Source: Methanobacteriota archaeon (GTDB taxonomy: Archaea; Thermoplasmatota; Poseidoniia; Poseidoniales; Poseidoniaceae). Taken from it: a stretch of DNA of 64,000 nucleotides. The translations under genes were made by a program, and so were the position numbers. This document shows, piece by piece, positions 1 through 64,000 of this stretch. The notes below the pieces were generated by a model that worked only from the letters and a program-made list of their open reading frames with translations, did no database searches and was not told the DNA's origin. The stretch is taken from contig PBGP02000006.1 in assembly GCA_002720095.2 (NCBI GenBank), positions 102,257-166,256 of the forward strand, in the 5' to 3' direction. Numbering within the stretch: the first letter of the stretch is position 1; each line of letters begins with the position of its first letter.

Positions 1-348
1 TTTCTCTCTCACAGTTTTAATCTGTCCAGTTGAAGAAACGACAAATTTAGTAAAAATTTTTTCAAAGTGTTCATCTTTTGCTAAAAAATGCAGCTTTCTT
101 CTAGAAGCTGCAATCATGAACAACGGGTCGACATGAGATAGGTGATTTGAAGCAAAAATAGCTGGACCATTTTTTGGAATATTTTCCAAACCTGTGAATT
201 TTGTCGGAAAAACCGAACGGAATATTTGACCTGCAGTCAACCTTAAAAAAGAGTAAATGGGGGTTGTTAATTTTTCCAACTTGTGTTGTTTAATTTTAAT
301 ATTGCTTGTGAGTTTTTCAAGCATATTTTCCAAGTTGCTTGAACCCAT
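1..348 (-). CDS. PlsC/AGPAT-family lysophospholipid (1-acyl-glycerol-3-phosphate) acyltransferase, N-terminal part; gene runs off the left edge of the window
   Basis: Not in the ORF track. Own translation of the minus strand from ATG (complement of 346-348): MGSSNLENMLEKLTSNIKIKQHKLEKLTTPIYSFLRLTAGQIFRSVFPTKFTGLENIPKNGPAIFASNHLSHVDPLFMIAASRRKLHFLAKDEHFEKIFTKFVVSSTGQIKTVREK. It carries the acyltransferase H-x4-D block (NHLSHVD) and the following FLAK..F...G.I.V.R block typical of PlsC. Confidence 0.7.
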   Translation of the reverse strand, partial: MGSSNLENMLEKLTSNIKIKQHKLEKLTTPIYSFLRLTAGQIFRSVFPTKFTGLENIPKNGPAIFASNHLSHVDPLFMIAASRRKLHFLAKDEHFEKIFTKFVVSSTGQIKTVREK

Positions 349-436
349 AATTAGTTTACCTAGATTATAGTATATATTATTTTTATTTCACGTATCTTAT
401 GGATATGATTTTTAAAGTATTTCAATTAGACGAGTT

Positions 437-1660
437 GTGTCAGAAGTATTACGTGGTCCAAACGGATGTGTAGTTTTTATTTTCGTCGTCTTATTTCTAC
501 CTATTTTCATTCCTTTAGTCGGTGCATCTACAGGTTGGGAAGAAGATGGTTGGTTGGATGCAGATTGGTTTACGAAGGATGGAAGAATTGCTTCAGGAGA
601 TGAATTAGGATGTCAAGGAATGCCCACTTTAAATTTAGAGTTGATGCCCAGAACTACGGCTATGGAATGTAAGAAATATTTAATGGAGAGAACAAATGCA
701 TCTAGATGGAGTGATTATCCACTGTCTTTTGGGGTTGACATGAATGAAAATCCAAACTTTGATTCCAGTGATCATGAAGCTCTATTCAGTGAAGGTTTTG
801 CAGTTCACGGCTTGAATACTAATTACTTCAATACCGCATGGCATGATGCAAGTGATATTCCTGTTAACAATTCAGATTGGTGGAATTTAGGTTCAAGTGG
901 TAGTTTAGAACAGAAAATCACTTCGTTAGAAGATATAGTGGAACTCGCCGAAAACGGTGCGATGGTTAATTTACAATGGCAAGCTAGAATTGCTGATTTA
1001 AGAGTGCGTACTAATGGAGATTTAGTCGCATGGCTTGAATCACAAAACTCATGGTATACTACATGGGGGGAAGCATATTCATACGAGTTTCACAGAATTC
1101 AAGATGATTTTATATTCACTGATGATGGGTTAAATAATTGGAAACTAGAAAATTTGGGTCCGCCACTTGAATATCAAAATTCCTTAGCATGGAACGTACC
1201 TGTGACTAGGGGGATTGAAATTTCCAATAGTACTGTAGTTGAAGTAAGCACGGATTCGAAAGAATTTGTCGAATTATCTTTGGAAAATAAAACGTTGAAA
1301 CCAGGTTGGAGATATGATGGAAATATATTATGGATAACAATAAATAGCGGTGAAGAAGTTACAATAAAATTAGATAATTATTCGGAAGTTAAAATGCTTA
1401 CAGAATCTGCTAGATACTTCAACAATCATTCTTGGGCTTTAACTATTTCTGGACACCACACTATCGATTTATTCAAATGGTCAATGAAGTTTGATGAATC
1501 TCCGTTGGTTTTTACTTGGTTAGTCGAACCACAAGAAGCTGAAGATTTTAGTTGGATATTGATTTTGATTGCTGCGACTGCTGGTATTAGCGCAGTAATA
1601 TATTCCAAGTTACTTATAAGTAAAGATCGTGAAAAATGGGATTTTTTAGAATCAGAATAA
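437..1660 (+). CDS. hypothetical membrane-anchored extracellular protein
   Basis: GTG-initiated 407-aa ORF. N-terminal hydrophobic segment (CVVFIFVVLFLPIFIPLVGA) and C-terminal TM (FSWILILIAATAGISAVIY) with a short charged tail. Many N-x-S/T sequons. No family recognised. Confidence 0.5.
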   Translation: MSEVLRGPNGCVVFIFVVLFLPIFIPLVGASTGWEEDGWLDADWFTKDGRIASGDELGCQGMPTLNLELMPRTTAMECKKYLMERTNASRWSDYPLSFGVDMNENPNFDSSDHEALFSEGFAVHGLNTNYFNTAWHDASDIPVNNSDWWNLGSSGSLEQKITSLEDIVELAENGAMVNLQWQARIADLRVRTNGDLVAWLESQNSWYTTWGEAYSYEFHRIQDDFIFTDDGLNNWKLENLGPPLEYQNSLAWNVPVTRGIEISNSTVVEVSTDSKEFVELSLENKTLKPGWRYDGNILWITINSGEEVTIKLDNYSEVKMLTESARYFNNHSWALTISGHHTIDLFKWSMKFDESPLVFTWLVEPQEAEDFSWILILIAATAGISAVIYSKLLISKDREKWDFLESE

Positions 1661-2722
1661 TTTAATTATTTCAACTCCATTTTCTGATAATTTACTGCTT
1701 ATTCTTGTAAAGAGACCTTGTTGAGAAATTAGATTTTCTGGTGCGTGAACTCCAGGTTGAATTTCTCCAGATAAAATTTCATCTACAAAACCCAGTGTTA
1801 CTAGCCCAGTTGTTCTGGCCATTGAAGAATTTTCCTTGGTGCCTTCATCAAAAATAATCCATCTATTTCGAATACCTTTTGAGATAATATCTACTTCCAG
1901 TAGTGTAAATTCTTCCTTATTTTTATCAAATTCCCAAGATTTGATTAAATCCTCGATAGTATTGTTTCTTTCCAAGCCATCTAATTTATTGTGAGTTTTT
2001 AAATCTAAAAATTTCTCAATATGGCCTGGCCATCTAAGTGTATATTCTGTCATATTCTTACATTCTTTCAAGTCTAAAAGACTTCTTAATCCATCAGTTA
2101 AGAATGCTTGTAATGTTCCTATTTTTCCGTTGGTAGAATTACTGTAATCTATTAAATGTAAATCTGATGTTGCTGGTATCTCAGTCTTTTTTGAATCAAT
2201 TAAAACCCTAGCGGGTCTTTCATATTCCTCAATGACATCGGTTGGGCTAAAAGGTGCCATGTAAGACCATTCATCATCAGGAATAAGAGGAATACCTCCT
2301 ACTCTTATCTTGCAATCCTCTATTTTCCCAAATTTTTCGATTGTATCTGCTACAATTAGGTTAGAAAATCCAGGGGCAATTCCTACATCAAAGATTAAAC
2401 TACAGTTATTTTTTATTGCTAATGAATTGTACTCTCTTGGATCTTCGATTGTGAAAGCTAAATCAATAACATTAATTCCCTTCTGTAATAGATCTTTTCT
2501 AACTGAATCACCAACACTACCAGGCAGCATGTTGATGACTAGAGAATTATGTTTAATTTTTTTTACATAAGCTAGAGCGTCAGATTGGATAGTATTGCAC
2601 TTGTCCTCTAAATTTTTAGGAATTTGCAATCCTACCACTGTCAAAGAATGTCCCTGTTTAATTAACTCAGAAATTACAAATTCTCCTACTAATCCACAGC
2701 CTAACGCAACAATCTCTGCCAT
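1652..2722 (-). CDS. saccharopine dehydrogenase-family NAD(P) oxidoreductase
   Basis: Rossmann start MAEIVALGCGLVGEFV. Central DVGIAPGFSNL motif and 356-aa two-domain length are typical of the saccharopine/lysine dehydrogenase-like family. Confidence 0.65.
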   Translation of the reverse strand: MAEIVALGCGLVGEFVISELIKQGHSLTVVGLQIPKNLEDKCNTIQSDALAYVKKIKHNSLVINMLPGSVGDSVRKDLLQKGINVIDLAFTIEDPREYNSLAIKNNCSLIFDVGIAPGFSNLIVADTIEKFGKIEDCKIRVGGIPLIPDDEWSYMAPFSPTDVIEEYERPARVLIDSKKTEIPATSDLHLIDYSNSTNGKIGTLQAFLTDGLRSLLDLKECKNMTEYTLRWPGHIEKFLDLKTHNKLDGLERNNTIEDLIKSWEFDKNKEEFTLLEVDIISKGIRNRWIIFDEGTKENSSMARTTGLVTLGFVDEILSGEIQPGVHAPENLISQQGLFTRISSKLSENGVEIIKLF

Positions 2723-2863
2723 TAAATTATATCATCAATATCATACTTATTGAATTATGCATTTTTCTAGTTCTATTTTTTTAATTTTACTTAATTTAGA
2801 CGATTTTAGTATTCTTCGCGTAGAAGCGTTGATTTCCTATCACTTTGACGGAGTGTTGATTAA

Positions 2864-4237
2864 ATGGACGAAAGCATTCGAATCGACCCTTGGTCATCAT
2901 CTCAATCCACAGATTATCAGAGAATTATTGACCAATTCGGCTTATCATCTTTAGAGTCTCTAAATATTCCTTCACCTTCCTTATTACACAGGCGAAATAT
3001 TGTATTTGCTCACAGGGATTTAGATGTCATTTTAAGGGCTAAAAGTAAACAGAATTCATTCGGAGTTTTGACTGGTTTGATGCCTTCAGGAAGGATGCAT
3101 TTAGGACATAAAATGGTAATTGACCAAGTTAAGTGGTTTCAAGATTTGGGAGCAGATGTGACTATAGCTGTTGCAGATTTAGAAGCACATGCGACTAGAG
3201 GTCTATCACTGCAAGAATGCAGAAAAAATGCCATGGAAGAGTATATTTCAAACTACTCAGCAATGGGTTTAAATCCAGAGAAAACGAATATTTATTTTCA
3301 ATCAGAGAGACCAATTGTACAAAGACTCGGTTTCACATTGGGTAAAAAAACAAACTTATCAGAAATAGAGTCTATTTATGGATTTAATGGGGAGACAAAC
3401 TTAGCACATATCCAGGCCCCTTTAGTTCAAGTGGGCGATATTGTCCATCCAATGCTTGATGAGTATGGCGGTATAAGGCCTATTGTTGTACCAGTAGGAA
3501 TCGACCAAGATCCACATTTAAGATTGACGAGAGGTTTAACTTCTAAATCAAATTGGTTTAATCTTAAAGTTGGTAAGGATGGGGGTCTCAGCATATCCTT
3601 ATCCGTCCAAGATGAAAATTCAAAGATGTTAGGTGTGTTTAGTGACGGAAAAATAGATCGAAAATCTAGAGATAATTTATTCCAAAATCTTGTAGAAATG
3701 TTGAAAAAAATTGGTTTCTCTGATTTTATCAAGAATCCGAAACATGGAACTTTAGGTATTCCATCAGCTACAAAATTAGATTATGATGATGTCAAAAGGG
3801 TTTTACTTTCTTTGGAAAGATCAATGGGCGGTTTAGGACTTTTACAACCATCAAGTACTTATCACAAATTCGCAGTTGGCATGAATGGTGACAAAATGAG
3901 CTCAAGTAAACCAAATTCGACAATATTTCTTACAGATCAAGTAAAAGATATCCAGAAGAAAATTAAATCTGCATTTTCTGGCGGAAAATCCACAGTAGAG
4001 GAACATAAAAGGTATGGCGGAAATCCAGACATTGATGTCGCATATCAATACTTGATGTACTTCTTTGAAGAAGATGATGAATATTTAAGAGAGTTAAATG
4101 AAGGTTACCGTTCAGGTAAAATTTTAGCTGGAAAAATGAAGGAAATATGTATTGAAAAAGCAATTTCCTGGATGAAAACTCATCAGGAATTAAAGCAGCA
4201 AAATTCCCATTTAGTGCAAGAATTTTTGTCATATTAA
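2864..4237 (+). CDS. trpS: tryptophanyl-tRNA synthetase (archaeal/eukaryotic type) with a large internal insertion
   Basis: Class I motifs MHLGH (HIGH) and KMSSS (KMSKS). The N-terminal DPW...DYQRIIDQFG and C-terminal GGKSTVEEHKRYGGNPDIDVAYQYLMYFFEEDDEYL...GYRSGKILAGKMK closely match archaeal TrpRS as I recall it. Confidence 0.9.
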   Translation: MDESIRIDPWSSSQSTDYQRIIDQFGLSSLESLNIPSPSLLHRRNIVFAHRDLDVILRAKSKQNSFGVLTGLMPSGRMHLGHKMVIDQVKWFQDLGADVTIAVADLEAHATRGLSLQECRKNAMEEYISNYSAMGLNPEKTNIYFQSERPIVQRLGFTLGKKTNLSEIESIYGFNGETNLAHIQAPLVQVGDIVHPMLDEYGGIRPIVVPVGIDQDPHLRLTRGLTSKSNWFNLKVGKDGGLSISLSVQDENSKMLGVFSDGKIDRKSRDNLFQNLVEMLKKIGFSDFIKNPKHGTLGIPSATKLDYDDVKRVLLSLERSMGGLGLLQPSSTYHKFAVGMNGDKMSSSKPNSTIFLTDQVKDIQKKIKSAFSGGKSTVEEHKRYGGNPDIDVAYQYLMYFFEEDDEYLRELNEGYRSGKILAGKMKEICIEKAISWMKTHQELKQQNSHLVQEFLSY

Positions 4238-4275
4238 TAGATATGATTAAGTCACTCCTACATTGACATATTAAC

Positions 4276-7200
4276 ATGCAAATTGATGCTATTCGAAAAA
4301 AATCCAAAGCGACATTAATGATGTTAGTAATGTTATTTACAGTACTAGCTACAGTTGTTACAGGGAATGTCAACGCAGAACAAGGTAGGTCCGTTGGTGG
4401 TGAAGAAATTACTGTAACAGTACTCAGTGATCATTACAATGAATTGTCTTCCATTATGGTTGGAGCTACTGTAACGGGACTAAATCCTGGAATAGATTAT
4501 GATGTTTCATTGAAAATTTGTTATGATATGGCAAATGTAGGGAGTACATGGCAGAATCCTCCAAATGGATTTAATTACGATGGTTATCATTGTGATCAGC
4601 ATATGATTGATTCAGAAATTTATGATGCGGAAACTAATGAATTTCAGAACTATTTATGGGATGACATCATTGATGTTCCAGCAGGAGTAAACTCCTATGC
4701 TATAGCTAAAGCAATTGAATTTCAACGGGAATCTCATATTCACCCAGATGAACTTGGTTCTTTTACTTGTAATGATTCATCTTCAATCTCAGACTGGTGG
4801 TTAGTTAATGATGGAGTTAGTAACTGCTTAGATTCATCTGATGAAAATTTTGATTATGTAAATTGGCCAAAAGAAATTGTAGATGCGTCTTATTTCTACA
4901 ACTGTACTGATTGGAGTTATTACGGTTGGGATCAACCTAATCTTGAATATACTTGGTGGCACTATGATGGCTGTGGAAGAGGTTATTATGTGGTGGCAGA
5001 ACTACTTATTGGCGATTATGAACTTGCAGATTCTTTTTCTAATTCCTTTGCTGTAGGTTACAGAGGAAATGTCTATTTTGACACTTTAAGGGATGATACC
5101 ATATTGGTGGGTAATGATTATGAATTTTCTTTTTATGCATGTGAGTTGTTCTACTACATTTCAGAGCTGGTTGATTATGATTTAGATTATGAGGTTTATG
5201 ATTTAAGTGATCAGTCGCTCGTAGAATCTGGAACACACTCACAGATAGACTCACGTGATTTAGCGAGTTCTTGCTCTAACTGGGAAACAAAGGCGATTTC
5301 TGGGTTAAATGTTGGAAATTACAGTTTGGAAATAAAATTAAATCAAGAAGGGGTTTATCTAACTAACCACTACCAAGAATTTCAGGTAATTGATCTTGCT
5401 CTAACAGAGTCGGAAGATTTTATTGTATCCGTAGACGATAACTATTACGAAGAGAACCAACCTGTAATAATAACTATCGAGTTGGATAACTTAAATCCTG
5501 CAATTAACTACAGTGTGGATCTAACATTATGTCGTGATAGAAACTGGCATGCCTTCCCTTCAAACATTGATGGAATGATATATACAGACTTAAATTGTAA
5601 TAAGGCTTGGAGACCACAAACTTATAATGCTGAAAATGATTCTTATTCAGATGAATTATCAACATTGAGTGTTACAACAGGCTCTACCAATGCAGTCTTA
5701 AACGCTGAAATACTACAGAATTATTCTTCAGATATGAAAACGTGGCAATTAGGTCATTTTACATGTGACGACGGTTCAATCATTTCAAGTTGGGAGTTAG
5801 TAAATGACGGAAATAATGATTGTACAGATTCATCTGACGAAGGTTTTGATTATGCTGAATGGCCAGAAGAAAATATTTCTGCAACACTCTCTACTGCGGA
5901 GTTAGGGTACTATTTGATTGCCACACTTTCTGCAGAAAAATATAAAATTTCAGATAATATTTCCAACTCTTTTGCATCCGGAGAAAGAGGAGAAATTGGC
6001 TTTAGAGCATTACATCCTAATGGTGTACTAAATGGAATGGACTATGAATTTGAGTATACTTCAAAATGGTTGTTTAGATATATAGACACTATGGTAGATT
6101 ATGACTTAAACATTGAGATTACTGATTCAGATGGAAATCTCGTTGAATCATATTCTGATAATTCTCTTGATTCAAGATCACTGACAGCTTGGAAAATTCC
6201 TTGGCATACTTACACAGTAAGTGGATTGACACCTGGTGAGTATGTACTAACTATTGTTTTAGATATGGAATCTCGAGAGTTAGATACTTATTTCCAGGAA
6301 TTTAGTATTATTGATGAAACACTTTCTAATTTTGAGAGTTTGAGTATTTCAGCAGACTCAAATCATTATGGTAATCAAGATAATATTGAATTGGTATTTT
6401 CAATGGACAACTTGTTCCAAGGTACTAATTATAACTTAGATTGGAGGATTTGTAGAGATGTATTTGAGTTAGACCAATTCCCTCAAAATGCGAATGGCGA
6501 CATTTTCGAAAAATATGATTGTCCCAATCCACTTGGTTCTGGTCCTCAAGTATATGATGCCTCTACTGATTCGTACTCTAATGCTTGGGAATCAAGTATT
6601 TCAATTCCAGCAGGTTCAACTACACACAGTGAAATTATTTTGTTAGAATCAGAGATAATTTCAGATATTGACCCTTGGGAACTCGGAGAATTTTATTGTG
6701 ATAATGGAGAATCAGTATTGGATGGCTGGACATTAATCAATGATGGAAATTCAGACTGTACAGATTCATCTGATGAAAATTTTGATTATACAAATTGGCC
6801 GATTGAAATAATCAAAAATCCTATGTATGATTACGTTGAACAAGAAGGGTTCTATGTAATTGCTGAAGTTCAAGTTGCTGGATTTGAAGTCGTTGATGCT
6901 TTTAGTCCCTCTTTTGCAGTGGGTGAAATTGGTCACATAAGTTTCGATTCAGCTCATTCTAATGGTATTCTAGAAGGAATGGATTACAAATTCAATTTAG
7001 CAGGATGTGAATTATTTCGGTACATAAATGACTTAGTCAACTATGATATAGATTATCGTGTTTTTGATGATGATGGTTTGTTAATTGACTCGGGTAATCA
7101 TCAATTAATAGATTCTAGGGACAACACAAGTTATTGTTCAGAGAGTGAATTGATAATTATTGACAAGAATATTTTGACTGTCGACCAAGGAAAAAGAAAC

Positions 7201-8367
7201 AATGAATACAATGTTAAAATAAGCTTATCACTGTCGAATTCGCTAATAGACGAAATGGATTTTGAATTCACAGTTACAAATCCATTGGCTCCTAACGATG
7301 ATGCCACATTGGAAATAACCGCTATTTCAGGATTAAATGGGGTTGGAAGTGTTGAGATTACTATAGGTGAAATGACTGCAGGACAATATTATGAATTAGT
7401 ATACACCACATCAATCGCAGGTTCTCAATCAGAAGTGGGTAATTATTTCATTATCGCTCCACCTCTTGAAGATACTAAAGTAATCAGTTTCCCTCATCTT
7501 CCTGATGGTTTCTATTGTGTCAATGCAATACTTATGATTAACAATTGGGAGTTGACCTCTGCTTCAGATTGTTTTGTTCAAGAATCAACAGTCGACACAG
7601 ATCAAGACGGAATTAGAGACATAGACGATGGATGCCCCAATGAAGATCCAATACAAGGAACAGATTTAGATGGAGATGGTTGTATTGAATACACAGATAC
7701 AGATTTTGATGGATGGGATGATGTCGATGAGATTGCATGTGGAAGTAATGAACTTTGGGATGAGTCAATTCCGATTGATACGGATGGTGATGGGGTATGT
7801 GATGGGCAAGACCTAGATGATGATGGAGATGGAATTGATGATATCATTGAAATTGCGGAAGGTACAGATCCATTAGATGATCAGAGTAAGCCAAATTCCC
7901 CTCCAATTTGTGACATTTACTTTTCTATAGAATCAGATGGAGTAGTAATAAAGAACGAAAATGCTTTGATTTCAGGAGTTCCCTCTGGAGTTCCAACTGC
8001 ACCAGAGCAGTTGACTGTAACTCTACCTGTTGGTAATTATTACCTAATCGCACTATGTAGCGATCCAGAAGGTGATGTAGTCTCTGTTAATCTAAACGGA
8101 GAATTTGTAAATGGAACAGAGGCTAGAGTTGGTGCGTTGGTTGTAATGGCCCCAGATACATCAGAAACTGTGGAATTAGTACTGTCTTACGGAGACGGAA
8201 CACATTTCTTAGCCGCGATTGTAACAGTCAATTTAAACGCAACTTCAGGAATACCTGGTATTGTAGACGATGTTAGCGGTGAACCTGTTCCTGGATTTAC
8301 AGGAGTAATGACAATTCTATTGTTAATTGGTGTGGCCTCAATAAGAAGAAAAAATCAATCACTTTAG
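4276..8367 (+). CDS. giant secreted surface protein (1363 aa): signal/TM, three ~310-aa repeats, Ca-binding TSP3-like repeats, PGF-CTERM anchor signal
   Basis: N-terminal hydrophobic leader (ATLMMLVMLFTVLATVVTGNVNA). Triplicated repeat visible in the translation. D-x-D-x-D-G-x-x-D runs are present. The C-terminus PVPGFTGVMTILLLIGVASIRRKNQSL has PGF + TM + basic tail. Confidence 0.85.
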   Translation: MQIDAIRKKSKATLMMLVMLFTVLATVVTGNVNAEQGRSVGGEEITVTVLSDHYNELSSIMVGATVTGLNPGIDYDVSLKICYDMANVGSTWQNPPNGFNYDGYHCDQHMIDSEIYDAETNEFQNYLWDDIIDVPAGVNSYAIAKAIEFQRESHIHPDELGSFTCNDSSSISDWWLVNDGVSNCLDSSDENFDYVNWPKEIVDASYFYNCTDWSYYGWDQPNLEYTWWHYDGCGRGYYVVAELLIGDYELADSFSNSFAVGYRGNVYFDTLRDDTILVGNDYEFSFYACELFYYISELVDYDLDYEVYDLSDQSLVESGTHSQIDSRDLASSCSNWETKAISGLNVGNYSLEIKLNQEGVYLTNHYQEFQVIDLALTESEDFIVSVDDNYYEENQPVIITIELDNLNPAINYSVDLTLCRDRNWHAFPSNIDGMIYTDLNCNKAWRPQTYNAENDSYSDELSTLSVTTGSTNAVLNAEILQNYSSDMKTWQLGHFTCDDGSIISSWELVNDGNNDCTDSSDEGFDYAEWPEENISATLSTAELGYYLIATLSAEKYKISDNISNSFASGERGEIGFRALHPNGVLNGMDYEFEYTSKWLFRYIDTMVDYDLNIEITDSDGNLVESYSDNSLDSRSLTAWKIPWHTYTVSGLTPGEYVLTIVLDMESRELDTYFQEFSIIDETLSNFESLSISADSNHYGNQDNIELVFSMDNLFQGTNYNLDWRICRDVFELDQFPQNANGDIFEKYDCPNPLGSGPQVYDASTDSYSNAWESSISIPAGSTTHSEIILLESEIISDIDPWELGEFYCDNGESVLDGWTLINDGNSDCTDSSDENFDYTNWPIEIIKNPMYDYVEQEGFYVIAEVQVAGFEVVDAFSPSFAVGEIGHISFDSAHSNGILEGMDYKFNLAGCELFRYINDLVNYDIDYRVFDDDGLLIDSGNHQLIDSRDNTSYCSESELIIIDKNILTVDQGKRNNEYNVKISLSLSNSLIDEMDFEFTVTNPLAPNDDATLEITAISGLNGVGSVEITIGEMTAGQYYELVYTTSIAGSQSEVGNYFIIAPPLEDTKVISFPHLPDGFYCVNAILMINNWELTSASDCFVQESTVDTDQDGIRDIDDGCPNEDPIQGTDLDGDGCIEYTDTDFDGWDDVDEIACGSNELWDESIPIDTDGDGVCDGQDLDDDGDGIDDIIEIAEGTDPLDDQSKPNSPPICDIYFSIESDGVVIKNENALISGVPSGVPTAPEQLTVTLPVGNYYLIALCSDPEGDVVSVNLNGEFVNGTEARVGALVVMAPDTSETVELVLSYGDGTHFLAAIVTVNLNATSGIPGIVDDVSGEPVPGFTGVMTILLLIGVASIRRKNQSL
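4762..4845 (+). other. LDL-receptor class A-like calcium-cage motif, copy 1 (FTCNDSSSISDWWLVNDGVSNCLDSSDE)
   Basis: The D-G-x-x-(D/N)-C-x-D-S-S-D-E string matches the C-terminal half of the LDL-A consensus. Only 2 Cys are retained. Confidence 0.45.
5758..5841 (+). other. LDL-receptor class A-like calcium-cage motif, copy 2 (FTCDDGSIISSWELVNDGNNDCTDSSDE)
   Basis: Same motif as copy 1. This is the closest copy to the consensus D-G-x-x-D-C-x-D-x-S-D-E. Confidence 0.5.
6691..6777 (+). other. LDL-receptor class A-like calcium-cage motif, copy 3 (FYCDNGESVLDGWTLINDGNSDCTDSSDE)
   Basis: Same motif as copies 1 and 2. Confidence 0.5.
7591..7884 (+). other. thrombospondin type-3-like calcium-binding repeats
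   Basis: VDTDQDGIRDIDDGCPN, DLDGDGCIEYTDTDFDGWDDVDE, DTDGDGVCDGQDLDDDGDGIDD. These are repeated D-x-D-x-D-G-x-x-D-x-x-D(-x-C) units. Confidence 0.6.
8284..8364 (+). other. PGF-CTERM archaeal sorting signal (predicted archaeosortase substrate)
   Basis: PVPGFTGVMTILLLIGVASIRRKNQSL. A Pro-Gly-Phe tripeptide is followed immediately by one hydrophobic helix and an Arg/Lys cluster at the extreme C-terminus. Confidence 0.75.
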
Positions 8368-8431
8368 AATTCTTCAAAAAATAATGAGTAATGTATTCAA
8401 GCGTTAGTTCTAAGTCCCCCCTCTCATAGTA

Positions 8432-8815
8432 GTGCACATGCGGTTCGAATGTGATATGCTAGAAGAGTTCAATGAGGCTTTTGAGATACCTCATTCAGAA
8501 ACACCTACTGTTGGTGATGAAGAATTGGGGGAATTAAGGATTAGATTACTCGAGGAAGAGGTACAAGAGTATGCTGATGCTGTCAGAAAAGGAGACCTCT
8601 TAGAAATATTAGATGCTCTTGGAGACATAGCTTACATTTTAGCAGGAAGTGTGTTAAATCATGGTTTACAAAATGTTATTGATGATGCATTTTCTGAAAT
8701 ACATCGCTCCAATATGGCGAAATTAGTTGATGGTAAAGTTCTAAAAAGAGCTGACGGAAAAGTCGCAAAACCTAAGGATTGGTCACCTCCTAATCTAAAA
8801 CAGTTCTTACAATAG
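8432..8815 (+). CDS. MazG-like all-alpha nucleoside triphosphate pyrophosphohydrolase family protein
   Basis: LRIRLLEEEVQEYADAV...EILDALGDIAYIL...FSEIHRSNMAKL. The E-x2-E and D-x2-D metal-ligand helices are typical of small MazG/PRA-PH-like proteins. The start could be ATG 8438 instead of GTG 8432. Confidence 0.55.
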   Translation: MHMRFECDMLEEFNEAFEIPHSETPTVGDEELGELRIRLLEEEVQEYADAVRKGDLLEILDALGDIAYILAGSVLNHGLQNVIDDAFSEIHRSNMAKLVDGKVLKRADGKVAKPKDWSPPNLKQFLQ

Positions 8816-9367
8816 CTTTTCTGCTTCATCCTTAGTTAATTCAGTGAATGTCGCTTTTTTGTGCAATATTTTTGAATGCCCCATCGGATCAGAAAATATT
8901 AATGTCAATTCAGAGGTAAAACTTCTTTTTTTAGTTAAATCTAAAGACTCAAGTAGTGCATCACACTTCTTATACTCCTCAGAATTTTCTTGTTCATTAA
9001 ATTGATTTTTTGATATTTTTATGGCTTCAATGAATCTGTTTATGACTCCCTCTACATTCGAAACATATCCTGATGAGTGAGTACCAGGAAACACGGCCAG
9101 TTCTAACTCTGGAATTTCTACTGAACAATTTGACCCTCTGATTACTCTAGCGTCTAGATCATCGGAGGATGATATTTTCAGGGTCCAGATACCAGGGGTT
9201 TTATCTTCTGCCGGAATAAAATCAGTTTGTCTTAGTCCACAATTTGAGCAAAGAAGGGTAACCTGTGTATGTTCTCCGAAATAAGCAATTTCTGTAGTAT
9301 GAGCAATCATTTTTAAGCTGTTTTCATTACCACAAACGGGGCAAGAAGACTCAATATTGGATTCCAT
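8807..9367 (-). CDS. ZPR1-type zinc-finger protein
   Basis: CPVCGNE...TEIAYFGEHTQVTLLCSNCGLRQTDF, followed by a beta-rich domain. This is the archaeal ZPR1-related architecture. Confidence 0.65.
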   Translation of the reverse strand: MESNIESSCPVCGNENSLKMIAHTTEIAYFGEHTQVTLLCSNCGLRQTDFIPAEDKTPGIWTLKISSSDDLDARVIRGSNCSVEIPELELAVFPGTHSSGYVSNVEGVINRFIEAIKISKNQFNEQENSEEYKKCDALLESLDLTKKRSFTSELTLIFSDPMGHSKILHKKATFTELTKDEAEKLL

Positions 9368-9376
9368 AATCTGCCC

Positions 9377-9925
9377 TCAATTTAAGAAAGCCTCGTCTTC
9401 CAAACCTTTCATACCTTTACATGATGGGGGTAATATGAGTAGCCTAGTCTCAGATAACTGCAATATCTCTCCGTTTAAATCACTAATAATGAAATCATTC
9501 AATTTTTGTATGATTTTATTGAGTATTTCATCTTCTGCTAAAATATCTTTTAAATCAACAACGCTTATGTCTCCATCTGAGGCCCAATCGAAAAGTTGGT
9601 AAACCCCATTTAAACCTAATAAATTCGCACGGTGGATAACAAACCCATTAATTGATGAGATATTAGCATCTGGATATAATCTTTCTAAATCATGATAAAT
9701 TACACTATTTTTTTTTACTATATTTTTCTTAGAATTGAGACTTGGCATCACTAAACTCTCTATTGGTTTGTTAGAAAAAGGTTTAACAGACGGATTTTTA
9801 TCATGTTCATCAGAATCAAATAAGATATTTACCTCTTCTTCTCCAAATGGAAGTTTAGATTGACTTTGGTCATCCACGTTGCTAGGGGGATGTTGGTATT
9901 CTTCAATTCTTTTGTCAAAAAACAC
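9377..9925 (-). CDS. possible SepF-like cell-division protein (weak)
   Basis: The C-terminal ~80 aa (DGDISVVDLKDILAEDEILNKIIQKLNDFIISDLNGEILQLSETRLLILPP) follows the SepF/DUF552 pattern (...V.L..L......R..DF..G......G.I..........P). The N-terminal half is low-complexity. GTG start. Confidence 0.4.
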   Translation of the reverse strand: MFFDKRIEEYQHPPSNVDDQSQSKLPFGEEEVNILFDSDEHDKNPSVKPFSNKPIESLVMPSLNSKKNIVKKNSVIYHDLERLYPDANISSINGFVIHRANLLGLNGVYQLFDWASDGDISVVDLKDILAEDEILNKIIQKLNDFIISDLNGEILQLSETRLLILPPSCKGMKGLEDEAFLN

Positions 9926-10031
9926 TTAAAAGCTACATTTCCAACTCAATTTATTCGTCGGGTTGATAAACTACCTTCATACAGGGTATCATGAGCAACG
10001 TCAATTAAGAGGCTGTTTGTGGTGAGTTAAT

Positions 10032-10661
10032 ATGGAATCTACAATGGATAAATTGAAAACGGGTACTAGTACATTGGGAATATGCTACAACGGCGGAGTT
10101 GTTGTTGGAGCAGATCACCGTGCTACGATGGGCCATTTTATAGCTAACAAAAGCGTACAAAAACTGTTTCAAATCGGTCCAAATCTAGCCTTAACCACTG
10201 CAGGTCTGGTCGGACATGCACAAAGTTTGTCTAGAACTTTGAATGCTGAGACAACATTATTTCAGCTTAAGAGAGGTCATCCAATGACAGTAAAAGGTGC
10301 TGCTACTTTGACTGCCAACATCTTACTAGGTAGACCTTATTGGGTGCAATTACTTATTGTTGGAGTTGATGATTCAGGGCCAAGTGTGTACAGTATAGAT
10401 GGTGCAGGAGGCTCTATTCCTGATGTTTATTGTGCAACAGGATCTGGATCACCGTATATGTATGGTGTACTGGAAGATGGATTCAAGAAAGGAATGCAAA
10501 AAAATGATGCAATTAAGTTAGCTGCTCGGGCATTACTTGCTTCTGGTCAGAGAGATGCTGCATCAGGTAATGGAATGGATTTGGCATACATTACCGAGTC
10601 AGAAGGATTTGTCCAACTAACTGATGAAGAAGTTGATAAAGTTATTAAATCATTAAAATAA
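10032..10661 (+). CDS. psmB: proteasome subunit beta
   Basis: Short propeptide followed by the catalytic Thr motif (KTGTSTLGICYNGGVVVGADHRATMG). Ntn-hydrolase length of 209 aa. Confidence 0.9.
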   Translation: MESTMDKLKTGTSTLGICYNGGVVVGADHRATMGHFIANKSVQKLFQIGPNLALTTAGLVGHAQSLSRTLNAETTLFQLKRGHPMTVKGAATLTANILLGRPYWVQLLIVGVDDSGPSVYSIDGAGGSIPDVYCATGSGSPYMYGVLEDGFKKGMQKNDAIKLAARALLASGQRDAASGNGMDLAYITESEGFVQLTDEEVDKVIKSLK

Positions 10662-10727
10662 ACTCCCGGCTAGCCCGCCTTTAGGGCTTACTCTTTTGAG
10701 TGGGTATAGATTGGGGAAGGTGATAAT

Positions 10728-12632
10728 TTGAGACTTAGTTTTCATGAGGTAAAAAATAAAATAGCAAAATTAGTTCCCAAGGATATAGATTATTCAGTAG
10801 ATTTAGAGGCAGCAACTGTTGCAATAATTACATCTCAACCTGACAGATTTGGAAGTGGGAGTGGGCTAACTGGGGAAATAGCCAAAGAGATAAAGCGTAG
10901 AGTAGTTATTAGACCAGATAAAAAAATAATGATGTCTGAGGAAGAGTCTGTTGGTCACATAAAATCTATTATTCCAGAAGATGCAGGAGTAAATGACATT
11001 TATTTTGATCCTTGTTTTTCTGAAGTAATACTTACCTGTGATGACCCAGGAACAGCAGTTGGAAGGAGAGGAGAAAATATTAACAAGCTAAGAGATAAGA
11101 TAGGTTGGATTGTTAAAGTTGAAAGAACGCCTTCTCTGAGAAGTAAGACTGTGGTTGATATTAGAGGTTTTAGAAAAACTCTAGCCGAGGAAAGAAGAAA
11201 ATTACTCAGAGATTTTGGAAGAAATATTTTCAGGCCTAAACTGTCGGGGTCATCTTGGGCAAGATTAACTGCCTTAGGTTCTTACAGAGAAGTTGGAAGA
11301 GCTTGTCATTTAATTACGACTAATGAATCTAGAGTGATGATTGATGTTGGAGCTAATATAGCTGATACAGCGAACCATTTACCTTTTTTCAATGCGCCTG
11401 AAGCATTGCCATTGGAAAAAATTGATGCAGTAGTATTGACTCATGCTCACCTAGATCATGCAGGAATGTTACCCTTATTGTTCAAATATGGATACAAAGG
11501 ACCAGTTTATTGCACACCTCCTACGAGAGATATGATGCTAATTTTGCAATCAGATTATCTGAAAGTCGCGGGGATGGAGGGGAAATCTCCTCCATACGAG
11601 ATGGAACACGTTCGAGAAGCCATGAAACATGTGATAGACGTAAATTGGAAAGAAACTACTGATATTACCCCAGATATAAAAATGACTATGACCAACTCTG
11701 GGCATATTATCGGATCTTCTGCTTGCCATTTTCACATTGGAGAAGGTAAACATAATCTAGTATTTTCAGGTGATCAAAAATATGAAAAAAGCTGGCTTTT
11801 TGACGCAGCAAACTCTAAATTCCCTCGTTGTGAAACTCTAGTACTCGAGTCAACGTATGGTGCTCAAGGAGATTTCCAGCCATCTCGTTTAGAAGCTACT
11901 TCTGAATTGCAGGAAATGATTAAAAGAACAATTGGAAGGAATGGAAAAATGATACTTCCTGTTTTTGCTGTCGGTAGGAGTCAAGAAGTTATGATTGCAA
12001 TAGATGAATTATTTAGAAATGGAGAAATGGAACCTTGCACTGTATACTTAGATGGTATGATACAAGAAGCAACGGCAATACATGCATCACATCCGGAGTA
12101 TTTAACAAGAGATTTAAGGAATGCTATACTTAAAAATGATGAAAACAATCCCTTTAGCGCTCCTTGGTTTAGAACTGTACAAGGAAGAGAAATGAGAGAA
12201 TCAATATTATTAGACCCCACTCCGTGTATAGTTTTAGCTACTAGCGGTATGTTAACAGGGGGGCCAGTAATGACATATTTCAGACATTGGTCAGCTAATG
12301 AGAGAAATGCACTGTGTTTCGTAGGTTATCAAGCAGAAGGATCAATTGGAAGGAGATTGCAAAAAGGTTTCAGTGACATTCAGATGTTTTATGAAGGTGA
12401 AACGATAAACTTAGAAGTTAATTGTGAGTATATAACTATTGATGGATTTAGTGGGCATTCTGATAGAAAACAACTACTTGATTTTGTAGATCAATTAAAC
12501 CCTAAACCTCACGCTATTGTGTGTCATCATGGTGATTATAGAAAGTGTAGTGAATTAGGTAGAGCATTGAGAGAGAAATATAATGTCAGGTCATATTCAC
12601 CAAAAAATCTAGAGACAATTAGATTGTTTTAA
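10728..12632 (+). CDS. aCPSF1: KH-domain beta-CASP metallo-beta-lactamase ribonuclease (archaeal transcription-termination/RNA-processing factor)
   Basis: 634 aa. N-terminal KH-like region. H-x-H-x-D-H motif (THAHLDHAG). Beta-CASP C-terminal region ending ...DGFSGHSD...VCHHGD. Sits next to psmB, a pairing I recall from other Euryarchaeota. TTG start. Confidence 0.9.
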   Translation: MRLSFHEVKNKIAKLVPKDIDYSVDLEAATVAIITSQPDRFGSGSGLTGEIAKEIKRRVVIRPDKKIMMSEEESVGHIKSIIPEDAGVNDIYFDPCFSEVILTCDDPGTAVGRRGENINKLRDKIGWIVKVERTPSLRSKTVVDIRGFRKTLAEERRKLLRDFGRNIFRPKLSGSSWARLTALGSYREVGRACHLITTNESRVMIDVGANIADTANHLPFFNAPEALPLEKIDAVVLTHAHLDHAGMLPLLFKYGYKGPVYCTPPTRDMMLILQSDYLKVAGMEGKSPPYEMEHVREAMKHVIDVNWKETTDITPDIKMTMTNSGHIIGSSACHFHIGEGKHNLVFSGDQKYEKSWLFDAANSKFPRCETLVLESTYGAQGDFQPSRLEATSELQEMIKRTIGRNGKMILPVFAVGRSQEVMIAIDELFRNGEMEPCTVYLDGMIQEATAIHASHPEYLTRDLRNAILKNDENNPFSAPWFRTVQGREMRESILLDPTPCIVLATSGMLTGGPVMTYFRHWSANERNALCFVGYQAEGSIGRRLQKGFSDIQMFYEGETINLEVNCEYITIDGFSGHSDRKQLLDFVDQLNPKPHAIVCHHGDYRKCSELGRALREKYNVRSYSPKNLETIRLF

Positions 12633-12959
12633 TTATAGTGGTAATTCCCAACTATCTTCAAATTTTTCTGGAATATCTTGATTATCATTTTTCAGAGAAT
12701 TTCCAATGCTACTAGAATGATTTTCTTCGTTATCTGAATGGTTTGAATTTTTAACATCATTCCTTTTTGCAATTACTGAAAAGCAAGAAATAATTATTAT
12801 GAGAGATAATACAATCGCTAGAATCCAATATGTCTCACTGGGAGTATTAGAAAATTTGTAAGCGGAAATTAAGATAATTAACAGTTGTGTAATAATTAAG
12901 AAGTAATTTAGTCGATTATTACTCAACCCCATTGAACTACGGAAGGTGGGTGGATTCAT
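12633..12959 (-). CDS. small hypothetical membrane protein
   Basis: 108 aa with two hydrophobic helices and an acidic/Ser-Asn-rich tail. Fills an otherwise empty gap. Confidence 0.4.
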   Translation of the reverse strand: MNPPTFRSSMGLSNNRLNYFLIITQLLIILISAYKFSNTPSETYWILAIVLSLIIIISCFSVIAKRNDVKNSNHSDNEENHSSSIGNSLKNDNQDIPEKFEDSWELPL

Positions 12960-12983
12960 GAACCCCTAGTATTACGGTGTATC

Positions 12984-13622
12984 ATGGCGGGACCTTTGTC
13001 ATCAGATTGTCCTGGCTGGCTAATGACGGCAGTTGCTCCTTGGGGTGAGAATCCAGAAGACGCTTACGATCAGGGTTTAGTGGAACTAGGATTAGGAGAC
13101 GCGCGATTAATCCGTGTTGAAGGTGCCATGCTGCCTATGGGTTTTCTACCCGTAGCGCCAGAACCATTACCAATGGGTAGTTTAGTTGAATGCCATCTTG
13201 CAATTGGACATGCTTATGATGGTGGAATTGCATCAGCAGGAGTGGCTTGGGCACATTGTAAAACACCAGAGGGTGATGAATGCTCTATAACAGCTTCAAT
13301 TTCTACGGAAATGGATTCAATAACAACTGACGAATTACTTAGAAAAAATTTTAGAAATAAATTAGCCAGTAGAGATTTAGAAGTGATTGAATTCGATATT
13401 GCTGTAGATGAGGTAACTGCGGCACAGGGCCATTTTGGTGTTGCATTAGCAGCATTAATTCTTCCTGAAACTATGTCATTTCAAGAATCCAATCAGTTGG
13501 GTAGAGTAAGAACTGGAATTACTAGGGATGCCACAGATTTTAGAAATCCATTACAGAAAAAATCTAAATCTCCTACTCCAAGAGGGCCTAGAAGAGATGA
13601 TGATATAAATTTCAATTTTTGA
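12984..13622 (+). CDS. PdaD-like (pyruvoyl-dependent arginine decarboxylase family) protein lacking the Ser-Ser processing site, with a basic C-terminal tail
   Basis: GENPEDAYDQGLVELGLGDARLIRVEGAMLP...PLPMGSLV and ...IAVDEVTAAQGHFGVALAALIL parallel the PdaD pattern GE.P..AFD.AL..AGIG..NLIRISSI.P...LP.GALV ... AAAALW recalled from methanogen PdaD. The stretch looks more GC-rich than its neighbours. Confidence 0.55.
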   Translation: MAGPLSSDCPGWLMTAVAPWGENPEDAYDQGLVELGLGDARLIRVEGAMLPMGFLPVAPEPLPMGSLVECHLAIGHAYDGGIASAGVAWAHCKTPEGDECSITASISTEMDSITTDELLRKNFRNKLASRDLEVIEFDIAVDEVTAAQGHFGVALAALILPETMSFQESNQLGRVRTGITRDATDFRNPLQKKSKSPTPRGPRRDDDINFNF

Positions 13623-13629
13623 GATTATC

Positions 13630-14070
13630 ATGTCTGAAGAATTACCAGCATATTGTTTAGTTAAGTGTAATATTTGTGAATATTATTTCGGAAAACATAA
13701 AAATTCAAAAATTAGCTGTCCTCGATGTCGGACTGGTAACAAAAATTTAGATATTGTAGATAGGACAGAAAATGCTGAAGAACTGCATAGACTTGTATCA
13801 ATAAATAACCTCCCGAGCCAATTGAGAAAAGAATTTGAGCAAAAGAATATAGATAAATTAGAACAAAATACAAACTTTGATTTAAAAAATATGCTGCCAA
13901 ATATTTTAGTTGAGTCTGTAAATGAAGAAGGATTCGTCACAGTTCAAAGCCTTAATGGAAAACTAAGAGCGAGAAGAATAAAATTTGATGCATTAAAATT
14001 GGCCCATAATGCTGAGTTTGAAGGTCTTTTAATGCGAGTCTCCGAGGGCAAATGGAGATTAATAGGCTGA
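13630..14070 (+). CDS. hypothetical zinc-ribbon protein
   Basis: N-terminal C-x2-C...C-x2-C (CNICEYYFGKHKNSKISCPRCRTG). Starts 8 nt after the PdaD-like gene, so likely co-transcribed. Confidence 0.45.
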   Translation: MSEELPAYCLVKCNICEYYFGKHKNSKISCPRCRTGNKNLDIVDRTENAEELHRLVSINNLPSQLRKEFEQKNIDKLEQNTNFDLKNMLPNILVESVNEEGFVTVQSLNGKLRARRIKFDALKLAHNAEFEGLLMRVSEGKWRLIG

Positions 14071-14105
14071 ATGCTTATGACTAACTTAATTTTAGGCGTG
14101 TTAAA

Positions 14106-14179
14106 GGGCCCGTGGGTTAGCTTGGTTATGCTCGTGCGTTTGGGACGCACAGACCCCAGTTCGAATCTGGGCGGGCCCA
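14106..14179 (+). tRNA. tRNA-Pro (anticodon UGG), no encoded CCA
   Basis: Acceptor GGGCCCG/CGGGCCC. Anticodon arm GTGCG-TTTGGGA-CGCAC. T arm CCCAG-TTCGAAT-CTGGG. Discriminator A. Confidence 0.9.
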
Positions 14180-14186
14180 TTCTCAA

Positions 14187-14480
14187 TTACTTTTTACTAT
14201 TTAATTCAGATTCTCGTTCTGTATAACTGATAGAATCTAATTTTTCATTTTCCTCTGAATAGTCTGGTGGATTTTCAATTATGACATAAATTATTATTCC
14301 CCCTAATGCTACAGACAAACTAAATACTGCGATTACGACAGTTTGATTCCATTTCTCTTCTTCTGAATCGTCTGAATTAGTGTTATTTACAACATTTCCT
14401 ACGGGAATCATTAATATCACACACATTAAGAAAATTATTGGAATAATAAATTTTTTTGGTAGGACCTCTGATTTCAACAT
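14187..14480 (-). CDS. small hypothetical membrane protein
   Basis: 97 aa with two TM helices flanking an acidic loop. Similar build to the 12633-12959 ORF. Confidence 0.4.
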   Translation of the reverse strand: MLKSEVLPKKFIIPIIFLMCVILMIPVGNVVNNTNSDDSEEEKWNQTVVIAVFSLSVALGGIIIYVIIENPPDYSEENEKLDSISYTERESELNSKK

Positions 14481-14550
14481 AACTCGTCCAGCGCAAACTA
14501 GGGTTTAAAGTATGCACATCTTGAAGTAGTAAATTTTCACCGCTGATTAT

Positions 14551-15756
14551 ATGGGTTTACCTAAGAAAGCAGAAATATACTCTAATTGGAATTTAAGTGA
14601 TGATATAGTGTTTCTAAATCACGGTTCGTTTGGAGCGACTCCAAAAGCCATTATGGAAGAGCAAAGAAAATGGCAAGATTTGATGGAAAGAGATCCTGTT
14701 AAATTTTTTGAGGAGATTGCTCCTGAGGCATTATTAAACTCAAGGAAGGCAATAGCTAAAATCATAAAATGTCATTTTGATGATATTGCGTTGATTGATA
14801 ATGCAACAACTGGAGTAAATATAGTTTTGAGGTCTCTAAAATTTAATGAGGGTGATGAAATATTAGTTCCGAATCATGCTTATCAAGCTTGTAGAAATGC
14901 TATTGATTTTATAGCAATGCGTTATTCAGTAAATGTGAAAATTTCTAAAATTCCATTTCCAATAAACAATAATGACGAAATTATTGAAAATATAATAAGC
15001 TCAATCACGGAAAAAACACGTCTAGTAATGATTGATACTGTAACTAGCCCTACTGGATTGAGAATGCCATTTGAACAATTAGTCCCTATGATTGAATCAA
15101 GAGGAATAAATGTTCTATTGGATGCAGCGCACGGAGTTGGAATCGTGCCATTGAATCTAGAATCTCTAGGTGCTTCATTTACAACAAGTAATTGTCATAA
15201 ATGGCTTTTTTGTCCAAAAGGAGTTGCTTTTTTGCATGTAAGAAAAGACTTACAAGGACTAATTAAACCATTGGTTATTAGCCATGGAATGACCTCTCCT
15301 TTACAGGAGATGTCTAGATTTAGACATGAATTCGATTGGACTGGCACAAAAGACCTTTCGGGATTTTGTGTTTTACCATTCGTAATTGAACACATAAATC
15401 AAATCGGAGGAAGTATTGATGAGATTATTAGGAAAAATCGTAAATTACTAATTTTTGCGAGAAATTTAATTTGTGAAAGATTAAAAATTGACAAACCTTG
15501 TCCAGACTATATGATTACAAGTATAGCAACGATTAAATTACCAGTTAATCTACTTAGTAAAAATGAATTCCCAAATATACAAGATCCAGATCCATTACAT
15601 TGGCAATTGATGAAAAAATATCATATTCAAGTCCCAGTATGGTACTGGCCAGATCCTGAAGGAAGGTATATTCGAATATCTTCACAAATATACAACAATG
15701 AAGAAGAATACAAGTATTTAGCAGAGTCCTTAGTTGATTTATTAAACAAGGTTTGA
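14551..15756 (+). CDS. class V PLP-dependent aminotransferase (isopenicillin-N epimerase / cysteine desulfurase-like)
   Basis: FLNHGSFGATP start, DAAHGVG, and SNCHKW (PLP-lysine context). 401 aa. Confidence 0.75.
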   Translation: MGLPKKAEIYSNWNLSDDIVFLNHGSFGATPKAIMEEQRKWQDLMERDPVKFFEEIAPEALLNSRKAIAKIIKCHFDDIALIDNATTGVNIVLRSLKFNEGDEILVPNHAYQACRNAIDFIAMRYSVNVKISKIPFPINNNDEIIENIISSITEKTRLVMIDTVTSPTGLRMPFEQLVPMIESRGINVLLDAAHGVGIVPLNLESLGASFTTSNCHKWLFCPKGVAFLHVRKDLQGLIKPLVISHGMTSPLQEMSRFRHEFDWTGTKDLSGFCVLPFVIEHINQIGGSIDEIIRKNRKLLIFARNLICERLKIDKPCPDYMITSIATIKLPVNLLSKNEFPNIQDPDPLHWQLMKKYHIQVPVWYWPDPEGRYIRISSQIYNNEEEYKYLAESLVDLLNKV

Positions 15757-15782
15757 AATATGGAGTCACATACATCTTAACG

Positions 15783-16352
15783 ATGGGTGAAATAATAGTA
15801 GCCATAACTGGCGCTTCTGGTGCCATATACGGAATAAGGCTTATTGAAGAGTTGTCCAGAATTGGTCGAAAAACCAGAATCATTGTCACAGAGTCAGCTA
15901 AATTAACATTAAAACATGAATGTGACTATGAACTTGAAAACCTAAGCAGTATAAAAGGTGTAATTTTGGAAGATAATTCAGATATTGCAGCGAAATCAGC
16001 AAGTGGTTCAGCCAAAATTGATGCAATGGTTATTGTTCCGTGTAGCGGAACTACTTTGGGAAAATTAGCCGCAGGAATTGGTGATAACTTGGTAACGAGA
16101 AGTGCTGTAGTTTCAATGAAAGAAAGAAGGAAATTAATTATTGTACCCAGAGAGACTCCACTAGCAACAGCACACATTGAAAATATGTTAAAACTCTCAT
16201 CGTGGGATACAGTAATTTTACCAGCCAGTCCTGGATTTTATAATATACCCAAATCAATAGATGATTTAGTTGATTTCATAATATCCAGAATTTTGGATCA
16301 ATTAGGAATAGATAATAATGTTTCAAAGAGATGGACAGGCGAAGAACTTTAA
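15783..16352 (+). CDS. ubiX: flavin prenyltransferase UbiX
   Basis: IIVAITGASGAIYGIRLIEEL, ...VPCSGTTLGKLAAGIGDNLVTR. Trimmed to the in-frame ATG at 15783, because the track's TTG start at 15753 overlaps the upstream stop. Confidence 0.85.
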   Translation: MGEIIVAITGASGAIYGIRLIEELSRIGRKTRIIVTESAKLTLKHECDYELENLSSIKGVILEDNSDIAAKSASGSAKIDAMVIVPCSGTTLGKLAAGIGDNLVTRSAVVSMKERRKLIIVPRETPLATAHIENMLKLSSWDTVILPASPGFYNIPKSIDDLVDFIISRILDQLGIDNNVSKRWTGEEL

Positions 16353-16400
16353 TTTTGTTGTTTTAGATGAGTTCATAATAATGAAATTTCAGCCCATTAC

Positions 16401-18122
16401 ATGGCAGATGAATTAAGTTCGCTAAAAGTATCTGAACTTAAAGAAATGCTCAGAGAAAAAAAACTTCCTGTTTCAGGTAAAAAAACTGACTTAATCGAGC
16501 GTTTGTTAAGTGAAAAAATAGTAAATGAAAATGAAGTGACAAATCAACAAGTTCAACAAAACAACAGTATATGGGTAAGAATAAATGAAAAAAAGTTTCA
16601 AACAAAGGGAGGATTAGCATTCTCTTCGGTACAAATAATTATGTTACTGATGGTAATTTTATCTACTTTAGGTATCGGAATTTACAGCTACTCAAAACTT
16701 TCATCTGATGAAGTAAATTATGAATTATTGGAATTTGATAGTTCTAGAGCGAGAAGTTATGCACAAATGTTAGTAGATTTAGGTAATCCAGGTAGGCATT
16801 CAGGATCTATAGAAGAACAAGCTACTGTTGATGCGATACAACAGAATTTTACAGAAATGGGTTTGATGTTACAATATGAAACATTTAGTGTTCCAATGTT
16901 TGAAATAATCTCAGAACCTGAATTGAGTATTTGTATTCCAGGTGAATATCCTCTTGGAATTCAAAGTCCCACACCCTGTGGAACTACCGATTTCAATGCT
17001 GAGATTAATGATTTCGTGCATATGACTGATTTTGTTATACAAGGTTATTCTGGGAGTACAGATATTCAATTTTGGCAGAATGAGTATACAATTGTAAATT
17101 TGTCAGACGGTTCTGAACAATCACTTTGGGATAATGCAAGTGGACAAGTGGGAATGATTTGGTTAGATTCAGTTGGAGTAACTAGCAATACTGAATTTTA
17201 TTCCAAAGCAAGAGATTCTAGTTTAGCTGGTTTAATAATTGCGATCAATTCAGGAAATACTTGTAAGATACCTTCTTTGGAAGGGACTTGCGTACCCTTC
17301 TTCAAAACTGTAGATGTTACACAGTTAGGGACAATGCCTACAGAAATTGCGTTTATCATGGTTTCAAACGATGTGGCTCAAATCTTGGCTGATACTTTCA
17401 ACAACAAGGATGAGAACGATGCTCGTTTAAGATTATTTACTGATATGAATAATGATGGTAATTTGGATGTTCGCGTACCTTGTGGTGTTTTGCCAGGAAA
17501 AACAGATGAACTAATTATTATTGGTGGCCATCATGATACTACCTACAATAGCCCTGGTGCAATTGACGATTCTAGTGGCGTAGCTAATGTTTTGGAACTT
17601 GCAAGACAATTTAGCCTTCTTTCTAATGAATTAGGCCCTTCATACTATACCATCAAATTCTGCACATGGGGTGGTGAGGAAGAGGGCCTGCATGGTTCAA
17701 AATCTTATGTCGACAAACATTCTATAGAATTATCTGAAATGTTGAGGATATATGTTAACTTTGACATGCCTCACGTAGACATAGATTTGGAAAATCGGGG
17801 TAACTCTATCTCATTTTATGGTAATGGTATTGCAGACATTGAACATATCTCCAATATTATTGAAGTGTTTAAAATTAAAAACCCTGAAATATCCTCCAAA
17901 TATTCTTTAATTCATAATTATCAGAATGATGAACAAATTGCATGCACCTCTGATCATTGTCCATTTGTCAAACAAATTAACAAGGATATCATTGGAAGTT
18001 ATGGAACTGGTTCTTGGGAATATCATACTTATTTAGATGATATGACACGATTTAATGAAGAAAGTTTATTTGTTACAGGGACAATTCTCGGTTCATATGT
18101 TAGATACTTATGCTGGGGATAG
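16401..18122 (+). CDS. SAP-motif / single TM / PA-domain M28 family aminopeptidase fusion
   Basis: N-terminus LSSLKVSELKEMLREKKLPVSGKKTDLIERLL matches the SAP/HeH motif. TM at VQIIMLLMVILSTLGIGIY. M28 metal-ligand blocks are GGHHDT, DDSSGVANVLELAR, WGGEEEGLHGS and DHCPF. Confidence 0.75.
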   Translation: MADELSSLKVSELKEMLREKKLPVSGKKTDLIERLLSEKIVNENEVTNQQVQQNNSIWVRINEKKFQTKGGLAFSSVQIIMLLMVILSTLGIGIYSYSKLSSDEVNYELLEFDSSRARSYAQMLVDLGNPGRHSGSIEEQATVDAIQQNFTEMGLMLQYETFSVPMFEIISEPELSICIPGEYPLGIQSPTPCGTTDFNAEINDFVHMTDFVIQGYSGSTDIQFWQNEYTIVNLSDGSEQSLWDNASGQVGMIWLDSVGVTSNTEFYSKARDSSLAGLIIAINSGNTCKIPSLEGTCVPFFKTVDVTQLGTMPTEIAFIMVSNDVAQILADTFNNKDENDARLRLFTDMNNDGNLDVRVPCGVLPGKTDELIIIGGHHDTTYNSPGAIDDSSGVANVLELARQFSLLSNELGPSYYTIKFCTWGGEEEGLHGSKSYVDKHSIELSEMLRIYVNFDMPHVDIDLENRGNSISFYGNGIADIEHISNIIEVFKIKNPEISSKYSLIHNYQNDEQIACTSDHCPFVKQINKDIIGSYGTGSWEYHTYLDDMTRFNEESLFVTGTILGSYVRYLCWG

Positions 18123-18123
18123 T

Positions 18124-18654
18124 ATGGGAAATGATATTTTTGTGTTTGTACCGTCAATAGTTAATATTGATGGTATTGTAGAGGGGTTAGGGATATATTC
18201 TAATGAAAAGTCAGCTCTTGAGAAATTGAGGAAAAAAATATCTGACAATTGGTCTGATGGATATAAAGAAGCTCAACTAGTAATGTGGACTTTAGACTCA
18301 GACAGTACTGATGCCACACCATTAAAACATATGTACGCAAAAACATGTCCTATTTGTGATGAAAGAACTTTTTGGATTGATGTGGTTGAAATGAATGCAT
18401 TGTGTTATTTGCCAGCCTGTCAGGCTTGGATTGAAAGCAGTGATATAGAAGAAGAAAGAATTGATTGTGGTTGGCCCCCAATTGGTTTCACATCACATTC
18501 AGATTCAATTGAAGGTGCGTTAAGAGAACTTCGAAAATATGGCGCAAGAATTAGAACATCTATGATTGAAGACTCAGATATTTTTACTCACAGAACTTTA
18601 TTGGAGGAATATGAATTGTCAAAAAAAGAAAAAAATAAGGATAATATTACATAG
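18124..18654 (+). CDS. hypothetical protein (Cys-rich centre)
   Basis: In-frame ATG directly after the peptidase stop. CPICDERTFW...LCYLPACQ cysteine cluster. No family recognised. Confidence 0.45.
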   Translation: MGNDIFVFVPSIVNIDGIVEGLGIYSNEKSALEKLRKKISDNWSDGYKEAQLVMWTLDSDSTDATPLKHMYAKTCPICDERTFWIDVVEMNALCYLPACQAWIESSDIEEERIDCGWPPIGFTSHSDSIEGALRELRKYGARIRTSMIEDSDIFTHRTLLEEYELSKKEKNKDNIT

Positions 18655-20401
18655 AAACCAATGGAATAATTCCTAAAGCATTGCATCCTCTGTAAATTAA
18701 TTTACGTGAGTATTCACTTACTTTATAGTGAAATACATTTACATTTTGATTTTCAATAATAATACAGTCTCTGTAGAATGAATTATATTTTGTTGCTAAT
18801 TCTAGCATGAATGTGCAAAAATGATTTGGTTTATTTTCAGTAATACTTTTTTCTAATGAATCTTCAAATCTCATCAAAGTTCGCAGTAGGTTTGCTGCCG
18901 ATTTATTTATTTCTACTTTTGAATAGTCAATATTAATTTCTTCAAATTTTAGCTCATTTACTTTTTTATTTATTGAACATGATCTTGCATGAGAATACAT
19001 TATGAATGGAGCAGAATCTGCATCAAAAGACATTGCATCTTCCCACTTAAACGTAAATCCTTTTTCAGGAGATACTTTTAGAATATTAAATCTAATTGCT
19101 GAAGAAGCAACGGCCTTAGAGATTTCCAAACTTCTCTTATCTTCAATGTTATGACCTCGTTGATTAATGATTTTCATCGCCATATTTTCTGCTTCTGCAA
19201 TTAAGTCATCCATAAATACTACATTTCCTCTGCGAGTTGACATTTTTCCTTCTGGCAATTTAATAAATGAATAAAATAAAACCTCTGGCTTTTTAATTTT
19301 TAATTCTTCAAGTGCGATTGAAACCTGTTTCGACTGTAGTCTATGATCTTCGCCTAAAATATTTATTAATTTGGACGCTCTTGTCCATTTCCACTCATGG
19401 TAAGCTAGATCTCTTGTTGCGTACAAACTAGATCCGTCACCTCTTTGAAAGAAGAATTTGGTTGATTTCCCACTAACTCCTTTCCCAGCTAATTCTAGAT
19501 AATTTGCGCCATTTTCTGCTTTACCGTAAAGTTTTGATTTCTTCAATTCCTCCATTATACTATTAACTCTGCCATTAATTATAAATTTAGATTCAGTAGT
19601 AAAAGAATCATATTTGATACCTAATTTTGAAAGTGTTTCAAGCATTCCATTTAATATGGGTTTGAATGAATCGTTAAATTTTGATAAAACCGATTCATCA
19701 CCTTCTTCTGATTTTTTAATTAGTTCAGAAAGCTCTAATTCAATTTTTTTATCGTCTTTTCTTATAATATTGGCAGCTTGATACCACCTAACTCTAATAT
19801 GGTCTTCTTTATTAATCCATGTTGGGTTTAGGCTCTCAATACCTTCATTCTCTAAAATTTCATCCACGTCTTTCTCTGTAAGATTTTCTAGTGCCCATGC
19901 TAGAATTCCAACTTGTTTACCCATGTCATCTACGTAATATTCTGCAATGACTTTATTTCCGAACTCTCTATTTAGTCTTACTAAAGCGTCGCCTAATATC
20001 GCATTTCTAGCTCTTCCTACGTGGAATGGACCATTAGGATTAGCAGAAGTGTGCTCTATCAACACGTCATTTTTTATAGAATTTTGAAAAAATTCATAAT
20101 TTTCATCTAATAATTTTTTAGCGATAAATTTCGTGTCAAGATTAAAGTTCACGTATCCATTTTTTGTGATGACGAATATTTCAGGAATTAACTTATTTTT
20201 AAGTGATGAAGATATGTCTTTTGCAATTTCAACTGGATTTTTTTTTAATATTTTAGCCAATGCAAAACATGGAATACATAAGTCACAAACAGTAAGATCT
20301 CTAGGTTTTTCTATAAGATCGTCAAGTATATTTTTATCAATGTTCAATTCTTCTAATAATTCATTAACCGCTGGTGTGATAAGTCGTTTCAGTATATTCA
20401 T
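18647..20401 (-). CDS. argS: arginyl-tRNA synthetase
   Basis: HTSANPNGPFHVGRARNAILGD (HIGH region), MSTRRG (KMSK-equivalent), and a C-terminal anticodon-binding domain. 584 aa. Confidence 0.9.
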   Translation of the reverse strand: MNILKRLITPAVNELLEELNIDKNILDDLIEKPRDLTVCDLCIPCFALAKILKKNPVEIAKDISSSLKNKLIPEIFVITKNGYVNFNLDTKFIAKKLLDENYEFFQNSIKNDVLIEHTSANPNGPFHVGRARNAILGDALVRLNREFGNKVIAEYYVDDMGKQVGILAWALENLTEKDVDEILENEGIESLNPTWINKEDHIRVRWYQAANIIRKDDKKIELELSELIKKSEEGDESVLSKFNDSFKPILNGMLETLSKLGIKYDSFTTESKFIINGRVNSIMEELKKSKLYGKAENGANYLELAGKGVSGKSTKFFFQRGDGSSLYATRDLAYHEWKWTRASKLINILGEDHRLQSKQVSIALEELKIKKPEVLFYSFIKLPEGKMSTRRGNVVFMDDLIAEAENMAMKIINQRGHNIEDKRSLEISKAVASSAIRFNILKVSPEKGFTFKWEDAMSFDADSAPFIMYSHARSCSINKKVNELKFEEINIDYSKVEINKSAANLLRTLMRFEDSLEKSITENKPNHFCTFMLELATKYNSFYRDCIIIENQNVNVFHYKVSEYSRKLIYRGCNALGIIPLVSM

Positions 20402-20405
20402 AATA

Positions 20406-21653
20406 TCAACTCATTGGGTATCTTAATATGGCTGCAATCCCTCCGAATCCGCTGTAAAGTGTGGCACCTTCTTCTGTATCTGTGGAAATTAACACAGTCT
20501 TACCTGAAGCCCTTGAAGCTAACTCACTTAATTCATCGACCAAACTAATTGAGTTTTTTTCAATTATGTCATCATCTCCAGAATTACAATTTGCACATTT
20601 GGGTAATAAATCTGTAAGGTTGATGGTGGCAAACCATTGATGTGAACATTGTTTACATTCAAGATTCACAATTTGTTTTCTCAGGTTTTCAGACAATAAA
20701 AGTGTTTCAACAGCTCCTTGGTTCAAAGCATCTCTTACAAATTTTTCACCATATGCAGCCTTAGGATATGGCTTAATAACTTCAATTAGGAATTTGTCGA
20801 CCATTTTTCTTTCAGCATCTAGTTCGATTTCTTCCATCACTGAACCTGCATTCTCTACTAATTCTCTCAATCCACTTTCGTTACTATAACCTACATCAAA
20901 TCTTGTTGCTACAATTTTTTTTTGAATTTCGTGATGAAAGTAATTTCCATTAACAACATAGTCCTTTGTAGCTCCAGGACCACCAATTATAATTCCTTTC
21001 ATGTCTTTAATGAGTGGGAGCCAATAATTACAAGCTCTTTCTGCAGATTTTTTGAAAAAATTGTGTGCAGCTTCTTCAATCAATCTTTCAAATCTTTGGG
21101 CTGATTGTCCACCTCTTCCGTGTTTTGACGGTACTTGTGATGGTAGGTATTCTTGAACATGTATTTTTTTTCCACTCGCTAATCCATAACAAGATTCAGA
21201 TCGGTCAATAACAAATAATCCGTATGATGCTTTTTCAATCAGCATCTCTTCTAATTGATCTAATTCAAATGTTGAATCACACCGATACCTCACAGATTGA
21301 ATTTCTTCAGGTGGATCATCGATTGTAATATTTATCATTCTCGTTTTATTATTTCCAATTATAATCGCACCAACAAAAATGGCTATTCCTCTATCGCCAG
21401 GTGTCTTGTAGTTATTTAGAGTAGATAATGCCGACTCAATGGCACCCTGTACATTCTTTTTGGTTCCTTTTGATTTAATGTTAGCAGCTTGCCCATGTTC
21501 ATTTTGTAATAATTGCCTTACATCAGAAATCTGTCTGTCTGGAGGTAGATAAACTGTGACTAATTCAGTACCATGTCCTTTCATTTTTCGTAAATCTTCT
21601 AGATTAAACTTTAATTTTAGGCGTCTACTTTGCTTTAGTTCTTCCTCACTCAT
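20406..21653 (-). CDS. prf1: peptide chain release factor aRF1
   Basis: NIKS motif (AANIKSKGTKKNV) and GGQ motif (HGRGGQSAQRF). The C-domain has a C-x2-C...C-x2-C insertion. Confidence 0.92.
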   Translation of the reverse strand: MSEEELKQSRRLKLKFNLEDLRKMKGHGTELVTVYLPPDRQISDVRQLLQNEHGQAANIKSKGTKKNVQGAIESALSTLNNYKTPGDRGIAIFVGAIIIGNNKTRMINITIDDPPEEIQSVRYRCDSTFELDQLEEMLIEKASYGLFVIDRSESCYGLASGKKIHVQEYLPSQVPSKHGRGGQSAQRFERLIEEAAHNFFKKSAERACNYWLPLIKDMKGIIIGGPGATKDYVVNGNYFHHEIQKKIVATRFDVGYSNESGLRELVENAGSVMEEIELDAERKMVDKFLIEVIKPYPKAAYGEKFVRDALNQGAVETLLLSENLRKQIVNLECKQCSHQWFATINLTDLLPKCANCNSGDDDIIEKNSISLVDELSELASRASGKTVLISTDTEEGATLYSGFGGIAAILRYPMS

Positions 21654-21790
21654 TATACGCCCTCAACAATCCTCTACACTTGCACTTTGTGAATATGTCG
21701 GCTGATGGGTTGAATATTCATTAATTAGTATAATAAACTTTTTTTAACAGATAAATCAATAATCTTACATAAAGAGGCTTAGTTGTTCAA

Positions 21791-22504
21791 ATGGTGGAGA
21801 TAATACCAATTGCTTTAGGTGGTAGCTTATTTTCAAGGAAGGAGGTTAAAGATTTAGATATTTGGAGATCAGAAATAATAGATTTACTGTCTAATTACGA
21901 AAATAATGAAAAAAAATTCATCATCATAATCGGTGGAGGGCATCTAGCAAGAAAAGAAATTGGTGTAGCAATCGATAGTGGCGTGAATGATAAATTTGAG
22001 TTAGATTTAATTGGAATCAGATGTACTAGAAAGAATGCTTTTAATTTCATGAAAATGTTTGAGGATCATAATATAAGTGTAAACAAAGAAATTCCTGAAT
22101 CTATAGAAGATGCTATTGAATTACTAAATAGTAATGATTTAGTTGTGATGGGTGGCACATCTCCTGGTCAAACAACAGATGCTGTAGCTATAAAAATTGG
22201 AATAAGATTAGGAGTTAAGAGGGTATTTGTCGCTACAAATGTAAGCCATATATTTTCCGAAGACCCAAAAATTAATAAAAATGCTAAAAAAATTAAATCA
22301 ATTTCTCTTAAGGAATTAGGAATTTTGTCTGGTGTTGGTAGTGTTATTGAGCCAGGAGCTTCATTTGCAGTAGACCCAGTAGGAGTAAGTAGCGCTATTA
22401 ATTCAAACTTACCACTTGTTATATTAAATGGACACGATGTCGACAACTTGAGAAAAGCAATCAATGGAGAAGAATTTATTGGAACAAATGTTTTTGGAGA
22501 TTAA
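21791..22504 (+). CDS. pyrH: UMP kinase (archaeal type)
   Basis: IALGGSLFS, IIIGGGHLAR, MGGTSPGQTTDAVA, and SEDPKINKNAKKI resembling archaeal PyrH. Confidence 0.8.
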   Translation: MVEIIPIALGGSLFSRKEVKDLDIWRSEIIDLLSNYENNEKKFIIIIGGGHLARKEIGVAIDSGVNDKFELDLIGIRCTRKNAFNFMKMFEDHNISVNKEIPESIEDAIELLNSNDLVVMGGTSPGQTTDAVAIKIGIRLGVKRVFVATNVSHIFSEDPKINKNAKKIKSISLKELGILSGVGSVIEPGASFAVDPVGVSSAINSNLPLVILNGHDVDNLRKAINGEEFIGTNVFGD

Positions 22505-22508
22505 TAAC

Positions 22509-22826
22509 ATGTCAAGTAATTCTAAATTAAAAAACGCAGTGAAAAAATCTGCAGAGAAATTAGCTAAAACTAGCACAGAAGTTACTTCTGTTGTTAAAAA
22601 TATGCCTAGATCGAAAAGCAAGGGTTCTTTCAAAGAGCATAAGCACTGTAAAATATGTGGGAAATCAATCTCTCCAAATGTAGAAAATTTATTGTGTAAA
22701 TCTGAATTATGTCATGAGAGGGACGATAAAGATATGAAGGTTAAGAAACAATTGAGGTTGTGGATGATAATATTAGTTGTAGCAATATTATCACCTAATA
22801 TTTTACAATTAGCAGGAATTTGGTGA
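22509..22826 (+). CDS. hypothetical tail-anchored protein with Cys/His cluster
   Basis: ATG at 22509 chosen. Basic N-terminus, HCKICGKSISPNVENLLCKSELCHE, and C-terminal TM (LWMIILVVAILSPNI). Confidence 0.4.
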   Translation: MSSNSKLKNAVKKSAEKLAKTSTEVTSVVKNMPRSKSKGSFKEHKHCKICGKSISPNVENLLCKSELCHERDDKDMKVKKQLRLWMIILVVAILSPNILQLAGIW

Positions 22827-22830
22827 AATC

Positions 22831-23370
22831 ATGAGAATAGCACCGCTTCTGATAGGAATTATTTTAATTTTAGTAACTATTGTAGGTTTAATCGGCTACA
22901 GTGGTTCAGACGATGTAGAAGTACCTGTGGTACCCTGCCCAACTAATCCATTAGAACCAGATAAATGTTATGTCGGAATGACAAAGGCTGATTTGTCAGT
23001 GCCCACACAGTTTTCAATTTTATCTATTGAAATTTCTATAGAATGGTCTCAATCTGAATCAACATGGTTAGGGGTAATACCGTCTAGTGATGCAACGGAG
23101 TGTCCACCTGATGGACAAGGATTAACTTCATGCGAAGCTGATGAATTAAATTTTATCACAGGCGGAACAGAATCAGTTGGTGAAGATGGTTTGGAATGGA
23201 AAGTTGAACCGGGAAAATATCGCTTAGCTACAGGAAGTGTAAGTTCTGATGCTAATTCTGTTGCAGGAAATATAGTATCATATGAATACGATGCAAGATT
23301 GAATTTTTTGGTCGCTTCTGTAACAATTCTGTTCGGAACTGGAATGTTATTCGTTGGAATTGAGTTTTAG
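22831..23370 (+). CDS. hypothetical membrane-anchored extracellular protein
   Basis: N-terminal TM (APLLIGIILILVTIVGLIGY), a Cys-containing ectodomain, and a C-terminal TM. Confidence 0.45.
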   Translation: MRIAPLLIGIILILVTIVGLIGYSGSDDVEVPVVPCPTNPLEPDKCYVGMTKADLSVPTQFSILSIEISIEWSQSESTWLGVIPSSDATECPPDGQGLTSCEADELNFITGGTESVGEDGLEWKVEPGKYRLATGSVSSDANSVAGNIVSYEYDARLNFLVASVTILFGTGMLFVGIEF

Positions 23371-24491
23371 AAATTCTTATCTGACCGGTACCACCCTTCT
23401 GGTAGCTCAAGAGGTTTGCCTGAATTAGATTTTTGAATTTTGTTGATAAGTAAATTTTTAATACTTTTTAGTCCCAAGTTTTCTTTTGTACTAATTAGTA
23501 TGTTGTTAGTGATATTGTTCCTCAAGAAGATCAAACTTTTACTATCTATGTTTGACGAATCTATGTTAGTTTCTATTGACTTGTAACTATTCCATTCTTT
23601 TTTATCAATATTTATTAAATCGGCTTTGGTTTCTACTACAATTATTTCTTTCTTATTAAGTAGGTTTTTTACTTCTTTTAATAAATTATTTTGTTCAACT
23701 AAACTAGTCCCACATTCTTCAGAGTAGTCAATCACAAATAATACGATACTACCAATGTGCTCTAAAGCAGCAATTGCTTGCATTTCAATTTGATTTCTTT
23801 CTTGCATGGGTCTATCTAATAATCCGGGTGTATCAACAATCTGATATTTTAATCTTCTATGATCAAAATGACCAACATGAAGTTGTTTAGTTGTAAATGG
23901 ATATGACGCTACTTCGGGTTTTCCTGATGATAATGATGAAATTAGAGCTGATTTTCCAACATTTGGTGCACCTGCAACTACAATACATGGATGACTCGAA
24001 TCAATTGATGGTAATTTCTTTAAAGTTTCTCTAGCGGAATTAAGCCATTCCAGACTTTTGGATGTTTGTCCAACTATACTACTTATTCTTCCGTAAGCTT
24101 CTCTTCTAGTTGCATGCATGAATTCAATATTTGCAGTTCGAATAATCTTTTCCGTATTTTGTCTAGCTATCGAAGAAATCTGCTTAGAACACCATTGAAG
24201 CATGCTGAGATTATGTTTGTAATCGTCTAAGCCTACAGCTGCATCTACTAGTGCTATATCGAATAATTCCAAACTTTCAATTGAAGGCCAATTTTTAACG
24301 TGATTCATTAATTGATCGCAAATTGTATCTACCGAAGATTGAATCATTCTTATCATTTGTTTTCTGACTCGGAAGGTTTTGTTAGGATCGTACACATTTT
24401 CTGCAGCTTTTCTACCTCTTGAAAATCCTTTATCTAGAATCTCATCTGAAAAAGGCACTGTTGCCAATTTCTTCCAGTGTACTGCTGTCAT
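23367..24491 (-). CDS. Nog1-family GTPase
   Basis: G1 GAPNVGKS, ASYPFTT, G3 DTPGLLDRP, and an N-terminal Nog1-type helical domain. The ATG at 24491 gives the usual N-terminus. The track's TTG start at 24548 is an alternative. Confidence 0.8.
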   Translation of the reverse strand: MTAVHWKKLATVPFSDEILDKGFSRGRKAAENVYDPNKTFRVRKQMIRMIQSSVDTICDQLMNHVKNWPSIESLELFDIALVDAAVGLDDYKHNLSMLQWCSKQISSIARQNTEKIIRTANIEFMHATRREAYGRISSIVGQTSKSLEWLNSARETLKKLPSIDSSHPCIVVAGAPNVGKSALISSLSSGKPEVASYPFTTKQLHVGHFDHRRLKYQIVDTPGLLDRPMQERNQIEMQAIAALEHIGSIVLFVIDYSEECGTSLVEQNNLLKEVKNLLNKKEIIVVETKADLINIDKKEWNSYKSIETNIDSSNIDSKSLIFLRNNITNNILISTKENLGLKSIKNLLINKIQKSNSGKPLELPEGWYRSDKNF

Positions 24492-24584
24492 TTCCCCCTC
24501 TCGTCCTTCGCACAACTGATCTGTTTTTAGACGAATGGTTGTATTCAAATAATAGTTTTGTTTTTACATCATGAATGTTTGCAG

Positions 24585-25052
24585 ATGTTTAGTGGTACGG
24601 TGTCAAACAGAAGGAAACGTAGAAATGAAGTAAAATTGCCTGACTGGGCAGTTCCATTGTGGGAAGAACTGGGATGTCCAGATTTGGATTCAAATTCTGA
24701 TATTTTGGATGGCTCCCTGCTAAGTCGTAGACATGGTTTAAGAATGGACGATCTTGTTGAGATTGAGTTAGATGCTCGTGCATATCCTAAGGACAGTGAT
24801 TTGACAATTAAGGGAAGATTAATGTCCAGCGGGAAAAACATGATTGAAATCAAGAGTAATGAAGGAGATATAAGTTACATTGCAAAGGATGTGATTGTAA
24901 GGATGAAACTAGTAGCGCACATGAGACCACCGTATATCGATGATGAAGAATTAATTGCATATGAGAAAGAAGATCAAAAAAGAAGAACCAAGTTACATGA
25001 GAAAATAGAGAAGAAAACTCAGGGCGGTAACGATAGTCATTTGTGGGGATAA
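24585..25052 (+). CDS. hypothetical protein
   Basis: ATG at 24585 chosen. Basic N-terminus (RRKRRNE), a beta-rich middle, and a Lys/Glu-rich C-terminus. No family recognised. Confidence 0.4.
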   Translation: MFSGTVSNRRKRRNEVKLPDWAVPLWEELGCPDLDSNSDILDGSLLSRRHGLRMDDLVEIELDARAYPKDSDLTIKGRLMSSGKNMIEIKSNEGDISYIAKDVIVRMKLVAHMRPPYIDDEELIAYEKEDQKRRTKLHEKIEKKTQGGNDSHLWG

Positions 25053-25053
25053 T

Positions 25054-25377
25054 ATGGGTTTATTTGAAAAAAAATGTATTCCATGTCAAGGAGGTATTCC
25101 TCCATTAAACGAAGATCAAATAAACGATTATCTTCCACAGATAAATGAAAACTGGGAAGTAATAAAATTACATCATCTTAGGAGGGAGTTTAAATTTGAT
25201 GACTTTCAAAAAGCTTTAGATTTTGTTAACTTAGCTGGTGATATTTGTGAAAAATCTGGTCATCATGCTAATTTTGAATTTGGATGGGGTTTTGTAAATG
25301 TTTTAATTTGGACACATAAAATCGATGGTTTAGTAGAATCTGATTTTATTTTAGCTTCAAAAATTGACCAACTCTAG
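25054..25377 (+). CDS. pterin-4a-carbinolamine dehydratase (PCD/DCoH)
   Basis: CIPCQGGIPPL...W......L.REFKFDDFQKALDFVN...EKSGHHANFEFGWGFVNVLIWTH. 107 aa. Confidence 0.8.
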   Translation: MGLFEKKCIPCQGGIPPLNEDQINDYLPQINENWEVIKLHHLRREFKFDDFQKALDFVNLAGDICEKSGHHANFEFGWGFVNVLIWTHKIDGLVESDFILASKIDQL

Positions 25378-25387
25378 GTTTGATTTT

Positions 25388-25960
25388 ATGTCAGAAGTAC
25401 AAAAAAATCTTGTAAATAGGAGAACTATTTATCATTTTTCAACCAGAGAAGTTGATAAAAAGATTTTAGAAATCGCATTTGAAGCTGCTCGTTTTGCACC
25501 ATCTCATAAGCATACTAATCCATGGAAATTTTATGTGATGGGTCAAGAATGCAGGTCTTCAATAATTAAAGATGTTGAAGAGTTATCTATAAAAAAATGT
25601 GAAAAAAAGGGATTGGAAATTTCCGATGAAATTATTGAAAGAGCCAAAAATAAGATACTTAAAGTACCAGTTCTAGTGGCAGTAACCTCTAAATTATCAC
25701 CAGATAACTTATTCTTACAAGAAGAAGATTATGCAGCCACAGTATGCGCAATTCAAAATTTAACCCTTTCATTATGGGATAATGGTATTGGTTCTCAATG
25801 GAGTACAGGTTCAATCACAAGACGGCAAAGTTTGTATGACGCATTAGAAATTTCACGTAAAGATGAAAGAATAATTGGATTAATAAAAATCGGATATCCC
25901 GAAAAAGTACCCTCCCCGAAGAAAAAACAACTGTCTGAAATTAGATTTTATTTGAATTAA
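25388..25960 (+). CDS. nitroreductase-family protein
   Basis: RRTIYHFS start motif, PSHKHTNPWKF, and ~190-aa length. ATG at 25388 chosen, downstream of the PCD stop. Confidence 0.7.
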   Translation: MSEVQKNLVNRRTIYHFSTREVDKKILEIAFEAARFAPSHKHTNPWKFYVMGQECRSSIIKDVEELSIKKCEKKGLEISDEIIERAKNKILKVPVLVAVTSKLSPDNLFLQEEDYAATVCAIQNLTLSLWDNGIGSQWSTGSITRRQSLYDALEISRKDERIIGLIKIGYPEKVPSPKKKQLSEIRFYLN

Positions 25961-26323
25961 TTATTTAGATATTGTTATTTTAGCAAGACAAAGAATTGCT
26001 GATGAATACATACCTAAACGAATTATCAATGACAATATTCTTTCACTTGGCTCAATTTTAATATATTTTTTTGAAAGGTTTCCTACAAAAGTAGAATTAT
26101 CATTTTCAGATTTCCTAAGTTTTTTTTCAATTGTTGTTAGAAAACATTGGTCATTATTTGTTTTCCAATGGATTTCTAGTAGTGGAACTATAATTAATAT
26201 TGAATACCAAATTATTTTATGGGTAAATATCCACCCGAATAAAACATACAATATGATTGAGATATGTATTAATCTGATAATTTCTGCAGAAATTATTATT
26301 TTTTGTATCTGATTAATGCCCAC
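25961..26323 (-). CDS. small membrane protein (DUF2784-like)
   Basis: Three TM helices plus HWKTNNDQCFLTTIEKKLRK, resembling the H..W....CPLT..E..LR signature I associate with DUF2784. Confidence 0.4.
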   Translation of the reverse strand: MGINQIQKIIISAEIIRLIHISIILYVLFGWIFTHKIIWYSILIIVPLLEIHWKTNNDQCFLTTIEKKLRKSENDNSTFVGNLSKKYIKIEPSERILSLIIRLGMYSSAILCLAKITISK

Positions 26324-26346
26324 ATTATGTAAAAATGTAGTTTTAT

Positions 26347-27357
26347 TTAATTAATTAATGGAGAAAAATTAAGTTTAGACCGTTTTTCAATTTCATGATT
26401 ATCTATAAATTTACATAATGTCAAACCTAAAATTGAATAAAATAGTGTTCCAAAGTGATAAGAAGTAACTAAAAATGTTACAATAGAAAAAATTGAAGTG
26501 AACCATAAAAATGACATCATAAATCTTGTCAAGTAGTTTGTACCACCCCTACCAAGAACATACCAATCGACACCTCTTTTCCATAACTTTTTAAAAATTA
26601 AAATCGAAACCTTAGGTAAAAAAACATGGATTTTTAATTTAGACTTAGATTCATTATATATTGATTCTATTTCGACTTCATCAAGTTTAAATCCTCTTCT
26701 ACCTGATTCTAACAGCCACCAATTAGTATATCCGAAACCATTCCACTTATTCTTAAAATCCCACTTCTTTATCATTTCAAAGTCTATAGCTCTATACCCG
26801 CATTGTGGGTCATTGATCTTATTATAACCACTAGCAAATCTCATTAGTATTGTGAGTAGAAAACTACCAATTTTTCTACTTTTGGGCATGCCTTTAAGTC
26901 CGATACGCTTACCCTTAACGTGGTCTATAGATTTATTTTTAATTGGTGAAATAAGTTTATTTATCTCGCCAGGATTCATTTGCCCGTCTGCATCCATAAT
27001 TATGATTATCCATTTTTCCCGTTGAGAGAATTTTGAATTTAGTAGATCAGCTTTTTCTAAGTTTAACAAAAATTCCATTCCACTGAAAACAGCAGACCCA
27101 ACTCCTAGATTTTTTTGATTAATAATTACGAATGATTTATTATTATTACAATTGGTGAGTTCTATTCTTTCTGTTTCAATAAAAGCTTCCTCAGCTAAAA
27201 TTTGAGTTGAATCTGTAGATCCGTCGTTAATAAAAATTACTAGGTCCACAATTGCTGGTAAACTATGGATAGTGTTCTTCACCATTTGAGCTTCATTATG
27301 GGCAGGCATTATTATTGCCAATCCTAACTCATCAGACATAGCTTGCCGTGTCTTCAT
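26347..27357 (-). CDS. family 2 glycosyltransferase with C-terminal TM helices
   Basis: LAIIMPAHNEAQMV...FINDGSTDST and a D-x-D-type MDADGQM. Hydrophobic C-terminal third. Confidence 0.75.
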   Translation of the reverse strand: MKTRQAMSDELGLAIIMPAHNEAQMVKNTIHSLPAIVDLVIFINDGSTDSTQILAEEAFIETERIELTNCNNNKSFVIINQKNLGVGSAVFSGMEFLLNLEKADLLNSKFSQREKWIIIIMDADGQMNPGEINKLISPIKNKSIDHVKGKRIGLKGMPKSRKIGSFLLTILMRFASGYNKINDPQCGYRAIDFEMIKKWDFKNKWNGFGYTNWWLLESGRRGFKLDEVEIESIYNESKSKLKIHVFLPKVSILIFKKLWKRGVDWYVLGRGGTNYLTRFMMSFLWFTSIFSIVTFLVTSYHFGTLFYSILGLTLCKFIDNHEIEKRSKLNFSPLIN

Positions 27358-27436
27358 TTACTTTCAAATTAGTAGGTTTAATTAGTAATATTTCAAAAAG
27401 AGTATAACTATTCACATTCACGAACTGTTTGGTAGG

Positions 27437-28201
27437 ATGCTGATTACTTTCATATGTTCTAATCAAGATTTGAGAATACCATCATTTATTTTACGATGTA
27501 AGAATATGTTTAGTGAAATTATTGTTATTGATGATTTTATGAATAATGATGAAATTTACTCCCAAGAACTAGGTATTAATTGCTACAAAAATAAAAAATC
27601 TGAATGGAAAGATGTTTTAAAGAATCATGAAATTAAGGATGGATTCATTTTAATAAATCTCGACGAAAATTTTTGTTTTGAAAAATTAGATTCCATCTTG
27701 TCTAGAGATTTTTCAAAAATGAAAAATATTGAAATTAATTACCTTAATGAGTATGATAAAATTGCCAAAAGTGATAACATTAATGATGTTATTTCATCAG
27801 TGAATAATTTTGATTACGTCTCTTGGATATATTTTACTAAACACGGATTTGATAGCTTCCAGAATGACCAAAAAATAGGCAATTTACAAATATTTAATTT
27901 GAACTCGTGTGAATTTTCTAAATCAGAAAAAGAAAAATTGAGAAGAAGTGTTTTTGAGTTTAATATTAAAAAAAATCCGTTGATTTACTTTGGTATTCCT
28001 GGTTTAGTGTTAATGATTTCTTCACTATTTTTGGTGATTAATGTTGTCTCTAGATATCAATCTATAGATTCAGTCTCTATGGGTACTGCCATTATTACAA
28101 TTTCAACAACTGTTTTAGGAATTCTTTCTATAATGTCTGCTATCATTTCATTTATTTTTGGGAAACAAACAGAATTTATTTTAACTAATTACTCAGATTA
28201 G
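27437..28201 (+). CDS. degenerate GT2/GtrB-like membrane protein
   Basis: The N-terminus (ITFICSNQ...SEIIVIDDFMNNDE) echoes a GT2 Rossmann start, but no clear D-x-D. The C-terminal pair of TMs (LIYFGIPGLVLMISSLFLV...) resembles that of the GT2 at 40605-41531. Confidence 0.35.
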   Translation: MLITFICSNQDLRIPSFILRCKNMFSEIIVIDDFMNNDEIYSQELGINCYKNKKSEWKDVLKNHEIKDGFILINLDENFCFEKLDSILSRDFSKMKNIEINYLNEYDKIAKSDNINDVISSVNNFDYVSWIYFTKHGFDSFQNDQKIGNLQIFNLNSCEFSKSEKEKLRRSVFEFNIKKNPLIYFGIPGLVLMISSLFLVINVVSRYQSIDSVSMGTAIITISTTVLGILSIMSAIISFIFGKQTEFILTNYSD

Positions 28202-28209
28202 GTGATTAA

Positions 28210-28959
28210 ATGTATCGTGGCTTAGTTTGTTTTGATATGGATGGTGTTTTGGTAGACTATCTCTCAACATGGGAGTGGGTTTACAATAAGTTAAATTTGT
28301 CTAATAAGGAATCCTATGAAGCATTTCAAATTGGAAAACTTACTGAGTGGGAATGGATTAAGAATGATCTATTACTAATTCGTGGTGCGTTAAAAAATAA
28401 AATGAAAAATATTGAATTATACGAATTATTGTCTGATTGTCCTTTAATGAAAAATCTAAAAACAGGAATTGAAAAATTGATTTTTAATGGTTTCAAGGTT
28501 TCAATCATATCTGGTGGAATGCACCCCGTTGCACATAGGATTGCTTCACAGTTTAAATCAGAGAAAACATGGAGGAAAAGATTTGGGGGAATTGATAAAT
28601 TGAGTTCAGATTTATTCTGCTCAGGTTTAGATTCTAAATTAGATGTATTTACTAACGGTTGGAATTATGATTCAATGGGAAATATTCCTTCATTAGGGCG
28701 TTATCAAGTACAATTAATCGCTAAAGGTTCAATTGTTAGTATTCTTCAACGAAGATATTCTATAGATAAAAAGTATACTGTATCAATCGGAGATAGTAAA
28801 CAAGATAATAGTATGTTCGATTACTCTGGACTTAAAATTGCTTTCAACACCATGAATAAAGAATTAATCAATAATTCTGACATATACGTGAAAGATAAGG
28901 ATATAAATATCATAGTTGAAAAGATTTTGGATTATTTTTCTAAATTAGAATCTAATTAG
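28210..28959 (+). CDS. HAD-superfamily phosphatase
   Basis: Motif I VCFDMDGVLVD, motif II-like ISGG, motif IV GDSKQDNSMF. Confidence 0.65.
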   Translation: MYRGLVCFDMDGVLVDYLSTWEWVYNKLNLSNKESYEAFQIGKLTEWEWIKNDLLLIRGALKNKMKNIELYELLSDCPLMKNLKTGIEKLIFNGFKVSIISGGMHPVAHRIASQFKSEKTWRKRFGGIDKLSSDLFCSGLDSKLDVFTNGWNYDSMGNIPSLGRYQVQLIAKGSIVSILQRRYSIDKKYTVSIGDSKQDNSMFDYSGLKIAFNTMNKELINNSDIYVKDKDINIIVEKILDYFSKLESN

Positions 28960-30287
28960 GGTGTCACTCTTCTCGAATCTCTGGGAAATGGAATAACTTC
29001 TCGGATATGTTCTGCTCCAGAGAGCCAACTACAAACTCTCTCAACTCCCATTCCAAAACCTCCATGAGGAACACCACCAAATCTTCTAATGTCTATATAA
29101 AACTCATAAGGCTCTCTCGGAGTTCCTTCTTCATCAATACGTTCAAGAATTTCTTTTTCTGACCAAGTTCTCTCACCACCACCAATTATTTCTCCATAAC
29201 CTTCAGGAGCTAGAAGGTCGTGACACAGCACATATTTTTCATCATCTGGATCAGGTCTGTGATAGAATGGTTTGGCAATTTTAGGATAATGCGTTAGGAA
29301 ATGAGGTACGTCAAAATCTTGAGTAAGTATTTTTTCTTTTGAATAATCTAGGTCCTGTCCCCATTCAATTTCAACATTTAATTTTTGTAGTGTTTCAACC
29401 GCCTCATCATATCTCATTCTGGGATATTTTGAATCTGCATACGTAGAAATTAGTTCTAGGTCTCTTCCAAGTATGTTTAGTTCTTCAGTTCTTTCATCAA
29501 GAATAGTTTTCGCAATATGCCTTACGAGGGATTCTCCATGATTCATTACTTCATTATTCCCTCCCCATGCTATTTCCATTTCGGCATGCCAAAATTCTGT
29601 AAGGTGTCTTCTTGTTCTAGATTTCTCTGCTCTAAAAGAAGGGGCTATAGTGTATAATTTTTCCAATGCTGGCATAGCTGCTTCGGCATATAACTGCCAA
29701 GATTGGGTTAAATATGCTTTTTTCCCGAAGTATGGAACTTCGAAAAGAGTCGAACCTCCTTCAACAGCTCCAGCCACGAAGGAGGGTGCTTGATATTCAA
29801 TAAAGTCAAGATTCCTAAAATATGAATGTATTGATCCGAAAACAGTTGACCTAATCTTAAGCATTGTGGTCATTTTTTTGGTTCTTAGGTATAAATGACG
29901 ATTGTCCAATAAAAATTCAGTTTCACCGCCTTCTGAATGTTCCATTGCAGACTCTGTAATTGGAAAAGGATTTTTGGGGTGAACGGGTCCTATAATTTTG
30001 ACTGATGTAATGGATAATTCATGACCCCCTGGTGCCCTTTCATCAGATTTTACTAAACCGTTTAATATTATGCTACTCTCTATCAAAGCATTTTTAATTT
30101 CACCAAATTCACTTTCTAATATTTCAGCCTTTTTAGCAACGCATTGGATTTCACCTGTTGAATCTCTTATGGTCATAAAAACTATTTTACCACTACTTCT
30201 ATGCCTTTTAATCCATCCTTTTAATTCGATATTTTTATCAGTGTACAATCCAGATTGAATATCAGAAATCCAAATAATCTTTGCCAT
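28956..30287 (-). CDS. asnS: asparaginyl-tRNA synthetase
   Basis: KSDERAPGGHEL, FRAEKSRTRRHLTEFWHAEME (class II motif 2), and GGFGMGVERV (motif 3) are near-identical to archaeal AsnRS as I recall it. The start at Met-10 (MAKIIWISDI) fits the family N-terminus. The upstream ATG at 30314 is an alternative. Confidence 0.88.
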   Translation of the reverse strand: MAKIIWISDIQSGLYTDKNIELKGWIKRHRSSGKIVFMTIRDSTGEIQCVAKKAEILESEFGEIKNALIESSIILNGLVKSDERAPGGHELSITSVKIIGPVHPKNPFPITESAMEHSEGGETEFLLDNRHLYLRTKKMTTMLKIRSTVFGSIHSYFRNLDFIEYQAPSFVAGAVEGGSTLFEVPYFGKKAYLTQSWQLYAEAAMPALEKLYTIAPSFRAEKSRTRRHLTEFWHAEMEIAWGGNNEVMNHGESLVRHIAKTILDERTEELNILGRDLELISTYADSKYPRMRYDEAVETLQKLNVEIEWGQDLDYSKEKILTQDFDVPHFLTHYPKIAKPFYHRPDPDDEKYVLCHDLLAPEGYGEIIGGGERTWSEKEILERIDEEGTPREPYEFYIDIRRFGGVPHGGFGMGVERVCSWLSGAEHIREVIPFPRDSRRVTP

Positions 30288-30413
30288 CAAACTTATCCGA
30301 AATGAATCATTCATTTGAATCAGACGCCTAAATTTAAAGAATAATAATTATTATAATCCAATTAAAGATAAAAAAGGTCAAGAAAGATTTGTTAATGGGT
30401 ATTATGTTGGGAT

Positions 30414-31370
30414 ATGATTAGATTAGGGATTGGTGCTGAACACAAAAAGAAATTAGTATTGTATTCAATTGGAGGAAATGCATTAAGCGACCCTTCTAAG
30501 GCTAAAGATTTACAAGATAATGAAGCCCTGAAATTAGTAATGCAAGACGTTCTAGATTTATTAGAAGCGGGTTTTAATATAATTTTAACTCATGGAAATG
30601 GCCCCCAGGTGGGAGATTTGTTGTCCATGGAAGAAAATAATGCAAATAATAGCAGAGCAAGAACAGACTTGTCCACTTGGGTGGCTGCTACCCAAGGAAT
30701 GATAGGGCATGAATTATCTTTAGAACTTGACTCTCTTTTGGATATTAAATCTAGGCCTGAAAGAACAGCAGTTGTTCTAACTCGTGTTCGAGTAGATGAA
30801 AATGATTCTGCTTTTGCAAACCCCACGAAACCTGTAGGACCGATCTTAGATAAAAGTATGATTCTAGATTCTTGGGATGTTAAATTAACAGAAAGAGGGT
30901 TGAGGAGGGTTGTTGCTTCCCCCAAACCTGTAGAAGTTTTAGATTTAGATTTGATATCTAAATTAGTTGAATTAGGTGCAGTAGTAATTTGCGGTGGAGG
31001 GGGAGGTATCCCAATAAGTATTAAAGAATCATGGAGTGGAATTCCATCGGTTATTGATAAAGATAGGTTTTCTTCATTATTAGCGGTCAGTCTTGGTGTT
31101 GATGTATTTATCACATCAACAGCGATTGATCAGATTGAAATTGGTTTTGGAACAGACAAATCTGAAAAATTATCCCTAATTGATATTAAGACTGCTACTG
31201 AATATTTAGAAGATGGTGAATTTCCAGAAGGTTCTATGGGTCCTAAGGTTGAAGCGATGATTTCAGCATCGTCAAGTTTACCTGAATCAAAAATTCTTCT
31301 ATGCTCTCCAGGTAATGCACTTCGAACGTTGAGGGGGGAAACAGGTACTAGAATCATTACTAATTCATAG
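30414..31370 (+). CDS. arcC: carbamate kinase
   Basis: LYSIGGNAL, THGNGPQVG, GGGGGIP. 318 aa. Confidence 0.85.
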   Translation: MIRLGIGAEHKKKLVLYSIGGNALSDPSKAKDLQDNEALKLVMQDVLDLLEAGFNIILTHGNGPQVGDLLSMEENNANNSRARTDLSTWVAATQGMIGHELSLELDSLLDIKSRPERTAVVLTRVRVDENDSAFANPTKPVGPILDKSMILDSWDVKLTERGLRRVVASPKPVEVLDLDLISKLVELGAVVICGGGGGIPISIKESWSGIPSVIDKDRFSSLLAVSLGVDVFITSTAIDQIEIGFGTDKSEKLSLIDIKTATEYLEDGEFPEGSMGPKVEAMISASSSLPESKILLCSPGNALRTLRGETGTRIITNS

Positions 31371-31404
31371 AATAAACTAAAGAATATTATGGTCACGGCA
31401 ACAT

Positions 31405-31478
31405 GGGCCTGTAGCTTAGTCAGGTAGAGCGACGGACTCTTAATCCGTAGGCCGCGGGTTCGAACCCCGTCAGGCCCG
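31405..31478 (+). tRNA. tRNA-Lys (anticodon CUU), no encoded CCA
   Basis: Acceptor GGGCCTG/CAGGCCC. D arm GCTT-AGTCAGGTA-GAGC. Anticodon arm ACGGA-CTCTTAA-TCCGT. T arm GCGGG-TTCGAAC-CCCGT. Discriminator G. Confidence 0.92.
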
Positions 31479-32177
31479 TTTATTATTAACAATTTCAATA
31501 CCTTTTTTAGTCGATAGTACAACAACATCAGCTATGTCAAAAAATATTCCACAATCAAGTATGCCAGCTAAATTTAAGAGGGAATTTTCCAGTTTCTTAG
31601 GATTTTTAATTTGCTCTAAATGAAGGTCAAGTATGTAATTTCCGTTATCCGTAATCATGGCAACATTTGAATCTTTTATATTTCTTCTAATGATTTTTGA
31701 TTCATCTAGTTGTAATAATTTCGAAATTTTTCGTCTGGTTTCTTTCCAAGAAAACTTAATAACTTCTACTGGGAGAGGAAATTTCCCAAGAAATTGAACT
31801 TTTTTTGATTCGTCTGCTACAATAATAACTTTTTTTGCGGCTTGAGCAATAATTTTTTCTCTTACTAATGCACCACCTCCGCCTTTGATTAAAGACATAT
31901 CTTGATCGAATTCATCAGCACCATCAATAACCACATCTAATCCATTTAAACTGGAAAGTTCATACAACTCAATTCCATTTTCTAATGAAAGTTTTTCTGT
32001 GGCAATGCTCGTTGGTACACATTTAATTTCAAGATTTTCTTCTTTTATTCTTCTTGATAATTCAAGAATTGTATATTTAACAGTTGAACCCGTTCCCAAG
32101 CCAACCTTCATTCCGTTTTTAATAAATTTAGCCGCATGTATTCCAGCTTCCTTTTTTAGTTCCTCTGTACTACTCAC
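31470..32177 (-). CDS. rpiA: ribose-5-phosphate isomerase A
   Basis: KVGLGTGSTVKY, VIDGADEFD, KGGGGALVREKI. The stop and last two codons overlap the 3' acceptor strand of tRNA-Lys on the other strand. Confidence 0.85.
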   Translation of the reverse strand: MSSTEELKKEAGIHAAKFIKNGMKVGLGTGSTVKYTILELSRRIKEENLEIKCVPTSIATEKLSLENGIELYELSSLNGLDVVIDGADEFDQDMSLIKGGGGALVREKIIAQAAKKVIIVADESKKVQFLGKFPLPVEVIKFSWKETRRKISKLLQLDESKIIRRNIKDSNVAMITDNGNYILDLHLEQIKNPKKLENSLLNLAGILDCGIFFDIADVVVLSTKKGIEIVNNKRA

Positions 32178-32272
32178 ATACCTCCGAGTATAATTCAGGT
32201 GATATTAATTACTAATCAAAAAAGTTAGATATCGTAAAAGGTTTGACAAACCTTCACTATACTCGATGTTTG

Positions 32273-35200
32273 ATGGCGGAGGGGCACATAAGACAAACTG
32301 TCGCAGCCAAATTAATTATTTTGATAATAATTCTGTTTCCATTTACTGTGATTAATTTTAGTGATGCAATTCTAAACGAAGGCATTAGTAAAAACCAGAT
32401 GACAAATGCAAGTAATAATGAAATTATACAAATTGATACATATCCTAATGGTTTTTCAGATGATTTCAATTTAAAAATTCCAGATGGTAATGCATTGGAT
32501 TTACTAGAATTTGACCTAATGCCAGATGTGGATGTTTCATCTGTAAATCATGTATGGGATTCAACATCAGATTGGAGAAGTTCTTATGCAGAATATGAAA
32601 ATGTAGATTATAATTTGACAGGTTTAAGGATTAATTCGCCATCGCCTTCTTGGGATTTTGAAAATTCGAATCATGGATGGACTTTGGATGCAAATGGTGG
32701 TTGGGCATGGGGGGTTGATTCAGCAGGTTCTCACGGGGGCTCTAAAGCAATTTACACCTATTTGGGACAATATCCTAATCAGATGTCTACGACTTATTAT
32801 GCAACCTCACCCAGTGTAGATTGTTCTTCATGTAATGGGGGTTGGAATGTTAATTTTTGGAAGCAACTTGGTGTAGAAAGTAGTTCTTGGGATCACGCAT
32901 ATTTTCAAGTTAAAGGAATCAATGGTTGGGTTACTATTTGGGAAAATTCAGGATCTGTAAATGATGTAAGTTATAGCTTACAATCATATCGTGTTGATTC
33001 TTACATTGCAGGGAATAGTGACTTTAGAATTCGTTTTGGTTTAGGGCCAACTGATTTCAGTGTTACATATGATGGATGGAATATAGACGATGTTTCAATT
33101 ACTCCAGTAAGTGGCTCTGGAGTTGGTGCAGCTAAGGTAGAAGGTTCAGGTGATGCAAATTGGACAACTGCTGAAATAGGTACGGGAAAATACCACTCCG
33201 TAGATTCTGGCCCATATGGACTTCTTAATATCGTTGCAGATATCCCTTTCAATACAGGATTAGATTGGACAATAATTGATTCTAATTCTGATAAACCTGT
33301 ATTAGGGTACGAACAAAGGACAGAACTTTTTTCAGATTTGGGGAGAATTGACTGGGAAAAGCATTCAAGTATAAAAATAAAAATTCACTTATGGAGTGAT
33401 AGCTTAGAATCTCCTGAGTTAAAATCAATAATTCTTGGTAATGTTTGGAAATTCGATTTTAATCAAGAACCTAATTCCTCAGATTGGATTGGAGATGTAA
33501 ACTTAATTTCAGGTAATTTCGAAGGAAGTGGTGATTTAGTTTTTCCAAAGATTTTTTCAACGAAGCCAATAATTTCATTAAATTATGAAGTTATTGTTGT
33601 AGGTTCAGGACAACTACAGTTTAACTCAGATGAATCTTCTAATTGGAACAATATTTCAACTAGCGGAATAATTAATTTAGATAACTATTCCAAAGAGATA
33701 CAATTTAGATGGAAGTCTAATTCACAGAATTGGTCATTTCAATCTATAGAAATAGAATTTCAGACAGGAATATTGCCTCTATCTCCATTTATCGATATCG
33801 GAAAAGACGGTAAAGATGAATGGAATTTATCTATGGGTGAAATTGGGTTTTGGGGTTCACAAGATCGATGGTCCGATGGGTCAATTTCTAAATTAGTGAC
33901 TCTGAGCTCAGGCACACCTCAATATGTAGATTACTGGCTCCCATCTGATAAAGTGATTAATTTTTGTATTGATCTTACTCCCGAATCAGGACAAATTACG
34001 GAATTAGGGGCGGATTTAAGAGTAGGATCACAAATAATTTCAGAAATAGAAATCCTCAATAATATTGGAGTTTATAGACACTGTTTGAATAATTCAGAAC
34101 TTGATATATTAAATCAGAACATCTCAACAAATTCTAATATTTGGGAATCAAATGGGCAAGGTTTTGTATTAGGAAAAATAAAATTGGTAGGTATTTCTCA
34201 GAGAATTCAACTTAGTGGTTTAGACATTCTTTATCATCCGAAAGTTGAATTTAGAGAGAATTATGATTCTGCATTTATTCGGACAATTAATAATTTCTTA
34301 AGTGATACAATGATTACAAATGGTGAAAAAGTTATTTCAATACCAATATTTTCTGAATTGACATCTACTTTGTTGGTTGAGATAATAGATTTACATTCTA
34401 CTTCTGGATTAATAACTGAAGAATTAACATTAATTAATTCTACAACTCCATTAGTTTCTTCTGAAATATGGCTTGAATTAGAATCAAAACATTCGGTATC
34501 TGAAGGCACAATTAAATCTATAGAATATGACTTTACATCAAAGTTAAATCAAATTAATTTTGTTTACGAACTTGATGATGTGAACAAAACTATTTCAGAT
34601 TCAAGTGATTTAATTGAAGTAGAGAAACATAGCTATTTTGAATCAAATTCAGATAACACGTCAAAACTTAGATTTAGAATTAACCCCATTTGGGATGATG
34701 ATTTTGAACTTGAATTACAAGTAAGAATTGTCAGAAATGACGGAATAAAAGGAGTTCCAGAAAAAATTTTAATTGGTTCAAATACATACCAATCCATTGA
34801 AAATGATATTGAAATCAAATCTTGGTCAGTTACAAATGATTTAGGCAAATTAATTCCAGAGGGAATGCCATATTTGAAATCTGGGTCTAACATAACAATA
34901 GAAGTTAAATTGGGATTTGAGAATATTTCTTCTTCTTTACATTATCCCAAATCTGGAGATTTAGAAGTATTTGTCCTCGAAAATGGATTTGAAATTGGGA
35001 GAACAGATAAATTAACCAATGGGCGAGTTAGTTTTGTAAGATTAATACCATTTGGACCAGGTGATTTAAATTATGAAATAAAATTAAATTTAAAAAATTC
35101 TCAAATAGATACGACTAAAATACAGATAAATAGAACTTTCATAGCGGATTCATTAGCTCCAAAATTAATTTCAACTAATCTTGAGAGGTATGATTATCGT

Positions 35201-37351
35201 TCCCCATCTGAAAATCAAATATTATCATTCGAGATCTTCGATAGGCCAGTTTTACCGGAGAAACTAAAAATTAATCTATGGAGGGATTGGATTGATGATT
35301 TTAATCAAGATGGACTACCTTCTATAGGTGAATTCTGGAGCAATGACATGTTTAGCCCATACAATCTTTCAGCATCATCAGGTAAATACACTTATGTTTT
35401 GGATGACGCAGGTGCTCCAGACGGTAGTTTCGTTTATGGTTATTTAACAGGGTCTGATTCTGCAGGAAATCTATTAGTTGGTGGAGGTGGAGGAGAATTA
35501 GGTGAAGAACTGTTTATTTATCAAGTAACTAAAGATAGTCTACCTCAAATTTTGACGGACGATGTTTCATGGGATAATTCGGGTATAATGTGGTTAAACC
35601 CGGGTTTAGAATACGATTTATCTATTCCATTTAATGAAAAAAATGGAATTAATGATGTCGATTTTATCGAAATCAATTTAGATCAAAATAATGAAAATAA
35701 CCTTAGTATGCGATGGAACTCAGGTGATTCTAATTGTGGTACTGATAATGAGTTTATTGTGGTAACTTCCTGTAATGTTTATTCTCGGACTTCAGAATCA
35801 GGTCCCTACATCAAAGAATTAGAATTTAAGATAAGTTTCAGGATTAAATGGAGTTATTCTTCAGATGAATCATATATCAATGAACCTTCTATAGAAATTG
35901 GAGAAAGGTCGGGTTATTCAAGCATGGTTACTCTTCCACAATTAAGATGGAGATTTTCAGATGAGATTTGGATTGAATATGCTAGTCTCAATTTTGAATC
36001 TGAAAAAGGTAGTAGAATTTCTAATAATATCTATGTTTTACCAAACTCAACTTTAAATTTAGAGGGTATAATTAGTTTTTCAAGAACTGGTGAAAATGTG
36101 GCCACTAATTTGAATATTGAGGTTGGTGTAGGGTTTAGTAAAGTAATTAATTTAACGAATGATGGCAAATTCAATTTTGAATTAATTTCTCCCACCTCAT
36201 CAGGAAATTATCCACTTTCTATAGACCTCATCGATGATAAATTTGGAAATTTCGATAACGAGAATTTTCCACAGATCTGGATAGTAGTAGACGACCAATC
36301 ACCATCAATTGAACAAATTTTATCACCACGCTTAGATGTCGACTTATCCAGAGAAGAAATATACAATTTGTTTATCGAATTGAGTATTAAAGAAACGATA
36401 ATGTTGAATGAAGAAACAGTTAATTTATTTTGGTCAATTAGTGAATTTGGGGTTCAAGCTCCAAATTATCTCATTAAAGATCGAGTCGAATCATTAAAAA
36501 TCAATGATCCTGTAGCAGGCAGATATCTCCTAAATTTGAATATTCCTTTATCGAGTTATTTATCCAGTTTATCAATCGATAATGATTTGAAATTTAATAT
36601 CTGGATTGAAGGAACTGATGCAGCAGGAAATAGTATTTCTTCAGAACTAAATTCTGAATCAAATCCTTTATTCTCTTGGACAATTTTACCTTATCAACCC
36701 ATGTTAATACTTAGTGACATAAGTTATTCAAAGTATAATTCTATCAATTCTCAAGATATATTAAAGGTAACAATTACTGTTGAAAATATTGGAAATGCAG
36801 ACACAAATACTAATTTAACCGTCTTTGCTAAGAATTCTGATGGCGAGTTTGTTATAGCTCGAGAGGAAGTAATAGTAAATATGAATATGCAATCTTCCGT
36901 GACAATAGATTGGGTTCCTGAAGAAAAGGGTGTTCATTGGGTTGAAGTTAGGTGGAATGAAATTTATCTTGGTGAAGGTTCATTAATTTCTGTTGAAGAT
37001 TTAGATAATAGTATTTTTTCAGATTTTAGCAGCTCTGGTTACGTAATTACAACATTTTTAATTTTATTTTTGATTCTCCTAGTAATGTTATTTTTCCTAA
37101 ACAATTCTGATTCTGAATATTACGAAGATTCTGAAGAAATTTATGACCAAGAAGATCCAGCAAATCATCATATCTCACCTGAATACGATAAAATTTCGAA
37201 AAATTTAATGTTGCCTGATCTAAATAATAATTATGAAATAAATCAAAAAATTGATATTAAACAATGGACTGATCAGAATGGGTATACTTGGAAAAAAGTA
37301 GGACATAATCCCCCTCAGTGGTGGGATGGTAACTCATGGAAAGATGTGTAA
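32273..37351 (+). CDS. giant membrane-anchored surface protein (~1690 aa) with lectin/MAM-like and CARDB-like beta-sandwich domains
   Basis: Signal-anchor AAKLIILIIILFPFTVINF. A W/G-rich beta-sandwich (WDFENSNHGWTLDANGGWAWG...YDGWNIDDVSITP). A CARDB-like segment (LKVTITVENIGNADTNTNLTVFA...). A single C-terminal TM (YVITTFLILFLILLVMLFFL) followed by an acidic, Trp-rich cytoplasmic tail. ATG at 32273 preferred over the track's TTG at 32243. Confidence 0.75.
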   Translation: MAEGHIRQTVAAKLIILIIILFPFTVINFSDAILNEGISKNQMTNASNNEIIQIDTYPNGFSDDFNLKIPDGNALDLLEFDLMPDVDVSSVNHVWDSTSDWRSSYAEYENVDYNLTGLRINSPSPSWDFENSNHGWTLDANGGWAWGVDSAGSHGGSKAIYTYLGQYPNQMSTTYYATSPSVDCSSCNGGWNVNFWKQLGVESSSWDHAYFQVKGINGWVTIWENSGSVNDVSYSLQSYRVDSYIAGNSDFRIRFGLGPTDFSVTYDGWNIDDVSITPVSGSGVGAAKVEGSGDANWTTAEIGTGKYHSVDSGPYGLLNIVADIPFNTGLDWTIIDSNSDKPVLGYEQRTELFSDLGRIDWEKHSSIKIKIHLWSDSLESPELKSIILGNVWKFDFNQEPNSSDWIGDVNLISGNFEGSGDLVFPKIFSTKPIISLNYEVIVVGSGQLQFNSDESSNWNNISTSGIINLDNYSKEIQFRWKSNSQNWSFQSIEIEFQTGILPLSPFIDIGKDGKDEWNLSMGEIGFWGSQDRWSDGSISKLVTLSSGTPQYVDYWLPSDKVINFCIDLTPESGQITELGADLRVGSQIISEIEILNNIGVYRHCLNNSELDILNQNISTNSNIWESNGQGFVLGKIKLVGISQRIQLSGLDILYHPKVEFRENYDSAFIRTINNFLSDTMITNGEKVISIPIFSELTSTLLVEIIDLHSTSGLITEELTLINSTTPLVSSEIWLELESKHSVSEGTIKSIEYDFTSKLNQINFVYELDDVNKTISDSSDLIEVEKHSYFESNSDNTSKLRFRINPIWDDDFELELQVRIVRNDGIKGVPEKILIGSNTYQSIENDIEIKSWSVTNDLGKLIPEGMPYLKSGSNITIEVKLGFENISSSLHYPKSGDLEVFVLENGFEIGRTDKLTNGRVSFVRLIPFGPGDLNYEIKLNLKNSQIDTTKIQINRTFIADSLAPKLISTNLERYDYRSPSENQILSFEIFDRPVLPEKLKINLWRDWIDDFNQDGLPSIGEFWSNDMFSPYNLSASSGKYTYVLDDAGAPDGSFVYGYLTGSDSAGNLLVGGGGGELGEELFIYQVTKDSLPQILTDDVSWDNSGIMWLNPGLEYDLSIPFNEKNGINDVDFIEINLDQNNENNLSMRWNSGDSNCGTDNEFIVVTSCNVYSRTSESGPYIKELEFKISFRIKWSYSSDESYINEPSIEIGERSGYSSMVTLPQLRWRFSDEIWIEYASLNFESEKGSRISNNIYVLPNSTLNLEGIISFSRTGENVATNLNIEVGVGFSKVINLTNDGKFNFELISPTSSGNYPLSIDLIDDKFGNFDNENFPQIWIVVDDQSPSIEQILSPRLDVDLSREEIYNLFIELSIKETIMLNEETVNLFWSISEFGVQAPNYLIKDRVESLKINDPVAGRYLLNLNIPLSSYLSSLSIDNDLKFNIWIEGTDAAGNSISSELNSESNPLFSWTILPYQPMLILSDISYSKYNSINSQDILKVTITVENIGNADTNTNLTVFAKNSDGEFVIAREEVIVNMNMQSSVTIDWVPEEKGVHWVEVRWNEIYLGEGSLISVEDLDNSIFSDFSSSGYVITTFLILFLILLVMLFFLNNSDSEYYEDSEEIYDQEDPANHHISPEYDKISKNLMLPDLNNNYEINQKIDIKQWTDQNGYTWKKVGHNPPQWWDGNSWKDV

Positions 37352-37356
37352 TTAGT

Positions 37357-37651
37357 GAGGGAGTAGAGAGTAAGCCCCTTTCTGTTCACTTTTCAGTTGA
37401 CCGCATTCAACTATGCGTCCTACCCTTCCCTAAGCGTGCAACCTCAATGGGATTGTTTGGACTTGCTCCGATGAGGATGTTCGTTTCAGCAAATGTTGAG
37501 CAATCTCGTCTTTCCAGATTCATAGTACACACTCAAATTCGTTCGTTTCTAATACATTGCCAGCCATTCCTGACTCCAGATAGGTCATCTTACACTTTGG
37601 AGAGGGGACTTTCCTCAGGGTCTAACCCTGTCAGCGGTCCTTCTACTCCCT
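37357..37651 (-). ncRNA. rnpB: RNase P RNA (archaeal type A-like)
   Basis: The minus-strand reading starts GAGGGAGTAGAAGGACCGCTGACAGGGTTAGACCCTGAGGAAAGTCCCCTC and ends ...GTGAACAGAAAGGGGCTTACTCTCTACTCCCTC. It contains the universal CR-I GAGGAAAGUCC and the CR-IV/V ACAGAA-N-GGCUUA. The termini pair (GGGAGTAGA/TCTACTCCC = P1). Locally GC-richer than flanking DNA. Confidence 0.85.
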
Positions 37652-37698
37652 CAAGTTGGCAAATTGACATTTCTTTTTCAATCTTCTCTATAGATTTT

Positions 37699-40566
37699 TT
37701 AATCGTTTATTAGTACTGCGTCTTTAATTGTATTCTCTGAAGATTCAAATATTGTATCTCCTTCAAATCTTATCCAAGTTCCATTTCCGGAGATTCTTGA
37801 CTTTAATTCATACCATGCTGTAATAATCGCTGGTAGCAAGAACACTGACGTAATGAAAGCAAAACCTATCAACAAGAACATTAGCATGAAGAAATTTTCT
37901 AGTCCAGGAAATTCTACCAGAAAACCAGCTGCGATTCCTGCCATAGTTGTTACACTAGTTTCAAAAATAGTTTGACCCGTTGACTCTATGGAATTTACTA
38001 TACCATTGGGTGTTTCACCTTCTTCCCTAATTCTTTCAATCATATGGATACAATCATCAACTCCGATTCCAAAAACAATACTTCCTACCATTGCTGTGAA
38101 AACGTTGACATTCACGTCGCCCCCTCTCATTAGTAAGGGTTGCCACAGAATTACAATTGCAACAGGTATCATTGTTGTTACACCAATTCTAAAGTTCCTG
38201 AATATTAGAACTAAAAAGCCTGTTAATACAAATAATGTTACAATAGTTGTTAGTGATTGAGTATTGTGTATTCCTTTGTTAATATCCAATGAAACTGGTA
38301 AACCACCAGTTAATTTACTTGTATTGGTATTCAAAAGATCCGAATCTTTTGAAAGTATAAGATCAATCTCGTCTCTCAATCCTCCAGCTTTGATTAGGTT
38401 CATGTAGGGTTGTTCTACATAAATCAAAGTTTTTGATTCTTCTTCGTTCATCAACATTGAGCGAACTTCTTCACTAAGAGTATCTAATGAAACGTCTACT
38501 AAATCACCTCTAAGTTCAGCCCTTGAACCTGAATCTAATTGTTCCATTCCGTAAAGAGTAGTACATAATGGTAAATCTTCTATCTCAATGTTCGAATCTC
38601 CGTCCCATTCCCAGCACTTATTGTGTAACATTCCCCATAAACTATCATTATATGCATTATTTCCGTCAATTCCTAAAGTAATATGTATGCTCTTTAAGAA
38701 TGTAATTAAACTTGTAGTTGTTGTATTTTGAACTTTAGAAACTTCAGTTTCAACAACATTAATTGTATCTAAAACGGGTAGATCTCTAATTTTAGAAGTA
38801 CCATTGTACATATCCCTATCTTCAGCGGTAAAAATAAACATGCTAGTTTGACCTGCTTCAAATTCTACCGAGTATTCTGCTAAAGTTTCTAATGATTTGA
38901 TGCCTTCTGGTGCTTCAGATGATCCAGCTATTGGTTTACCCAATTCTTCTTTCATGTAAATTAAGCCCCAACCAGAAAACATAGCTGTAACCAGAATTAT
39001 TAGTGCAAAATATTTGACAGGTGCTCTACCAATATTTTTCCAAGATGTTGGATTCTTTCTTTTTGTAAATTTTAGCAACCATGCTAGCACAGGAACAAGA
39101 ATTCCTGAAAAAATTAGTGTACATAAAATACCAAGAACTAAAGTAATTCCTACCGTTCTCATTGGAATAATTGGTACTATTTTACTTACTGTAAGCACAC
39201 CAAAACCAATCATTGTAGTGACGGCAGATAATAAAACTGCTTTTCCAGTTGTTGTCATGGATTCCATTACGGCTTCTCTAAATAAATCAGAATCCCATTC
39301 ATCTGGTAATATTTCTTCTCTACGACCTTTCTGTCGAGCATGATAATTTCTTTCTTGAATTTCATCTAATATTCTTCTTTTTGATTCTTCAATTCTGTTT
39401 ACAATGTGTAAAGCGTAATCTACCCCTAATCCCACTAATATCGGTCCTGCAGAAATTATCATCGGTGTTAACATTACATCAAACACAACGGTAGACCCTA
39501 GTGTCACAGCAAGAGCCATGACAATAGGAATGCCTGAAATCAGTACTATTTTCCAACTTCTATGCAAAAGAGTGACAATACCAACCACAAAAATTAGACT
39601 CCAGGGCATTATCTTAGTCAAGTCATAATATACTTCTTCAGATATATCTTCGAGTACTTTGGTCAAACCAGTGAGAGTCATTTCGGTCTGAATTAATCCG
39701 ACAGAAGAACGATTGTCTAGTATATTTTGAATATGCATATGAATTCCAGAAAAATCATTATGTTCAGACTCGCTTAAATCATGTCTTAATCCAATTAAAA
39801 TAAATGTGGTATCCCATACCCCATCATTATTTGTGTCAGCAACCATGTCGGATAGTGATCCTTGTAATCGCGATACGATTTCATCAATTCTTTCCTGATC
39901 TGGTATGCTATAACTTCCCCAAGTAACTTGATCTGTTTGTGAACAGGGTACGGATAATGGAATTCTTTCTTCTAAACCATGTTCACAAAATGAATTAATA
40001 AATCGTCCGTCGCTACTATTTGCTTCTTTAATTATCTGTGAAATTGAGAGAACCCAGACTACTCCATCCTCCTTGCCTCTATCATCTTTTTTGTAATCCA
40101 GTCCTCTTTTAGTTGAACTTTCTCCAATATTTTCAGAGTCTCCTTCAACCCAACTAATTTCTCTAAGTATATTTTGATTGGTTATATTAGCATTTTCGTC
40201 ACCATAAAGTGCATTATTAGTTTGAACATACACTAGGGCTATATCAGTTGACCATTGTTCTCTAACTTGTAGCAGTAAATCTGTTGATTCTGCACCTTCA
40301 GGTAAATAAATTTCTACATCACCTTCAATCTGATCTCCAAAGTCTTTCGCCGAATAAGCAAACCAACTCGAAATTAATAACATAAACGCTAGAGTAACAA
40401 TAGGTGCCGCTAGTACTGTTTTGTAAGTTTTATCAAGATTTTTAGAGACTTTTTCTCCGATAATTTCATTTGTGTCGTTGATCTTATTGTTAAAATGTTT
40501 AACTCTATCAGATGCTTTTGAAATCAAGAATTTGAAATTATTATTCCGACCTTTGTCACTTGACAC
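37699..40566 (-). CDS. RND-superfamily exporter, COG1033/MMPL-like (955 aa)
   Basis: Two multi-TM bundles, each preceded by a large soluble loop. Conserved TM motifs GLGVDYALHIVNRIEE and GIGVDDCIHMIERIRE. GTG start. Confidence 0.75.
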   Translation of the reverse strand: MSSDKGRNNNFKFLISKASDRVKHFNNKINDTNEIIGEKVSKNLDKTYKTVLAAPIVTLAFMLLISSWFAYSAKDFGDQIEGDVEIYLPEGAESTDLLLQVREQWSTDIALVYVQTNNALYGDENANITNQNILREISWVEGDSENIGESSTKRGLDYKKDDRGKEDGVVWVLSISQIIKEANSSDGRFINSFCEHGLEERIPLSVPCSQTDQVTWGSYSIPDQERIDEIVSRLQGSLSDMVADTNNDGVWDTTFILIGLRHDLSESEHNDFSGIHMHIQNILDNRSSVGLIQTEMTLTGLTKVLEDISEEVYYDLTKIMPWSLIFVVGIVTLLHRSWKIVLISGIPIVMALAVTLGSTVVFDVMLTPMIISAGPILVGLGVDYALHIVNRIEESKRRILDEIQERNYHARQKGRREEILPDEWDSDLFREAVMESMTTTGKAVLLSAVTTMIGFGVLTVSKIVPIIPMRTVGITLVLGILCTLIFSGILVPVLAWLLKFTKRKNPTSWKNIGRAPVKYFALIILVTAMFSGWGLIYMKEELGKPIAGSSEAPEGIKSLETLAEYSVEFEAGQTSMFIFTAEDRDMYNGTSKIRDLPVLDTINVVETEVSKVQNTTTTSLITFLKSIHITLGIDGNNAYNDSLWGMLHNKCWEWDGDSNIEIEDLPLCTTLYGMEQLDSGSRAELRGDLVDVSLDTLSEEVRSMLMNEEESKTLIYVEQPYMNLIKAGGLRDEIDLILSKDSDLLNTNTSKLTGGLPVSLDINKGIHNTQSLTTIVTLFVLTGFLVLIFRNFRIGVTTMIPVAIVILWQPLLMRGGDVNVNVFTAMVGSIVFGIGVDDCIHMIERIREEGETPNGIVNSIESTGQTIFETSVTTMAGIAAGFLVEFPGLENFFMLMFLLIGFAFITSVFLLPAIITAWYELKSRISGNGTWIRFEGDTIFESSENTIKDAVLIND

Positions 40567-40604
40567 GTAACATCCGACATAGATTTATCACATGAATTAT
40601 ACGC

Positions 40605-41531
40605 TTATTTATTTATAGAATCATTTAATACTCTTTTAACATATTGTAAAACTATTCCTGAAACGAGTAAGGGAATTCCTAATGCGCCAATCCATACAAA
40701 TGTAACCCCTGGACCTACAGTAACTCCAGTCCATTCCGAAACTCTGTTTATTGTTCTGAGACCGAAAAGTGCACCAATGGTGACCATAATTAGTCCCGGA
40801 AGACCGAAGACTAGAAACGGTCTTTTTTGTGATAAAGTGGTTAAAGCGTAGCTAAAAACAGAAATGCCATGTGGGATAGGGTGTAAAATTGATGTGTGCT
40901 TTAGGTCATATCTTATTGTAGTGGGTACTTCCATTATTCTCAATCCTTTATCCGAGATAGATTCTAATATTTCAAGAGACGATTTCATACCTTCATTTTC
41001 AAATCTAACAGAGTCTATAGCTTTTCTATTGAATGCTCTGTAGCCAGATTGAGTGTCCCTAACATGTTGTTTTGAGTGTAATTTGCTGACTAAATTTATC
41101 ATTTTTAGACCTATTTTTCTGTAAGTAGGCATATCTTTACTTCCTCCACCTCTTACAAATCTGGAACCTATTACAAGGTCAGCCTTATTGTCTAACAAGG
41201 GTTTAATTATTTTTGGTAAATCTTCAGGATTATGCTGTCCATCACTGTCTATTAACACAACGATCGAGGCATTTTTGGTTTTTGCATATTTAAAGAATGT
41301 CTTTGCAACACCACCAACACCTCTGTTCTCTGTATGTGATATTAGAGTAGCACTGGTTTTTTTTACTATTTCAGCAGAATTATCTGTAGAACAGTCATCT
41401 ATGCAGACTACCTCGTCAGAATATTTTTTACATGACAGAATGATGGACGCAATTGTTTCTTCAGAATTATACAATGGAATGCCAATAATTGTATTACCTT
41501 TGGTAAAATTTGTTGGCTTTTCTCTTTCCAT
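40605..41531 (-). CDS. family 2 glycosyltransferase (dolichyl/polyprenyl-phosphate sugar synthase-like, GtrB architecture)
   Basis: IIGIPLYNSEETI...CIDDCSTDNS, DSDGQH (D-x-D), and two C-terminal TMs (FLVFGLPGLIMVTIGALFGL...). Confidence 0.8.
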   Translation of the reverse strand: MEREKPTNFTKGNTIIGIPLYNSEETIASIILSCKKYSDEVVCIDDCSTDNSAEIVKKTSATLISHTENRGVGGVAKTFFKYAKTKNASIVVLIDSDGQHNPEDLPKIIKPLLDNKADLVIGSRFVRGGGSKDMPTYRKIGLKMINLVSKLHSKQHVRDTQSGYRAFNRKAIDSVRFENEGMKSSLEILESISDKGLRIMEVPTTIRYDLKHTSILHPIPHGISVFSYALTTLSQKRPFLVFGLPGLIMVTIGALFGLRTINRVSEWTGVTVGPGVTFVWIGALGIPLLVSGIVLQYVKRVLNDSINK

Positions 41532-41643
41532 CAATAATTCCTTGAGTAACGACTATTTGGTCTTGACTAATATAATTTCAAAATTTTGCGTTTATACCAT
41601 TTAACAATCAGATTCAAAATATGATTGGTATTGCCACTACATC

Positions 41644-42600
41644 ATGAGCAGGGTTCTAGTAACGGGAGGTGCAGGATTTATTGGTTCTCATTTGGTGGAT
41701 CAGTTAATAGAAAAAGGTAATCAAGTGGTTATTTTTGACAACCTCTCTAGCGGGAAATTAGAATTTTTACAATCTGCCCTTTCTTCTGGAAATGCAACTT
41801 TTGTAGAAGGGGATTTATTAAACCTTGAATCTTTAAATAAAGTGATGAAAAATATTGACATAGTCTATCACTTAGCAGCAAATCCAGATATCCGACTAGG
41901 AACTAGAGTTACAGATACTGATCTTAAACAAGGAACATTTGCAACATACAATGTACTAGAATCTATGAGAATAAATGGTTGCAATAAAATAGCTTTTGCC
42001 TCATCTTCGGTAGTTTATGGCGAAGCGAAACTAATGCCTACTCCAGAGGATTATGGCCCATTATTCCCAATTAGCTTGTACGGTGCTTCGAAGTTAGGAT
42101 CGGAGGGTTTAATTAGCGCTTGGGTTGGAACATTCGGTTTTAAAGCTTGGATCTTTAGATTTGCTAACATTATCGGTTCAAGGGGCACTCATGGTGTCAT
42201 CTTTGATTTTATCCATAAATTAAAGAAAGACGCATCAAATTTGGAGGTACTAGGTAATGGTTTACAAGAAAAATCATACATGGAAGTAGTAGATTGTTCT
42301 AAAGCCATGATTCATGTTGTAGAAAGGTTTAATGATGATTTAAATTATGTAAACCTAGGTTCTTTGGATACTTGTTCAGTAACTCGAATTGCTGAGATTG
42401 TAATAGAGAGATCGGGATTCGGAGACGTTAACATCCATTTCACAGGAGGAGATAGAGGTTGGGCGGGAGACGTACCAAAAGCAATGTTAGACCCCACGAA
42501 ATTGAATGTCAGTGGATTCAAATGTGATTATCAAAGTGAAGATGCGGTTCGCTTAACGGCCGATATCTTAATACAAGAAATTGGATTATTGGAGGATTAA
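41644..42600 (+). CDS. NAD-dependent nucleotide-sugar epimerase/dehydratase
   Basis: VLVTGGAGFIGSHLVDQL and the catalytic YGASK. 318 aa extended SDR. Confidence 0.85.
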   Translation: MSRVLVTGGAGFIGSHLVDQLIEKGNQVVIFDNLSSGKLEFLQSALSSGNATFVEGDLLNLESLNKVMKNIDIVYHLAANPDIRLGTRVTDTDLKQGTFATYNVLESMRINGCNKIAFASSSVVYGEAKLMPTPEDYGPLFPISLYGASKLGSEGLISAWVGTFGFKAWIFRFANIIGSRGTHGVIFDFIHKLKKDASNLEVLGNGLQEKSYMEVVDCSKAMIHVVERFNDDLNYVNLGSLDTCSVTRIAEIVIERSGFGDVNIHFTGGDRGWAGDVPKAMLDPTKLNVSGFKCDYQSEDAVRLTADILIQEIGLLED

Positions 42601-42601
42601 T

Positions 42602-43330
42602 ATGAGGAGATTATGTATTGTCGAAGATGATAATGCTGCGGATTGGATTCCATCAGCAATTTTTGTCGTAGGGTTATTATTATGTTCATTTATTTTTGTC
42701 TTTGCGAACTCAAACGGAATATCTTCTGGGATTGCTAAAGGAGAAATGGCACCTGATTTTACAGCTTTAGCCCATCAAGCTGGAAATGATACTAATGATT
42801 GGTATACTTTCAGATTGTATGAAAATTTAGATTTGAATTGGTCAGGAAATTATTCCGAAGGTATTTTTACAGTAATTGAATTTTTAGATACAGATTGTCC
42901 ATATTGTTGGGATACTGCTGGGAAAATTAGCAGCTTAGATAGTCAACTTTCAAATTATGGTCTTTCAGACAGGGTTCGATATATTTTTGTTGTAGTAGAG
43001 TTACCTATCAAAGGACACAGTACTTCTATAGAAGAGATTGTGGCTTTTCAAGAGAAGCTGTCTTATCCGGGTTGTAATGGAGGTACAGTAGACTGTTCAT
43101 CTAGACCAGGAGATGTTCATCCCGGGATCTATATTGATGACAGGAGTAATGAAATTTTCAGAGAATATTCTCCAAGAGGAACACCTCATTACATGATTTT
43201 AAAACCTAATGGAATTGTTGGCTGGGATGGAGGTCAGGACTCAGATAATCAAATTGGGATAGAATTAAGTAATTTAATCTGTAGAGACGGTGGCGATAAT
43301 GATTTATGTTCCCAAATTGGGGGTGAATGA
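42602..43330 (+). CDS. membrane-anchored thioredoxin-fold protein (CPYC active site)
   Basis: N-terminal TM (AIFVVGLLLCSFIFVFA). FTVIEFLDTDCPYCWDTAG is a redoxin-like C-x2-C. Its stop abuts the VKOR start (TGA-ATG). Confidence 0.6.
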   Translation: MRRLCIVEDDNAADWIPSAIFVVGLLLCSFIFVFANSNGISSGIAKGEMAPDFTALAHQAGNDTNDWYTFRLYENLDLNWSGNYSEGIFTVIEFLDTDCPYCWDTAGKISSLDSQLSNYGLSDRVRYIFVVVELPIKGHSTSIEEIVAFQEKLSYPGCNGGTVDCSSRPGDVHPGIYIDDRSNEIFREYSPRGTPHYMILKPNGIVGWDGGQDSDNQIGIELSNLICRDGGDNDLCSQIGGE

Positions 43331-43912
43331 ATGGATTGGCCATTATATGCATACCTATTAGTTATGATTTCTGGTGTCCTGCTAACATCTAAATTAGGGG
43401 AGAAATTAGATTCTAAATTTCGAAATCAACAAACTCGAATAATTAACGGAATTTTACTAATTTCTTTTGGAGGGTTTTTTGTAAGCACACATACATATTA
43501 TATTCATCAGAAATTACATGAAGTAGGTGCAAATTCAGGTTGTTCTGCATTCAGTGTATTTGATTGTGGGGATGTAATTTCTAATGATTCATATAATTCC
43601 GACCCGTTTTTTGGAATTCCCTGGGGTATAATAGGAATGTTTTGCTTTGCTATTTTGATATTCATTGGTACGGTGATTCGTAGATCTCCAGAGGATAAAA
43701 ATATTATCAACTGGATTAAAGCGTTAGTTTTTATACCGTCAATGGGAATAATACCTATTTTGTGGTTAATTTATGTAGAATTATTTGTTTTAGGAGTATT
43801 CTGTCAATATTGTACTGGTGCACATTTAGCAAACATTCTGGTCTTAATCTCCGCATATCGATTATATAATTTCTATGAATCTGGAAAATGGGATTCTGCC
43901 CAAATTGGTTGA
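43331..43912 (+). CDS. vitamin K epoxide reductase (VKOR) family membrane oxidoreductase
   Basis: Loop cysteines CSAFSVFDC followed by S..Y...FGIPWGIIGM. C-x2-C inside a TM helix (FCQYCTGAHLANI). 4-5 TMs. Confidence 0.7.
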   Translation: MDWPLYAYLLVMISGVLLTSKLGEKLDSKFRNQQTRIINGILLISFGGFFVSTHTYYIHQKLHEVGANSGCSAFSVFDCGDVISNDSYNSDPFFGIPWGIIGMFCFAILIFIGTVIRRSPEDKNIINWIKALVFIPSMGIIPILWLIYVELFVLGVFCQYCTGAHLANILVLISAYRLYNFYESGKWDSAQIG

Positions 43913-43976
43913 GTTTCAATTATGAACTAGAAAAAAATCCTTTCTATACTGGATTTTAGGTTGTACAAATATATTT

Positions 43977-44249
43977 TCATGGTATATAATCCTCCTGAGT
44001 GTTAAATAAATCAATTTCTGCATTATTTTGAACTATTTCTAACATCAAAATTGTAACTTCTATTCTAGCTTCTGAGGGATATCTATTTCTTAGCTGCGAA
44101 AATAAATTAATTTGTACTTCTTTAACACCAATGGCTTCAATAATATCTAAATGATGCTCATATCCCTTACTAGATTCTACAGTATATTCTACTAACCATT
44201 CACCTACTACCTGTCTTGACAAACTTTTCTGCTCCAAACGCTCCCTCAT
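43977..44249 (-). CDS. hypothetical protein (90 aa)
   Basis: The only sizeable ORF in the gap. No motif recognised. Confidence 0.3.
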   Translation of the reverse strand: MRERLEQKSLSRQVVGEWLVEYTVESSKGYEHHLDIIEAIGVKEVQINLFSQLRNRYPSEARIEVTILMLEIVQNNAEIDLFNTQEDYIP

Positions 44250-44323
44250 GTTATTATTACCAGCATACTAGCAAATAATACCTTCGTATAAATATTTAAG
44301 AATTATACGAAAAAAGATTTCTT

Positions 44324-45241
44324 TCACTCTTCTTCGTTTCTTGCAGTTGTATCCAAGAACCCTAGGGAAGCAAAAACACCCAGGATAAAAAATATTCCTA
44401 AAATTAATAAGACATTAGAATCGTCATTAACATTTAACTCACCTTGAATTATCTTTGCAACCCCTTTTATTTCGTAAATGTTATCTTCGACAACTTCATG
44501 TGTAACAATGAATCCTAAGTTATTTGCATTCATATCTCCGTTTAGATTATAGGTTAGGTTAATTTTTAGATTTTCGTTCAAGCTAGAAATGTTATATTGT
44601 GCGTTCTCCTCAGAAGTTAGTATCTCTTTACTACTAATATTAAAACTAATCATTTCCTTTAAAACATTGTCGAATTTGTCTAAATCTCCCACATAATTAT
44701 TACTAGTTAGTTTATTTTCTAGAATCATTAAGTTAACAACTCCTACTGAATTTTTATCTAAAATGATTTCGAAATTGAGCTTATTTTCTTTCTTTAATAC
44801 ACTAAATTTAATTTCTGAAAAATTTGATTTTTTACTTTGTGATTGTAAAATTAATGAATTAAGAGCCGATATTTCGGGAGCCCCTTCGATATAACTTGTT
44901 CTATCAATAACAAATGATGGAGCCTGAACCACACTGCCATTAAACAATGAGTTGATTCTACTACCACTAGCATAGTTCCCCAAATCATCAACTCCGTCTG
45001 CAGGATGTAATGCTATTAATGCCACTCTTTCATTGTGTAATTCGGCTAATTCTTGGATGCTTGGATCTATTTCTGAACAGGTTTGACACCATGTGGCGGT
45101 GTACTCTTCAATGAGGACTAATGACCCACTATCAGTAATAATTCCTTTTTTTAACTCATCAGAAAATTGTTCATATTCAACTATAGTTCCATTTAAGTTA
45201 ATTAATATTATTAATATCACAGAGATTAATATTTTTTTCAT
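44324..45241 (-). CDS. secreted/anchored thioredoxin-fold protein (WCQTC active site)
   Basis: Signal peptide (KKILISVILIILINLNG), EEYTATWCQTCSEIDP, and a C-terminal TM (VLLILGIFFILGVFASLGF). Confidence 0.55.
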   Translation of the reverse strand: MKKILISVILIILINLNGTIVEYEQFSDELKKGIITDSGSLVLIEEYTATWCQTCSEIDPSIQELAELHNERVALIALHPADGVDDLGNYASGSRINSLFNGSVVQAPSFVIDRTSYIEGAPEISALNSLILQSQSKKSNFSEIKFSVLKKENKLNFEIILDKNSVGVVNLMILENKLTSNNYVGDLDKFDNVLKEMISFNISSKEILTSEENAQYNISSLNENLKINLTYNLNGDMNANNLGFIVTHEVVEDNIYEIKGVAKIIQGELNVNDDSNVLLILGIFFILGVFASLGFLDTTARNEEE

Positions 45242-45310
45242 GGAATTGCCTCAGTAAGCACCCCCAAGCTGTAGGGTCTTTTATTCGCTTGTTTATCTTG
45301 GGCTAACATA

Positions 45311-46024
45311 ATGGCGGACCGTTGGGCTGATACGCATAGGAAAGATTCTTGGAGGAAGAAAGCCAAGAATTTAGGATACAGAGCACGCTCAGCGTTTAAA
45401 TTAAAGCAAATTCAGGAGAAATTCAATGTTATTCGAGAAGGAGATTGTGTATTGGATGTAGGCTGTCACCCGGGAGGATGGTCACAGGTCTCATTAGAGT
45501 TTACAGGTAAAGATGGATTGGTAGTAGGCGTTGATTTAGAGCCGTGTGAACCTGTTGAAGGTTGTATATTTGTTGTAGGTGATATTACCGAGAAAGAAAC
45601 ACAGAAAAAAACAATGGGATATTTCTCTGAAAGAGATATCAATTCAATAGTTTCTGACATATCACCTAATCTGACAGGTAATTGGTCAAGAGACCAAATG
45701 ATCTCTTTGCAGTTGGTAGCCTCTGTATTAGACTTTTCTTTGCCTATATTATGTCCTGGAGGAAATTTTGTAACTAAGATATTTCAAGGTGAAGGAATAG
45801 AAAATTTGATTAATCTCGTAAAACCCAGATTTTCAAATGTCAAGAGATTTTCTCCCGATGCAAGTAGAAACAGTTCATCGGAGGTTTACCTTGTATGTAA
45901 AAATCATATTCCCTGGAAAAACAGTGGTAAATCAATTTTATCGGAATTTAACAAACTGTATCTTTTAGAAAATGACGAAGAAGAAACTTTTGCTAAAGGA
46001 TTTAGATTACACAAAGCAAAATGA
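45311..46024 (+). CDS. rlmE: 23S rRNA 2'-O-ribose methyltransferase RlmE/FtsJ
   Basis: YRARSAFKLKQIQEKF, VLDVGCHPGGWSQV, VSDISPN, K..QG. Confidence 0.85.
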   Translation: MADRWADTHRKDSWRKKAKNLGYRARSAFKLKQIQEKFNVIREGDCVLDVGCHPGGWSQVSLEFTGKDGLVVGVDLEPCEPVEGCIFVVGDITEKETQKKTMGYFSERDINSIVSDISPNLTGNWSRDQMISLQLVASVLDFSLPILCPGGNFVTKIFQGEGIENLINLVKPRFSNVKRFSPDASRNSSSEVYLVCKNHIPWKNSGKSILSEFNKLYLLENDEEETFAKGFRLHKAK

Positions 46025-46051
46025 ATCCCTATATGCTCATATACTGGATGT

Positions 46052-46240
46052 TTGTCGGCATGTCTGAACAATATGGTAAATAGAGCAACTGTCTGCAATT
46101 CATCAGGTGTGCCTCTGGTCGAGCCTAAATCAACTTCATTCCCTTGTCCTTTGTGTGGGACTCACATTGGTAGAAGTCCTATTTGCAGAAACCAAGGAGT
46201 AACATATAAGTGTACAGATTGTGATTTTACTGGTCCTTGA
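46052..46240 (+). CDS. small four-CxxC zinc-ribbon protein (COG2888-like, usual partner of aEF-1beta)
   Basis: FPCPLCGTHIGRSPICRNQGVTYKCTDCDFTGP. Lies immediately upstream of aEF-1beta, a pairing I recall as conserved in archaea. Confidence 0.6.
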   Translation: MSACLNNMVNRATVCNSSGVPLVEPKSTSFPCPLCGTHIGRSPICRNQGVTYKCTDCDFTGP

Positions 46241-46249
46241 GGTGAGAAT

Positions 46250-46522
46250 GTGGGAGAAGTAGCAGTTCAGTATAAAGTAATGCCTGACCCTGACGTGGAA
46301 GTAGCCATTGATGATTTGGTTAGTTCATTAGAAAACATGGAAGATTCCGTAGGGAAAATACATAATGTAGAGAAAAAACCTTTAGCATTCGGGTTGATGT
46401 ACGTGGAGTTACACGCAGTTGTTGAAGATGCGGAGGGTTTAGTTGATAAATTTGAAGAAGAAATTTCTAACATCCATGGCGTAGGAGAAATCGAAGTTCT
46501 GGGAATGGGTAGACTGTTATAA
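46250..46522 (+). CDS. ef1b: translation elongation factor aEF-1 beta
   Basis: 90 aa. MGEVAVQYKVMPD...KPLAFGLMYVELHAVVEDAEG...GVGEIEV. GTG start. Confidence 0.8.
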   Translation: MGEVAVQYKVMPDPDVEVAIDDLVSSLENMEDSVGKIHNVEKKPLAFGLMYVELHAVVEDAEGLVDKFEEEISNIHGVGEIEVLGMGRLL

Positions 46523-46524
46523 TC

Positions 46525-47928
46525 TCAGTAATGATTAATCGGAGATCTCATTATCTCCCTTAGTAAAATGGATGCATAAGACCCAGGTGGGAGTTTAAAT
46601 TTGAACTTAATCGATGCTCCATTGGGATTCCATCTGTCTCCTTCTTTAGGACCCTCATCCCAGATTTTAGATTGATTCTTTTCAACCTCATTTGGACATA
46701 TTTCTACACTCAAGTCGTAGAAGTTACTTGTCAAGGGTCTCCTTGTTCCAGATGAAGATAACCTAGGTATTTTTTCAATATTCCAACTGTCTTTATCAAA
46801 ATCATTTTGTCTGAGAATCTTATCTTCCAGTTTACCAATTTTTCCTTTCGCAATAATGTTCGAAAAACCAGGTAAAGGCCCAGTGACAGCAAGTCTTCCA
46901 AGTCTGCAGTTCCTTTTAATTCGTGTTAAAGTATCTTTTTCAACGATTACTAAGCTATTAGAATCTATGTTTCTCTTTTCCTTCAAATGTCCTACAATAT
47001 CACCGATTTGTGGTACATTGATAGGTATTTTTGCTTCAATTCTTGATGCTAAAACTTTGTTAAAAATTTTTGACTGAGCTGCATGAATAAACATTAATTG
47101 TAGATTATTTGGTAGAGTTTTGAATGCTGAAATATAATTTAAATCTTTATTAAGTTGGAGTAGTATATTCTTCTCAAAATTTAATCTTTGTGGAATTAAA
47201 TCTAGACATTTTTCAATATCATTGGTATCACTCCATGTCTTTCTGAATTCTTGTACCTCTACTGACTCAAATTTACTTTCAAGACCTAAGTAAGTATTTA
47301 CCGCCTTTTCGAAGTCATTTTGAATAACACATTCACCAACTTCCGCTGTCACAGCCCTAAGACCACCGAATCTTTGGGGTCCTATCCAATTGGGAAAAAC
47401 ACCTTTGCCTAATTTTTCTTCCATTTCTGAAAAAATACTTTTTGCATTCTGTAAGGCCTCTTCATCTGTCATTGGACTACCATCTTTTTTAGCGCATCCT
47501 CTAACAATAACAGTAAATTTGTTGGAAATATGTTCACCGAATTTTAATTTTTGGTGAGATTTTCCAATGCAAGAGATTTTTACATCATTAAGCTTAACAT
47601 TTTCAATTTTTTTAAGTGGTGCATCGACTATCATGATTTGTCTTGTAACGGCTCTTTTATCCTTAGTCCCTGAAAACCAGATTCTGTTCCTCGAAATTCT
47701 AAGTTCTTTAGCTAATCTATTGATAAATCTGTTTGTCTCCCAGTTCTTTAATGTCACTTCAATTACTGAAAATCTCCCTTTTGGGTCCAATGAAAATTTT
47801 CCGAATTCTTCTTCAACTCTAAAGTCAGATATCTTAACTTTGATCATTCCGCCAATTCCTTCGTTTTTTACCACGAATGTTGATAACCCGACCCTATTTT
47901 CCATTTCAGAGGTTGTGGCTTGGGCCAC
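46525..47928 (-). CDS. truD: tRNA pseudouridine synthase TruD/Pus7 family
   Basis: FSGTKDKRAVTRQ catalytic-Asp motif and GPQRFG. 467 aa. Confidence 0.85.
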   Translation of the reverse strand: MAQATTSEMENRVGLSTFVVKNEGIGGMIKVKISDFRVEEEFGKFSLDPKGRFSVIEVTLKNWETNRFINRLAKELRISRNRIWFSGTKDKRAVTRQIMIVDAPLKKIENVKLNDVKISCIGKSHQKLKFGEHISNKFTVIVRGCAKKDGSPMTDEEALQNAKSIFSEMEEKLGKGVFPNWIGPQRFGGLRAVTAEVGECVIQNDFEKAVNTYLGLESKFESVEVQEFRKTWSDTNDIEKCLDLIPQRLNFEKNILLQLNKDLNYISAFKTLPNNLQLMFIHAAQSKIFNKVLASRIEAKIPINVPQIGDIVGHLKEKRNIDSNSLVIVEKDTLTRIKRNCRLGRLAVTGPLPGFSNIIAKGKIGKLEDKILRQNDFDKDSWNIEKIPRLSSSGTRRPLTSNFYDLSVEICPNEVEKNQSKIWDEGPKEGDRWNPNGASIKFKFKLPPGSYASILLREIMRSPINHY

Positions 47929-47932
47929 TTAA

Positions 47933-48217
47933 TCACTCCTTCAACTTAATTGAATCGAATTCTTTGGAAATTTCTTTGCATACATCTTGGATTAATTTTA
48001 CTGGATTTTTTTTACCCTTAGTTCTAATATACAATTCAGGATCGTCTAATACTGGATGACCAGGAAAGAAATTAACATAGTCTACAGATTCATTGTTATC
48101 AAGTTTATTTCTAAACAGTTCTAATGATGTATGTGTTTCTCCTTCAAATCTTAATTTAAGCTCGTTTCCTTCTTTTTGCAGTACCTTTATTGGCATGGAA
48201 ATCGAGTCTGCGAGCAT
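47933..48217 (-). CDS. rpoL: DNA-directed RNA polymerase subunit L (Rpo11)
   Basis: LKLRFEGETHTSLELFRNKL...VDYVNFFPGHPVLDDPELYIRTKG. 94 aa. Confidence 0.75.
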   Translation of the reverse strand: MLADSISMPIKVLQKEGNELKLRFEGETHTSLELFRNKLDNNESVDYVNFFPGHPVLDDPELYIRTKGKKNPVKLIQDVCKEISKEFDSIKLKE

Positions 48218-48288
48218 AACCTCTTTATTGAACCTTTGGAGTATTTTGTCTACTCTACTGCTTATGAAATATAACTGCTGCGAATTAC

Positions 48289-50844
48289 ATGGGCGGCGGT
48301 AAATCTAAGGAAGGTAAACATAGATATTCTGAAAAGTTCAGTAAATTTTCCTTACCTATTTTTGCCAGTTCAATTATTTTTACTTTAATTTTGGGTTTAC
48401 AATTATATCCCTTGCCTTCATTTAACACAGAAATTGCAGAGTTTGCACCCGATGATTCAGCCAGTATCGCTGCCGAAGAATTCAGTATTGAAATGGGTAA
48501 TCAATCCCGCCAAATGCTTGTGAATATTAAAATGGACGATAGTTCTAGCATACTTTCTATAGATTCATTGAAGGAACAACATTATGATTATTTGAGACTA
48601 ATTAACTTAACTGGTGTTGAAAATATTAACATTGAAAAAATAATCGCATTGTCTGAAATAATTAACTTAGCGTTGATTGAGAATGACGTCGGCAATAATA
48701 TCTCATCTGTGAATGACTGGAATGATTTACTCAACAGAACAATACCTGATGATTTAGGGATTTCAGATATTGCGTCTAATGAACAGATACTTGGTTATGG
48801 ATCTTTTATTCGTTCAGCGATCATAAGTAATGATTTAGATATATCTGGTCTAGAATATTGGATTGAAGATAGAAATACATCTTCCGATCCTACTCCTTCA
48901 GCATCATCAACATTATGGATACTTGATATTGACTCCTCTTTAAGTCCTGAAAAATCAAAAATTACCCAGGTTGAAATAAGAAAAATATTAGATGAAATAT
49001 CTCTTGATTCAAATCTTACATACTCTTCAATCTCTATGGATATTATTAGTCATGATGTAGATGAATCTACTATGAAGAGTGTAGTCTTACTTATTTTACT
49101 TGCGTTAACTGTAGTTGTAATAATTCTTTCATTAGCATTTAGGACTATTACGGGTGTTTTATTCCCATTAACTGGTTTATTGATGGCATTAACATGGACT
49201 TATGGATTACTTAGTGCATTTAATGTTCAATTTACTGCTCTAGATGTAGCAGTTGCTCCTCTTGTATTAGGTTTGGGTATTGACTATTCAATTCATTTAC
49301 AAAGACGATATGAAATTAATCGTAATTCAGGCCAAGAAACCGTCGATGCTTGGCTTAATTCCATCGAAAATCTAGCTTTACCGCTATCTTTGGCAGTTAT
49401 TACCACTGTTGCAGCCTTCATGTCCAATTTGTTCTCTCCTTTACCACCTTTGAAATCTTTTGGTATTTCATTAGCTTTGGGGGTAATTAATGCATTTTTT
49501 TGTTCAACAGTAATTGTTGGAACTCTACATGTATTGGGAGAGCGTTTTTCGGGAGGTAAACTCTCTTTAGCTTCTACAGGTTCTTTAGGAGATAAATTTA
49601 GTGACTCTATGAAGTTTCAGAGTGAGCAGAAAGCAATAATCATGATTATCACTGGATTATTGACAGTTAGCTCTGTTTTTGGTGCAATGGTAATAAAAAC
49701 GGAGTTTGATTTAACAGACTTCTTGGATGAAGATATGCCCGTGATGGAATTGAGAACTGAAATGCAAAATACATTTGAATATTCCAGCATTCAATTGGTT
49801 TACATATTAATAGAACCAGCAGGAGAATTATATTCTATAGAAAGTGGCGATACTTTATTGAATTCTATGCAATATTTGGATGACGTATTACATTTAACTA
49901 AGGGCATTGTAAAGCCATCAGGGAATTCTGATAGAACTCAATACAACGGTGTCTACGGAATTTTAAGAGATGCCATAGAACTAGATCCATCATGGGGTGA
50001 ATCCCACAATCTCAAACTTTACGCTGACAAACTAGGAAAATTAGATTCTTCTAAAAAATTGAATATTGGTTTTGCTTTAATGGACTTGCTGGAAAATGAA
50101 TCAGTTGGAGATCCGCTAACTGGGGATACTTGGTCAGAGAGGGTTGCAAATTCAGTAATATTAGACAATGATGGAAGAATCATAAAGCTAAGAATAAGTA
50201 TTTACGTTAATTCAGGTACTAATTTAGAAAATTCTGAAATTGTAAAAGATCTGACCGAATCGGTGGATGAGCTTTCATCTCAATTAGGTGGATTGGGAGC
50301 TGAAGTGCATTTAACTGGAGACATGGTGAAAATTGATGCTGTATTAACGGGAATGACAAACTCACAAATACAATCCACCTCGATAAGTTTAGTAGTATCA
50401 TTCTTAGTTCTAATGCTTCTGACACGTAGATTTACACCTGCTCTTGTAGTTATTGCACCTGTAGGAGTGGCTGCTTTTTGGGTTGTTGGATCTATGGCTG
50501 CACTTGGTTTACAATGGAATGTTCTCACTGTTATGGTTACAGCGCTAACAATCGGAATAGGTATTGATTACTCGATTCATGTATGGCGAAGGTACGAAGA
50601 AGAATTAAAGGTCACTCAAGGTGACAAATGGGAGTCTGTAAAGAGAATGCACTCTTCAACAGGTCTTGCACTTTTAATGTCTGCTGGGACAACAATATGT
50701 GGATTTGCTGTTTTGACACTTTCTCCAATGCCAGTGGTAAGAGAATTCGGTTTAATTACCTCTTTAACAGTATTCTTTTCGGTAATATTATCTTTAGTTG
50801 TTCTTCCAGTTCTTCTCGTTGAATCTACTGAAAATGGCGAATAG
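48289..50844 (+). CDS. RND-superfamily exporter, COG1033/MMPL-like (851 aa)
   Basis: Same architecture as 37699-40566. Motifs GLGIDYSIHLQRRYE and GIGIDYSIHVWRRYEE. Confidence 0.75.
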   Translation: MGGGKSKEGKHRYSEKFSKFSLPIFASSIIFTLILGLQLYPLPSFNTEIAEFAPDDSASIAAEEFSIEMGNQSRQMLVNIKMDDSSSILSIDSLKEQHYDYLRLINLTGVENINIEKIIALSEIINLALIENDVGNNISSVNDWNDLLNRTIPDDLGISDIASNEQILGYGSFIRSAIISNDLDISGLEYWIEDRNTSSDPTPSASSTLWILDIDSSLSPEKSKITQVEIRKILDEISLDSNLTYSSISMDIISHDVDESTMKSVVLLILLALTVVVIILSLAFRTITGVLFPLTGLLMALTWTYGLLSAFNVQFTALDVAVAPLVLGLGIDYSIHLQRRYEINRNSGQETVDAWLNSIENLALPLSLAVITTVAAFMSNLFSPLPPLKSFGISLALGVINAFFCSTVIVGTLHVLGERFSGGKLSLASTGSLGDKFSDSMKFQSEQKAIIMIITGLLTVSSVFGAMVIKTEFDLTDFLDEDMPVMELRTEMQNTFEYSSIQLVYILIEPAGELYSIESGDTLLNSMQYLDDVLHLTKGIVKPSGNSDRTQYNGVYGILRDAIELDPSWGESHNLKLYADKLGKLDSSKKLNIGFALMDLLENESVGDPLTGDTWSERVANSVILDNDGRIIKLRISIYVNSGTNLENSEIVKDLTESVDELSSQLGGLGAEVHLTGDMVKIDAVLTGMTNSQIQSTSISLVVSFLVLMLLTRRFTPALVVIAPVGVAAFWVVGSMAALGLQWNVLTVMVTALTIGIGIDYSIHVWRRYEEELKVTQGDKWESVKRMHSSTGLALLMSAGTTICGFAVLTLSPMPVVREFGLITSLTVFFSVILSLVVLPVLLVESTENGE

Positions 50845-50850
50845 TACTTG

Positions 50851-51381
50851 CTAACTTTCGATTAGTTCATCGATATCCATACCTTGCTCTTTTGCAACCA
50901 ATAATAAGCATAGATGGATTGTTACTTGACCTAAACTCCTTTTTTTCCTTAAACATCTTCTATAAATTTCTTCCTTTATGATTCCAGTATTCGCAGATAT
51001 ATATCTCAAAAGTCTTCTTTCCATACTCGAAAAATTATTTTTGATTTGATTTAAATTATTTTTAACTACAACATTATTATCGGGTTTTGATATTGATTCA
51101 ACATCTTTTTTATTATTTTTAATATTTTCAAATAGAGTTTTTTGTAGAATCCAACCAGTTTTAATTTTATTGAAATCAAGTTTGATATTTGGTTTAATTT
51201 GATTCTCAAACTCTATTAGCCACCCATTTTTGATTAGTTCATCTATTAATTTCTCTGATTCAGAAAAATTTAACCATTGCATGTCAATACTCCAAAACCT
51301 AGAAATGAATGATTTTTTAAGCGATTTACTTCCTGAATTATACCAAGTAATATTAATTAATTGTATAATTTCATTTTCCAT
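50851..51381 (-). CDS. hypothetical protein
   Basis: 176 aa. N- and C-terminal helical modules separated by an Asn/Lys-rich linker. No family recognised with confidence. Confidence 0.4.
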   Translation of the reverse strand: MENEIIQLINITWYNSGSKSLKKSFISRFWSIDMQWLNFSESEKLIDELIKNGWLIEFENQIKPNIKLDFNKIKTGWILQKTLFENIKNNKKDVESISKPDNNVVVKNNLNQIKNNFSSMERRLLRYISANTGIIKEEIYRRCLRKKRSLGQVTIHLCLLLVAKEQGMDIDELIES

Positions 51382-51390
51382 CTTTACACC

Positions 51391-51930
51391 CTAGAAATTA
51401 GATTTGCATATTCCTTTAATAGTTAGATCTTTGATGTGTAGAGATTCACTAGATGTTGAGGGTGCAACATACCAATCATATTTTTTAATGATTTTTTTAT
51501 CTAATTTTTCGAAAAGTTCTTGTAAATCTCCTGGATTTTTTCCAATAATTAAAATAGGCCTTTGGATTTCGTCTTTTAGCAAATTCAACCTCTCTTCAAT
51601 GTGTTCTATAGAATCATTGAGTGTAAATTTAGTTATTGCATTTTTGCAAAGTGCGTGTGAAATTTTAAGTTCAGATAATTCCAAATTACCATCGATTGTA
51701 ACATAGTTGAATCCTAGCATGATTGAATCTAGCAGAGATCCGTAATCAGCATTTTCAGGATCCCAAATTGAATTAGGGTGTAATCTAGCCAATCTTTTGA
51801 TTCTTCTCATATTAAATCCATCTCTCTCATGAATTAGCATTTTGATGTTTTTTAGCTTTGGTGATTCTGGTTTAAGTTCTCCTGGTAAAAATTTACCTTT
51901 GTGAAAAATAAACCTTTGAATCTTCTCCAT
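51391..51930 (-). CDS. hypothetical protein
   Basis: 179 aa. Tightly packed upstream of 50851-51381 on the same strand, so a likely operon. No motif recognised. Confidence 0.4.
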   Translation of the reverse strand: MEKIQRFIFHKGKFLPGELKPESPKLKNIKMLIHERDGFNMRRIKRLARLHPNSIWDPENADYGSLLDSIMLGFNYVTIDGNLELSELKISHALCKNAITKFTLNDSIEHIEERLNLLKDEIQRPILIIGKNPGDLQELFEKLDKKIIKKYDWYVAPSTSSESLHIKDLTIKGICKSNF

Positions 51931-52001
51931 TTACTCCCCTATTTTAACCTGTAATAGCGAGGGTTATTGAAGATGATTCCTTGCGGGTATTGATTTCAAA
52001 C

Positions 52002-53192
52002 ATGTCCAAGTATGTAGCGAGACATCCTAAAACAGGAAAACCTCTTTTTTCAGAGCGTGAAATAGAGGTTGAAACTAATCTAAGGCCTCCAGTTTCCAAA
52101 TGGGATGGTTTCGAATTAAGTATTTTTGAATTGAAAGAATTGTATGAAAATATTATTCCATTAGCTAAAGGAGAAATTGCAGAATATGAACTTAATCATG
52201 TAGACATAGTCGGTAAAAAAATCAAATTAAATCGAACAGATGGAATTAAAGCATTACCAAGGTTAAATTCAAGCTTCAATAATGAATTGTATGATGTGTT
52301 GTTAATGTCTCTGTATGATGTTAATCCAGAAAATAGAATTGCTGCATTACAAATTTTGCATATATGCGCTTGTAGAAAGCCAGATGGATTGTGGGATATT
52401 CTCGCAGAATTGTTAGATGATGATGTGGAAGAGGTTCGAAAAACCGCAATAAAGTCTTTAATAGCTTCAGTACCAATATTCCCCTCAGGATGTGAGGTAT
52501 TACTATACATTGAACTGAGGCATGAAGAAAAATATCGTAGAGATGGTGCTTGGAAAGCTCTTAGTGAGTTGTTGAAAAAATGGCCAGATGCTGCCATGGA
52601 ACACCTAGATGTTCTTTCAAGAGATGATGACGTTGATCTGAGAAGACGATCTGCGAACATGTTTTCTAAAGCCGCTAATAGAAAATCAGCCATAGCTTGG
52701 GATTTAGTAAGTTGGGGTCTTCAAGATGAAGATGATAAGGTCAGAGACAATGCATCTAAAGCAATCAGAACGGTAACTCATCACGAACCACGTCAAGCAC
52801 TGATATTCGCAGAAATGGCTCTTTTTGATACATATAAACCAGTTCGTAAAAGAGCAGTTTTAGCGTTAGAAAAGCTTGGAGCCGGTAGCAGAGTAAATTC
52901 CTTAATAATTAGAGGTTGCAGACATAAAGATTATGAAATCAGAAAAAATTGTATCAAAATGCTGCCCAGATTGATGAGTGAGGATGAACTGAGAGATTTA
53001 TCATTCGAGTTATTGAATAATGAAAAGAATAAGGCTTTGAAAGATATACTGACAGAATACAGTAGAGACGAACAACTTGAAGGAACGGAAATTGAAAAAA
53101 ATAAATTTCTTGCTCCTGCAGAACCAATTGACCCGCTAGAAAAAGAGATAAATCAAGAAAAGATTAAAAAAAATGAAAATAAAAAGGTTTGA
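52002..53192 (+). CDS. HEAT-repeat (PBS-lyase-type) protein
   Basis: Repeated D-x-(D/N)-x-x-V-R-x-x-A helical units: NPENRIAALQIL, DDDVEEVRKTAIKSL, DDDVDLRRRSANMF, DEDDKVRDNASKAI, YKPVRKRAVLAL, HKDYEIRKNCIKML. ATG at 52002 preferred over TTG at 51981. Confidence 0.65.
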   Translation: MSKYVARHPKTGKPLFSEREIEVETNLRPPVSKWDGFELSIFELKELYENIIPLAKGEIAEYELNHVDIVGKKIKLNRTDGIKALPRLNSSFNNELYDVLLMSLYDVNPENRIAALQILHICACRKPDGLWDILAELLDDDVEEVRKTAIKSLIASVPIFPSGCEVLLYIELRHEEKYRRDGAWKALSELLKKWPDAAMEHLDVLSRDDDVDLRRRSANMFSKAANRKSAIAWDLVSWGLQDEDDKVRDNASKAIRTVTHHEPRQALIFAEMALFDTYKPVRKRAVLALEKLGAGSRVNSLIIRGCRHKDYEIRKNCIKMLPRLMSEDELRDLSFELLNNEKNKALKDILTEYSRDEQLEGTEIEKNKFLAPAEPIDPLEKEINQEKIKKNENKKV

Positions 53193-53272
53193 ACAATTTG
53201 TTAATCTGTGCGTCATTGTTAATATGGAGATATTAGTCGCCGAGACGTAAGTGTACTAGGAGATGAGACAAG

Positions 53273-53473
53273 TTGAATTCAAACGTTGATAGATTTGAGG
53301 CAATGTGGGAAGGAAAAACCCCTAATGGAATTAATAGAACTAAGGCACAGAAATTTCAGCAATATATTCTTGAGCATGTCAGGCAAACTGGTAGGCCAAT
53401 GAATAAGGAAAATGCATTAAAGTACTGGACTGGAGAATTACAGCGTGAAATTAAAGAAAGTGAAATGCTTTGA
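53273..53473 (+). CDS. small hypothetical protein (66 aa)
   Basis: TTG-initiated ORF with no competing frame. No motif recognised. Confidence 0.3.
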   Translation: MNSNVDRFEAMWEGKTPNGINRTKAQKFQQYILEHVRQTGRPMNKENALKYWTGELQREIKESEML

Positions 53474-53486
53474 TTGAGTTGAGTTG

Positions 53487-54905
53487 ATGCGTGATAAGAT
53501 TACATTTGAAAATCTACACATTTCTGAGGAAATAGTCAGCAGCATAAAAAATATTGGTTGGAAAAACCCAACTGATATACAAATAGAATCCATTCCGCAT
53601 ATTTTGAGAGGTTCAGATTTACTCGCTCAAGCTAAAACTGGATCGGGAAAAACTGCGGCTTTTGGTATTCCCGCAATACAAAATACCGTCACGAGTGATG
53701 GTCTACAAACACTAATCCTTACACCTACGCGAGAATTAGCGTCTCAAGTATCAGAAGAATTGAATGTTATTAAAGGTGAGAAAAAAATAAGTATAGCAGC
53801 ATTTTATGGAGGTGTTAGTATTGATTCTCAGATAAAGGCCTTGGAAAAAGGTCTGGAAATTTTGGTAGGTACGCCAGGTAGAGTAATTGATTTATTGAGA
53901 AGAGGTAATTTAAAATTAGAGAACTTAAATTTACTGATTCTTGACGAAGCTGATAGAATGCTAGATATGGGCTTTTTCCCAGATGTTACTTGGATAATCA
54001 ACAAATCAAACAATGATAAACAAACACTACTGTTTAGTGCAACTTTTCCACAAGAAATACTTAATTTGTCATCTGAAATTATGAATAATCCTGAACATGT
54101 CATCACTTCACAGTACGAACTTGAAATTCCAGACATTAGTCAAAAATATTCTAGGATTGGAAAAATTAACAAGAGTTGGGCGTTATCAAATATTTTGTCA
54201 GACTTTAATTATGAGGGTCAGATTCTGGTATTCTGCAATACTAAAAGAATCGTTCAAGTTTTAGAACAAAGATTTTCAAAAGTATTGGATAAGAGAATTT
54301 CAAGCTTGCAAGGTGATATGACACAAAATGCCAGGGAAAAAGTAATGAAAAAATTCAAGTCAGGAGATATTGACTTAGTTTTTTCAACTGATGTAGCTGC
54401 TCGAGGATTACATGTAGATGGTGTGAAGTTAGTCGTGAATTATGATTTACCAAACACTGTTGATAGTTACGTGCACAGAATAGGAAGAACTGGTAGAATG
54501 GGGCTTAAAGGGCGAGCTTGGTCTTTGGTATCATCAGACGAATTAGGAATGATTTCTTTACTAAAGAATGTTCATTCTTTAGAATTAACCGAAACTGAAA
54601 TTCCTGATAATAACGGTGATAATCATCAATTATTTTCTAAGAAAAAAGATTGGAATGAACATTCTGATCTTTTCGGTATGATTTCATTAGGCATTAATGT
54701 TGGAACTCATGATGGATTAAACCATCAAAAATTATTCGATTGGATTAAAGGATTGATTAAAATATCTGATTTAGCAGTTGGAAGTATCACATTGAATGAT
54801 GACAATTCAATAATCGAAATTCATAAATCAAAAGTAGATTATATCATTGGAGCAATGGAGAAGAATAAAGGTTTAGGCAAATTATTGAATGTTGAAATCG
54901 TTTAA
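53487..54905 (+). CDS. DEAD-box ATP-dependent RNA helicase with C-terminal RNA-binding extension
   Basis: Q-motif region, AQAKTGSGKTAAF, PTRELA, DEAD, SAT, and HRIGRTGR. Confidence 0.9.
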   Translation: MRDKITFENLHISEEIVSSIKNIGWKNPTDIQIESIPHILRGSDLLAQAKTGSGKTAAFGIPAIQNTVTSDGLQTLILTPTRELASQVSEELNVIKGEKKISIAAFYGGVSIDSQIKALEKGLEILVGTPGRVIDLLRRGNLKLENLNLLILDEADRMLDMGFFPDVTWIINKSNNDKQTLLFSATFPQEILNLSSEIMNNPEHVITSQYELEIPDISQKYSRIGKINKSWALSNILSDFNYEGQILVFCNTKRIVQVLEQRFSKVLDKRISSLQGDMTQNAREKVMKKFKSGDIDLVFSTDVAARGLHVDGVKLVVNYDLPNTVDSYVHRIGRTGRMGLKGRAWSLVSSDELGMISLLKNVHSLELTETEIPDNNGDNHQLFSKKKDWNEHSDLFGMISLGINVGTHDGLNHQKLFDWIKGLIKISDLAVGSITLNDDNSIIEIHKSKVDYIIGAMEKNKGLGKLLNVEIV

Positions 54906-55577
54906 TTATTCTTCAGAATAAATTTTCTTTGTGATACTTGATTTGTTAACCATCAAAAACCATGCTAGCCAAATGAATGTAAGAATTATTAATGATCCCC
55001 ATTCAAAAACAAAGTCATGAAATACTTTCCACGGAGCATCACAACCAAATTCACCAGGATTTTTTTCACAACCACTAACCGCAAGTGGATATATAAATAG
55101 CAATCTAATAATGTTAAGTAAGAAAATTAGAATTATGGTTATTGGTATAGTGACACTCTTAATTGTTCTACTCACATAGGGAGTAAGAATTATTAGAGTT
55201 GTCAGAAATAACATTTCGTGAACTCCTGCACATTCGTCTGACACATAGAAATCAATTGTATTATTCTGTAGGTCTGGAAAATTAGGATTGTATAATTCCA
55301 CTTTTGTCATTAAACCAGTATCTCCATACATTAATAGAGTTGAGGTTTCATCACCATAAATTGTTTGATTTAAATTATTCCATATTCTGGCTACAATCTC
55401 TTGAATCCCTGCTAGGGTATCCTGAGATGATGTAAGTATCATGTAAATTATTTCAACTAGGAGTAAACCTGTTGGAATTAATAAATATTTTTTACCCATT
55501 TGGATTAATTCTTTAATCGAAATGTCTTCTTTAGGAATTTTCCCTTTTTTACTGTGATGATTTTTAGGAAGTTCCAT
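54906..55577 (-). CDS. exosortase/archaeosortase-family membrane protein (small, 223 aa)
   Basis: Polytopic membrane protein. The three residues expected for the family appear in order and in membrane-proximal contexts: Cys (VSDECAGVHEMLF), Arg in N-x-x-R (IFLLNIIRLLF), and His (KVFHDFVFEWG). Confidence 0.5.
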   Translation of the reverse strand: MELPKNHHSKKGKIPKEDISIKELIQMGKKYLLIPTGLLLVEIIYMILTSSQDTLAGIQEIVARIWNNLNQTIYGDETSTLLMYGDTGLMTKVELYNPNFPDLQNNTIDFYVSDECAGVHEMLFLTTLIILTPYVSRTIKSVTIPITIILIFLLNIIRLLFIYPLAVSGCEKNPGEFGCDAPWKVFHDFVFEWGSLIILTFIWLAWFLMVNKSSITKKIYSEE

Positions 55578-55671
55578 ATTGATGTGTATTAAGTTTTATA
55601 ATATGAATGCATGGTTTAATTGAATTTGTAATCTACTGTTTAATCACTATTCCGATTATTTGAAAAGCACA

Positions 55672-55926
55672 ATGAATCTGGGCAGTTTAGTGGAGAGATT
55701 CTTAATGGAAGAACTAAATCTAATTGGTTATGTTTGCCCTATTCCAGTTTACGAAACCAAGAAAAAAATTGAAGAAATGAGTCCTGGGGAAAAGTTGAAA
55801 CTAATCTGTGATGACTCAGATGTTCAATATGATATTCCTAAACTTGCCGACAGAATGTCGTTAAAAATTACAGAAATTAGGGAAGAATCTGGAGTATGGC
55901 AGATTACTTTGAAGATTCCGAGGTGA
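55672..55926 (+). CDS. TusA/SirA-like sulfur-carrier protein
   Basis: LIGYVCPIPVYETKKKI carries the family C-P-x-P motif. Start uncertain (55660, 55672 or 55705). Confidence 0.65.
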   Translation: MNLGSLVERFLMEELNLIGYVCPIPVYETKKKIEEMSPGEKLKLICDDSDVQYDIPKLADRMSLKITEIREESGVWQITLKIPR

Positions 55927-55930
55927 AATT

Positions 55931-56587
55931 ATGAACTACGGCGAAGATGAAGAACTTTCAGAAAAATATGAGATCCCCGCTGACGCTAAACTTCCATTAC
56001 GAGAAGGTGATTTTAGAATTAGAGTGTTTCACGAAGAGAGTACAGGTTTTGATCACGTTGCACTTACGTTGGGAGAAATGAGAGGACCAGATCCTACATT
56101 AGTTAGAATACATTCAGAATGCCTTACTGGGGATGTTTTTGGAAGTTTACGTTGTGATTGCGGTCCTCAACTAGAAACAGCTCTGAGCAGTATCAAATCT
56201 AATGGATGGGGGTGTTTATTATATTTGAGACAAGAAGGTAGAGGTATTGGCTTACATTCTAAGATTCAAGCTTATAATTTACAGGATAAAGGTTTAGATA
56301 CACTAGAAGCTAATTTAGAATTGGGTCTTCCAGCTGACGCTAGAGATTACAAAATAGCTGCTAAAATATTAAACGCAATTGGTGTAGAGAAAGTATGTCT
56401 TCTCACAAATAACCCTGAAAAGATAAATCAATTGAAGAAACATCAAATTGACGTTGTGCGAAGGATGCCTCTAATTGTTGGAGTTGGAACTCATAATTTA
56501 AAATATTTAGAAACTAAAATTGAAAAAATGGGTCATAAAATTGATGAAAACTCTCTAGTCGAAAATTTTGATGATGAGAATCAATAG
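55931..56587 (+). CDS. ribA: GTP cyclohydrolase II
   Basis: RIHSECLTGDVFGSLRCDCGPQL (zinc cysteines) and YLRQEGRGIGL. Confidence 0.9.
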   Translation: MNYGEDEELSEKYEIPADAKLPLREGDFRIRVFHEESTGFDHVALTLGEMRGPDPTLVRIHSECLTGDVFGSLRCDCGPQLETALSSIKSNGWGCLLYLRQEGRGIGLHSKIQAYNLQDKGLDTLEANLELGLPADARDYKIAAKILNAIGVEKVCLLTNNPEKINQLKKHQIDVVRRMPLIVGVGTHNLKYLETKIEKMGHKIDENSLVENFDDENQ

Positions 56588-56589
56588 AA

Positions 56590-56665
56590 TGGGGCCGTGA
56601 CCGGGAATTGAACCCGGGCCGGCGGGACCACAACCCACCGTGCTAACCTCTACACCATCACAGCC
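56590..56665 (-). tRNA. tRNA-His (anticodon GUG) with genome-encoded G-1 and encoded 3' CCA
   Basis: Minus strand: G(-1)-GCTGTGA-TG-GTGT-AGAGGTTA-GCAC-G-GTGGG-TTGTGGT-CCCGC-CGGC-CCGGG-TTCAATT-CCCGG-TCACGGC-C-CCA. G-1 can pair with discriminator C73. Confidence 0.9.
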
Positions 56666-56774
56666 ATCTTGTAAACAGCTCGAAGTACTTGGATTATTTG
56701 AATCAATCGTCAATCTTAACTAAATTACTACTAAAGACCATTTAATTCAAGTGTCTTAATTTACTGCGTACTCC

Positions 56775-58904
56775 ATGTCGAGATTCAGTATTAACAAGAA
56801 TATATTTCTATTTTTATCAGTTACAATACTTCTCTTCTCACCAATTGCATCTTCAAGAACTGTTTTTGCAGTCTATAACATTGATGTATTACCTCAGGGA
56901 GAGTTTAATAGTTCCGATGAATGGGAAATAGATTCACAATTTGGTTTCACAGATCTTGAATCAGAGAACACAAATTTGTTAGTAGGTGGTGGGAAAGTAA
57001 CTATTGAACATGAAAGACAACAGAATCTAAGAAGTATGAATTTTTGGGCTAATGAGTCGAAAAGTGGTCATGAATCTGCTATTGGGTACCCGGATTCCGA
57101 GTTATCAATATCTTCTGGAGCAGATATTGATCTTTCTGGATTTGATTTTAGTTCAGTAAGTAATTATCCATTAGTAAGTAATTCATTACTTTTGTCATTT
57201 AGAATTTCAGATGGATTGAATGATGACAGAGTAGAAATAAGTATTTCATTCTCTGATTCTGCATATTTAATAAAATCGTATTCAAATACGTTCTCGGAAG
57301 GGGAGGTAAATTATCTAGTAAACCCATACCTTTTAATTAATATAGATGAATATGATGACTGGACATGGGATTCATTATCAGACTTATCTGTAAAATTAAA
57401 CTACGAATCAGTAGGTGGTAGTGATGAGGCTCAGCTCGAAGTTGACGCAGTTGGAATAATGGCAACCTACCAAATGAGTGAAAGTGGTTTTGATTTTGTC
57501 AAAGCACAAACACAAATGACATTAAGTGATAACTATGAGTATGGGAATTTAAGTTTATACTTATCAGGTTCAATTTTTGGTGATTTTGGTAATTTAGATA
57601 CGGATTTAAGTTGGTTGAAATTACAAATAGGTACAGATATAATCTATGAAATGAATATTGATGAGGACTTATCAGATTTTGAGATAAATATTAACTTAAA
57701 CAGGGATTTGTTTTTGATGAGTCAAGAATTAATTTTTGCATTAGGTGTACAAATTTTTTGGGATTCTGATGGTTCTTATAAAAAAGGCAGTATGATAATT
57801 AATGAAGTCAATATTGAAGGAATTACGATTACTGAATGGGATGAGAGTCCACAATGTCTGGAAATTGAAGATTATGTAGGTGAAAAATCATTTACAGAAG
57901 ATTCAGGAGAATATGCAATAATATCTTTGATAGATTATTGTTCTGATGATCGGACCGATGTTTCCAATCTAAATTTTTCAGTGGATGTAATAAATGAAAG
58001 TATTATCAATGTAGAAATTGAAGAAGGTTATCTTAAAATTTTTCAAATACCTCAATCATCGGGAATTACTGAAATAGTGCTAAATGTAACAGACGAGTCT
58101 GGTAACCAATTGAGAGATACTTTTTTGGTTGAAGTTAAAGAAGTTAATGACCCACCTATGATTTCGAACTTCCCTGATGAAGTATGGATTGAATTAAATG
58201 AACAATTAATTTTAGAGGGGGAAATTATGGACTATGAGTCAAATTTAGATGAGCTGGAAATATCTGTAGACAATTTGTTGGTAAAGATAAATAATAGTAA
58301 GTTAATTATTAATGCACGAGAATTAGGGACATTCGATGTAATTTTAACTGTGAGTGACGGTAGTCTCGAATCAACACATAAATTAACGGTCCACGTATTT
58401 TCTGAGCCAGATATTATTCCTGTATATCTTAATATTCTTGATTCAGAAGGAGAACAATTGATTCTCGACAACATACTTACTAAAACAGTAGACTCTAATG
58501 TTAGAGTAATTTCTGAGATTAAAAATTTAGGAAAGTTAGATGCAACATTTATTTCAATTAGATATTATTCCAACGAAGAATTGATTCACAATCATACAAT
58601 TCCAGTGATATCATCTAACTCTTCAGTAATTGTAGAATTTGATTGGGATATAACTAAGATAATAAGTAATTATAGTGTCTTGGTTGTTGTAGATTATAAT
58701 AATCTGATAGATGAATCAAATGAGTTAAACAATGAATTATTCCTAAACTTTAGTGTTGAATCTAACGAAAAAGGAAATTTAAATGCAAAAACTCAAAGTC
58801 TACTTGATAATTTTTCAATTATATATTCATTAATATTTTTAGGTTTTTTAATCTTATGTTTAATTCTTTTAATGGGGCCGAAGAAAATAAAGAAAATTTC
58901 ATAA
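56775..58904 (+). CDS. large surface protein (709 aa) with cadherin-like and CARDB-like domains, C-terminal TM anchor
   Basis: Signal peptide (IFLFLSVTILLFSPIASS). VEVKEVNDPPMISNFPDE (cadherin/Ig-like junction). VRVISEIKNLGKLDATFISIRYY...VIVEFDW (CARDB-like). The C-terminus IIYSLIFLGFLILCLILLMGPKKIKKIS is a TM plus basic tail. Confidence 0.65.
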   Translation: MSRFSINKNIFLFLSVTILLFSPIASSRTVFAVYNIDVLPQGEFNSSDEWEIDSQFGFTDLESENTNLLVGGGKVTIEHERQQNLRSMNFWANESKSGHESAIGYPDSELSISSGADIDLSGFDFSSVSNYPLVSNSLLLSFRISDGLNDDRVEISISFSDSAYLIKSYSNTFSEGEVNYLVNPYLLINIDEYDDWTWDSLSDLSVKLNYESVGGSDEAQLEVDAVGIMATYQMSESGFDFVKAQTQMTLSDNYEYGNLSLYLSGSIFGDFGNLDTDLSWLKLQIGTDIIYEMNIDEDLSDFEININLNRDLFLMSQELIFALGVQIFWDSDGSYKKGSMIINEVNIEGITITEWDESPQCLEIEDYVGEKSFTEDSGEYAIISLIDYCSDDRTDVSNLNFSVDVINESIINVEIEEGYLKIFQIPQSSGITEIVLNVTDESGNQLRDTFLVEVKEVNDPPMISNFPDEVWIELNEQLILEGEIMDYESNLDELEISVDNLLVKINNSKLIINARELGTFDVILTVSDGSLESTHKLTVHVFSEPDIIPVYLNILDSEGEQLILDNILTKTVDSNVRVISEIKNLGKLDATFISIRYYSNEELIHNHTIPVISSNSSVIVEFDWDITKIISNYSVLVVVDYNNLIDESNELNNELFLNFSVESNEKGNLNAKTQSLLDNFSIIYSLIFLGFLILCLILLMGPKKIKKIS

Positions 58905-59099
58905 ATTTTTTTTAAACGAATGACGTGAGGCTGATAATCTTTTTTTAACAGTAAAACATAAAAGTAAACTCCACTACAAAGTGATTGCTTCATGGTTGGG
59001 GGACCGAGGTACAAGAAGCAGGATGTGGGGATAATGGGATTACTAAAAATTCGATTAGAAACAGAAGAATGGATTTATGAAGAATACGAAGAAGCTTAG

Positions 59100-60014
59100 T
59101 CATATAAAGACATGTTTAGGTTGAGCTACTGCTCCTCTGTCTTTGATAGAAATAGTAGTTGAATCAAGTTTAGCTTCAGCTATGGCTAATAGTTCACCAT
59201 TTAGAGATTGGATTGCTATTTTTTCCCCTTTTCTAAATTTAGAACTTATATGGGTCACAGCAGGATGCATTATCATTGCACCATTTTTTAAACTTTCATG
59301 AGCGGATTCTTTAATTATTATTCTAGGGTAGTCCTTTACAAGTTCTTCGATTGGGATTAATATTTTTAACATTGCTTTGTCGTCACCTAGTTCTTTAAGT
59401 TTCCATATTGCATCGGATAATTGAGCCATTGTAATACATTTATTTTCAGTAAAAGATCCGCTTTTAGTTCTTCGAAGTTCTTTTAGGGTTATCTTTTGAT
59501 CTATTAGTAATCCTAAATCTCGCGCAAATGTTCTGACATATGTTCCAGCTTCGCATTCTATTTCAAGAAGTAGATTGTCATCTTGAAAGTCCAAAATTTC
59601 TAATTTTTTTATATTTCTGGCTCTAACTTGAATTTTAACGGCTGAAATTTCAGGAGGTACATTGTAAATTTTTCCTCTAAGCTGATTAATTGAAATTTTT
59701 ATTTTTTCAATATCTACATTTGAGCTTAATTTCAAACTAGCGATATATGTTTTTTCATGCTTAAGTATTAGAGGTGTTAATTTCATAGATTTACCTAATA
59801 GTAGCGGTAAAACACCCGATGCAAAGGGATCTAATGTACCTCCATGAGCTAATTTTTCTAGGCCTAGTAAGTTTCTTGCCCATGCTGACAGTTGGTGACT
59901 AGTTGGTCCTGGATGTTTATCTAATAGTATAAATCCAGCATTCATCCTTGATTGAAAATTTCTTGAATAACCATTCATGTCATTAGGTTCACTGTCAGCG
60001 TTAATGTTTATCAT
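59100..60014 (-). CDS. cbf5: tRNA/rRNA pseudouridine synthase Cbf5 (TruB family, with PUA domain)
   Basis: AHGGTLDPFASGVLPLLLGKSMKL catalytic-Asp motif and a C-terminal PUA-like region. 304 aa. Confidence 0.85.
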   Translation of the reverse strand: MININADSEPNDMNGYSRNFQSRMNAGFILLDKHPGPTSHQLSAWARNLLGLEKLAHGGTLDPFASGVLPLLLGKSMKLTPLILKHEKTYIASLKLSSNVDIEKIKISINQLRGKIYNVPPEISAVKIQVRARNIKKLEILDFQDDNLLLEIECEAGTYVRTFARDLGLLIDQKITLKELRRTKSGSFTENKCITMAQLSDAIWKLKELGDDKAMLKILIPIEELVKDYPRIIIKESAHESLKNGAMIMHPAVTHISSKFRKGEKIAIQSLNGELLAIAEAKLDSTTISIKDRGAVAQPKHVFI

Positions 60015-60020
60015 TTTAAT

Positions 60021-60554
60021 TTACTCCTGTAGGTGTCTTAATACTTCTTTCAAAATTTCTTCTGGAGTTTTATGGTTGCAGTCAATGGTTAAAGAATATG
60101 GGCTCATATCATCTAAAGAAAGATTATAAAATTTTTTAAATCTATTATTATCTTTTTCAATTCTCTGTTTAATAGAAAATAAAACCTGTGCTAATTCTCC
60201 GCCTTCTCTTTTCTGAACTCTTTGGGCGCGTATATCTTCATTTACATTAAGCCAGATTCTTTTGCATGGAATCTCATTGTTTTTTGCCCAATGTCCTGCA
60301 AGCCGACTTTCAATAATTTGCGGACCATTGATACTTTTCATGATTACGATAAGTTCATCATCAAGCTCCCTATCAATCTTATCATCAATTAAGCATAACT
60401 CAGCATAATCAACCAGACTCATATTATTTTTTTTAGCAGCATTTCTAAAAATCATCCCACCGTTAATCGACCTCCAACCCAGTTCTTTTTCTAGTAAATT
60501 AACTAATGTTGTTGTTCCACTACCAGGATGTCCGCTAACTGTAATCTTCGTCAT
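60021..60554 (-). CDS. cmk: cytidylate kinase (archaeal type)
   Basis: ITVSGHPGSGTTTL P-loop at the N-terminus and GGMIFRNAAKKNNMSLVDY. The start at MTKITVSG (60554) avoids overlap with the upstream gene. Confidence 0.85.
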   Translation of the reverse strand: MTKITVSGHPGSGTTTLVNLLEKELGWRSINGGMIFRNAAKKNNMSLVDYAELCLIDDKIDRELDDELIVIMKSINGPQIIESRLAGHWAKNNEIPCKRIWLNVNEDIRAQRVQKREGGELAQVLFSIKQRIEKDNNRFKKFYNLSLDDMSPYSLTIDCNHKTPEEILKEVLRHLQE

Positions 60555-60558
60555 AGAA

Positions 60559-61458
60559 TCATTTCCATTCGTGTCTGCAAGTAACACATCTCAATTTCCC
60601 AGATCCAGAACGTTCAATTTCTGAGCTTCCACATAAGTCACATTCACCTTCAATTTTCTTTGAATTATGGGTTCTAGTTTTCGTCATAGAATTATTTTGT
60701 TTTTGTACCCTACTTTTTCTTTTGTTCGAATTATTTAAGTAAGATTTTTTTTCATTTTTATTTCTGAATTCATCTAATAGTGGCTCCTTGATAGTTTTAC
60801 CTGCCACTACTATAGGATGAGTCCTGTAACGGATTAATTTGATGTGCCTATCAATAATTCTCCCTAGTGGCGCCGACATGCAAATATATGCAAAAATCCA
60901 AACAGGGATAAACCACATAACCTTGTCATCAATTAACCTCCACTTGGGGTTCCATGGAAGGCTTAGATAATCTACTCTAAAGTTTTCTACTGATGAGGCC
61001 AACCATGCAAAAATAGCTATAATAAATATCATTGTAAACATCATAGGCTTAAAAGCTCCCATTTGCACAGACATCTGGTCGGGTAGCATTTTCTCTCTCA
61101 TTCGCATTGCAGTATCAAGAGCGACCTTATTTTGGTCTAATCTAGCTTCATTCGCCATTTTTCCAATCTGTCTTTGTCTATGAGAAATATGCGCTTGTGC
61201 TACAGGATCCATGAAAAAAGAGCGCAAAATCGTATTGACAACCATACTTGCGGAACCAAGTGTTAATACCATCAAGATTAATGAATTTTCAGGTACGATT
61301 GGACTTAATACAGGATCTGCATAATCCATTAAAGAATTTCTAACACTGGGGTTAATGACTAACATCATCATCATGATCATCATAAGAAGAAGTAGCATCA
61401 TTTGTCCACCACCTTGAGGCATTTCACCGCCTTGACCGCCTGCGCTATCCCCTGTCAT
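60559..61458 (-). CDS. DUF106/EMC3-TMCO1-like membrane protein (archaeal Oxa1/YidC-superfamily insertase candidate) with C-terminal zinc-ribbon extension
   Basis: TM1, then a basic coiled-coil (HRQRQIGKMANEARLDQNKVALDTAMRMREKM), then KPMMFTMIFIIAIFAWL. This matches the DUF106 layout. The position directly upstream of cmk is the classic archaeal synteny. The C-terminus has CDLCGSSE...LRCVTCRHEW. Start ambiguous (61458 or 61485). Confidence 0.6.
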   Translation of the reverse strand: MTGDSAGGQGGEMPQGGGQMMLLLLMMIMMMMLVINPSVRNSLMDYADPVLSPIVPENSLILMVLTLGSASMVVNTILRSFFMDPVAQAHISHRQRQIGKMANEARLDQNKVALDTAMRMREKMLPDQMSVQMGAFKPMMFTMIFIIAIFAWLASSVENFRVDYLSLPWNPKWRLIDDKVMWFIPVWIFAYICMSAPLGRIIDRHIKLIRYRTHPIVVAGKTIKEPLLDEFRNKNEKKSYLNNSNKRKSRVQKQNNSMTKTRTHNSKKIEGECDLCGSSEIERSGSGKLRCVTCRHEWK

Positions 61459-61543
61459 AATAACCCTTAAACAAAAGGGGTGCATCAATGCTTCCCCTAT
61501 TTTTGCTGCAAAATATAATATCCGTTAGTATCTTGAAATAGAT

Positions 61544-61963
61544 ATGACTCCGCAATTCATGAGCGGAGATACTTCACGTTGGGTTAGTGGGCAACCTATG
61601 CCAATGCTAAATCGACCAGTTGTAATTTCATTGTCACAAATTGAATTGGTTTCAAAAATTTTCAAAGAGGGAATGCTATGGTATTGGGGTGCAGATGTTG
61701 GATGTGTCGGTAATAAAATGCGTACTATGAGGTGTAACGAGGAGGGGATTGAACCTGAAGGTAATGAAGCTGAATTAATAGATTGGATAAAACGATTCGG
61801 GAGTAATTCGACACTGGTCGTTGACTGTAGAGAATCAATAGGTATGCCAAAGACCGTTACACCTTTACTTAATCTTCTAATAAATATGCCTTGTCAAGTA
61901 CTAGCAATAGTAGATGATATTACTGCATCTAACCCTTTTCCAGTTTGGACACCAGTTACTTAG
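61544..61963 (+). CDS. hypothetical protein (139 aa)
   Basis: Clean ATG ORF filling the gap. No motif recognised. Confidence 0.4.
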   Translation: MTPQFMSGDTSRWVSGQPMPMLNRPVVISLSQIELVSKIFKEGMLWYWGADVGCVGNKMRTMRCNEEGIEPEGNEAELIDWIKRFGSNSTLVVDCRESIGMPKTVTPLLNLLINMPCQVLAIVDDITASNPFPVWTPVT

Positions 61964-61965
61964 TT

Positions 61966-63984
61966 CTAATAGAATTGAAATCCACAGATTTGACATTTAG
62001 ATGATCCAGGTTCAACGATACCTCCGCACATAGGGCATTCAGATGATTTTTCCTCAGACGATTCGTTAATTGAGTTTTCTTTGATTGATTGTTCATCAGA
62101 AGCGTTGTAAGTAATTCCTGCTAAGGTTGATTCGAAATTATCATTACCATCTTCAGTATCTTTATGTTCTGATATTTTCTCTTCTAGGACTTCTTCTGCA
62201 ACCTCTTCTTCTGCAACCTCTTCTTCTTCTGCAACCTCTTCTTCTACAATTTCTTCGTTATCTTTATTTTCTGAAGATTCATTATTTTCAATTAAATTGA
62301 AATTTTTAGCAGCTTCTTCAATTTCTGATTTTTTAAGATATAAATTACCATCTTCATCGTATTTGATTGCATGTTCTAAAAATAGATTCCTGTCTGTGAT
62401 TCCGTAAGATTCCATCATTGAAACTAGAACTTCTTCGCTCCAATTATAATCCTCAATTGTTGGTACTTTGTCTTCAGGACTGCCATCTATAGATTTATTA
62501 ATTGTTTCAGCATCAGATTTTTGTATTAATTCATCATTATCAACCTCATCTCCAATTTTAGCGCCTCTAAATGATTGGAGATCAGAAATCTTTAGATCTC
62601 CGTCACCTTTGATGTCGTAAGATAATTCAAATTTTTGACCACTATTGATTATTGGAACACTCCATTCCAAATTTATCCCATCATCAGATTCAGAAGTCTT
62701 TAATTCTACATTATTTTCCTTATTTGCTCCACTCACATTATGTCCTTTTAATTCAAATCCTTTAGGGATAAAATCAGGTAAGCTAACATTTTGTAACGGG
62801 GAATCAGAATTATTTTCAAAAATAATTAATACTTCATAATTTCCTTTACCTCCAGTAGGGATAAGACTTTTTCCTACAGTGAATTTTCTTCTTTTGTGGC
62901 TGACTTTTACAACAGGTACTTTATCTATACTAATTTTACAGCTTGGACCATATCTTTCTGAAATAAATTCGCAGTTAATGGGTGCTTCAATATGCTTGTT
63001 TTCAGGACTTGGATCAGGTGCATTCAATGGATAGGTGATTGTAGCTGTTTGACCAACTCCCATCCCCAGTGGTCCTTTGTCACCAATTGTTAATTTGAGA
63101 GTGTTACCTGGCCCATCTGGGCTTATATGTGTATCTTCTAAGGTAACTCCAGTACTGAATTCAGCTCTTAACTGTTCAACTGCTACTTCTACATCGTCAA
63201 TTCCAACTTGGATTGAACTAGCATCTGGAGGCATAAAAAGTCCTGGTAAATCATCAATAATTCTTAAAAGATTAATTGTGGCAGAACCTGTATTCTTGAC
63301 TTTTATAGTAGCCGTAACAGTTTGTGGCCTGTATGACCTTAAAATTTCAACGTCATAATCCTTGGTCATTTCTGCATCAAGAACTTCTAACTCTATTTGC
63401 TCTAAATCTATAGTTCCCATTGTGCTCCTCGAACATCTTGGTAAAACTGTATATCCTAGTTGAATTGTAAAGTCTGGTCTTTCTGTTCCTTCTACATTCT
63501 TAAACTCACTTCTCCACTCAGATTTTTCATTTCCAGAAGGATCATCTGGTTCGACATCTTCTGGAACATCTTTTACATCAAATAGCATTATATCGCTTCC
63601 AGACATTTGAACTTGTAGTTTAACTAAGTCTACAGCGAAACTTGATCTGTTTTTGAATACCGCTTGGCACTGCCAATTGTCTGGTCTTTCGTCTTCATTT
63701 ACTGACATGTAACTGAAACCTCTACAATAAGCATCTAATTGACTGAAATTCATCCCCGATAGTGTCGAATCAGCCTTGTATTTTGCTTGCGTCTTTCCAG
63801 ATTTAATCGGCTTTTTATTGTCGACTTCTATTAATGCATTCAAACTAATTGATCTTTTTTCGCCTATTCCTAACTCTCCCACAGCCCATGTCAATTTTTT
63901 ACCATTGAGTTGGTAATCCGCTGATTCAGTTTCACTAATGTTAAATTGTTTGGGTACTTGTTTTGTTACCTCAACATCTGTCAA
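61966..63984 (-). CDS. large hypothetical protein with DUF11/CARDB-like beta-sandwich repeats, acidic EEVAE repeat and C-terminal zinc ribbon; N-terminus may lie beyond the window
   Basis: VTATIKVKNTGSATINLLRIIDDLPGLF and YEVLIIFENNSDSPLQNVSLPDFIPKGF resemble DUF11-type repeats. EEVAEEEEVAEEEVAEEVLEE follows. The terminus is CPMCGGIVEPGSSKCQICGFQF. The reading frame stays open from 63984 to the window end. No signal peptide or TM seen. Confidence 0.6.
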   Translation of the reverse strand: MTDVEVTKQVPKQFNISETESADYQLNGKKLTWAVGELGIGEKRSISLNALIEVDNKKPIKSGKTQAKYKADSTLSGMNFSQLDAYCRGFSYMSVNEDERPDNWQCQAVFKNRSSFAVDLVKLQVQMSGSDIMLFDVKDVPEDVEPDDPSGNEKSEWRSEFKNVEGTERPDFTIQLGYTVLPRCSRSTMGTIDLEQIELEVLDAEMTKDYDVEILRSYRPQTVTATIKVKNTGSATINLLRIIDDLPGLFMPPDASSIQVGIDDVEVAVEQLRAEFSTGVTLEDTHISPDGPGNTLKLTIGDKGPLGMGVGQTATITYPLNAPDPSPENKHIEAPINCEFISERYGPSCKISIDKVPVVKVSHKRRKFTVGKSLIPTGGKGNYEVLIIFENNSDSPLQNVSLPDFIPKGFELKGHNVSGANKENNVELKTSESDDGINLEWSVPIINSGQKFELSYDIKGDGDLKISDLQSFRGAKIGDEVDNDELIQKSDAETINKSIDGSPEDKVPTIEDYNWSEEVLVSMMESYGITDRNLFLEHAIKYDEDGNLYLKKSEIEEAAKNFNLIENNESSENKDNEEIVEEEVAEEEEVAEEEVAEEVLEEKISEHKDTEDGNDNFESTLAGITYNASDEQSIKENSINESSEEKSSECPMCGGIVEPGSSKCQICGFQFY
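62191..62250 (-). repeat. short in-frame tandem repeat (15-18 nt units ttcttctgcaacctc) encoding (EEVAE)n
   Basis: Direct reading: ttcttctgcaacctc / ttcttctgcaacctc / ttcttcttctgcaacctc / ttcttctacaat. Confidence 0.8.
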
Positions 63985-64000
63985 AATTACGTTTGAAACA

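What the first reader, a model, noticed from the sequence alone, without database searches (positions are those of the whole stretch)
4276..8367. Giant PGF-CTERM surface protein with three repeats, each carrying a cysteine-depleted LDL-receptor-class-A-like calcium cage
Seen in the sequence:
- The 1363-aa ORF contains three ~310-aa tandem repeats.
- Each repeat has one copy of F-x-C-x-(D/N)-x-(S/E)-x-(I/V)-x3-W-x-L-(V/I)-N-D-G-x-(S/N)-(N/D)-C-x-D-S-S-D-E-x-F-D-Y-x-x-W-P.
- The three copies are FTCNDSSSISDWWLVNDGVSNCLDSSDENFDYVNWP, FTCDDGSIISSWELVNDGNNDCTDSSDEGFDYAEWP and FYCDNGESVLDGWTLINDGNSDCTDSSDENFDYTNWP.

Established knowledge: the D-G-x-x-D-C-x-D-x-S-D-E string is the acidic calcium-cage half of the LDL-receptor class A module. 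That module is overwhelmingly a metazoan extracellular domain and normally has six cysteines.

What differs here:
- Only two of the six cysteines survive. The Cys of W-x-C-D-G is replaced and the spacing is slightly longer.
- The module is embedded in a much larger repeat.

The repeats are followed by thrombospondin-type-3-like D-x-D-x-D-G-x-x-D units and a textbook PGF-CTERM anchor.

Inference: this is a calcium-dependent, lipid-anchored adhesin. Its ligand-binding module may be an archaeal relative or a convergent copy of LDL-A.
Basis: partly seen in the sequence, partly recalled or inferred. Interest (0 to 1): 0.7.

Follow-up and report, generated by a model that had tools for sequence, protein, structure and literature searches.

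The report
Archaeal surface protein with LDL-A-like modules
A marine planktonic archaeon (Marine Group II, Poseidoniales) encodes a large, very acidic surface protein in which three big repeats each carry a small calcium-cage module related to the animal LDL-receptor class A module, and this one-disulfide form of the module proves to be common in the surface proteins of that archaeal order.

Summary
ORF 4276-8367 (+) encodes 1363 aa. It has a signal peptide, three diverged repeats of about 310-340 aa (35-38% identical), five DxDxDG units and a C-terminal PGF + helix + RRK tail.

An AlphaFold2 model splits each repeat into beta-sandwich, 40-aa module, beta-sandwich.

The module is a true relative of LDL-A, not a look-alike.
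- Profiles built from it hit only LDL-A-type chains in the PDB.
- Orthologues pass Pfam's Ldl_recept_a cut-off; the window protein itself just misses (21.8 vs 24.1 bits).
- The modelled module superposes on solved LDL-A modules at 0.6-1.0 A over about 30 residues.
- The two cysteines kept are C2 and C5, which pair with each other in canonical LDL-A.

Asn in place of C4 and the longer spacing also occur in the first LDL-A-like subdomain of eukaryotic glucosidase II beta, the best-scoring solved module. The one-disulfide "VNDG" module occurs 288 times in 57 low-cysteine proteins. Most of them carry a PGF-type tail, and every one that carries a taxon name is from Poseidoniales or Thermoplasmatota.

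Calcium binding, lipid anchoring and adhesion remain inferences. Verdict: new variant of a known kind, moderate interest.

The parts
4276..8367 (+). Complete gene for a 1363-aa secreted, very acidic surface protein (D+E 246, K+R 49)
   Evidence: ORF list; composition; ten full-length orthologues at 57-79% identity; conserved position between the TrpRS/TyrRS-type and MazG-like genes.
4276..4377 (+). Probable Sec signal peptide, aa 1-34: basic n-region RKKSK, hydrophobic core LMMLVMLFTVLATVV, VNA before E35
   Evidence: Read from the sequence; no signal-peptide predictor was available. It is the least conserved segment among orthologues (0.36).
4381..5400 (+). Repeat 1 (aa 36-375): beta-sandwich, LDL-A-like module, beta-sandwich. 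It carries an extra Cys/Trp-rich insert of about 28 aa after the module
   Evidence: BLASTP between repeats and MAFFT alignment; hmmsearch domain envelopes.
5401..6330 (+). Repeat 2 (aa 376-685), the one modelled: sandwich A is repeat residues 1-112, the module 113-155, sandwich B 156-304
   Evidence: AlphaFold2 with 25 repeat copies: pLDDT 89.7, pTM 0.77. Foldseek gives tandem Ig-like/beta-sandwich hits only.
6331..7275 (+). Repeat 3 (aa 686-1000)
4762..4869 (+). LDL-A-like module 1, aa 163-198 (C165, C184; NDG 178-180; SSDE 187-190). The cage Asp before C184 is Asn
5758..5865 (+). LDL-A-like module 2, aa 495-530 (C497, C516; NDG 510-512; SSDE 519-522)
   Evidence: Best Pfam Ldl_recept_a stretch at aa 493-522. 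Module model pLDDT 82; all of the top 50 Foldseek hits are LDL-A-type modules. Ungapped alignment with glucosidase II beta subdomain 1, 15 of 31 identical.
6691..6801 (+). LDL-A-like module 3, aa 806-842 (C808, C828; NDG 822-824; SSDE 831-834); one residue longer than modules 1 and 2
7276..7584 (+). Post-repeat domain, aa 1001-1103; not modelled, no family match
   Evidence: No Pfam or NCBIfam hit; conserved among orthologues (0.68).
7585..7890 (+). Thrombospondin-type-3-like acidic region, aa 1104-1205, with five D-x-D-x-[DN]-G units and a ...EGTDPLDDQS ending
   Evidence: Motif scan. TSP3_bac scores 16.1 bits (E 0.01), below the cut-off of 25. The same model passes in the related protein P0012 at 33.1 bits.
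7891..8250 (+). Second post-repeat domain, aa 1206-1325; not modelled
   Evidence: No family hit; conserved among orthologues (0.68).
8284..8364 (+). PGF-CTERM-like sorting signal, aa 1337-1363: PV-PGF-TGVMTILLLIGVASI-RRK-NQSL
   Evidence: Tripartite architecture read from the sequence. The window copy fails the curated models. 29 of 32 C-termini of related proteins match TIGR04126 at E<=1, best 1e-9.

Best explanation
The gene encodes a Sec-exported, strongly acidic cell-surface protein of a Marine Group II (Poseidoniales) archaeon. It is held at the membrane by a PGF-CTERM-type C-terminal signal.

The ectodomain is a chain of beta-sandwich (Ig-like) domains. Each of three ancient super-repeats of about 310 aa has a 40-residue module wedged between two sandwiches. 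That module is homologous to the LDL-receptor class A / glucosidase-II-beta type calcium module.

The module keeps the C2-C5 disulfide and the acidic cage positions (N-D-G-x-x-D-C-x-D-x-S-D-E). It has lost the C1-C3 and C4-C6 disulfides. In seawater (about 10 mM Ca2+, textbook value) each module most likely binds one Ca2+, which would then be the main thing holding the module folded.

Together with five thrombospondin-type-3-like DxDxDG sites near the membrane, this would give a calcium-stiffened, negatively charged stalk. Its LDL-A-like acidic pockets would be available to dock basic groups on particles, other cells or proteins.

Shown here: the gene, the repeats, the domain layout, homology to LDL-A, taxonomic confinement, and that the family is widespread in the order. 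Inferred: Ca2+ binding, C-terminal processing and lipidation, and the adhesive or ligand-capture role.
For: Gene and repeats:
- ORF and repeat structure.
- Archaeal window: archaeal RNase P RNA.
- All relatives in 185,579 species genomes come from Poseidoniales, Thermoplasmatota or 'Euryarchaeota' MAGs.

Homology to LDL-A:
- Ldl_recept_a scores 21.8 bits in three stretches for the window protein. Orthologues score 30.3 and 36.5 bits against a cut-off of 24.1. Tandem-module relatives score 190-195 bits.
- A profile of the 31 embedded modules returns only LDL-A-type chains from the PDB: LRP2 3e-40, LDLR 3e-13, and the single module 1ldl_A at 1.4e-6.
- The mixed profile gives LRP2 1e-76 and 1ldl_A 5e-9.

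Fold:
- The repeat model is confident (pLDDT 89.7, pTM 0.77), with the module between two sandwiches.
- The module model (pLDDT 82) has LDL-A-type modules as all of its top 50 Foldseek hits. Against 1ajj, the Ca-bound LDLR module 5, rmsd is 0.9 A over 29 columns at 45% identity.

Cage conservation:
- C, N-D-G, C and D-E are invariant across 48 modules, and the Asp before C5 is kept in at least 90%.
- Across 288 modules of 57 low-Cys proteins, 287 have exactly two Cys, and Asn occupies the C4 position in 91%. The positions the search pattern left free have much the same preferences as in 1159 canonical modules: Asp 76 vs 87% and Gly 79 vs 60% in C-x-D-G, Ser 58 vs 75% before D-E.

Nearest solved module and anchor:
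- Glucosidase II beta subdomain 1 is the best-scoring single solved module (42.3 and 28.5 bits). It aligns ungapped with V-N-D at the same place.
- Anchor: PGF + helix + RRK at the extreme C-terminus. 29 of 32 related C-termini hit TIGR04126. IMG calls one relative a 'PGF-CTERM protein'.
- Rinke et al. 2019 (PMC6461757) already invoke thrombospondin-type genes as evidence for adhesion in this order.
Against: - No model coordinates were available, so convergence of the acidic side chains on one metal site was not measured.
- AlphaFold2 may simply reproduce the LDL-A fold it has learned from the motif. Foldseek E-values for the 53-residue query are weak (0.009-0.26).
- The window protein itself is below the curated cut-offs of Ldl_recept_a, PRKCSH-like, TSP3_bac and PGF-CTERM.
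- Module 1 has Asn instead of one cage Asp.
- No archaeosortase gene was found among the multi-pass membrane ORFs of the 64-kb window.
- Nothing here speaks to a ligand or to expression level.
- In glucosidase II beta the equivalent subdomains serve subunit contact rather than ligand capture (my recollection, not checked here). Presence of a module therefore does not prove a receptor role.
Confidence: 0.65

Rival explanations
1. It is the S-layer, or another envelope-lattice, glycoprotein of this Poseidoniales clade. On this reading the Ca2+ sites serve lattice assembly and rigidity rather than adhesion to external partners.
For: - Architecture typical of archaeal S-layer glycoproteins: signal peptide, a chain of Ig-like beta-sandwiches, very acidic, C-terminal PGF-type anchor.
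- 23 of 32 related C-termini also touch the haloarchaeal ArtA-dependent S-layer glycoprotein model, through the tail only.
- It is single-copy, of constant length, and sits in a conserved housekeeping neighbourhood in six MAGs.
- It evolves faster than its neighbours, about 60% against 81-95% identity, as exposed envelope proteins do.
Against: - The three-repeat protein is confined to a handful of species-level genomes (L001-L007).
- Other Poseidoniales carry differently built proteins with the same module, so no order-wide orthologue is evident.
- N-glycosylation sequons are not enriched: 12 observed against 14.5 expected.
- There are no expression data.
Confidence: 0.2
2. It is a capture receptor for dissolved or particulate proteins and peptides. 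The LDL-A-like pockets would bind lysine-rich ligands as in metazoan LDL-receptor-family proteins, feeding the proteolytic, heterotrophic lifestyle ascribed to Marine Group II.
For: - The acidic residues that in LDL-A both hold Ca2+ and dock ligand lysines are conserved, and an invariant Trp sits upstream. The lysine-docking role is established knowledge for LDL-A, recalled from memory of the RAP-LA3-4 complex 2fcw.
- 2fcw_B is the top Foldseek hit for the module model.
- Related proteins carry up to about 24 matched stretches of the module, as multivalent receptors do.
Against: - No transporter, protease or other uptake gene is linked to the gene; its neighbours are housekeeping genes.
- Relative to canonical LDL-A, the invariant Trp is displaced by two residues in the embedded form.
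- No ligand evidence of any kind.
Confidence: 0.1
3. The resemblance to LDL-A is convergent: a short acidic DxSDE-type motif in an unrelated loop, with no shared ancestry and possibly no calcium site.
For: - The window protein alone is sub-threshold for Ldl_recept_a (21.8 against 24.1 bits).
- Four of the six hallmark cysteines are missing.
- The match is only about 30 residues long, in a composition rich in D, S and G.
Against: - The match spans F-x-C to S-D-E, not just the acidic string.
- Profile searches of 177,635 PDB sequences return nothing but LDL-A-type modules.
- The tandem form has the same modal C2-to-DG spacing as 1159 canonical modules.
- The retained Cys are a canonical disulfide pair.
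- An ungapped 15/31 alignment to glucosidase II beta includes V-N-D.
- The model superposes on solved modules at under 1 A.
Confidence: 0.04
4. The triplication is an assembly artefact.
For: None found.
Against: - The repeats are 35-38% identical at protein level.
- No DNA tandem repeat is detected.
- The same three-repeat layout occurs in ten orthologues from independent assemblies, in syntenic loci.
Confidence: 0.01

Closest known systems
LDL-receptor class A module (Pfam PF00057 Ldl_recept_a; complement-type repeat) of LDLR, VLDLR, LRP1/2, enteropeptidase, CD320 and others
   Same: - About 40 residues with the F-x-C ... D-G-x-x-D-C-x-D-x-S-D-E register.
- Same acidic cage positions.
- Same modal spacing in the archaeal tandem form.
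- C2 and C5 are retained.
- The predicted fold superposes at 0.6-1.0 A over 29-31 residues.
- Reciprocal profile hits.
   Different: - One disulfide instead of three: C1, C3, C4 and C6 are absent and C4 is Asn.
- The embedded form is 1-2 residues longer between C2 and N-D-G.
- It carries a conserved F-D-Y-x-x-W-P extension after S-D-E in place of C6.
- It occurs singly, between two beta-sandwiches of a 310-aa super-repeat, in an archaeon.
- The window protein scores 21.8 bits, below the 24.1 cut-off.
N-terminal LDL-A-like subdomains of the glucosidase II beta subunit (PRKCSH; Pfam PF12999 PRKCSH-like; PDB 8d43_B, 5f0e_B)
   Same: - V-N-D replaces the W-x-C-D of canonical LDL-A.
- Same C2-to-N spacing as the window modules.
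- Ungapped alignment [31 protein letters not shown] / FTCDDGSIISSWELVNDGNNDCTDSSDEGFD, 15 of 31 identical.
- It is the best-scoring single solved module for both archaeal profiles.
- The tandem archaeal form shares ...SDEP.
   Different: - Glucosidase II beta keeps an extra Cys (Y-C-D-C) and a C-terminal Cys, so it has more than one disulfide.
- It has two fused subdomains followed by other domains in an ER-resident eukaryotic protein.
- The PRKCSH-like model scores only 18 bits on the window protein against a cut-off of 34.9. It passes in P0012 and P0013.
Tandem 'VNDG' module proteins of Poseidoniales (e.g. P0012-P0017, and the 1358-aa gene in L009 at 7430-11506)
   Same: - Same one-disulfide module.
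- Same order of archaea.
- Thrombospondin-type-3-like acidic repeats.
- PGF-type C-terminal anchor.
- Similar overall size.
   Different: - Modules are head-to-tail, with 18-19 found by pattern in P0012 and P0013 and up to 24 matched stretches in P0014, at exactly the canonical spacing. In the window protein there is one per 310-aa super-repeat.
- The TSP3-like region is N-terminal rather than membrane-proximal.
- There are no sandwich-module-sandwich units.
PGF-CTERM / archaeosortase A substrates, such as the Haloferax volcanii S-layer glycoprotein
   Same: - Extreme C-terminal PGF + hydrophobic helix + basic cluster.
- Ig-like multidomain acidic ectodomain.
- Relatives match TIGR04126.
   Different: - The window copy does not reach any curated cut-off.
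- No Thr/Ser-rich linker precedes the signal.
- The archaeosortase was not located.
- There is no sequence similarity outside the tail.
Thrombospondin type 3 / bacterial TSP3 repeats (PF18884)
   Same: D-x-D-x-D-G-x-x-D units, one followed by C-P and one by ...EGTDPLDDQS, as in the TSP3_bac consensus.
   Different: Only five units. The score is 16.1 bits, below the cut-off of 25.

Membership tests
LDL-receptor class A (PF00057) | Match to the family profile at the curated gathering score (24.1 bits) | tested here: not met
   Window protein: 21.8 bits, E 2.3e-4, three stretches. Orthologues P0003 and P0004 score 30.3 and 36.5 bits and pass; P0012 and P0013 score 190-195 bits.
LDL-receptor class A (PF00057) | Reciprocal profile similarity: a profile of the modules retrieves LDL-A modules and nothing else | tested here: met
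   A4 (embedded modules only): LRP2 3e-40, LDLR 3e-13, 1ldl_A 1.4e-6. All of the 60 matches listed (of 73 at E<=1) are LDL-A-type chains. A3 gives LRP2 1e-76.
LDL-receptor class A (PF00057) | Six cysteines forming C1-C3, C2-C5 and C4-C6 (connectivity from established knowledge) | tested here: not met
   Two Cys per module, at the C2 and C5 positions; C4 is Asn. 287 of 288 modules in the low-Cys family have exactly two Cys.
LDL-receptor class A (PF00057) | Acidic calcium-cage residues D...D...D-E in the C-terminal lobe | tested here: met
   N-D-G, D-C and S-D-E are invariant or at least 90% conserved in 48 modules. The exception is Asn for the second Asp in window module 1.
LDL-receptor class A (PF00057) | LDL-A fold | tested here: met
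   Module model pLDDT 82.4. All of the top 50 Foldseek PDB hits are LDL-A-type modules, rmsd 0.6-1.0 A over 29-31 columns, probabilities mostly 0.9-1.0, but E-values only 0.009-0.26. This is a predicted structure, not an experimental one.
LDL-receptor class A (PF00057) | Binds one Ca2+ per module | not testable with these tools
   No model coordinates and no metal-aware prediction were available. Needs biophysics or a structure.
Glucosidase II beta N-terminal domain (PF12999 PRKCSH-like) | Match at the curated score (34.9 bits) | tested here: not met
   Window protein 18 bits; P0003 31.9 bits; P0012 43.1 and P0013 68.4 bits pass.
Glucosidase II beta N-terminal domain (PF12999 PRKCSH-like) | V-N-D in place of the fourth Cys, with the same C2-to-N spacing | tested here: met
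   Sequence of 8d43_B residues 30-116 verified. Ungapped alignment, 15 of 31 identical, and the best single-module score.
Glucosidase II beta N-terminal domain (PF12999 PRKCSH-like) | Two fused subdomains with additional Cys (Y-C-D-C ... C), in the context of the eukaryotic beta subunit | tested here: not met
   Modules are single, lack the extra Cys, and are flanked by beta-sandwiches. No other glucosidase-II-beta-related Pfam hit.
PGF-CTERM sorting signal (TIGR04126 / PF18204) | Match to the curated model | tested here: not met
   No PGF-CTERM hit for the full protein or for its last 50-60 residues. Heimdall-CTERM reaches 15.2-15.4 bits against a cut-off of 24. 29 of 32 related C-termini match TIGR04126 at E<=1, best 1e-9.
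PGF-CTERM sorting signal (TIGR04126 / PF18204) | Tripartite signal at the extreme C-terminus: PGF, hydrophobic helix, basic cluster | tested here: met
   ...EPV-PGF-TGVMTILLLIGVASI-RRK-NQSL*.
PGF-CTERM sorting signal (TIGR04126 / PF18204) | Cognate archaeosortase A in the same genome | tested here: inconclusive
   Five ORFs with at least 3 predicted TM segments were found. The four scanned for this purpose are MMPL/RND-type (two), EMC3/TMCO1-like, and one with no family. The fifth, the 1711-aa ORF, has no Pfam family. The rest of the genome is not in the window.
Thrombospondin type 3 repeats (PF18884 TSP3_bac) | Match at the curated score (25 bits) | tested here: not met
   16.1 bits, E 0.01, two stretches.
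Thrombospondin type 3 repeats (PF18884 TSP3_bac) | Repeated D-x-D-x-D-G-x-x-D calcium-binding motif | tested here: met
   Five D-x-D-x-[DN]-G units at aa 1107-1186, four with the full extension.

The most novel reading that the evidence does not exclude
The one-disulfide 'V-N-D-G' LDL-A module would be the signature binding module of the Poseidoniales surface proteome. It would be the closest prokaryotic sister of the eukaryotic glucosidase-II-beta-type LDL-A subdomain. On this reading the LDL-A calcium cage is not a metazoan invention. It would be an older module shared, by descent or by transfer between planktonic archaea and eukaryotes, with an ER protein thought to be present throughout eukaryotes. 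Calcium, rather than disulfides, would be its ancestral stabiliser.
Probability: 0.15. Interest if true: 0.7.

Novelty: new variant of a known kind. Interest (0 to 1): 0.45.

Why it matters
Marine Group II archaea are the most abundant archaea in ocean surface waters (Rinke et al. 2019). From my own knowledge they are still uncultured. How they attach to particles and phytoplankton is argued only from gene lists.

- **A concrete, testable family.** This work shows that many of their large PGF-tailed surface proteins are built from a reduced, one-disulfide version of the LDL-A calcium module: 288 copies in 57 representative proteins. That gives a defined domain for expression, Ca2+ titration, ligand screens and metaproteomic tracking.
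- **A natural experiment for protein scientists.** It shows how far the LDL-A fold can be stripped of disulfides while the calcium cage is kept.
- **A pointer for domain evolution.** The similarity points to glucosidase II beta rather than to metazoan receptors as the nearest eukaryotic form.
- **A limit on the novelty.** The domain is recognised by Pfam, and NCBI's pipeline already labels some members as LDL-A repeat proteins.

Tried and rejected
- **Assembly artefact.** Rejected.
- **Convergence.** Judged unlikely.
- **Foldseek with the whole repeat model.** It gave only generic tandem beta-sandwich matches: transglutaminase C-terminal barrels, protein 4.2, RbmA, complement MG domains. E was about 1e-8 but TM-scores were 0.2-0.3. 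This says Ig-like and nothing more specific.
- **Second word-indexed protein search, with the repeat profile.** It returned only two fragments, so it did not widen the family.
- **NCBIfam on the full protein.** Nothing useful.
- **Literature.** Searches for LDL-A in archaea or Marine Group II found nothing relevant. The only pertinent statement is that Poseidoniales carry thrombospondin-type genes taken as adhesion markers. The structural papers on glucosidase II beta are not held in the library. Its calcium binding and its subunit-contact role are therefore cited from memory only.
- **Metal-site geometry.** It could not be measured because model coordinates are not exposed.
- **Archaeosortase in the window.** None found among the multi-pass membrane ORFs.
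- **Conservation of the modules among orthologues.** They are not markedly more conserved than the sandwiches (0.65-0.67 against 0.40-0.74). They are much the best conserved part between the three paralogous repeats (63% against about 37%).

Full report
**1. The observation**

The ORF is real. It runs 4276..8367 on the + strand, has an ATG start and encodes 1363 aa. Its product is very acidic, with D+E 246 against K+R 49.

The N-terminus reads as a Sec signal peptide: RKKSK, a hydrophobic core, then VNA before E35. This is my reading of the sequence; no predictor was available.

Splitting the protein and comparing the pieces gives three tandem repeats, at aa about 36-375, 376-685 and 686-1000. 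They are 35-38% identical pairwise, with E from 3e-56 to 2e-61.

The consensus as written matches only the third literally, because the other two are one residue shorter.

Each repeat has four conserved cysteines. Two lie in the small module and two in the domain before it.

Nothing else in the 64-kb window carries the module or a PGF-type tail in a credible ORF.

The triplication is not an assembly artefact.
- The copies are far too diverged.
- Tandem Repeats Finder sees no DNA repeat.
- Ten full-length orthologues (57-79% identical, 1318-1379 aa) from independent assemblies all contain three repeats.

**2. Organism and neighbourhood**

The window is archaeal: it holds an archaeal RNase P RNA at 37359-37650. 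Its G+C is about 34%.

A pattern scan of one genome for each of 185,579 species found the full repeat only in Poseidoniales or 'Euryarchaeota/Methanobacteriota' MAGs (L001-L007). It found the small module alone in 17 further loci. Thirteen of these are labelled Poseidoniales or Thermoplasmatota, and four carry only broader labels (Methanobacteriota archaeon or 'uncultured euryarchaeote').

The gene sits among housekeeping genes. Upstream are a saccharopine-dehydrogenase-like gene and a class-I Trp/Tyr tRNA synthetase. Downstream are a MazG-like pyrophosphohydrolase, ZPR1, a proteasome subunit and FttA/aCPSF1. This order is kept in six MAGs.

The surface gene is about 60% identical between these genomes. 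Its neighbours are mostly 81-95% identical, ranging from 61 to 95%. That faster divergence is the usual behaviour of exposed proteins.

**3. Anatomy of a repeat**

An AlphaFold2 model of repeat 2, built with 25 repeat copies, is confident: pLDDT 89.7, pTM 0.77. It has three parts:
- a beta-sandwich (repeat residues 1-112);
- a 40-residue segment with almost no regular secondary structure (113-155);
- a second, larger beta-sandwich (156-304).

Foldseek against the PDB finds only generic tandem Ig-like assemblies, with low TM-scores. The sandwiches therefore carry no specific functional label.

**4. The small module**

*Sequence evidence in both directions.* Pfam's Ldl_recept_a finds three stretches in the window protein but totals 21.8 bits, just under the 24.1-bit cut-off. 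Two orthologues pass at 30.3 and 36.5 bits.

In the reverse direction, a profile built only from the 31 embedded modules of this protein family was searched against all PDB sequences. It returned nothing but LDL-A-type chains: LRP2 3e-40, VLDLR 8e-17, LDLR 3e-13, glucosidase II beta about 1e-7, and the single 48-residue module 1ldl_A at 1.4e-6.

*Fold evidence.* A model of the isolated module (pLDDT 82.4) has LDL-A-type modules as all of its top 50 Foldseek hits. Typical rmsd is 0.6-1.0 A over 29-31 columns. Against the calcium-bound LDLR module 5 (1ajj) it is 0.9 A at 45% identity. The E-values are weak (0.009-0.26), as expected for so short a query.

*Which cysteines survive.* The alignments place the module's two cysteines at LDL-A positions C2 and C5. 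By established knowledge of the fold, these two form a disulfide with each other. C1/C3 and C4/C6 are lost as pairs. This pairwise-coherent loss argues for descent from, or a common origin with, the six-Cys module rather than chance resemblance.

*Cage positions.* The D of N-D-G, the D before C5 and the D-E of S-D-E are invariant or at least 90% conserved over 48 modules. Window module 1 has Asn at the second position.

**5. The module is a family, and its oddities are not unique**

The first protein search also returned two different proteins, P0012 and P0013. A pattern scan finds 18-19 head-to-tail copies of F-x-C-x-D-G-x-x-I-P-x-x-x-V-N-D-G-x-x-D-C-x-D-G-S-D-E-P in each. These proteins score 190-195 bits on Ldl_recept_a.

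An exhaustive HMMER search of 1.84 billion representative proteins with the module profile found 7156 proteins at E<=1e-3.

The 149 newly listed representatives, pooled with the 13 proteins, split cleanly into two classes.
- **High-cysteine proteins.** There are 102 of them, with the canonical C at the C4 position.
- **Low-cysteine proteins.** There are 57, with N at that position. Of these, 41 end in a PGF-type tail (P[GA] plus a hydrophobic residue, a hydrophobic helix and a basic residue).

In the low-cysteine class I counted 288 modules. Of these, 287 have exactly two Cys, and Asn occupies the C4 position in 91%. The modal C2-to-DG spacing equals that of 1159 canonical modules. Note that the D/E-E, the C5 and two D/N positions were fixed by my search pattern.

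Where names exist, these proteins come from Poseidoniales or Thermoplasmatota MAGs. Most are 'hypothetical'. A few are already called 'low-density lipoprotein receptor class A repeat-containing protein' by NCBI, including a partial relative of this very super-repeat.

The nearest solved module is not a metazoan receptor. It is the first LDL-A-like subdomain of glucosidase II beta. Its sequence (8d43_B residues 30-116, verified) reads [31 protein letters not shown].

That sequence aligns without a gap to window module 2, FTCDDGSIISSWELVNDGNNDCTDSSDEGFD, with 15 of 31 residues identical. V-N-D occupies the place of W-x-C-D. It is the top-scoring single module for both archaeal profiles: 42.3 against at most 29.6 bits, and 28.5 against at most 25.7 bits.

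What is specific to the archaeal form:
- reduction to a single disulfide;
- in this protein, the F-D-Y-x-x-W-P extension after S-D-E;
- in this protein, placement between two sandwiches.

**6. The rest of the protein**

After the repeats come the following parts.
- An unassigned domain (aa 1001-1103).
- A region with five D-x-D-x-[DN]-G units (aa 1107-1186). It resembles bacterial TSP3 repeats but scores 16.1 bits against a cut-off of 25.
- Another unassigned domain (aa 1206-1325).
- The tail PV-PGF-TGVMTILLLIGVASI-RRK-NQSL.

By architecture the tail is a PGF-CTERM signal. By profile the window copy fails, with Heimdall-CTERM at 15.4 bits as the best match. In contrast, 29 of 32 C-termini of orthologues and paralogues match TIGR04126, best E 1e-9.

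No archaeosortase was found among the window's multi-pass membrane ORFs. The rest of the genome is out of reach. Processing and lipid attachment by archaeosortase A are established for Haloferax (my knowledge), not for this order.

**7. How it most likely works**

*Shown here:* a secreted, C-terminally anchored, acidic chain of beta-sandwiches carrying three LDL-A-type modules and five DxDxDG sites.

*Inferred:*
- Each module binds one Ca2+. With only one disulfide, the module would depend on that Ca2+ to stay folded.
- In seawater the sites would be occupied (about 10 mM Ca2+, textbook value), giving a stiff, negatively charged stalk.
- The acidic pockets beside the cage could dock basic groups, as LDL-A modules do with ligand lysines.

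I rate the structural and calcium reading as likely, with 0.65 for the whole statement.

The specific role is open. Adhesin is my first choice, given the literature's case for particle attachment in this order. The two alternatives are an S-layer or envelope lattice protein (0.2) and a protein-capture receptor (0.1).

**8. Verdict**

The LDL-A relationship is solid and better explained by homology than by convergence, while calcium dependence, lipid anchoring and adhesion are untested.

This is a new variant of a known kind. It is a one-disulfide LDL-A module expanded in Marine Group II surface proteins, here embedded in a novel super-repeat. Pfam and automated annotation already half-recognise it, but I found no description of it in the literature I could search.

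Noticed in passing
window 32216-37348 (+): A second very large ORF (about 1690-1711 aa) with an N-terminal hydrophobic segment. It is rich in Ser (12%) and Asn (8.7%), has almost no Cys and matches no Pfam family at E<=1e-3. It is probably another uncharacterised surface protein. It ends 10 bases before the RNase P RNA gene on the opposite strand.
   Followed up: partly
window 37702-40383 (-) and 48289-50841 (+): Two large MMPL/RND-superfamily membrane proteins (10-12 predicted helices, with sterol-sensing-domain-like and SecD/F-like matches) lie within 11 kb of each other.
   Followed up: no
window 60562-61485 (-): A 308-aa membrane protein matches EMC3/TMCO1-like (PF01956, 55 bits), the archaeal relative of the YidC/Oxa1/EMC3 insertases.
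   Followed up: no
window 437-1657 (+) and 9380-9925 (-): Two ORFs (407 and 182 aa) have no Pfam family, yet they are conserved in sequence (63-70% identity) and position in five (407-aa ORF) and five (182-aa ORF) related loci.
   Followed up: partly
L003 11800-12861, L004 12859-13861, L005 12976-13971: In three of the syntenic genomes about 1 kb of extra sequence separates the surface-protein gene from the MazG-like gene. In the window, L001 and L002 the two genes are under 70 bases apart. This may be an inserted small gene.
   Followed up: no
L009 7430-11506 (+) with MazG-like at 11608-11961; also L011, L017, L023: In Poseidoniaceae genomes a 1358-aa protein of the tandem-module type also lies next to a MazG-like gene (64-66% identical to the window's), although the other neighbours differ (UvrB, SDR, UbiA/UbiD-like). 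This may be a remnant of positional orthology between the two architectures, or coincidence.
   Followed up: partly
P0133, P0134, P0139, P0153, P0154 (representative-library hits): These are short proteins (246-367 aa) of unknown origin with modules such as [34 protein letters not shown]. The modules keep C4 and C6 but seem to lack C3. They may be intermediate, possibly bacterial, forms of the LDL-A module. No taxonomy was available.
   Followed up: partly
P0005, repeat 2 (aa about 495-545): One orthologue has a remodelled module 2 (FECMNEDGDYVGYIDNWWMVNDGNADCPLGEDEGFDY), with an insertion after C2 and P-L-G-E-D-E in place of x-D-x-S-D-E. One non-cage Asp is lost while N-D-G, D-C and D-E are kept.
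   Followed up: no
window 4381-5400 (repeat 1, aa about 199-235): Repeat 1 alone carries an extra insert of about 28 residues rich in Trp, Tyr and Cys (YFYNCTDWSYYGWDQPNLEYTWWHYDGCGRG) directly after the module. It is conserved in all orthologues and adds two cysteines (C210, C233).
   Followed up: no

Follow-up and report, generated by a model that had tools for sequence, protein, structure and literature searches.

The open reading frame at 12984..13622 of the window (the whole stretch of 64,000 nucleotides that was analysed) encodes a protein resembling pyruvoyl-dependent arginine decarboxylase (PdaD) in which the site of cofactor formation appears to be missing. Self-cleavage of PdaD occurs by serinolysis at a Ser-Ser dipeptide, and the pyruvoyl group comes from the second serine. 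The question raised by this locus is therefore whether a PdaD homologue without these serines is still an enzyme, a gene in decay or a fold in other use. The features considered are as follows.

10728..12632, forward strand: FttA/aCPSF1, which anchors the conserved synteny on the upstream side (context only)
12633..12959, reverse strand: small hydrophobic ORF, the divergent upstream neighbour, probably a membrane protein
12984..13622, forward strand: PdaD-like ORF (Ser-less PvlArgDC-fold protein), 212 aa
13008..13478, forward strand: folded PdaD-fold core, residues 9-165, acidic (pI 4.25)
13104..13106, forward strand: codon of Arg41, in the column of M. jannaschii PdaD Asn47 (self-processing)
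13119..13127, forward strand: Glu46-Gly47-Ala48, where PdaD has the Ser52-Ser53 self-cleavage site; [QEKH]-G-A across the family
13296..13298, forward strand: codon of Ser105, in the column of catalytic Glu109; the family has T, K or S at this position
13479..13619, forward strand: disordered basic C-terminal tail, residues 166-212 (pI 10.8), with G173 and R176 conserved
13605..13619, forward strand: C-terminal short motif, consensus [THI]-D-F-[STN]-[LFI]-COOH, here I-N-F-N-F
13630..14070, forward strand: downstream protein of 146 aa with a C4 zinc ribbon, a helical linker and a winged helix, found throughout Poseidoniales
14106..14179, forward strand: tRNA-Pro(TGG), which closes the conserved block on its downstream side (context only)

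The PF01862 (PvlArgDC) profile matched the ORF at 25.5 bits (cut-off 22.7, E 1.4e-5) over residues 25-160, corresponding to profile positions 18-160 of 161, and a phmmer search of the PDB matched it to M. jannaschii PdaD (1n2m/2qqd) at an E value of about 1e-4. Alignment of the Ser-less family with canonical PdaDs using hhalign gave a probability of 99% (E 2e-18). The AlphaFold model, with pLDDT above 90 in each 10-residue block from 11 to 160, was compared with 2qqd/1n2m using Foldseek (E 5e-13, TM 0.83-0.88) and with the M. jannaschii PdaD proenzyme using VIA (Z 20.6, rmsd 3.0 over 156 residues, pairing residues 2-163 of the model with 7-165 of PdaD); by these comparisons and the core pLDDT the protein has the four-layer alpha-beta-beta-alpha PdaD fold. 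ORF 12984-13622 is thus a true homologue of PdaD, as had been claimed from the sequence alone. It shares with PdaD (PF01862, TIGR00286; MJ0316; PDB 1MT1, 1N2M, 2QQD; EC 4.1.1.19) the fold of the whole core, the F/Y-D of helix 1, the G-x-G loop, the LPxG and the hydrophobic C-terminal strand, at an identity of only 19-28% to the canonical PdaDs aligned. The NCBIfam equivalog TIGR00286 scored 21 bits, far below its cut-off of 106.95. Among Pfam and NCBIfam profiles no family other than PvlArgDC and no known motif was matched, the ESM Atlas returned PvlArgDC-labelled clusters only, and the search found no longer, fused forms of the family, a weak indication that there are none. A few family entries of 290-340 aa apparently have mis-called starts.

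The residues of self-processing and catalysis were then read from the alignments. In the phmmer register Ser52-Ser53 of M. jannaschii PdaD stand opposite Glu46-Gly47 (codons 13119-13124), as the sequence-only reading had it, while in the hhalign and MAFFT register Gly47 is a one-residue insertion in the cleavage loop and Ser53 stands opposite Ala48. Under both registers Ser, Thr and Cys are absent from positions 45-50 in all 119 members whose sequence spans the site, out of 120 in the alignment. In canonical PdaDs (n=18 sequences) alignment A5 positions N36, S41-S42 and E99, which are Asn47, Ser52/53 and Glu109 of the M. jannaschii protein, are invariant, and Glu109 is the acid of both cleavage and catalysis (PMC2720952). 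Each of these residues is replaced in the ORF, and Arg41 is found in all family members covering the Asn47 column. The conclusion that the canonical cofactor cannot form therefore holds, and on broader grounds than had been claimed, since Asn47 and Glu109 are lost together with the serines. The protein is predicted to remain a single uncleaved chain, unlike PdaD. Two substitute sites were considered and set aside: the Gly65-Ser66 bond, at which Ser66 is Ala or Thr in some members, and Cys9 as a residue resembling an N-terminal nucleophile, which is Ser in some members; both lie away from the processing loop.

Positions 46 and 105 are variable, but their residues change together with that at position 44 so that charges are compensated; the combinations are R44-E46-S/T105, E44-Q/H46-K105 and E44-K46-T105. 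The former active centre may accordingly be structural rather than catalytic, the co-variation coming from related sequences and perhaps being partly a matter of phylogeny. Conservation within the family is highest in the N-terminal segment, and Asp29 (equivalent to Asp35) and the Gly38 loop (equivalent to Gly44) are kept. Asp35, Gly44 and Val46 of PdaD contact agmatine, as Tolbert et al. reportedly found in 2003; structural constraint alone could also account for the conservation of Asp29. Polar residues invariant in the family include E69, C70, H71, D142, E143 and H150, several of them probably buried. E69 and H71 lie in a central strand, are hydrophobic in canonical PdaDs and are new in the Ser-less family, where they might make up a novel site for catalysis or for a metal; C70, C92, C100 and H150 are shared with canonical relatives and hence are not new.

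Beyond the core, the protein differs from PdaD in its extra basic tail of about 47 aa, disordered in the AlphaFold model, and in its conserved C-terminal motif. The tail of about 50 aa noted earlier was recovered as residues 166-212 and is kept in the orthologues; family medians of pI are 4.35 for the core and 11.2 for the tail. Phe is found at position -3 in 110/114 members and Asp at -4 in 95/114, and the motif is conserved in the second family of the order, Thalassarchaeaceae, too. The gene is GC-richer than its surroundings (0.413 vs 0.339 for the window), as had been remarked, but the excess is confined to codon positions 1 and 2. Because GC3 (0.221) is the same as in the neighbours (0.22-0.25), the high GC is an effect of amino acid composition, and the idea that it points to foreign origin was rejected.

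The distribution of the Ser-less form was determined with the ORF protein as query and that of canonical PdaD with PF01862, in 65 genomes of Poseidoniaceae, 40 of Thalassarchaeaceae and 45 of the sister group MGIII. The Ser-less form was found in 64/65 Poseidoniaceae, 11/40 Thalassarchaeaceae and 0/45 MGIII genomes, always in single copy and with an intact frame; canonical PdaD shows the complementary pattern, being present in 44/45 MGIII genomes and in none of the 105 others. Two rows of the search results held two pieces each, one a discontinuous match in one frame and the other a gene split over two contigs, and neither represents a second copy. Values of dN/dS were 0.005-0.05 in nine pairs, the tenth being saturated at synonymous sites, and 59 columns are invariant among 44 diverse members. 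In the tree the Ser-less family is a clade with 100/100 support on a stem of 4.7 substitutions/site, with short internal branches; the split between Poseidoniaceae and Thalassarchaeaceae is not resolved within it. The family is not adjacent to MGIII PdaD in this tree, which thus gives no support for descent from a resident pdaD. Positional orthology with the MGIII pdaD was rejected, as the MGIII gene lies in a different neighbourhood and groups with M. jannaschii-type sequences. In an MGIIb genome the gene is cleanly absent between the small membrane ORF and the zinc-ribbon gene. In marine metatranscriptome run X1 two contigs matched, one of 152 nt with a sequence identical to 13041-13192 and another belonging to a relative, and in run X2 none did; the 152-nt contig shows presence in an RNA library, short of proving transcription, and is a weak hint of expression.

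A search for another route to agmatine, which the sequence-only reading had proposed, was positive, the enzyme being the SpeH/SpeD-derived SpeDA. The genome itself has an agmatinase gene (speB) clustered with a fusion of AdoMet_dc and DHS-like domains (speDA::speY) on another contig, and the E-S-H cleavage motif of the fusion protein is intact; spermidine synthase was not found in this genome. Agmatine is needed, because TiaS is present in the genome. A six-frame search of the same genome (82% complete) with PF01862 at E values up to 10 gave no canonical match; as it also missed the gene in the window, it detects canonical PdaDs only. Highly similar SpeD-like/DHS-like pairs were found in nearly all 105 genomes of Poseidoniaceae and Thalassarchaeaceae; in a few incomplete Thalassarchaeaceae assemblies the matches are weak or partial. 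Poseidoniales SpeDA, clustered with speB and speY, decarboxylates L-arginine in vitro (Li et al. 2023; PMC10407285), and the chemistry of SpeY plus SpeB has been described (PMC13625781). The speB and speDA::speY cluster explains the supply of agmatine. SpeDA, of the AdoMetDC/SpeD fold and unrelated to PdaD, does the job of PdaD within the SpeDA-SpeY-SpeB agmatine/homospermidine module (PMC10407285, PMC13625781), and it is because this module makes agmatine from arginine that the PdaD chemistry could be lost.

Against this background four other explanations were weighed. A functionless pdaD relic in decay would suit the loss of catalytic residues and the many MGIIb genomes without the gene, yet it can barely be credited: the frame is intact in single copy wherever the gene occurs, the dN/dS values and the 59 invariant columns effectively refute decay, the AlphaFold model is confident, and the metatranscriptome contig hints weakly at expression. 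That the protein is still an arginine decarboxylase, deriving its cofactor from a non-canonical residue or working by a different mechanism, is what the JGI and UniRef names (pyruvoyl-dependent arginine decarboxylase) imply, and the retained Asp29 and Gly38 loop would agree with it. It is nevertheless very improbable, given that the members covering the site lack any Ser, Thr or Cys at 45-50, that Asn47 and Glu109 have gone as well, that SpeDA, a proven enzyme of another fold, is present in nearly all 105 Poseidoniales genomes, and that the gene is absent from 29/40 Thalassarchaeaceae, whereas the whole order presumably requires agmatine (TiaS was looked for, and found, in the genome under study). 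Recruitment of the fold to a new, pyruvoyl-free activity centred on E69, C70, H71, D142, E143 and H150, perhaps with a metal, and possibly acting on a guanidino or polyamine substrate, is a possibility that we hold doubtful. The invariance of these residues, among them E69 and H71 in place of hydrophobic residues of a central strand, and dN/dS values at a level of conservation typical of enzymes speak for it; the variation at positions 46 and 105, which once faced the catalytic centre, the sharing of C70, C92, C100 and H150 with canonical relatives, the restriction of known motif and family matches to PvlArgDC and the dispensability of the gene in streamlined genomes speak against it.

The remaining explanation concerns the downstream zinc-ribbon gene, the presence of which had been reported correctly; its distance had been given as 8 nt, and the start at 13630 is 7 nt past the stop codon. 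The two proteins might form a sensor-effector pair in which the dead enzyme senses arginine or agmatine and the winged-helix protein binds DNA or RNA. The zinc-ribbon ORF indeed lies on the same strand 0-37 nt downstream of the PdaD-like gene, or overlapping it, at 20/20 loci examined, and in its product four Cys are invariant and a winged helix lies at the C-terminal end. However, it is present in 39/40 Thalassarchaeaceae genomes, compared with 11/40 for the PdaD-like gene, and in genomes lacking the latter its location is unchanged, immediately behind the small membrane ORF, so that it works without the partner; functional pairing is doubtful for this reason. The zinc-ribbon protein also evolves much faster (22-33% identity vs about 60% for the PdaD-like protein), and the pair must be considered unlikely. 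No Pfam family matched the zinc-ribbon protein above threshold (weak DUF5817 matches were obtained for 7/19 members), and Foldseek gave nothing at E 0.001 or better, with winged-helix domains at E of about 0.01-0.1.

The explanation preferred here is that of a repurposed PdaD-fold pseudoenzyme, putatively a binding or regulatory protein, in archaea that obtain agmatine from SpeDA; its probability as a whole is put at roughly 0.6. That the protein is functional and yet not an arginine decarboxylase is very probable, and the earlier alternative of a pseudo-enzyme or repurposed PdaD fold was the right reading because the gene is under strong purifying selection and conserved across Poseidoniales. 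That its role is one of binding or regulation without catalysis, as opposed to a new enzymatic one, is close to an even bet. Under the preferred explanation self-cleavage, pyruvoyl formation and arginine decarboxylation would all have been lost, the last having been taken over in Poseidoniales by the unrelated pyruvoyl enzyme SpeDA, and the old PdaD gene would have been retained through a burst of change and then frozen by strong purifying selection. The protein would persist as an uncleaved, proenzyme-like chain, with the charge network of co-varying positions 44, 46 and 105 filling the former catalytic centre. In the conserved N-terminal segment Asp29 and Gly38 would represent the guanidinium-binding Asp35 and Gly44 loop of PdaD, so that the strongly acidic core could have kept an affinity for cations such as arginine, agmatine or a polyamine, or else for a basic peptide. 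Docking to a partner would fall to the conserved tail, which is basic, disordered and ends in the D-F-x-L motif. Clean absence from streamlined MGIIb genomes is easier to reconcile with an accessory or regulatory function than with a core function.

A more specific form of the preferred explanation is offered tentatively, as a conjecture at well below even odds. Once SpeDA had taken over agmatine synthesis in the common ancestor of Poseidoniales, the PdaD fold already present there may have become a non-catalytic sensor of arginine, agmatine or polyamine. PdaD is a homotrimer with ligand sites between protomers; the sensor would be an uncleaved trimer retaining that half of the former active site which binds guanidinium, and it would signal through the basic tail and the D-F-x-L docking motif. 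Its targets would be polyamine or arginine metabolism, or translation-related modification (agmatidine, hypusine). If true, this would be the first example of a pyruvoyl enzyme turned ligand sensor.

Dead members of pyruvoyl decarboxylase families have precedents. The 'prozyme' of trypanosomatid AdoMetDC is a dead paralogue that works with an active homologue. Victivallis SpeD-SpeDC fusions contain a degraded SpeDC domain (PMC10407285). In both of these, as in the Ser-less protein, a pyruvoyl-decarboxylase fold has lost processing serine or active-site residues and is retained under selection; the dead copies, however, act with an active homologous partner, as heterodimer or fusion. For the Ser-less protein, unlike the prozyme, no active PdaD was found in its own genome (82% complete) or in the 105 sampled Poseidoniaceae and Thalassarchaeaceae genomes, and the active arginine decarboxylase, SpeDA, is of unrelated fold. 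Variants of the PdaD homologue AaxB of Chlamydia trachomatis do not cleave and have no arginine decarboxylase activity, their lesions being recent single nonsense or missense changes on the way to pseudogenes (PMC2720952). The Ser-less protein resembles these variants as a PdaD-family member that is expected not to self-cleave, and differs in that its family is old and order-wide, with all catalytic residues replaced under strong purifying selection.

Neither PdaD homologues without the serines nor PdaD in Marine Group II were the subject of any paper in the literature searched, and as far as that literature shows, conserved dead members of the PdaD fold are apparently undescribed. In JGI and UniRef, members of the family bear the names 'pyruvoyl-dependent arginine decarboxylase' or 'arginine decarboxylase', and metabolic reconstructions of Marine Group II (the Poseidoniales), which ranks among the archaeal groups most abundant in the surface ocean, can consequently misassign agmatine synthesis, the real route of which is SpeDA-SpeY-SpeB. 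The locus is a clear-cut natural example of a gene that was repurposed instead of lost after non-orthologous displacement, with a long stem branch, a near-frozen sequence thereafter and a distribution complementary to that of canonical PdaD in the sister order. The ligand or partner of the protein would reveal uses of a pyruvoyl-enzyme scaffold without its cofactor. The small membrane ORF upstream also carries a conserved acidic C-terminal motif, with the consensus ...PDP.D.G[FL][DE][VI]P[LI][LM].

The protein encoded at 12984..13622 is a real homologue of PdaD, as the sequence-only reading had claimed. The PF01862 (PvlArgDC) profile matched residues 25-160 over profile positions 18-160 of 161 (E 1.4e-5; 25.5 bits against a curated cut-off of 22.7), and the sole match found by phmmer among PDB sequences was M. 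jannaschii PdaD (1n2m, 2qqd; E about 1e-4). When a 44-sequence alignment of the family was compared with 18 canonical PdaDs using hhalign, a probability of 99% was obtained (E 2e-18, 140 columns). The AlphaFold2 model had block-mean pLDDT >90 from residues 11 to 160, and its best Foldseek matches were uncleaved PdaD proenzymes (E 5e-13, target-normalised TM 0.83-0.88, rmsd 2.2 Å). VIA-align against 48,161 representative chains gave Z 20.6 for PdaD over 156 residues; the next unrelated entries were all at Z <7, with pyruvoyl histidine decarboxylase at 6.2. Database matches of the protein bear names such as Candidatus Poseidoniales and Poseidoniaceae. The gene is arranged with its neighbours as follows.

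Upstream: proteasome beta, then FttA/aCPSF1
12633..12959, minus strand: small hydrophobic ORF, between FttA and the PdaD-like gene
12984..13622, plus strand: PdaD-like ORF, 212 aa
13630-14070, plus strand: Zn-ribbon ORF, 146 aa, starting 7 nt past the PdaD-like stop codon
Beyond the Zn-ribbon ORF: tRNA-Pro, at the end of the neighbour series

The invariant columns of the 18 canonical PdaDs include an Asn, a Ser-Ser pair and a Glu, which in the M. jannaschii protein (MJ) are Asn47, Ser52-Ser53 and Glu109. Asn47 takes part in the self-processing of PdaD. The roles of the Ser and Glu residues have been described (PMC2720952).

Catalytic residues of M. jannaschii PdaD and their counterparts
MJ Asn47: Arg41 here; Arg in all family members covering the column
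MJ Ser52: Glu46 here; Q/E/K/H in the family
MJ Ser53: Gly47 or Ala48 here; Gly in 118/119 and Ala in 119/119 members covering the site
MJ Glu109: Ser105 here; T/K/S in the family

Judged from these alignments, the catalytic apparatus of PdaD is gone. With one residue more than in PdaD, the cleavage loop can be aligned in two registers. The earlier placement of Ser-Ser opposite Glu-Gly (codons 13119-13124) was reproduced by phmmer, which paired Ser52-Ser53 with Glu46-Gly47; hhalign and MAFFT instead treated Gly47 as an insertion and set Ser53 opposite Ala48, and the loss of the serines holds in either register. No Ser, Thr or Cys was found at positions 45-50 in the 119 members covering the site (of 120 aligned), so the ambiguity is irrelevant to the conclusion. 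These positions read V/A/M, Q/E/K/H, G, A, M/F and L; the Ser-Ser column of the family alignment thus holds no Ser-Ser, and Glu-Gly is itself variable in its first residue. The NCBIfam equivalog TIGR00286 scored 21 bits, far short of its cut-off of 107, which together with the missing residues places the protein outside the active enzymes while its membership of the fold and superfamily is kept.

The sequence-only reading had offered a pseudo-enzyme or a repurposed PdaD fold, and this was upheld by the replaced residues and by the constraint on the gene. Pairwise dN/dS between loci of different genomes was 0.005-0.05 in nine pairs (dS 0.5-2), the tenth pair being saturated. Fifty-nine columns were invariant in 44 diverse members. 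When canonical sequences were included in a tree, the family formed a 100/100 clade on a stem of 4.7 substitutions/site with internal branches of 0.05-0.25, meaning that the sequence first changed rapidly and then froze. A relic or pseudogene is effectively ruled out by the dN/dS values, the invariant columns and this frozen clade. Identity between genera was about 60%, against about 70% for the neighbouring essential FttA and 22-33% for the Zn-ribbon neighbour. A word-indexed search returned 278 clusters at E <=1e-3, with identities of 55-100% among the 120 matches listed. An exhaustive search of 1.84 billion representatives recovered the PdaD-like family alone and, after a gap, canonical PdaDs at 22-32% identity, with Ser-Ser in every one aligned. 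A 152-nt contig from a marine metatranscriptomic library was identical to 13041-13192, a weak hint that the gene is expressed.

The divergent form and canonical PF01862 (E about 1e-54) were scored separately in 151 genomes of the class.

Presence of the two forms
f1, the window's own family, probably Poseidoniaceae (MGIIa): divergent form 64/65; canonical none
f2, probably Thalassarchaeaceae (MGIIb): divergent form 11/40; canonical none
f3/f4, sister MGIII lineages: divergent form 0/45; canonical 44/45

The divergent form occurs as a single copy per genome, and it is this gene that accounts for the few PF01862 matches in f2. Within f2, carrier genera have larger genomes (1.6-2.2 Mb); genera lacking it are mostly streamlined (1.3-1.6 Mb), an exception being a 1.8-Mb genome that has no match although its genus is a carrier. 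In one complete-contig MGIIb genome from which the PdaD-like gene is cleanly absent, the order is PsmB, FttA, small membrane ORF and Zn-ribbon gene, and 4 nt separate the two flanking start codons. In an MGIIb genome that carries the gene, it occupies its slot in the same block. Streamlined lineages can do without this gene. The family tree recovered genus-level clades and did not separate f1 from f2.

TiaS, which requires agmatine, is encoded in the genome under study (Marine Group II, Poseidoniales; 1.8 Mb, 23 contigs, 82% complete). Another route to agmatine, for which a check had been proposed, was found on another contig of the same genome (C4, locus L001:538-2733), where an agmatinase (TIGR01230) is directly followed by a 431-aa fusion ORF. 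Its N-terminal AdoMet_dc domain is SpeD-like, of the SpeDA type, with an intact E-S-H processing motif, and its C-terminal domain resembles deoxyhypusine synthase and SpeY. The sole PLP decarboxylase found resembles LysA, and no spermidine synthase was found in this 82% complete genome. The SpeD-like/DHS-like pair was matched with high similarity in nearly all 105 sampled f1/f2 genomes; matches were weak or partial in a few incomplete f2 assemblies and weak throughout MGIII. The two domains are fused without an intervening stop in the genus under study and in genera g4, g7 and g8; most other Poseidoniales encode them as two genes side by side. Channelling of agmatine is conceivable in this natural SpeDA-SpeY fusion. 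Purified Poseidoniales SpeD homologues had L-arginine decarboxylase activity and did not complement AdoMetDC (Li et al. 2023; PMC10407285), and SpeY joins two agmatines, after which SpeB gives homospermidine (PMC13625781). The arginine decarboxylase role has therefore passed to a pyruvoyl enzyme that is not homologous to PdaD, and this accounts for the loss of PdaD chemistry having been possible.

The protein belongs to a pyruvoyl-less branch of the PdaD fold that is conserved and specific to the order. A non-catalytic binding or regulatory protein is favoured; the main rival is a new pyruvoyl-independent enzyme. For a new site, the residues that could serve are E69 and H71, invariant in place of hydrophobic residues of canonical PdaDs, and the likewise invariant D142, E143 and H150. 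The residues that took over the old catalytic centre are variable but co-vary with charge compensation, as R/K44 with E46 and S/T105, E44 with Q/H46 and K105, or E44 with K46 and T105. This co-variation, only suggestive because the sequences are related, hints that residues 44, 46 and 105 touch one another, as Ser53 and Glu109 do in PdaD, and that they serve as a plug of structural and not catalytic use.

Conservation is highest in the N-terminal 54 residues (21 invariant positions within residues 15-54), which correspond to the beta chain of PdaD. That chain reportedly contributes Asp35 and the Gly44 and Val46 carbonyls to agmatine binding; the counterparts of Asp35 and Gly44, here Asp29 and Gly38, are conserved in all members covering those positions. 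The basic tail of about 50 aa noticed earlier was recovered as residues 166-212, disordered in the model (pLDDT about 50-60), with pI 10.8 (family median 11.2) against 4.25 (median 4.35) for the very acidic folded core. It contains invariant G173 and R176 and ends in a conserved [THI]-D-F-[STN]-[LFI] motif, with Phe in 110/114 and present also in f2. As a binding or regulatory protein, the uncleaved scaffold would bind a cationic ligand or peptide and would dock to a partner via its tail. No paper describing Ser-less PdaD homologues was found in a literature search.

The Zn-ribbon ORF was correctly placed directly downstream by the sequence-only reading, with a spacing of 7 nt; it followed at 0-37 nt or overlapped in 20/20 loci examined. 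Its fast-evolving family (about 140-150 aa; 64/65 f1, 39/40 f2, essentially absent from MGIII) has four invariant Cys, a conserved N-x-P-x-x-L-R helix, a helical linker and a C-terminal winged helix, with no more than weak DUF5817 matches. Since it is present where the PdaD-like gene is absent, adjacency reflects conserved gene order and is not proof of joint function. The small ORF on the other side probably encodes a two-helix membrane protein and is likewise conserved, flanked by FttA and by either the PdaD-like or the Zn-ribbon gene; it starts divergently only 24 nt from the PdaD-like start and has an acidic tail with the consensus ending ...PDP.D.G[FL][DE][VI]P[LI][LM] (here ...EDSWELPL). 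In some g4 genomes (loci L004-L008) an approximately 200-aa protein, putatively ZPR1-like and bearing two CxxC pairs, stands upstream instead of FttA; the locus is therefore rearranged there, and the PdaD-like and Zn-ribbon pair stayed together.

The gene is GC-richer than its neighbours, as had been noticed (0.413; window 0.339, genome 0.353). Codon positions 1 and 2 (0.51) account for the difference, which reflects the protein's high content of Gly, Ala, Pro, Asp and Glu; it does not point to foreign DNA, since GC3 (0.221) is as in all neighbours. The canonical pdaD of one MGIII genome (G049) adjoins a repetitive ORF of tandem 'GIWDMGY' units (L025:2317-3534; partly masked N/X).
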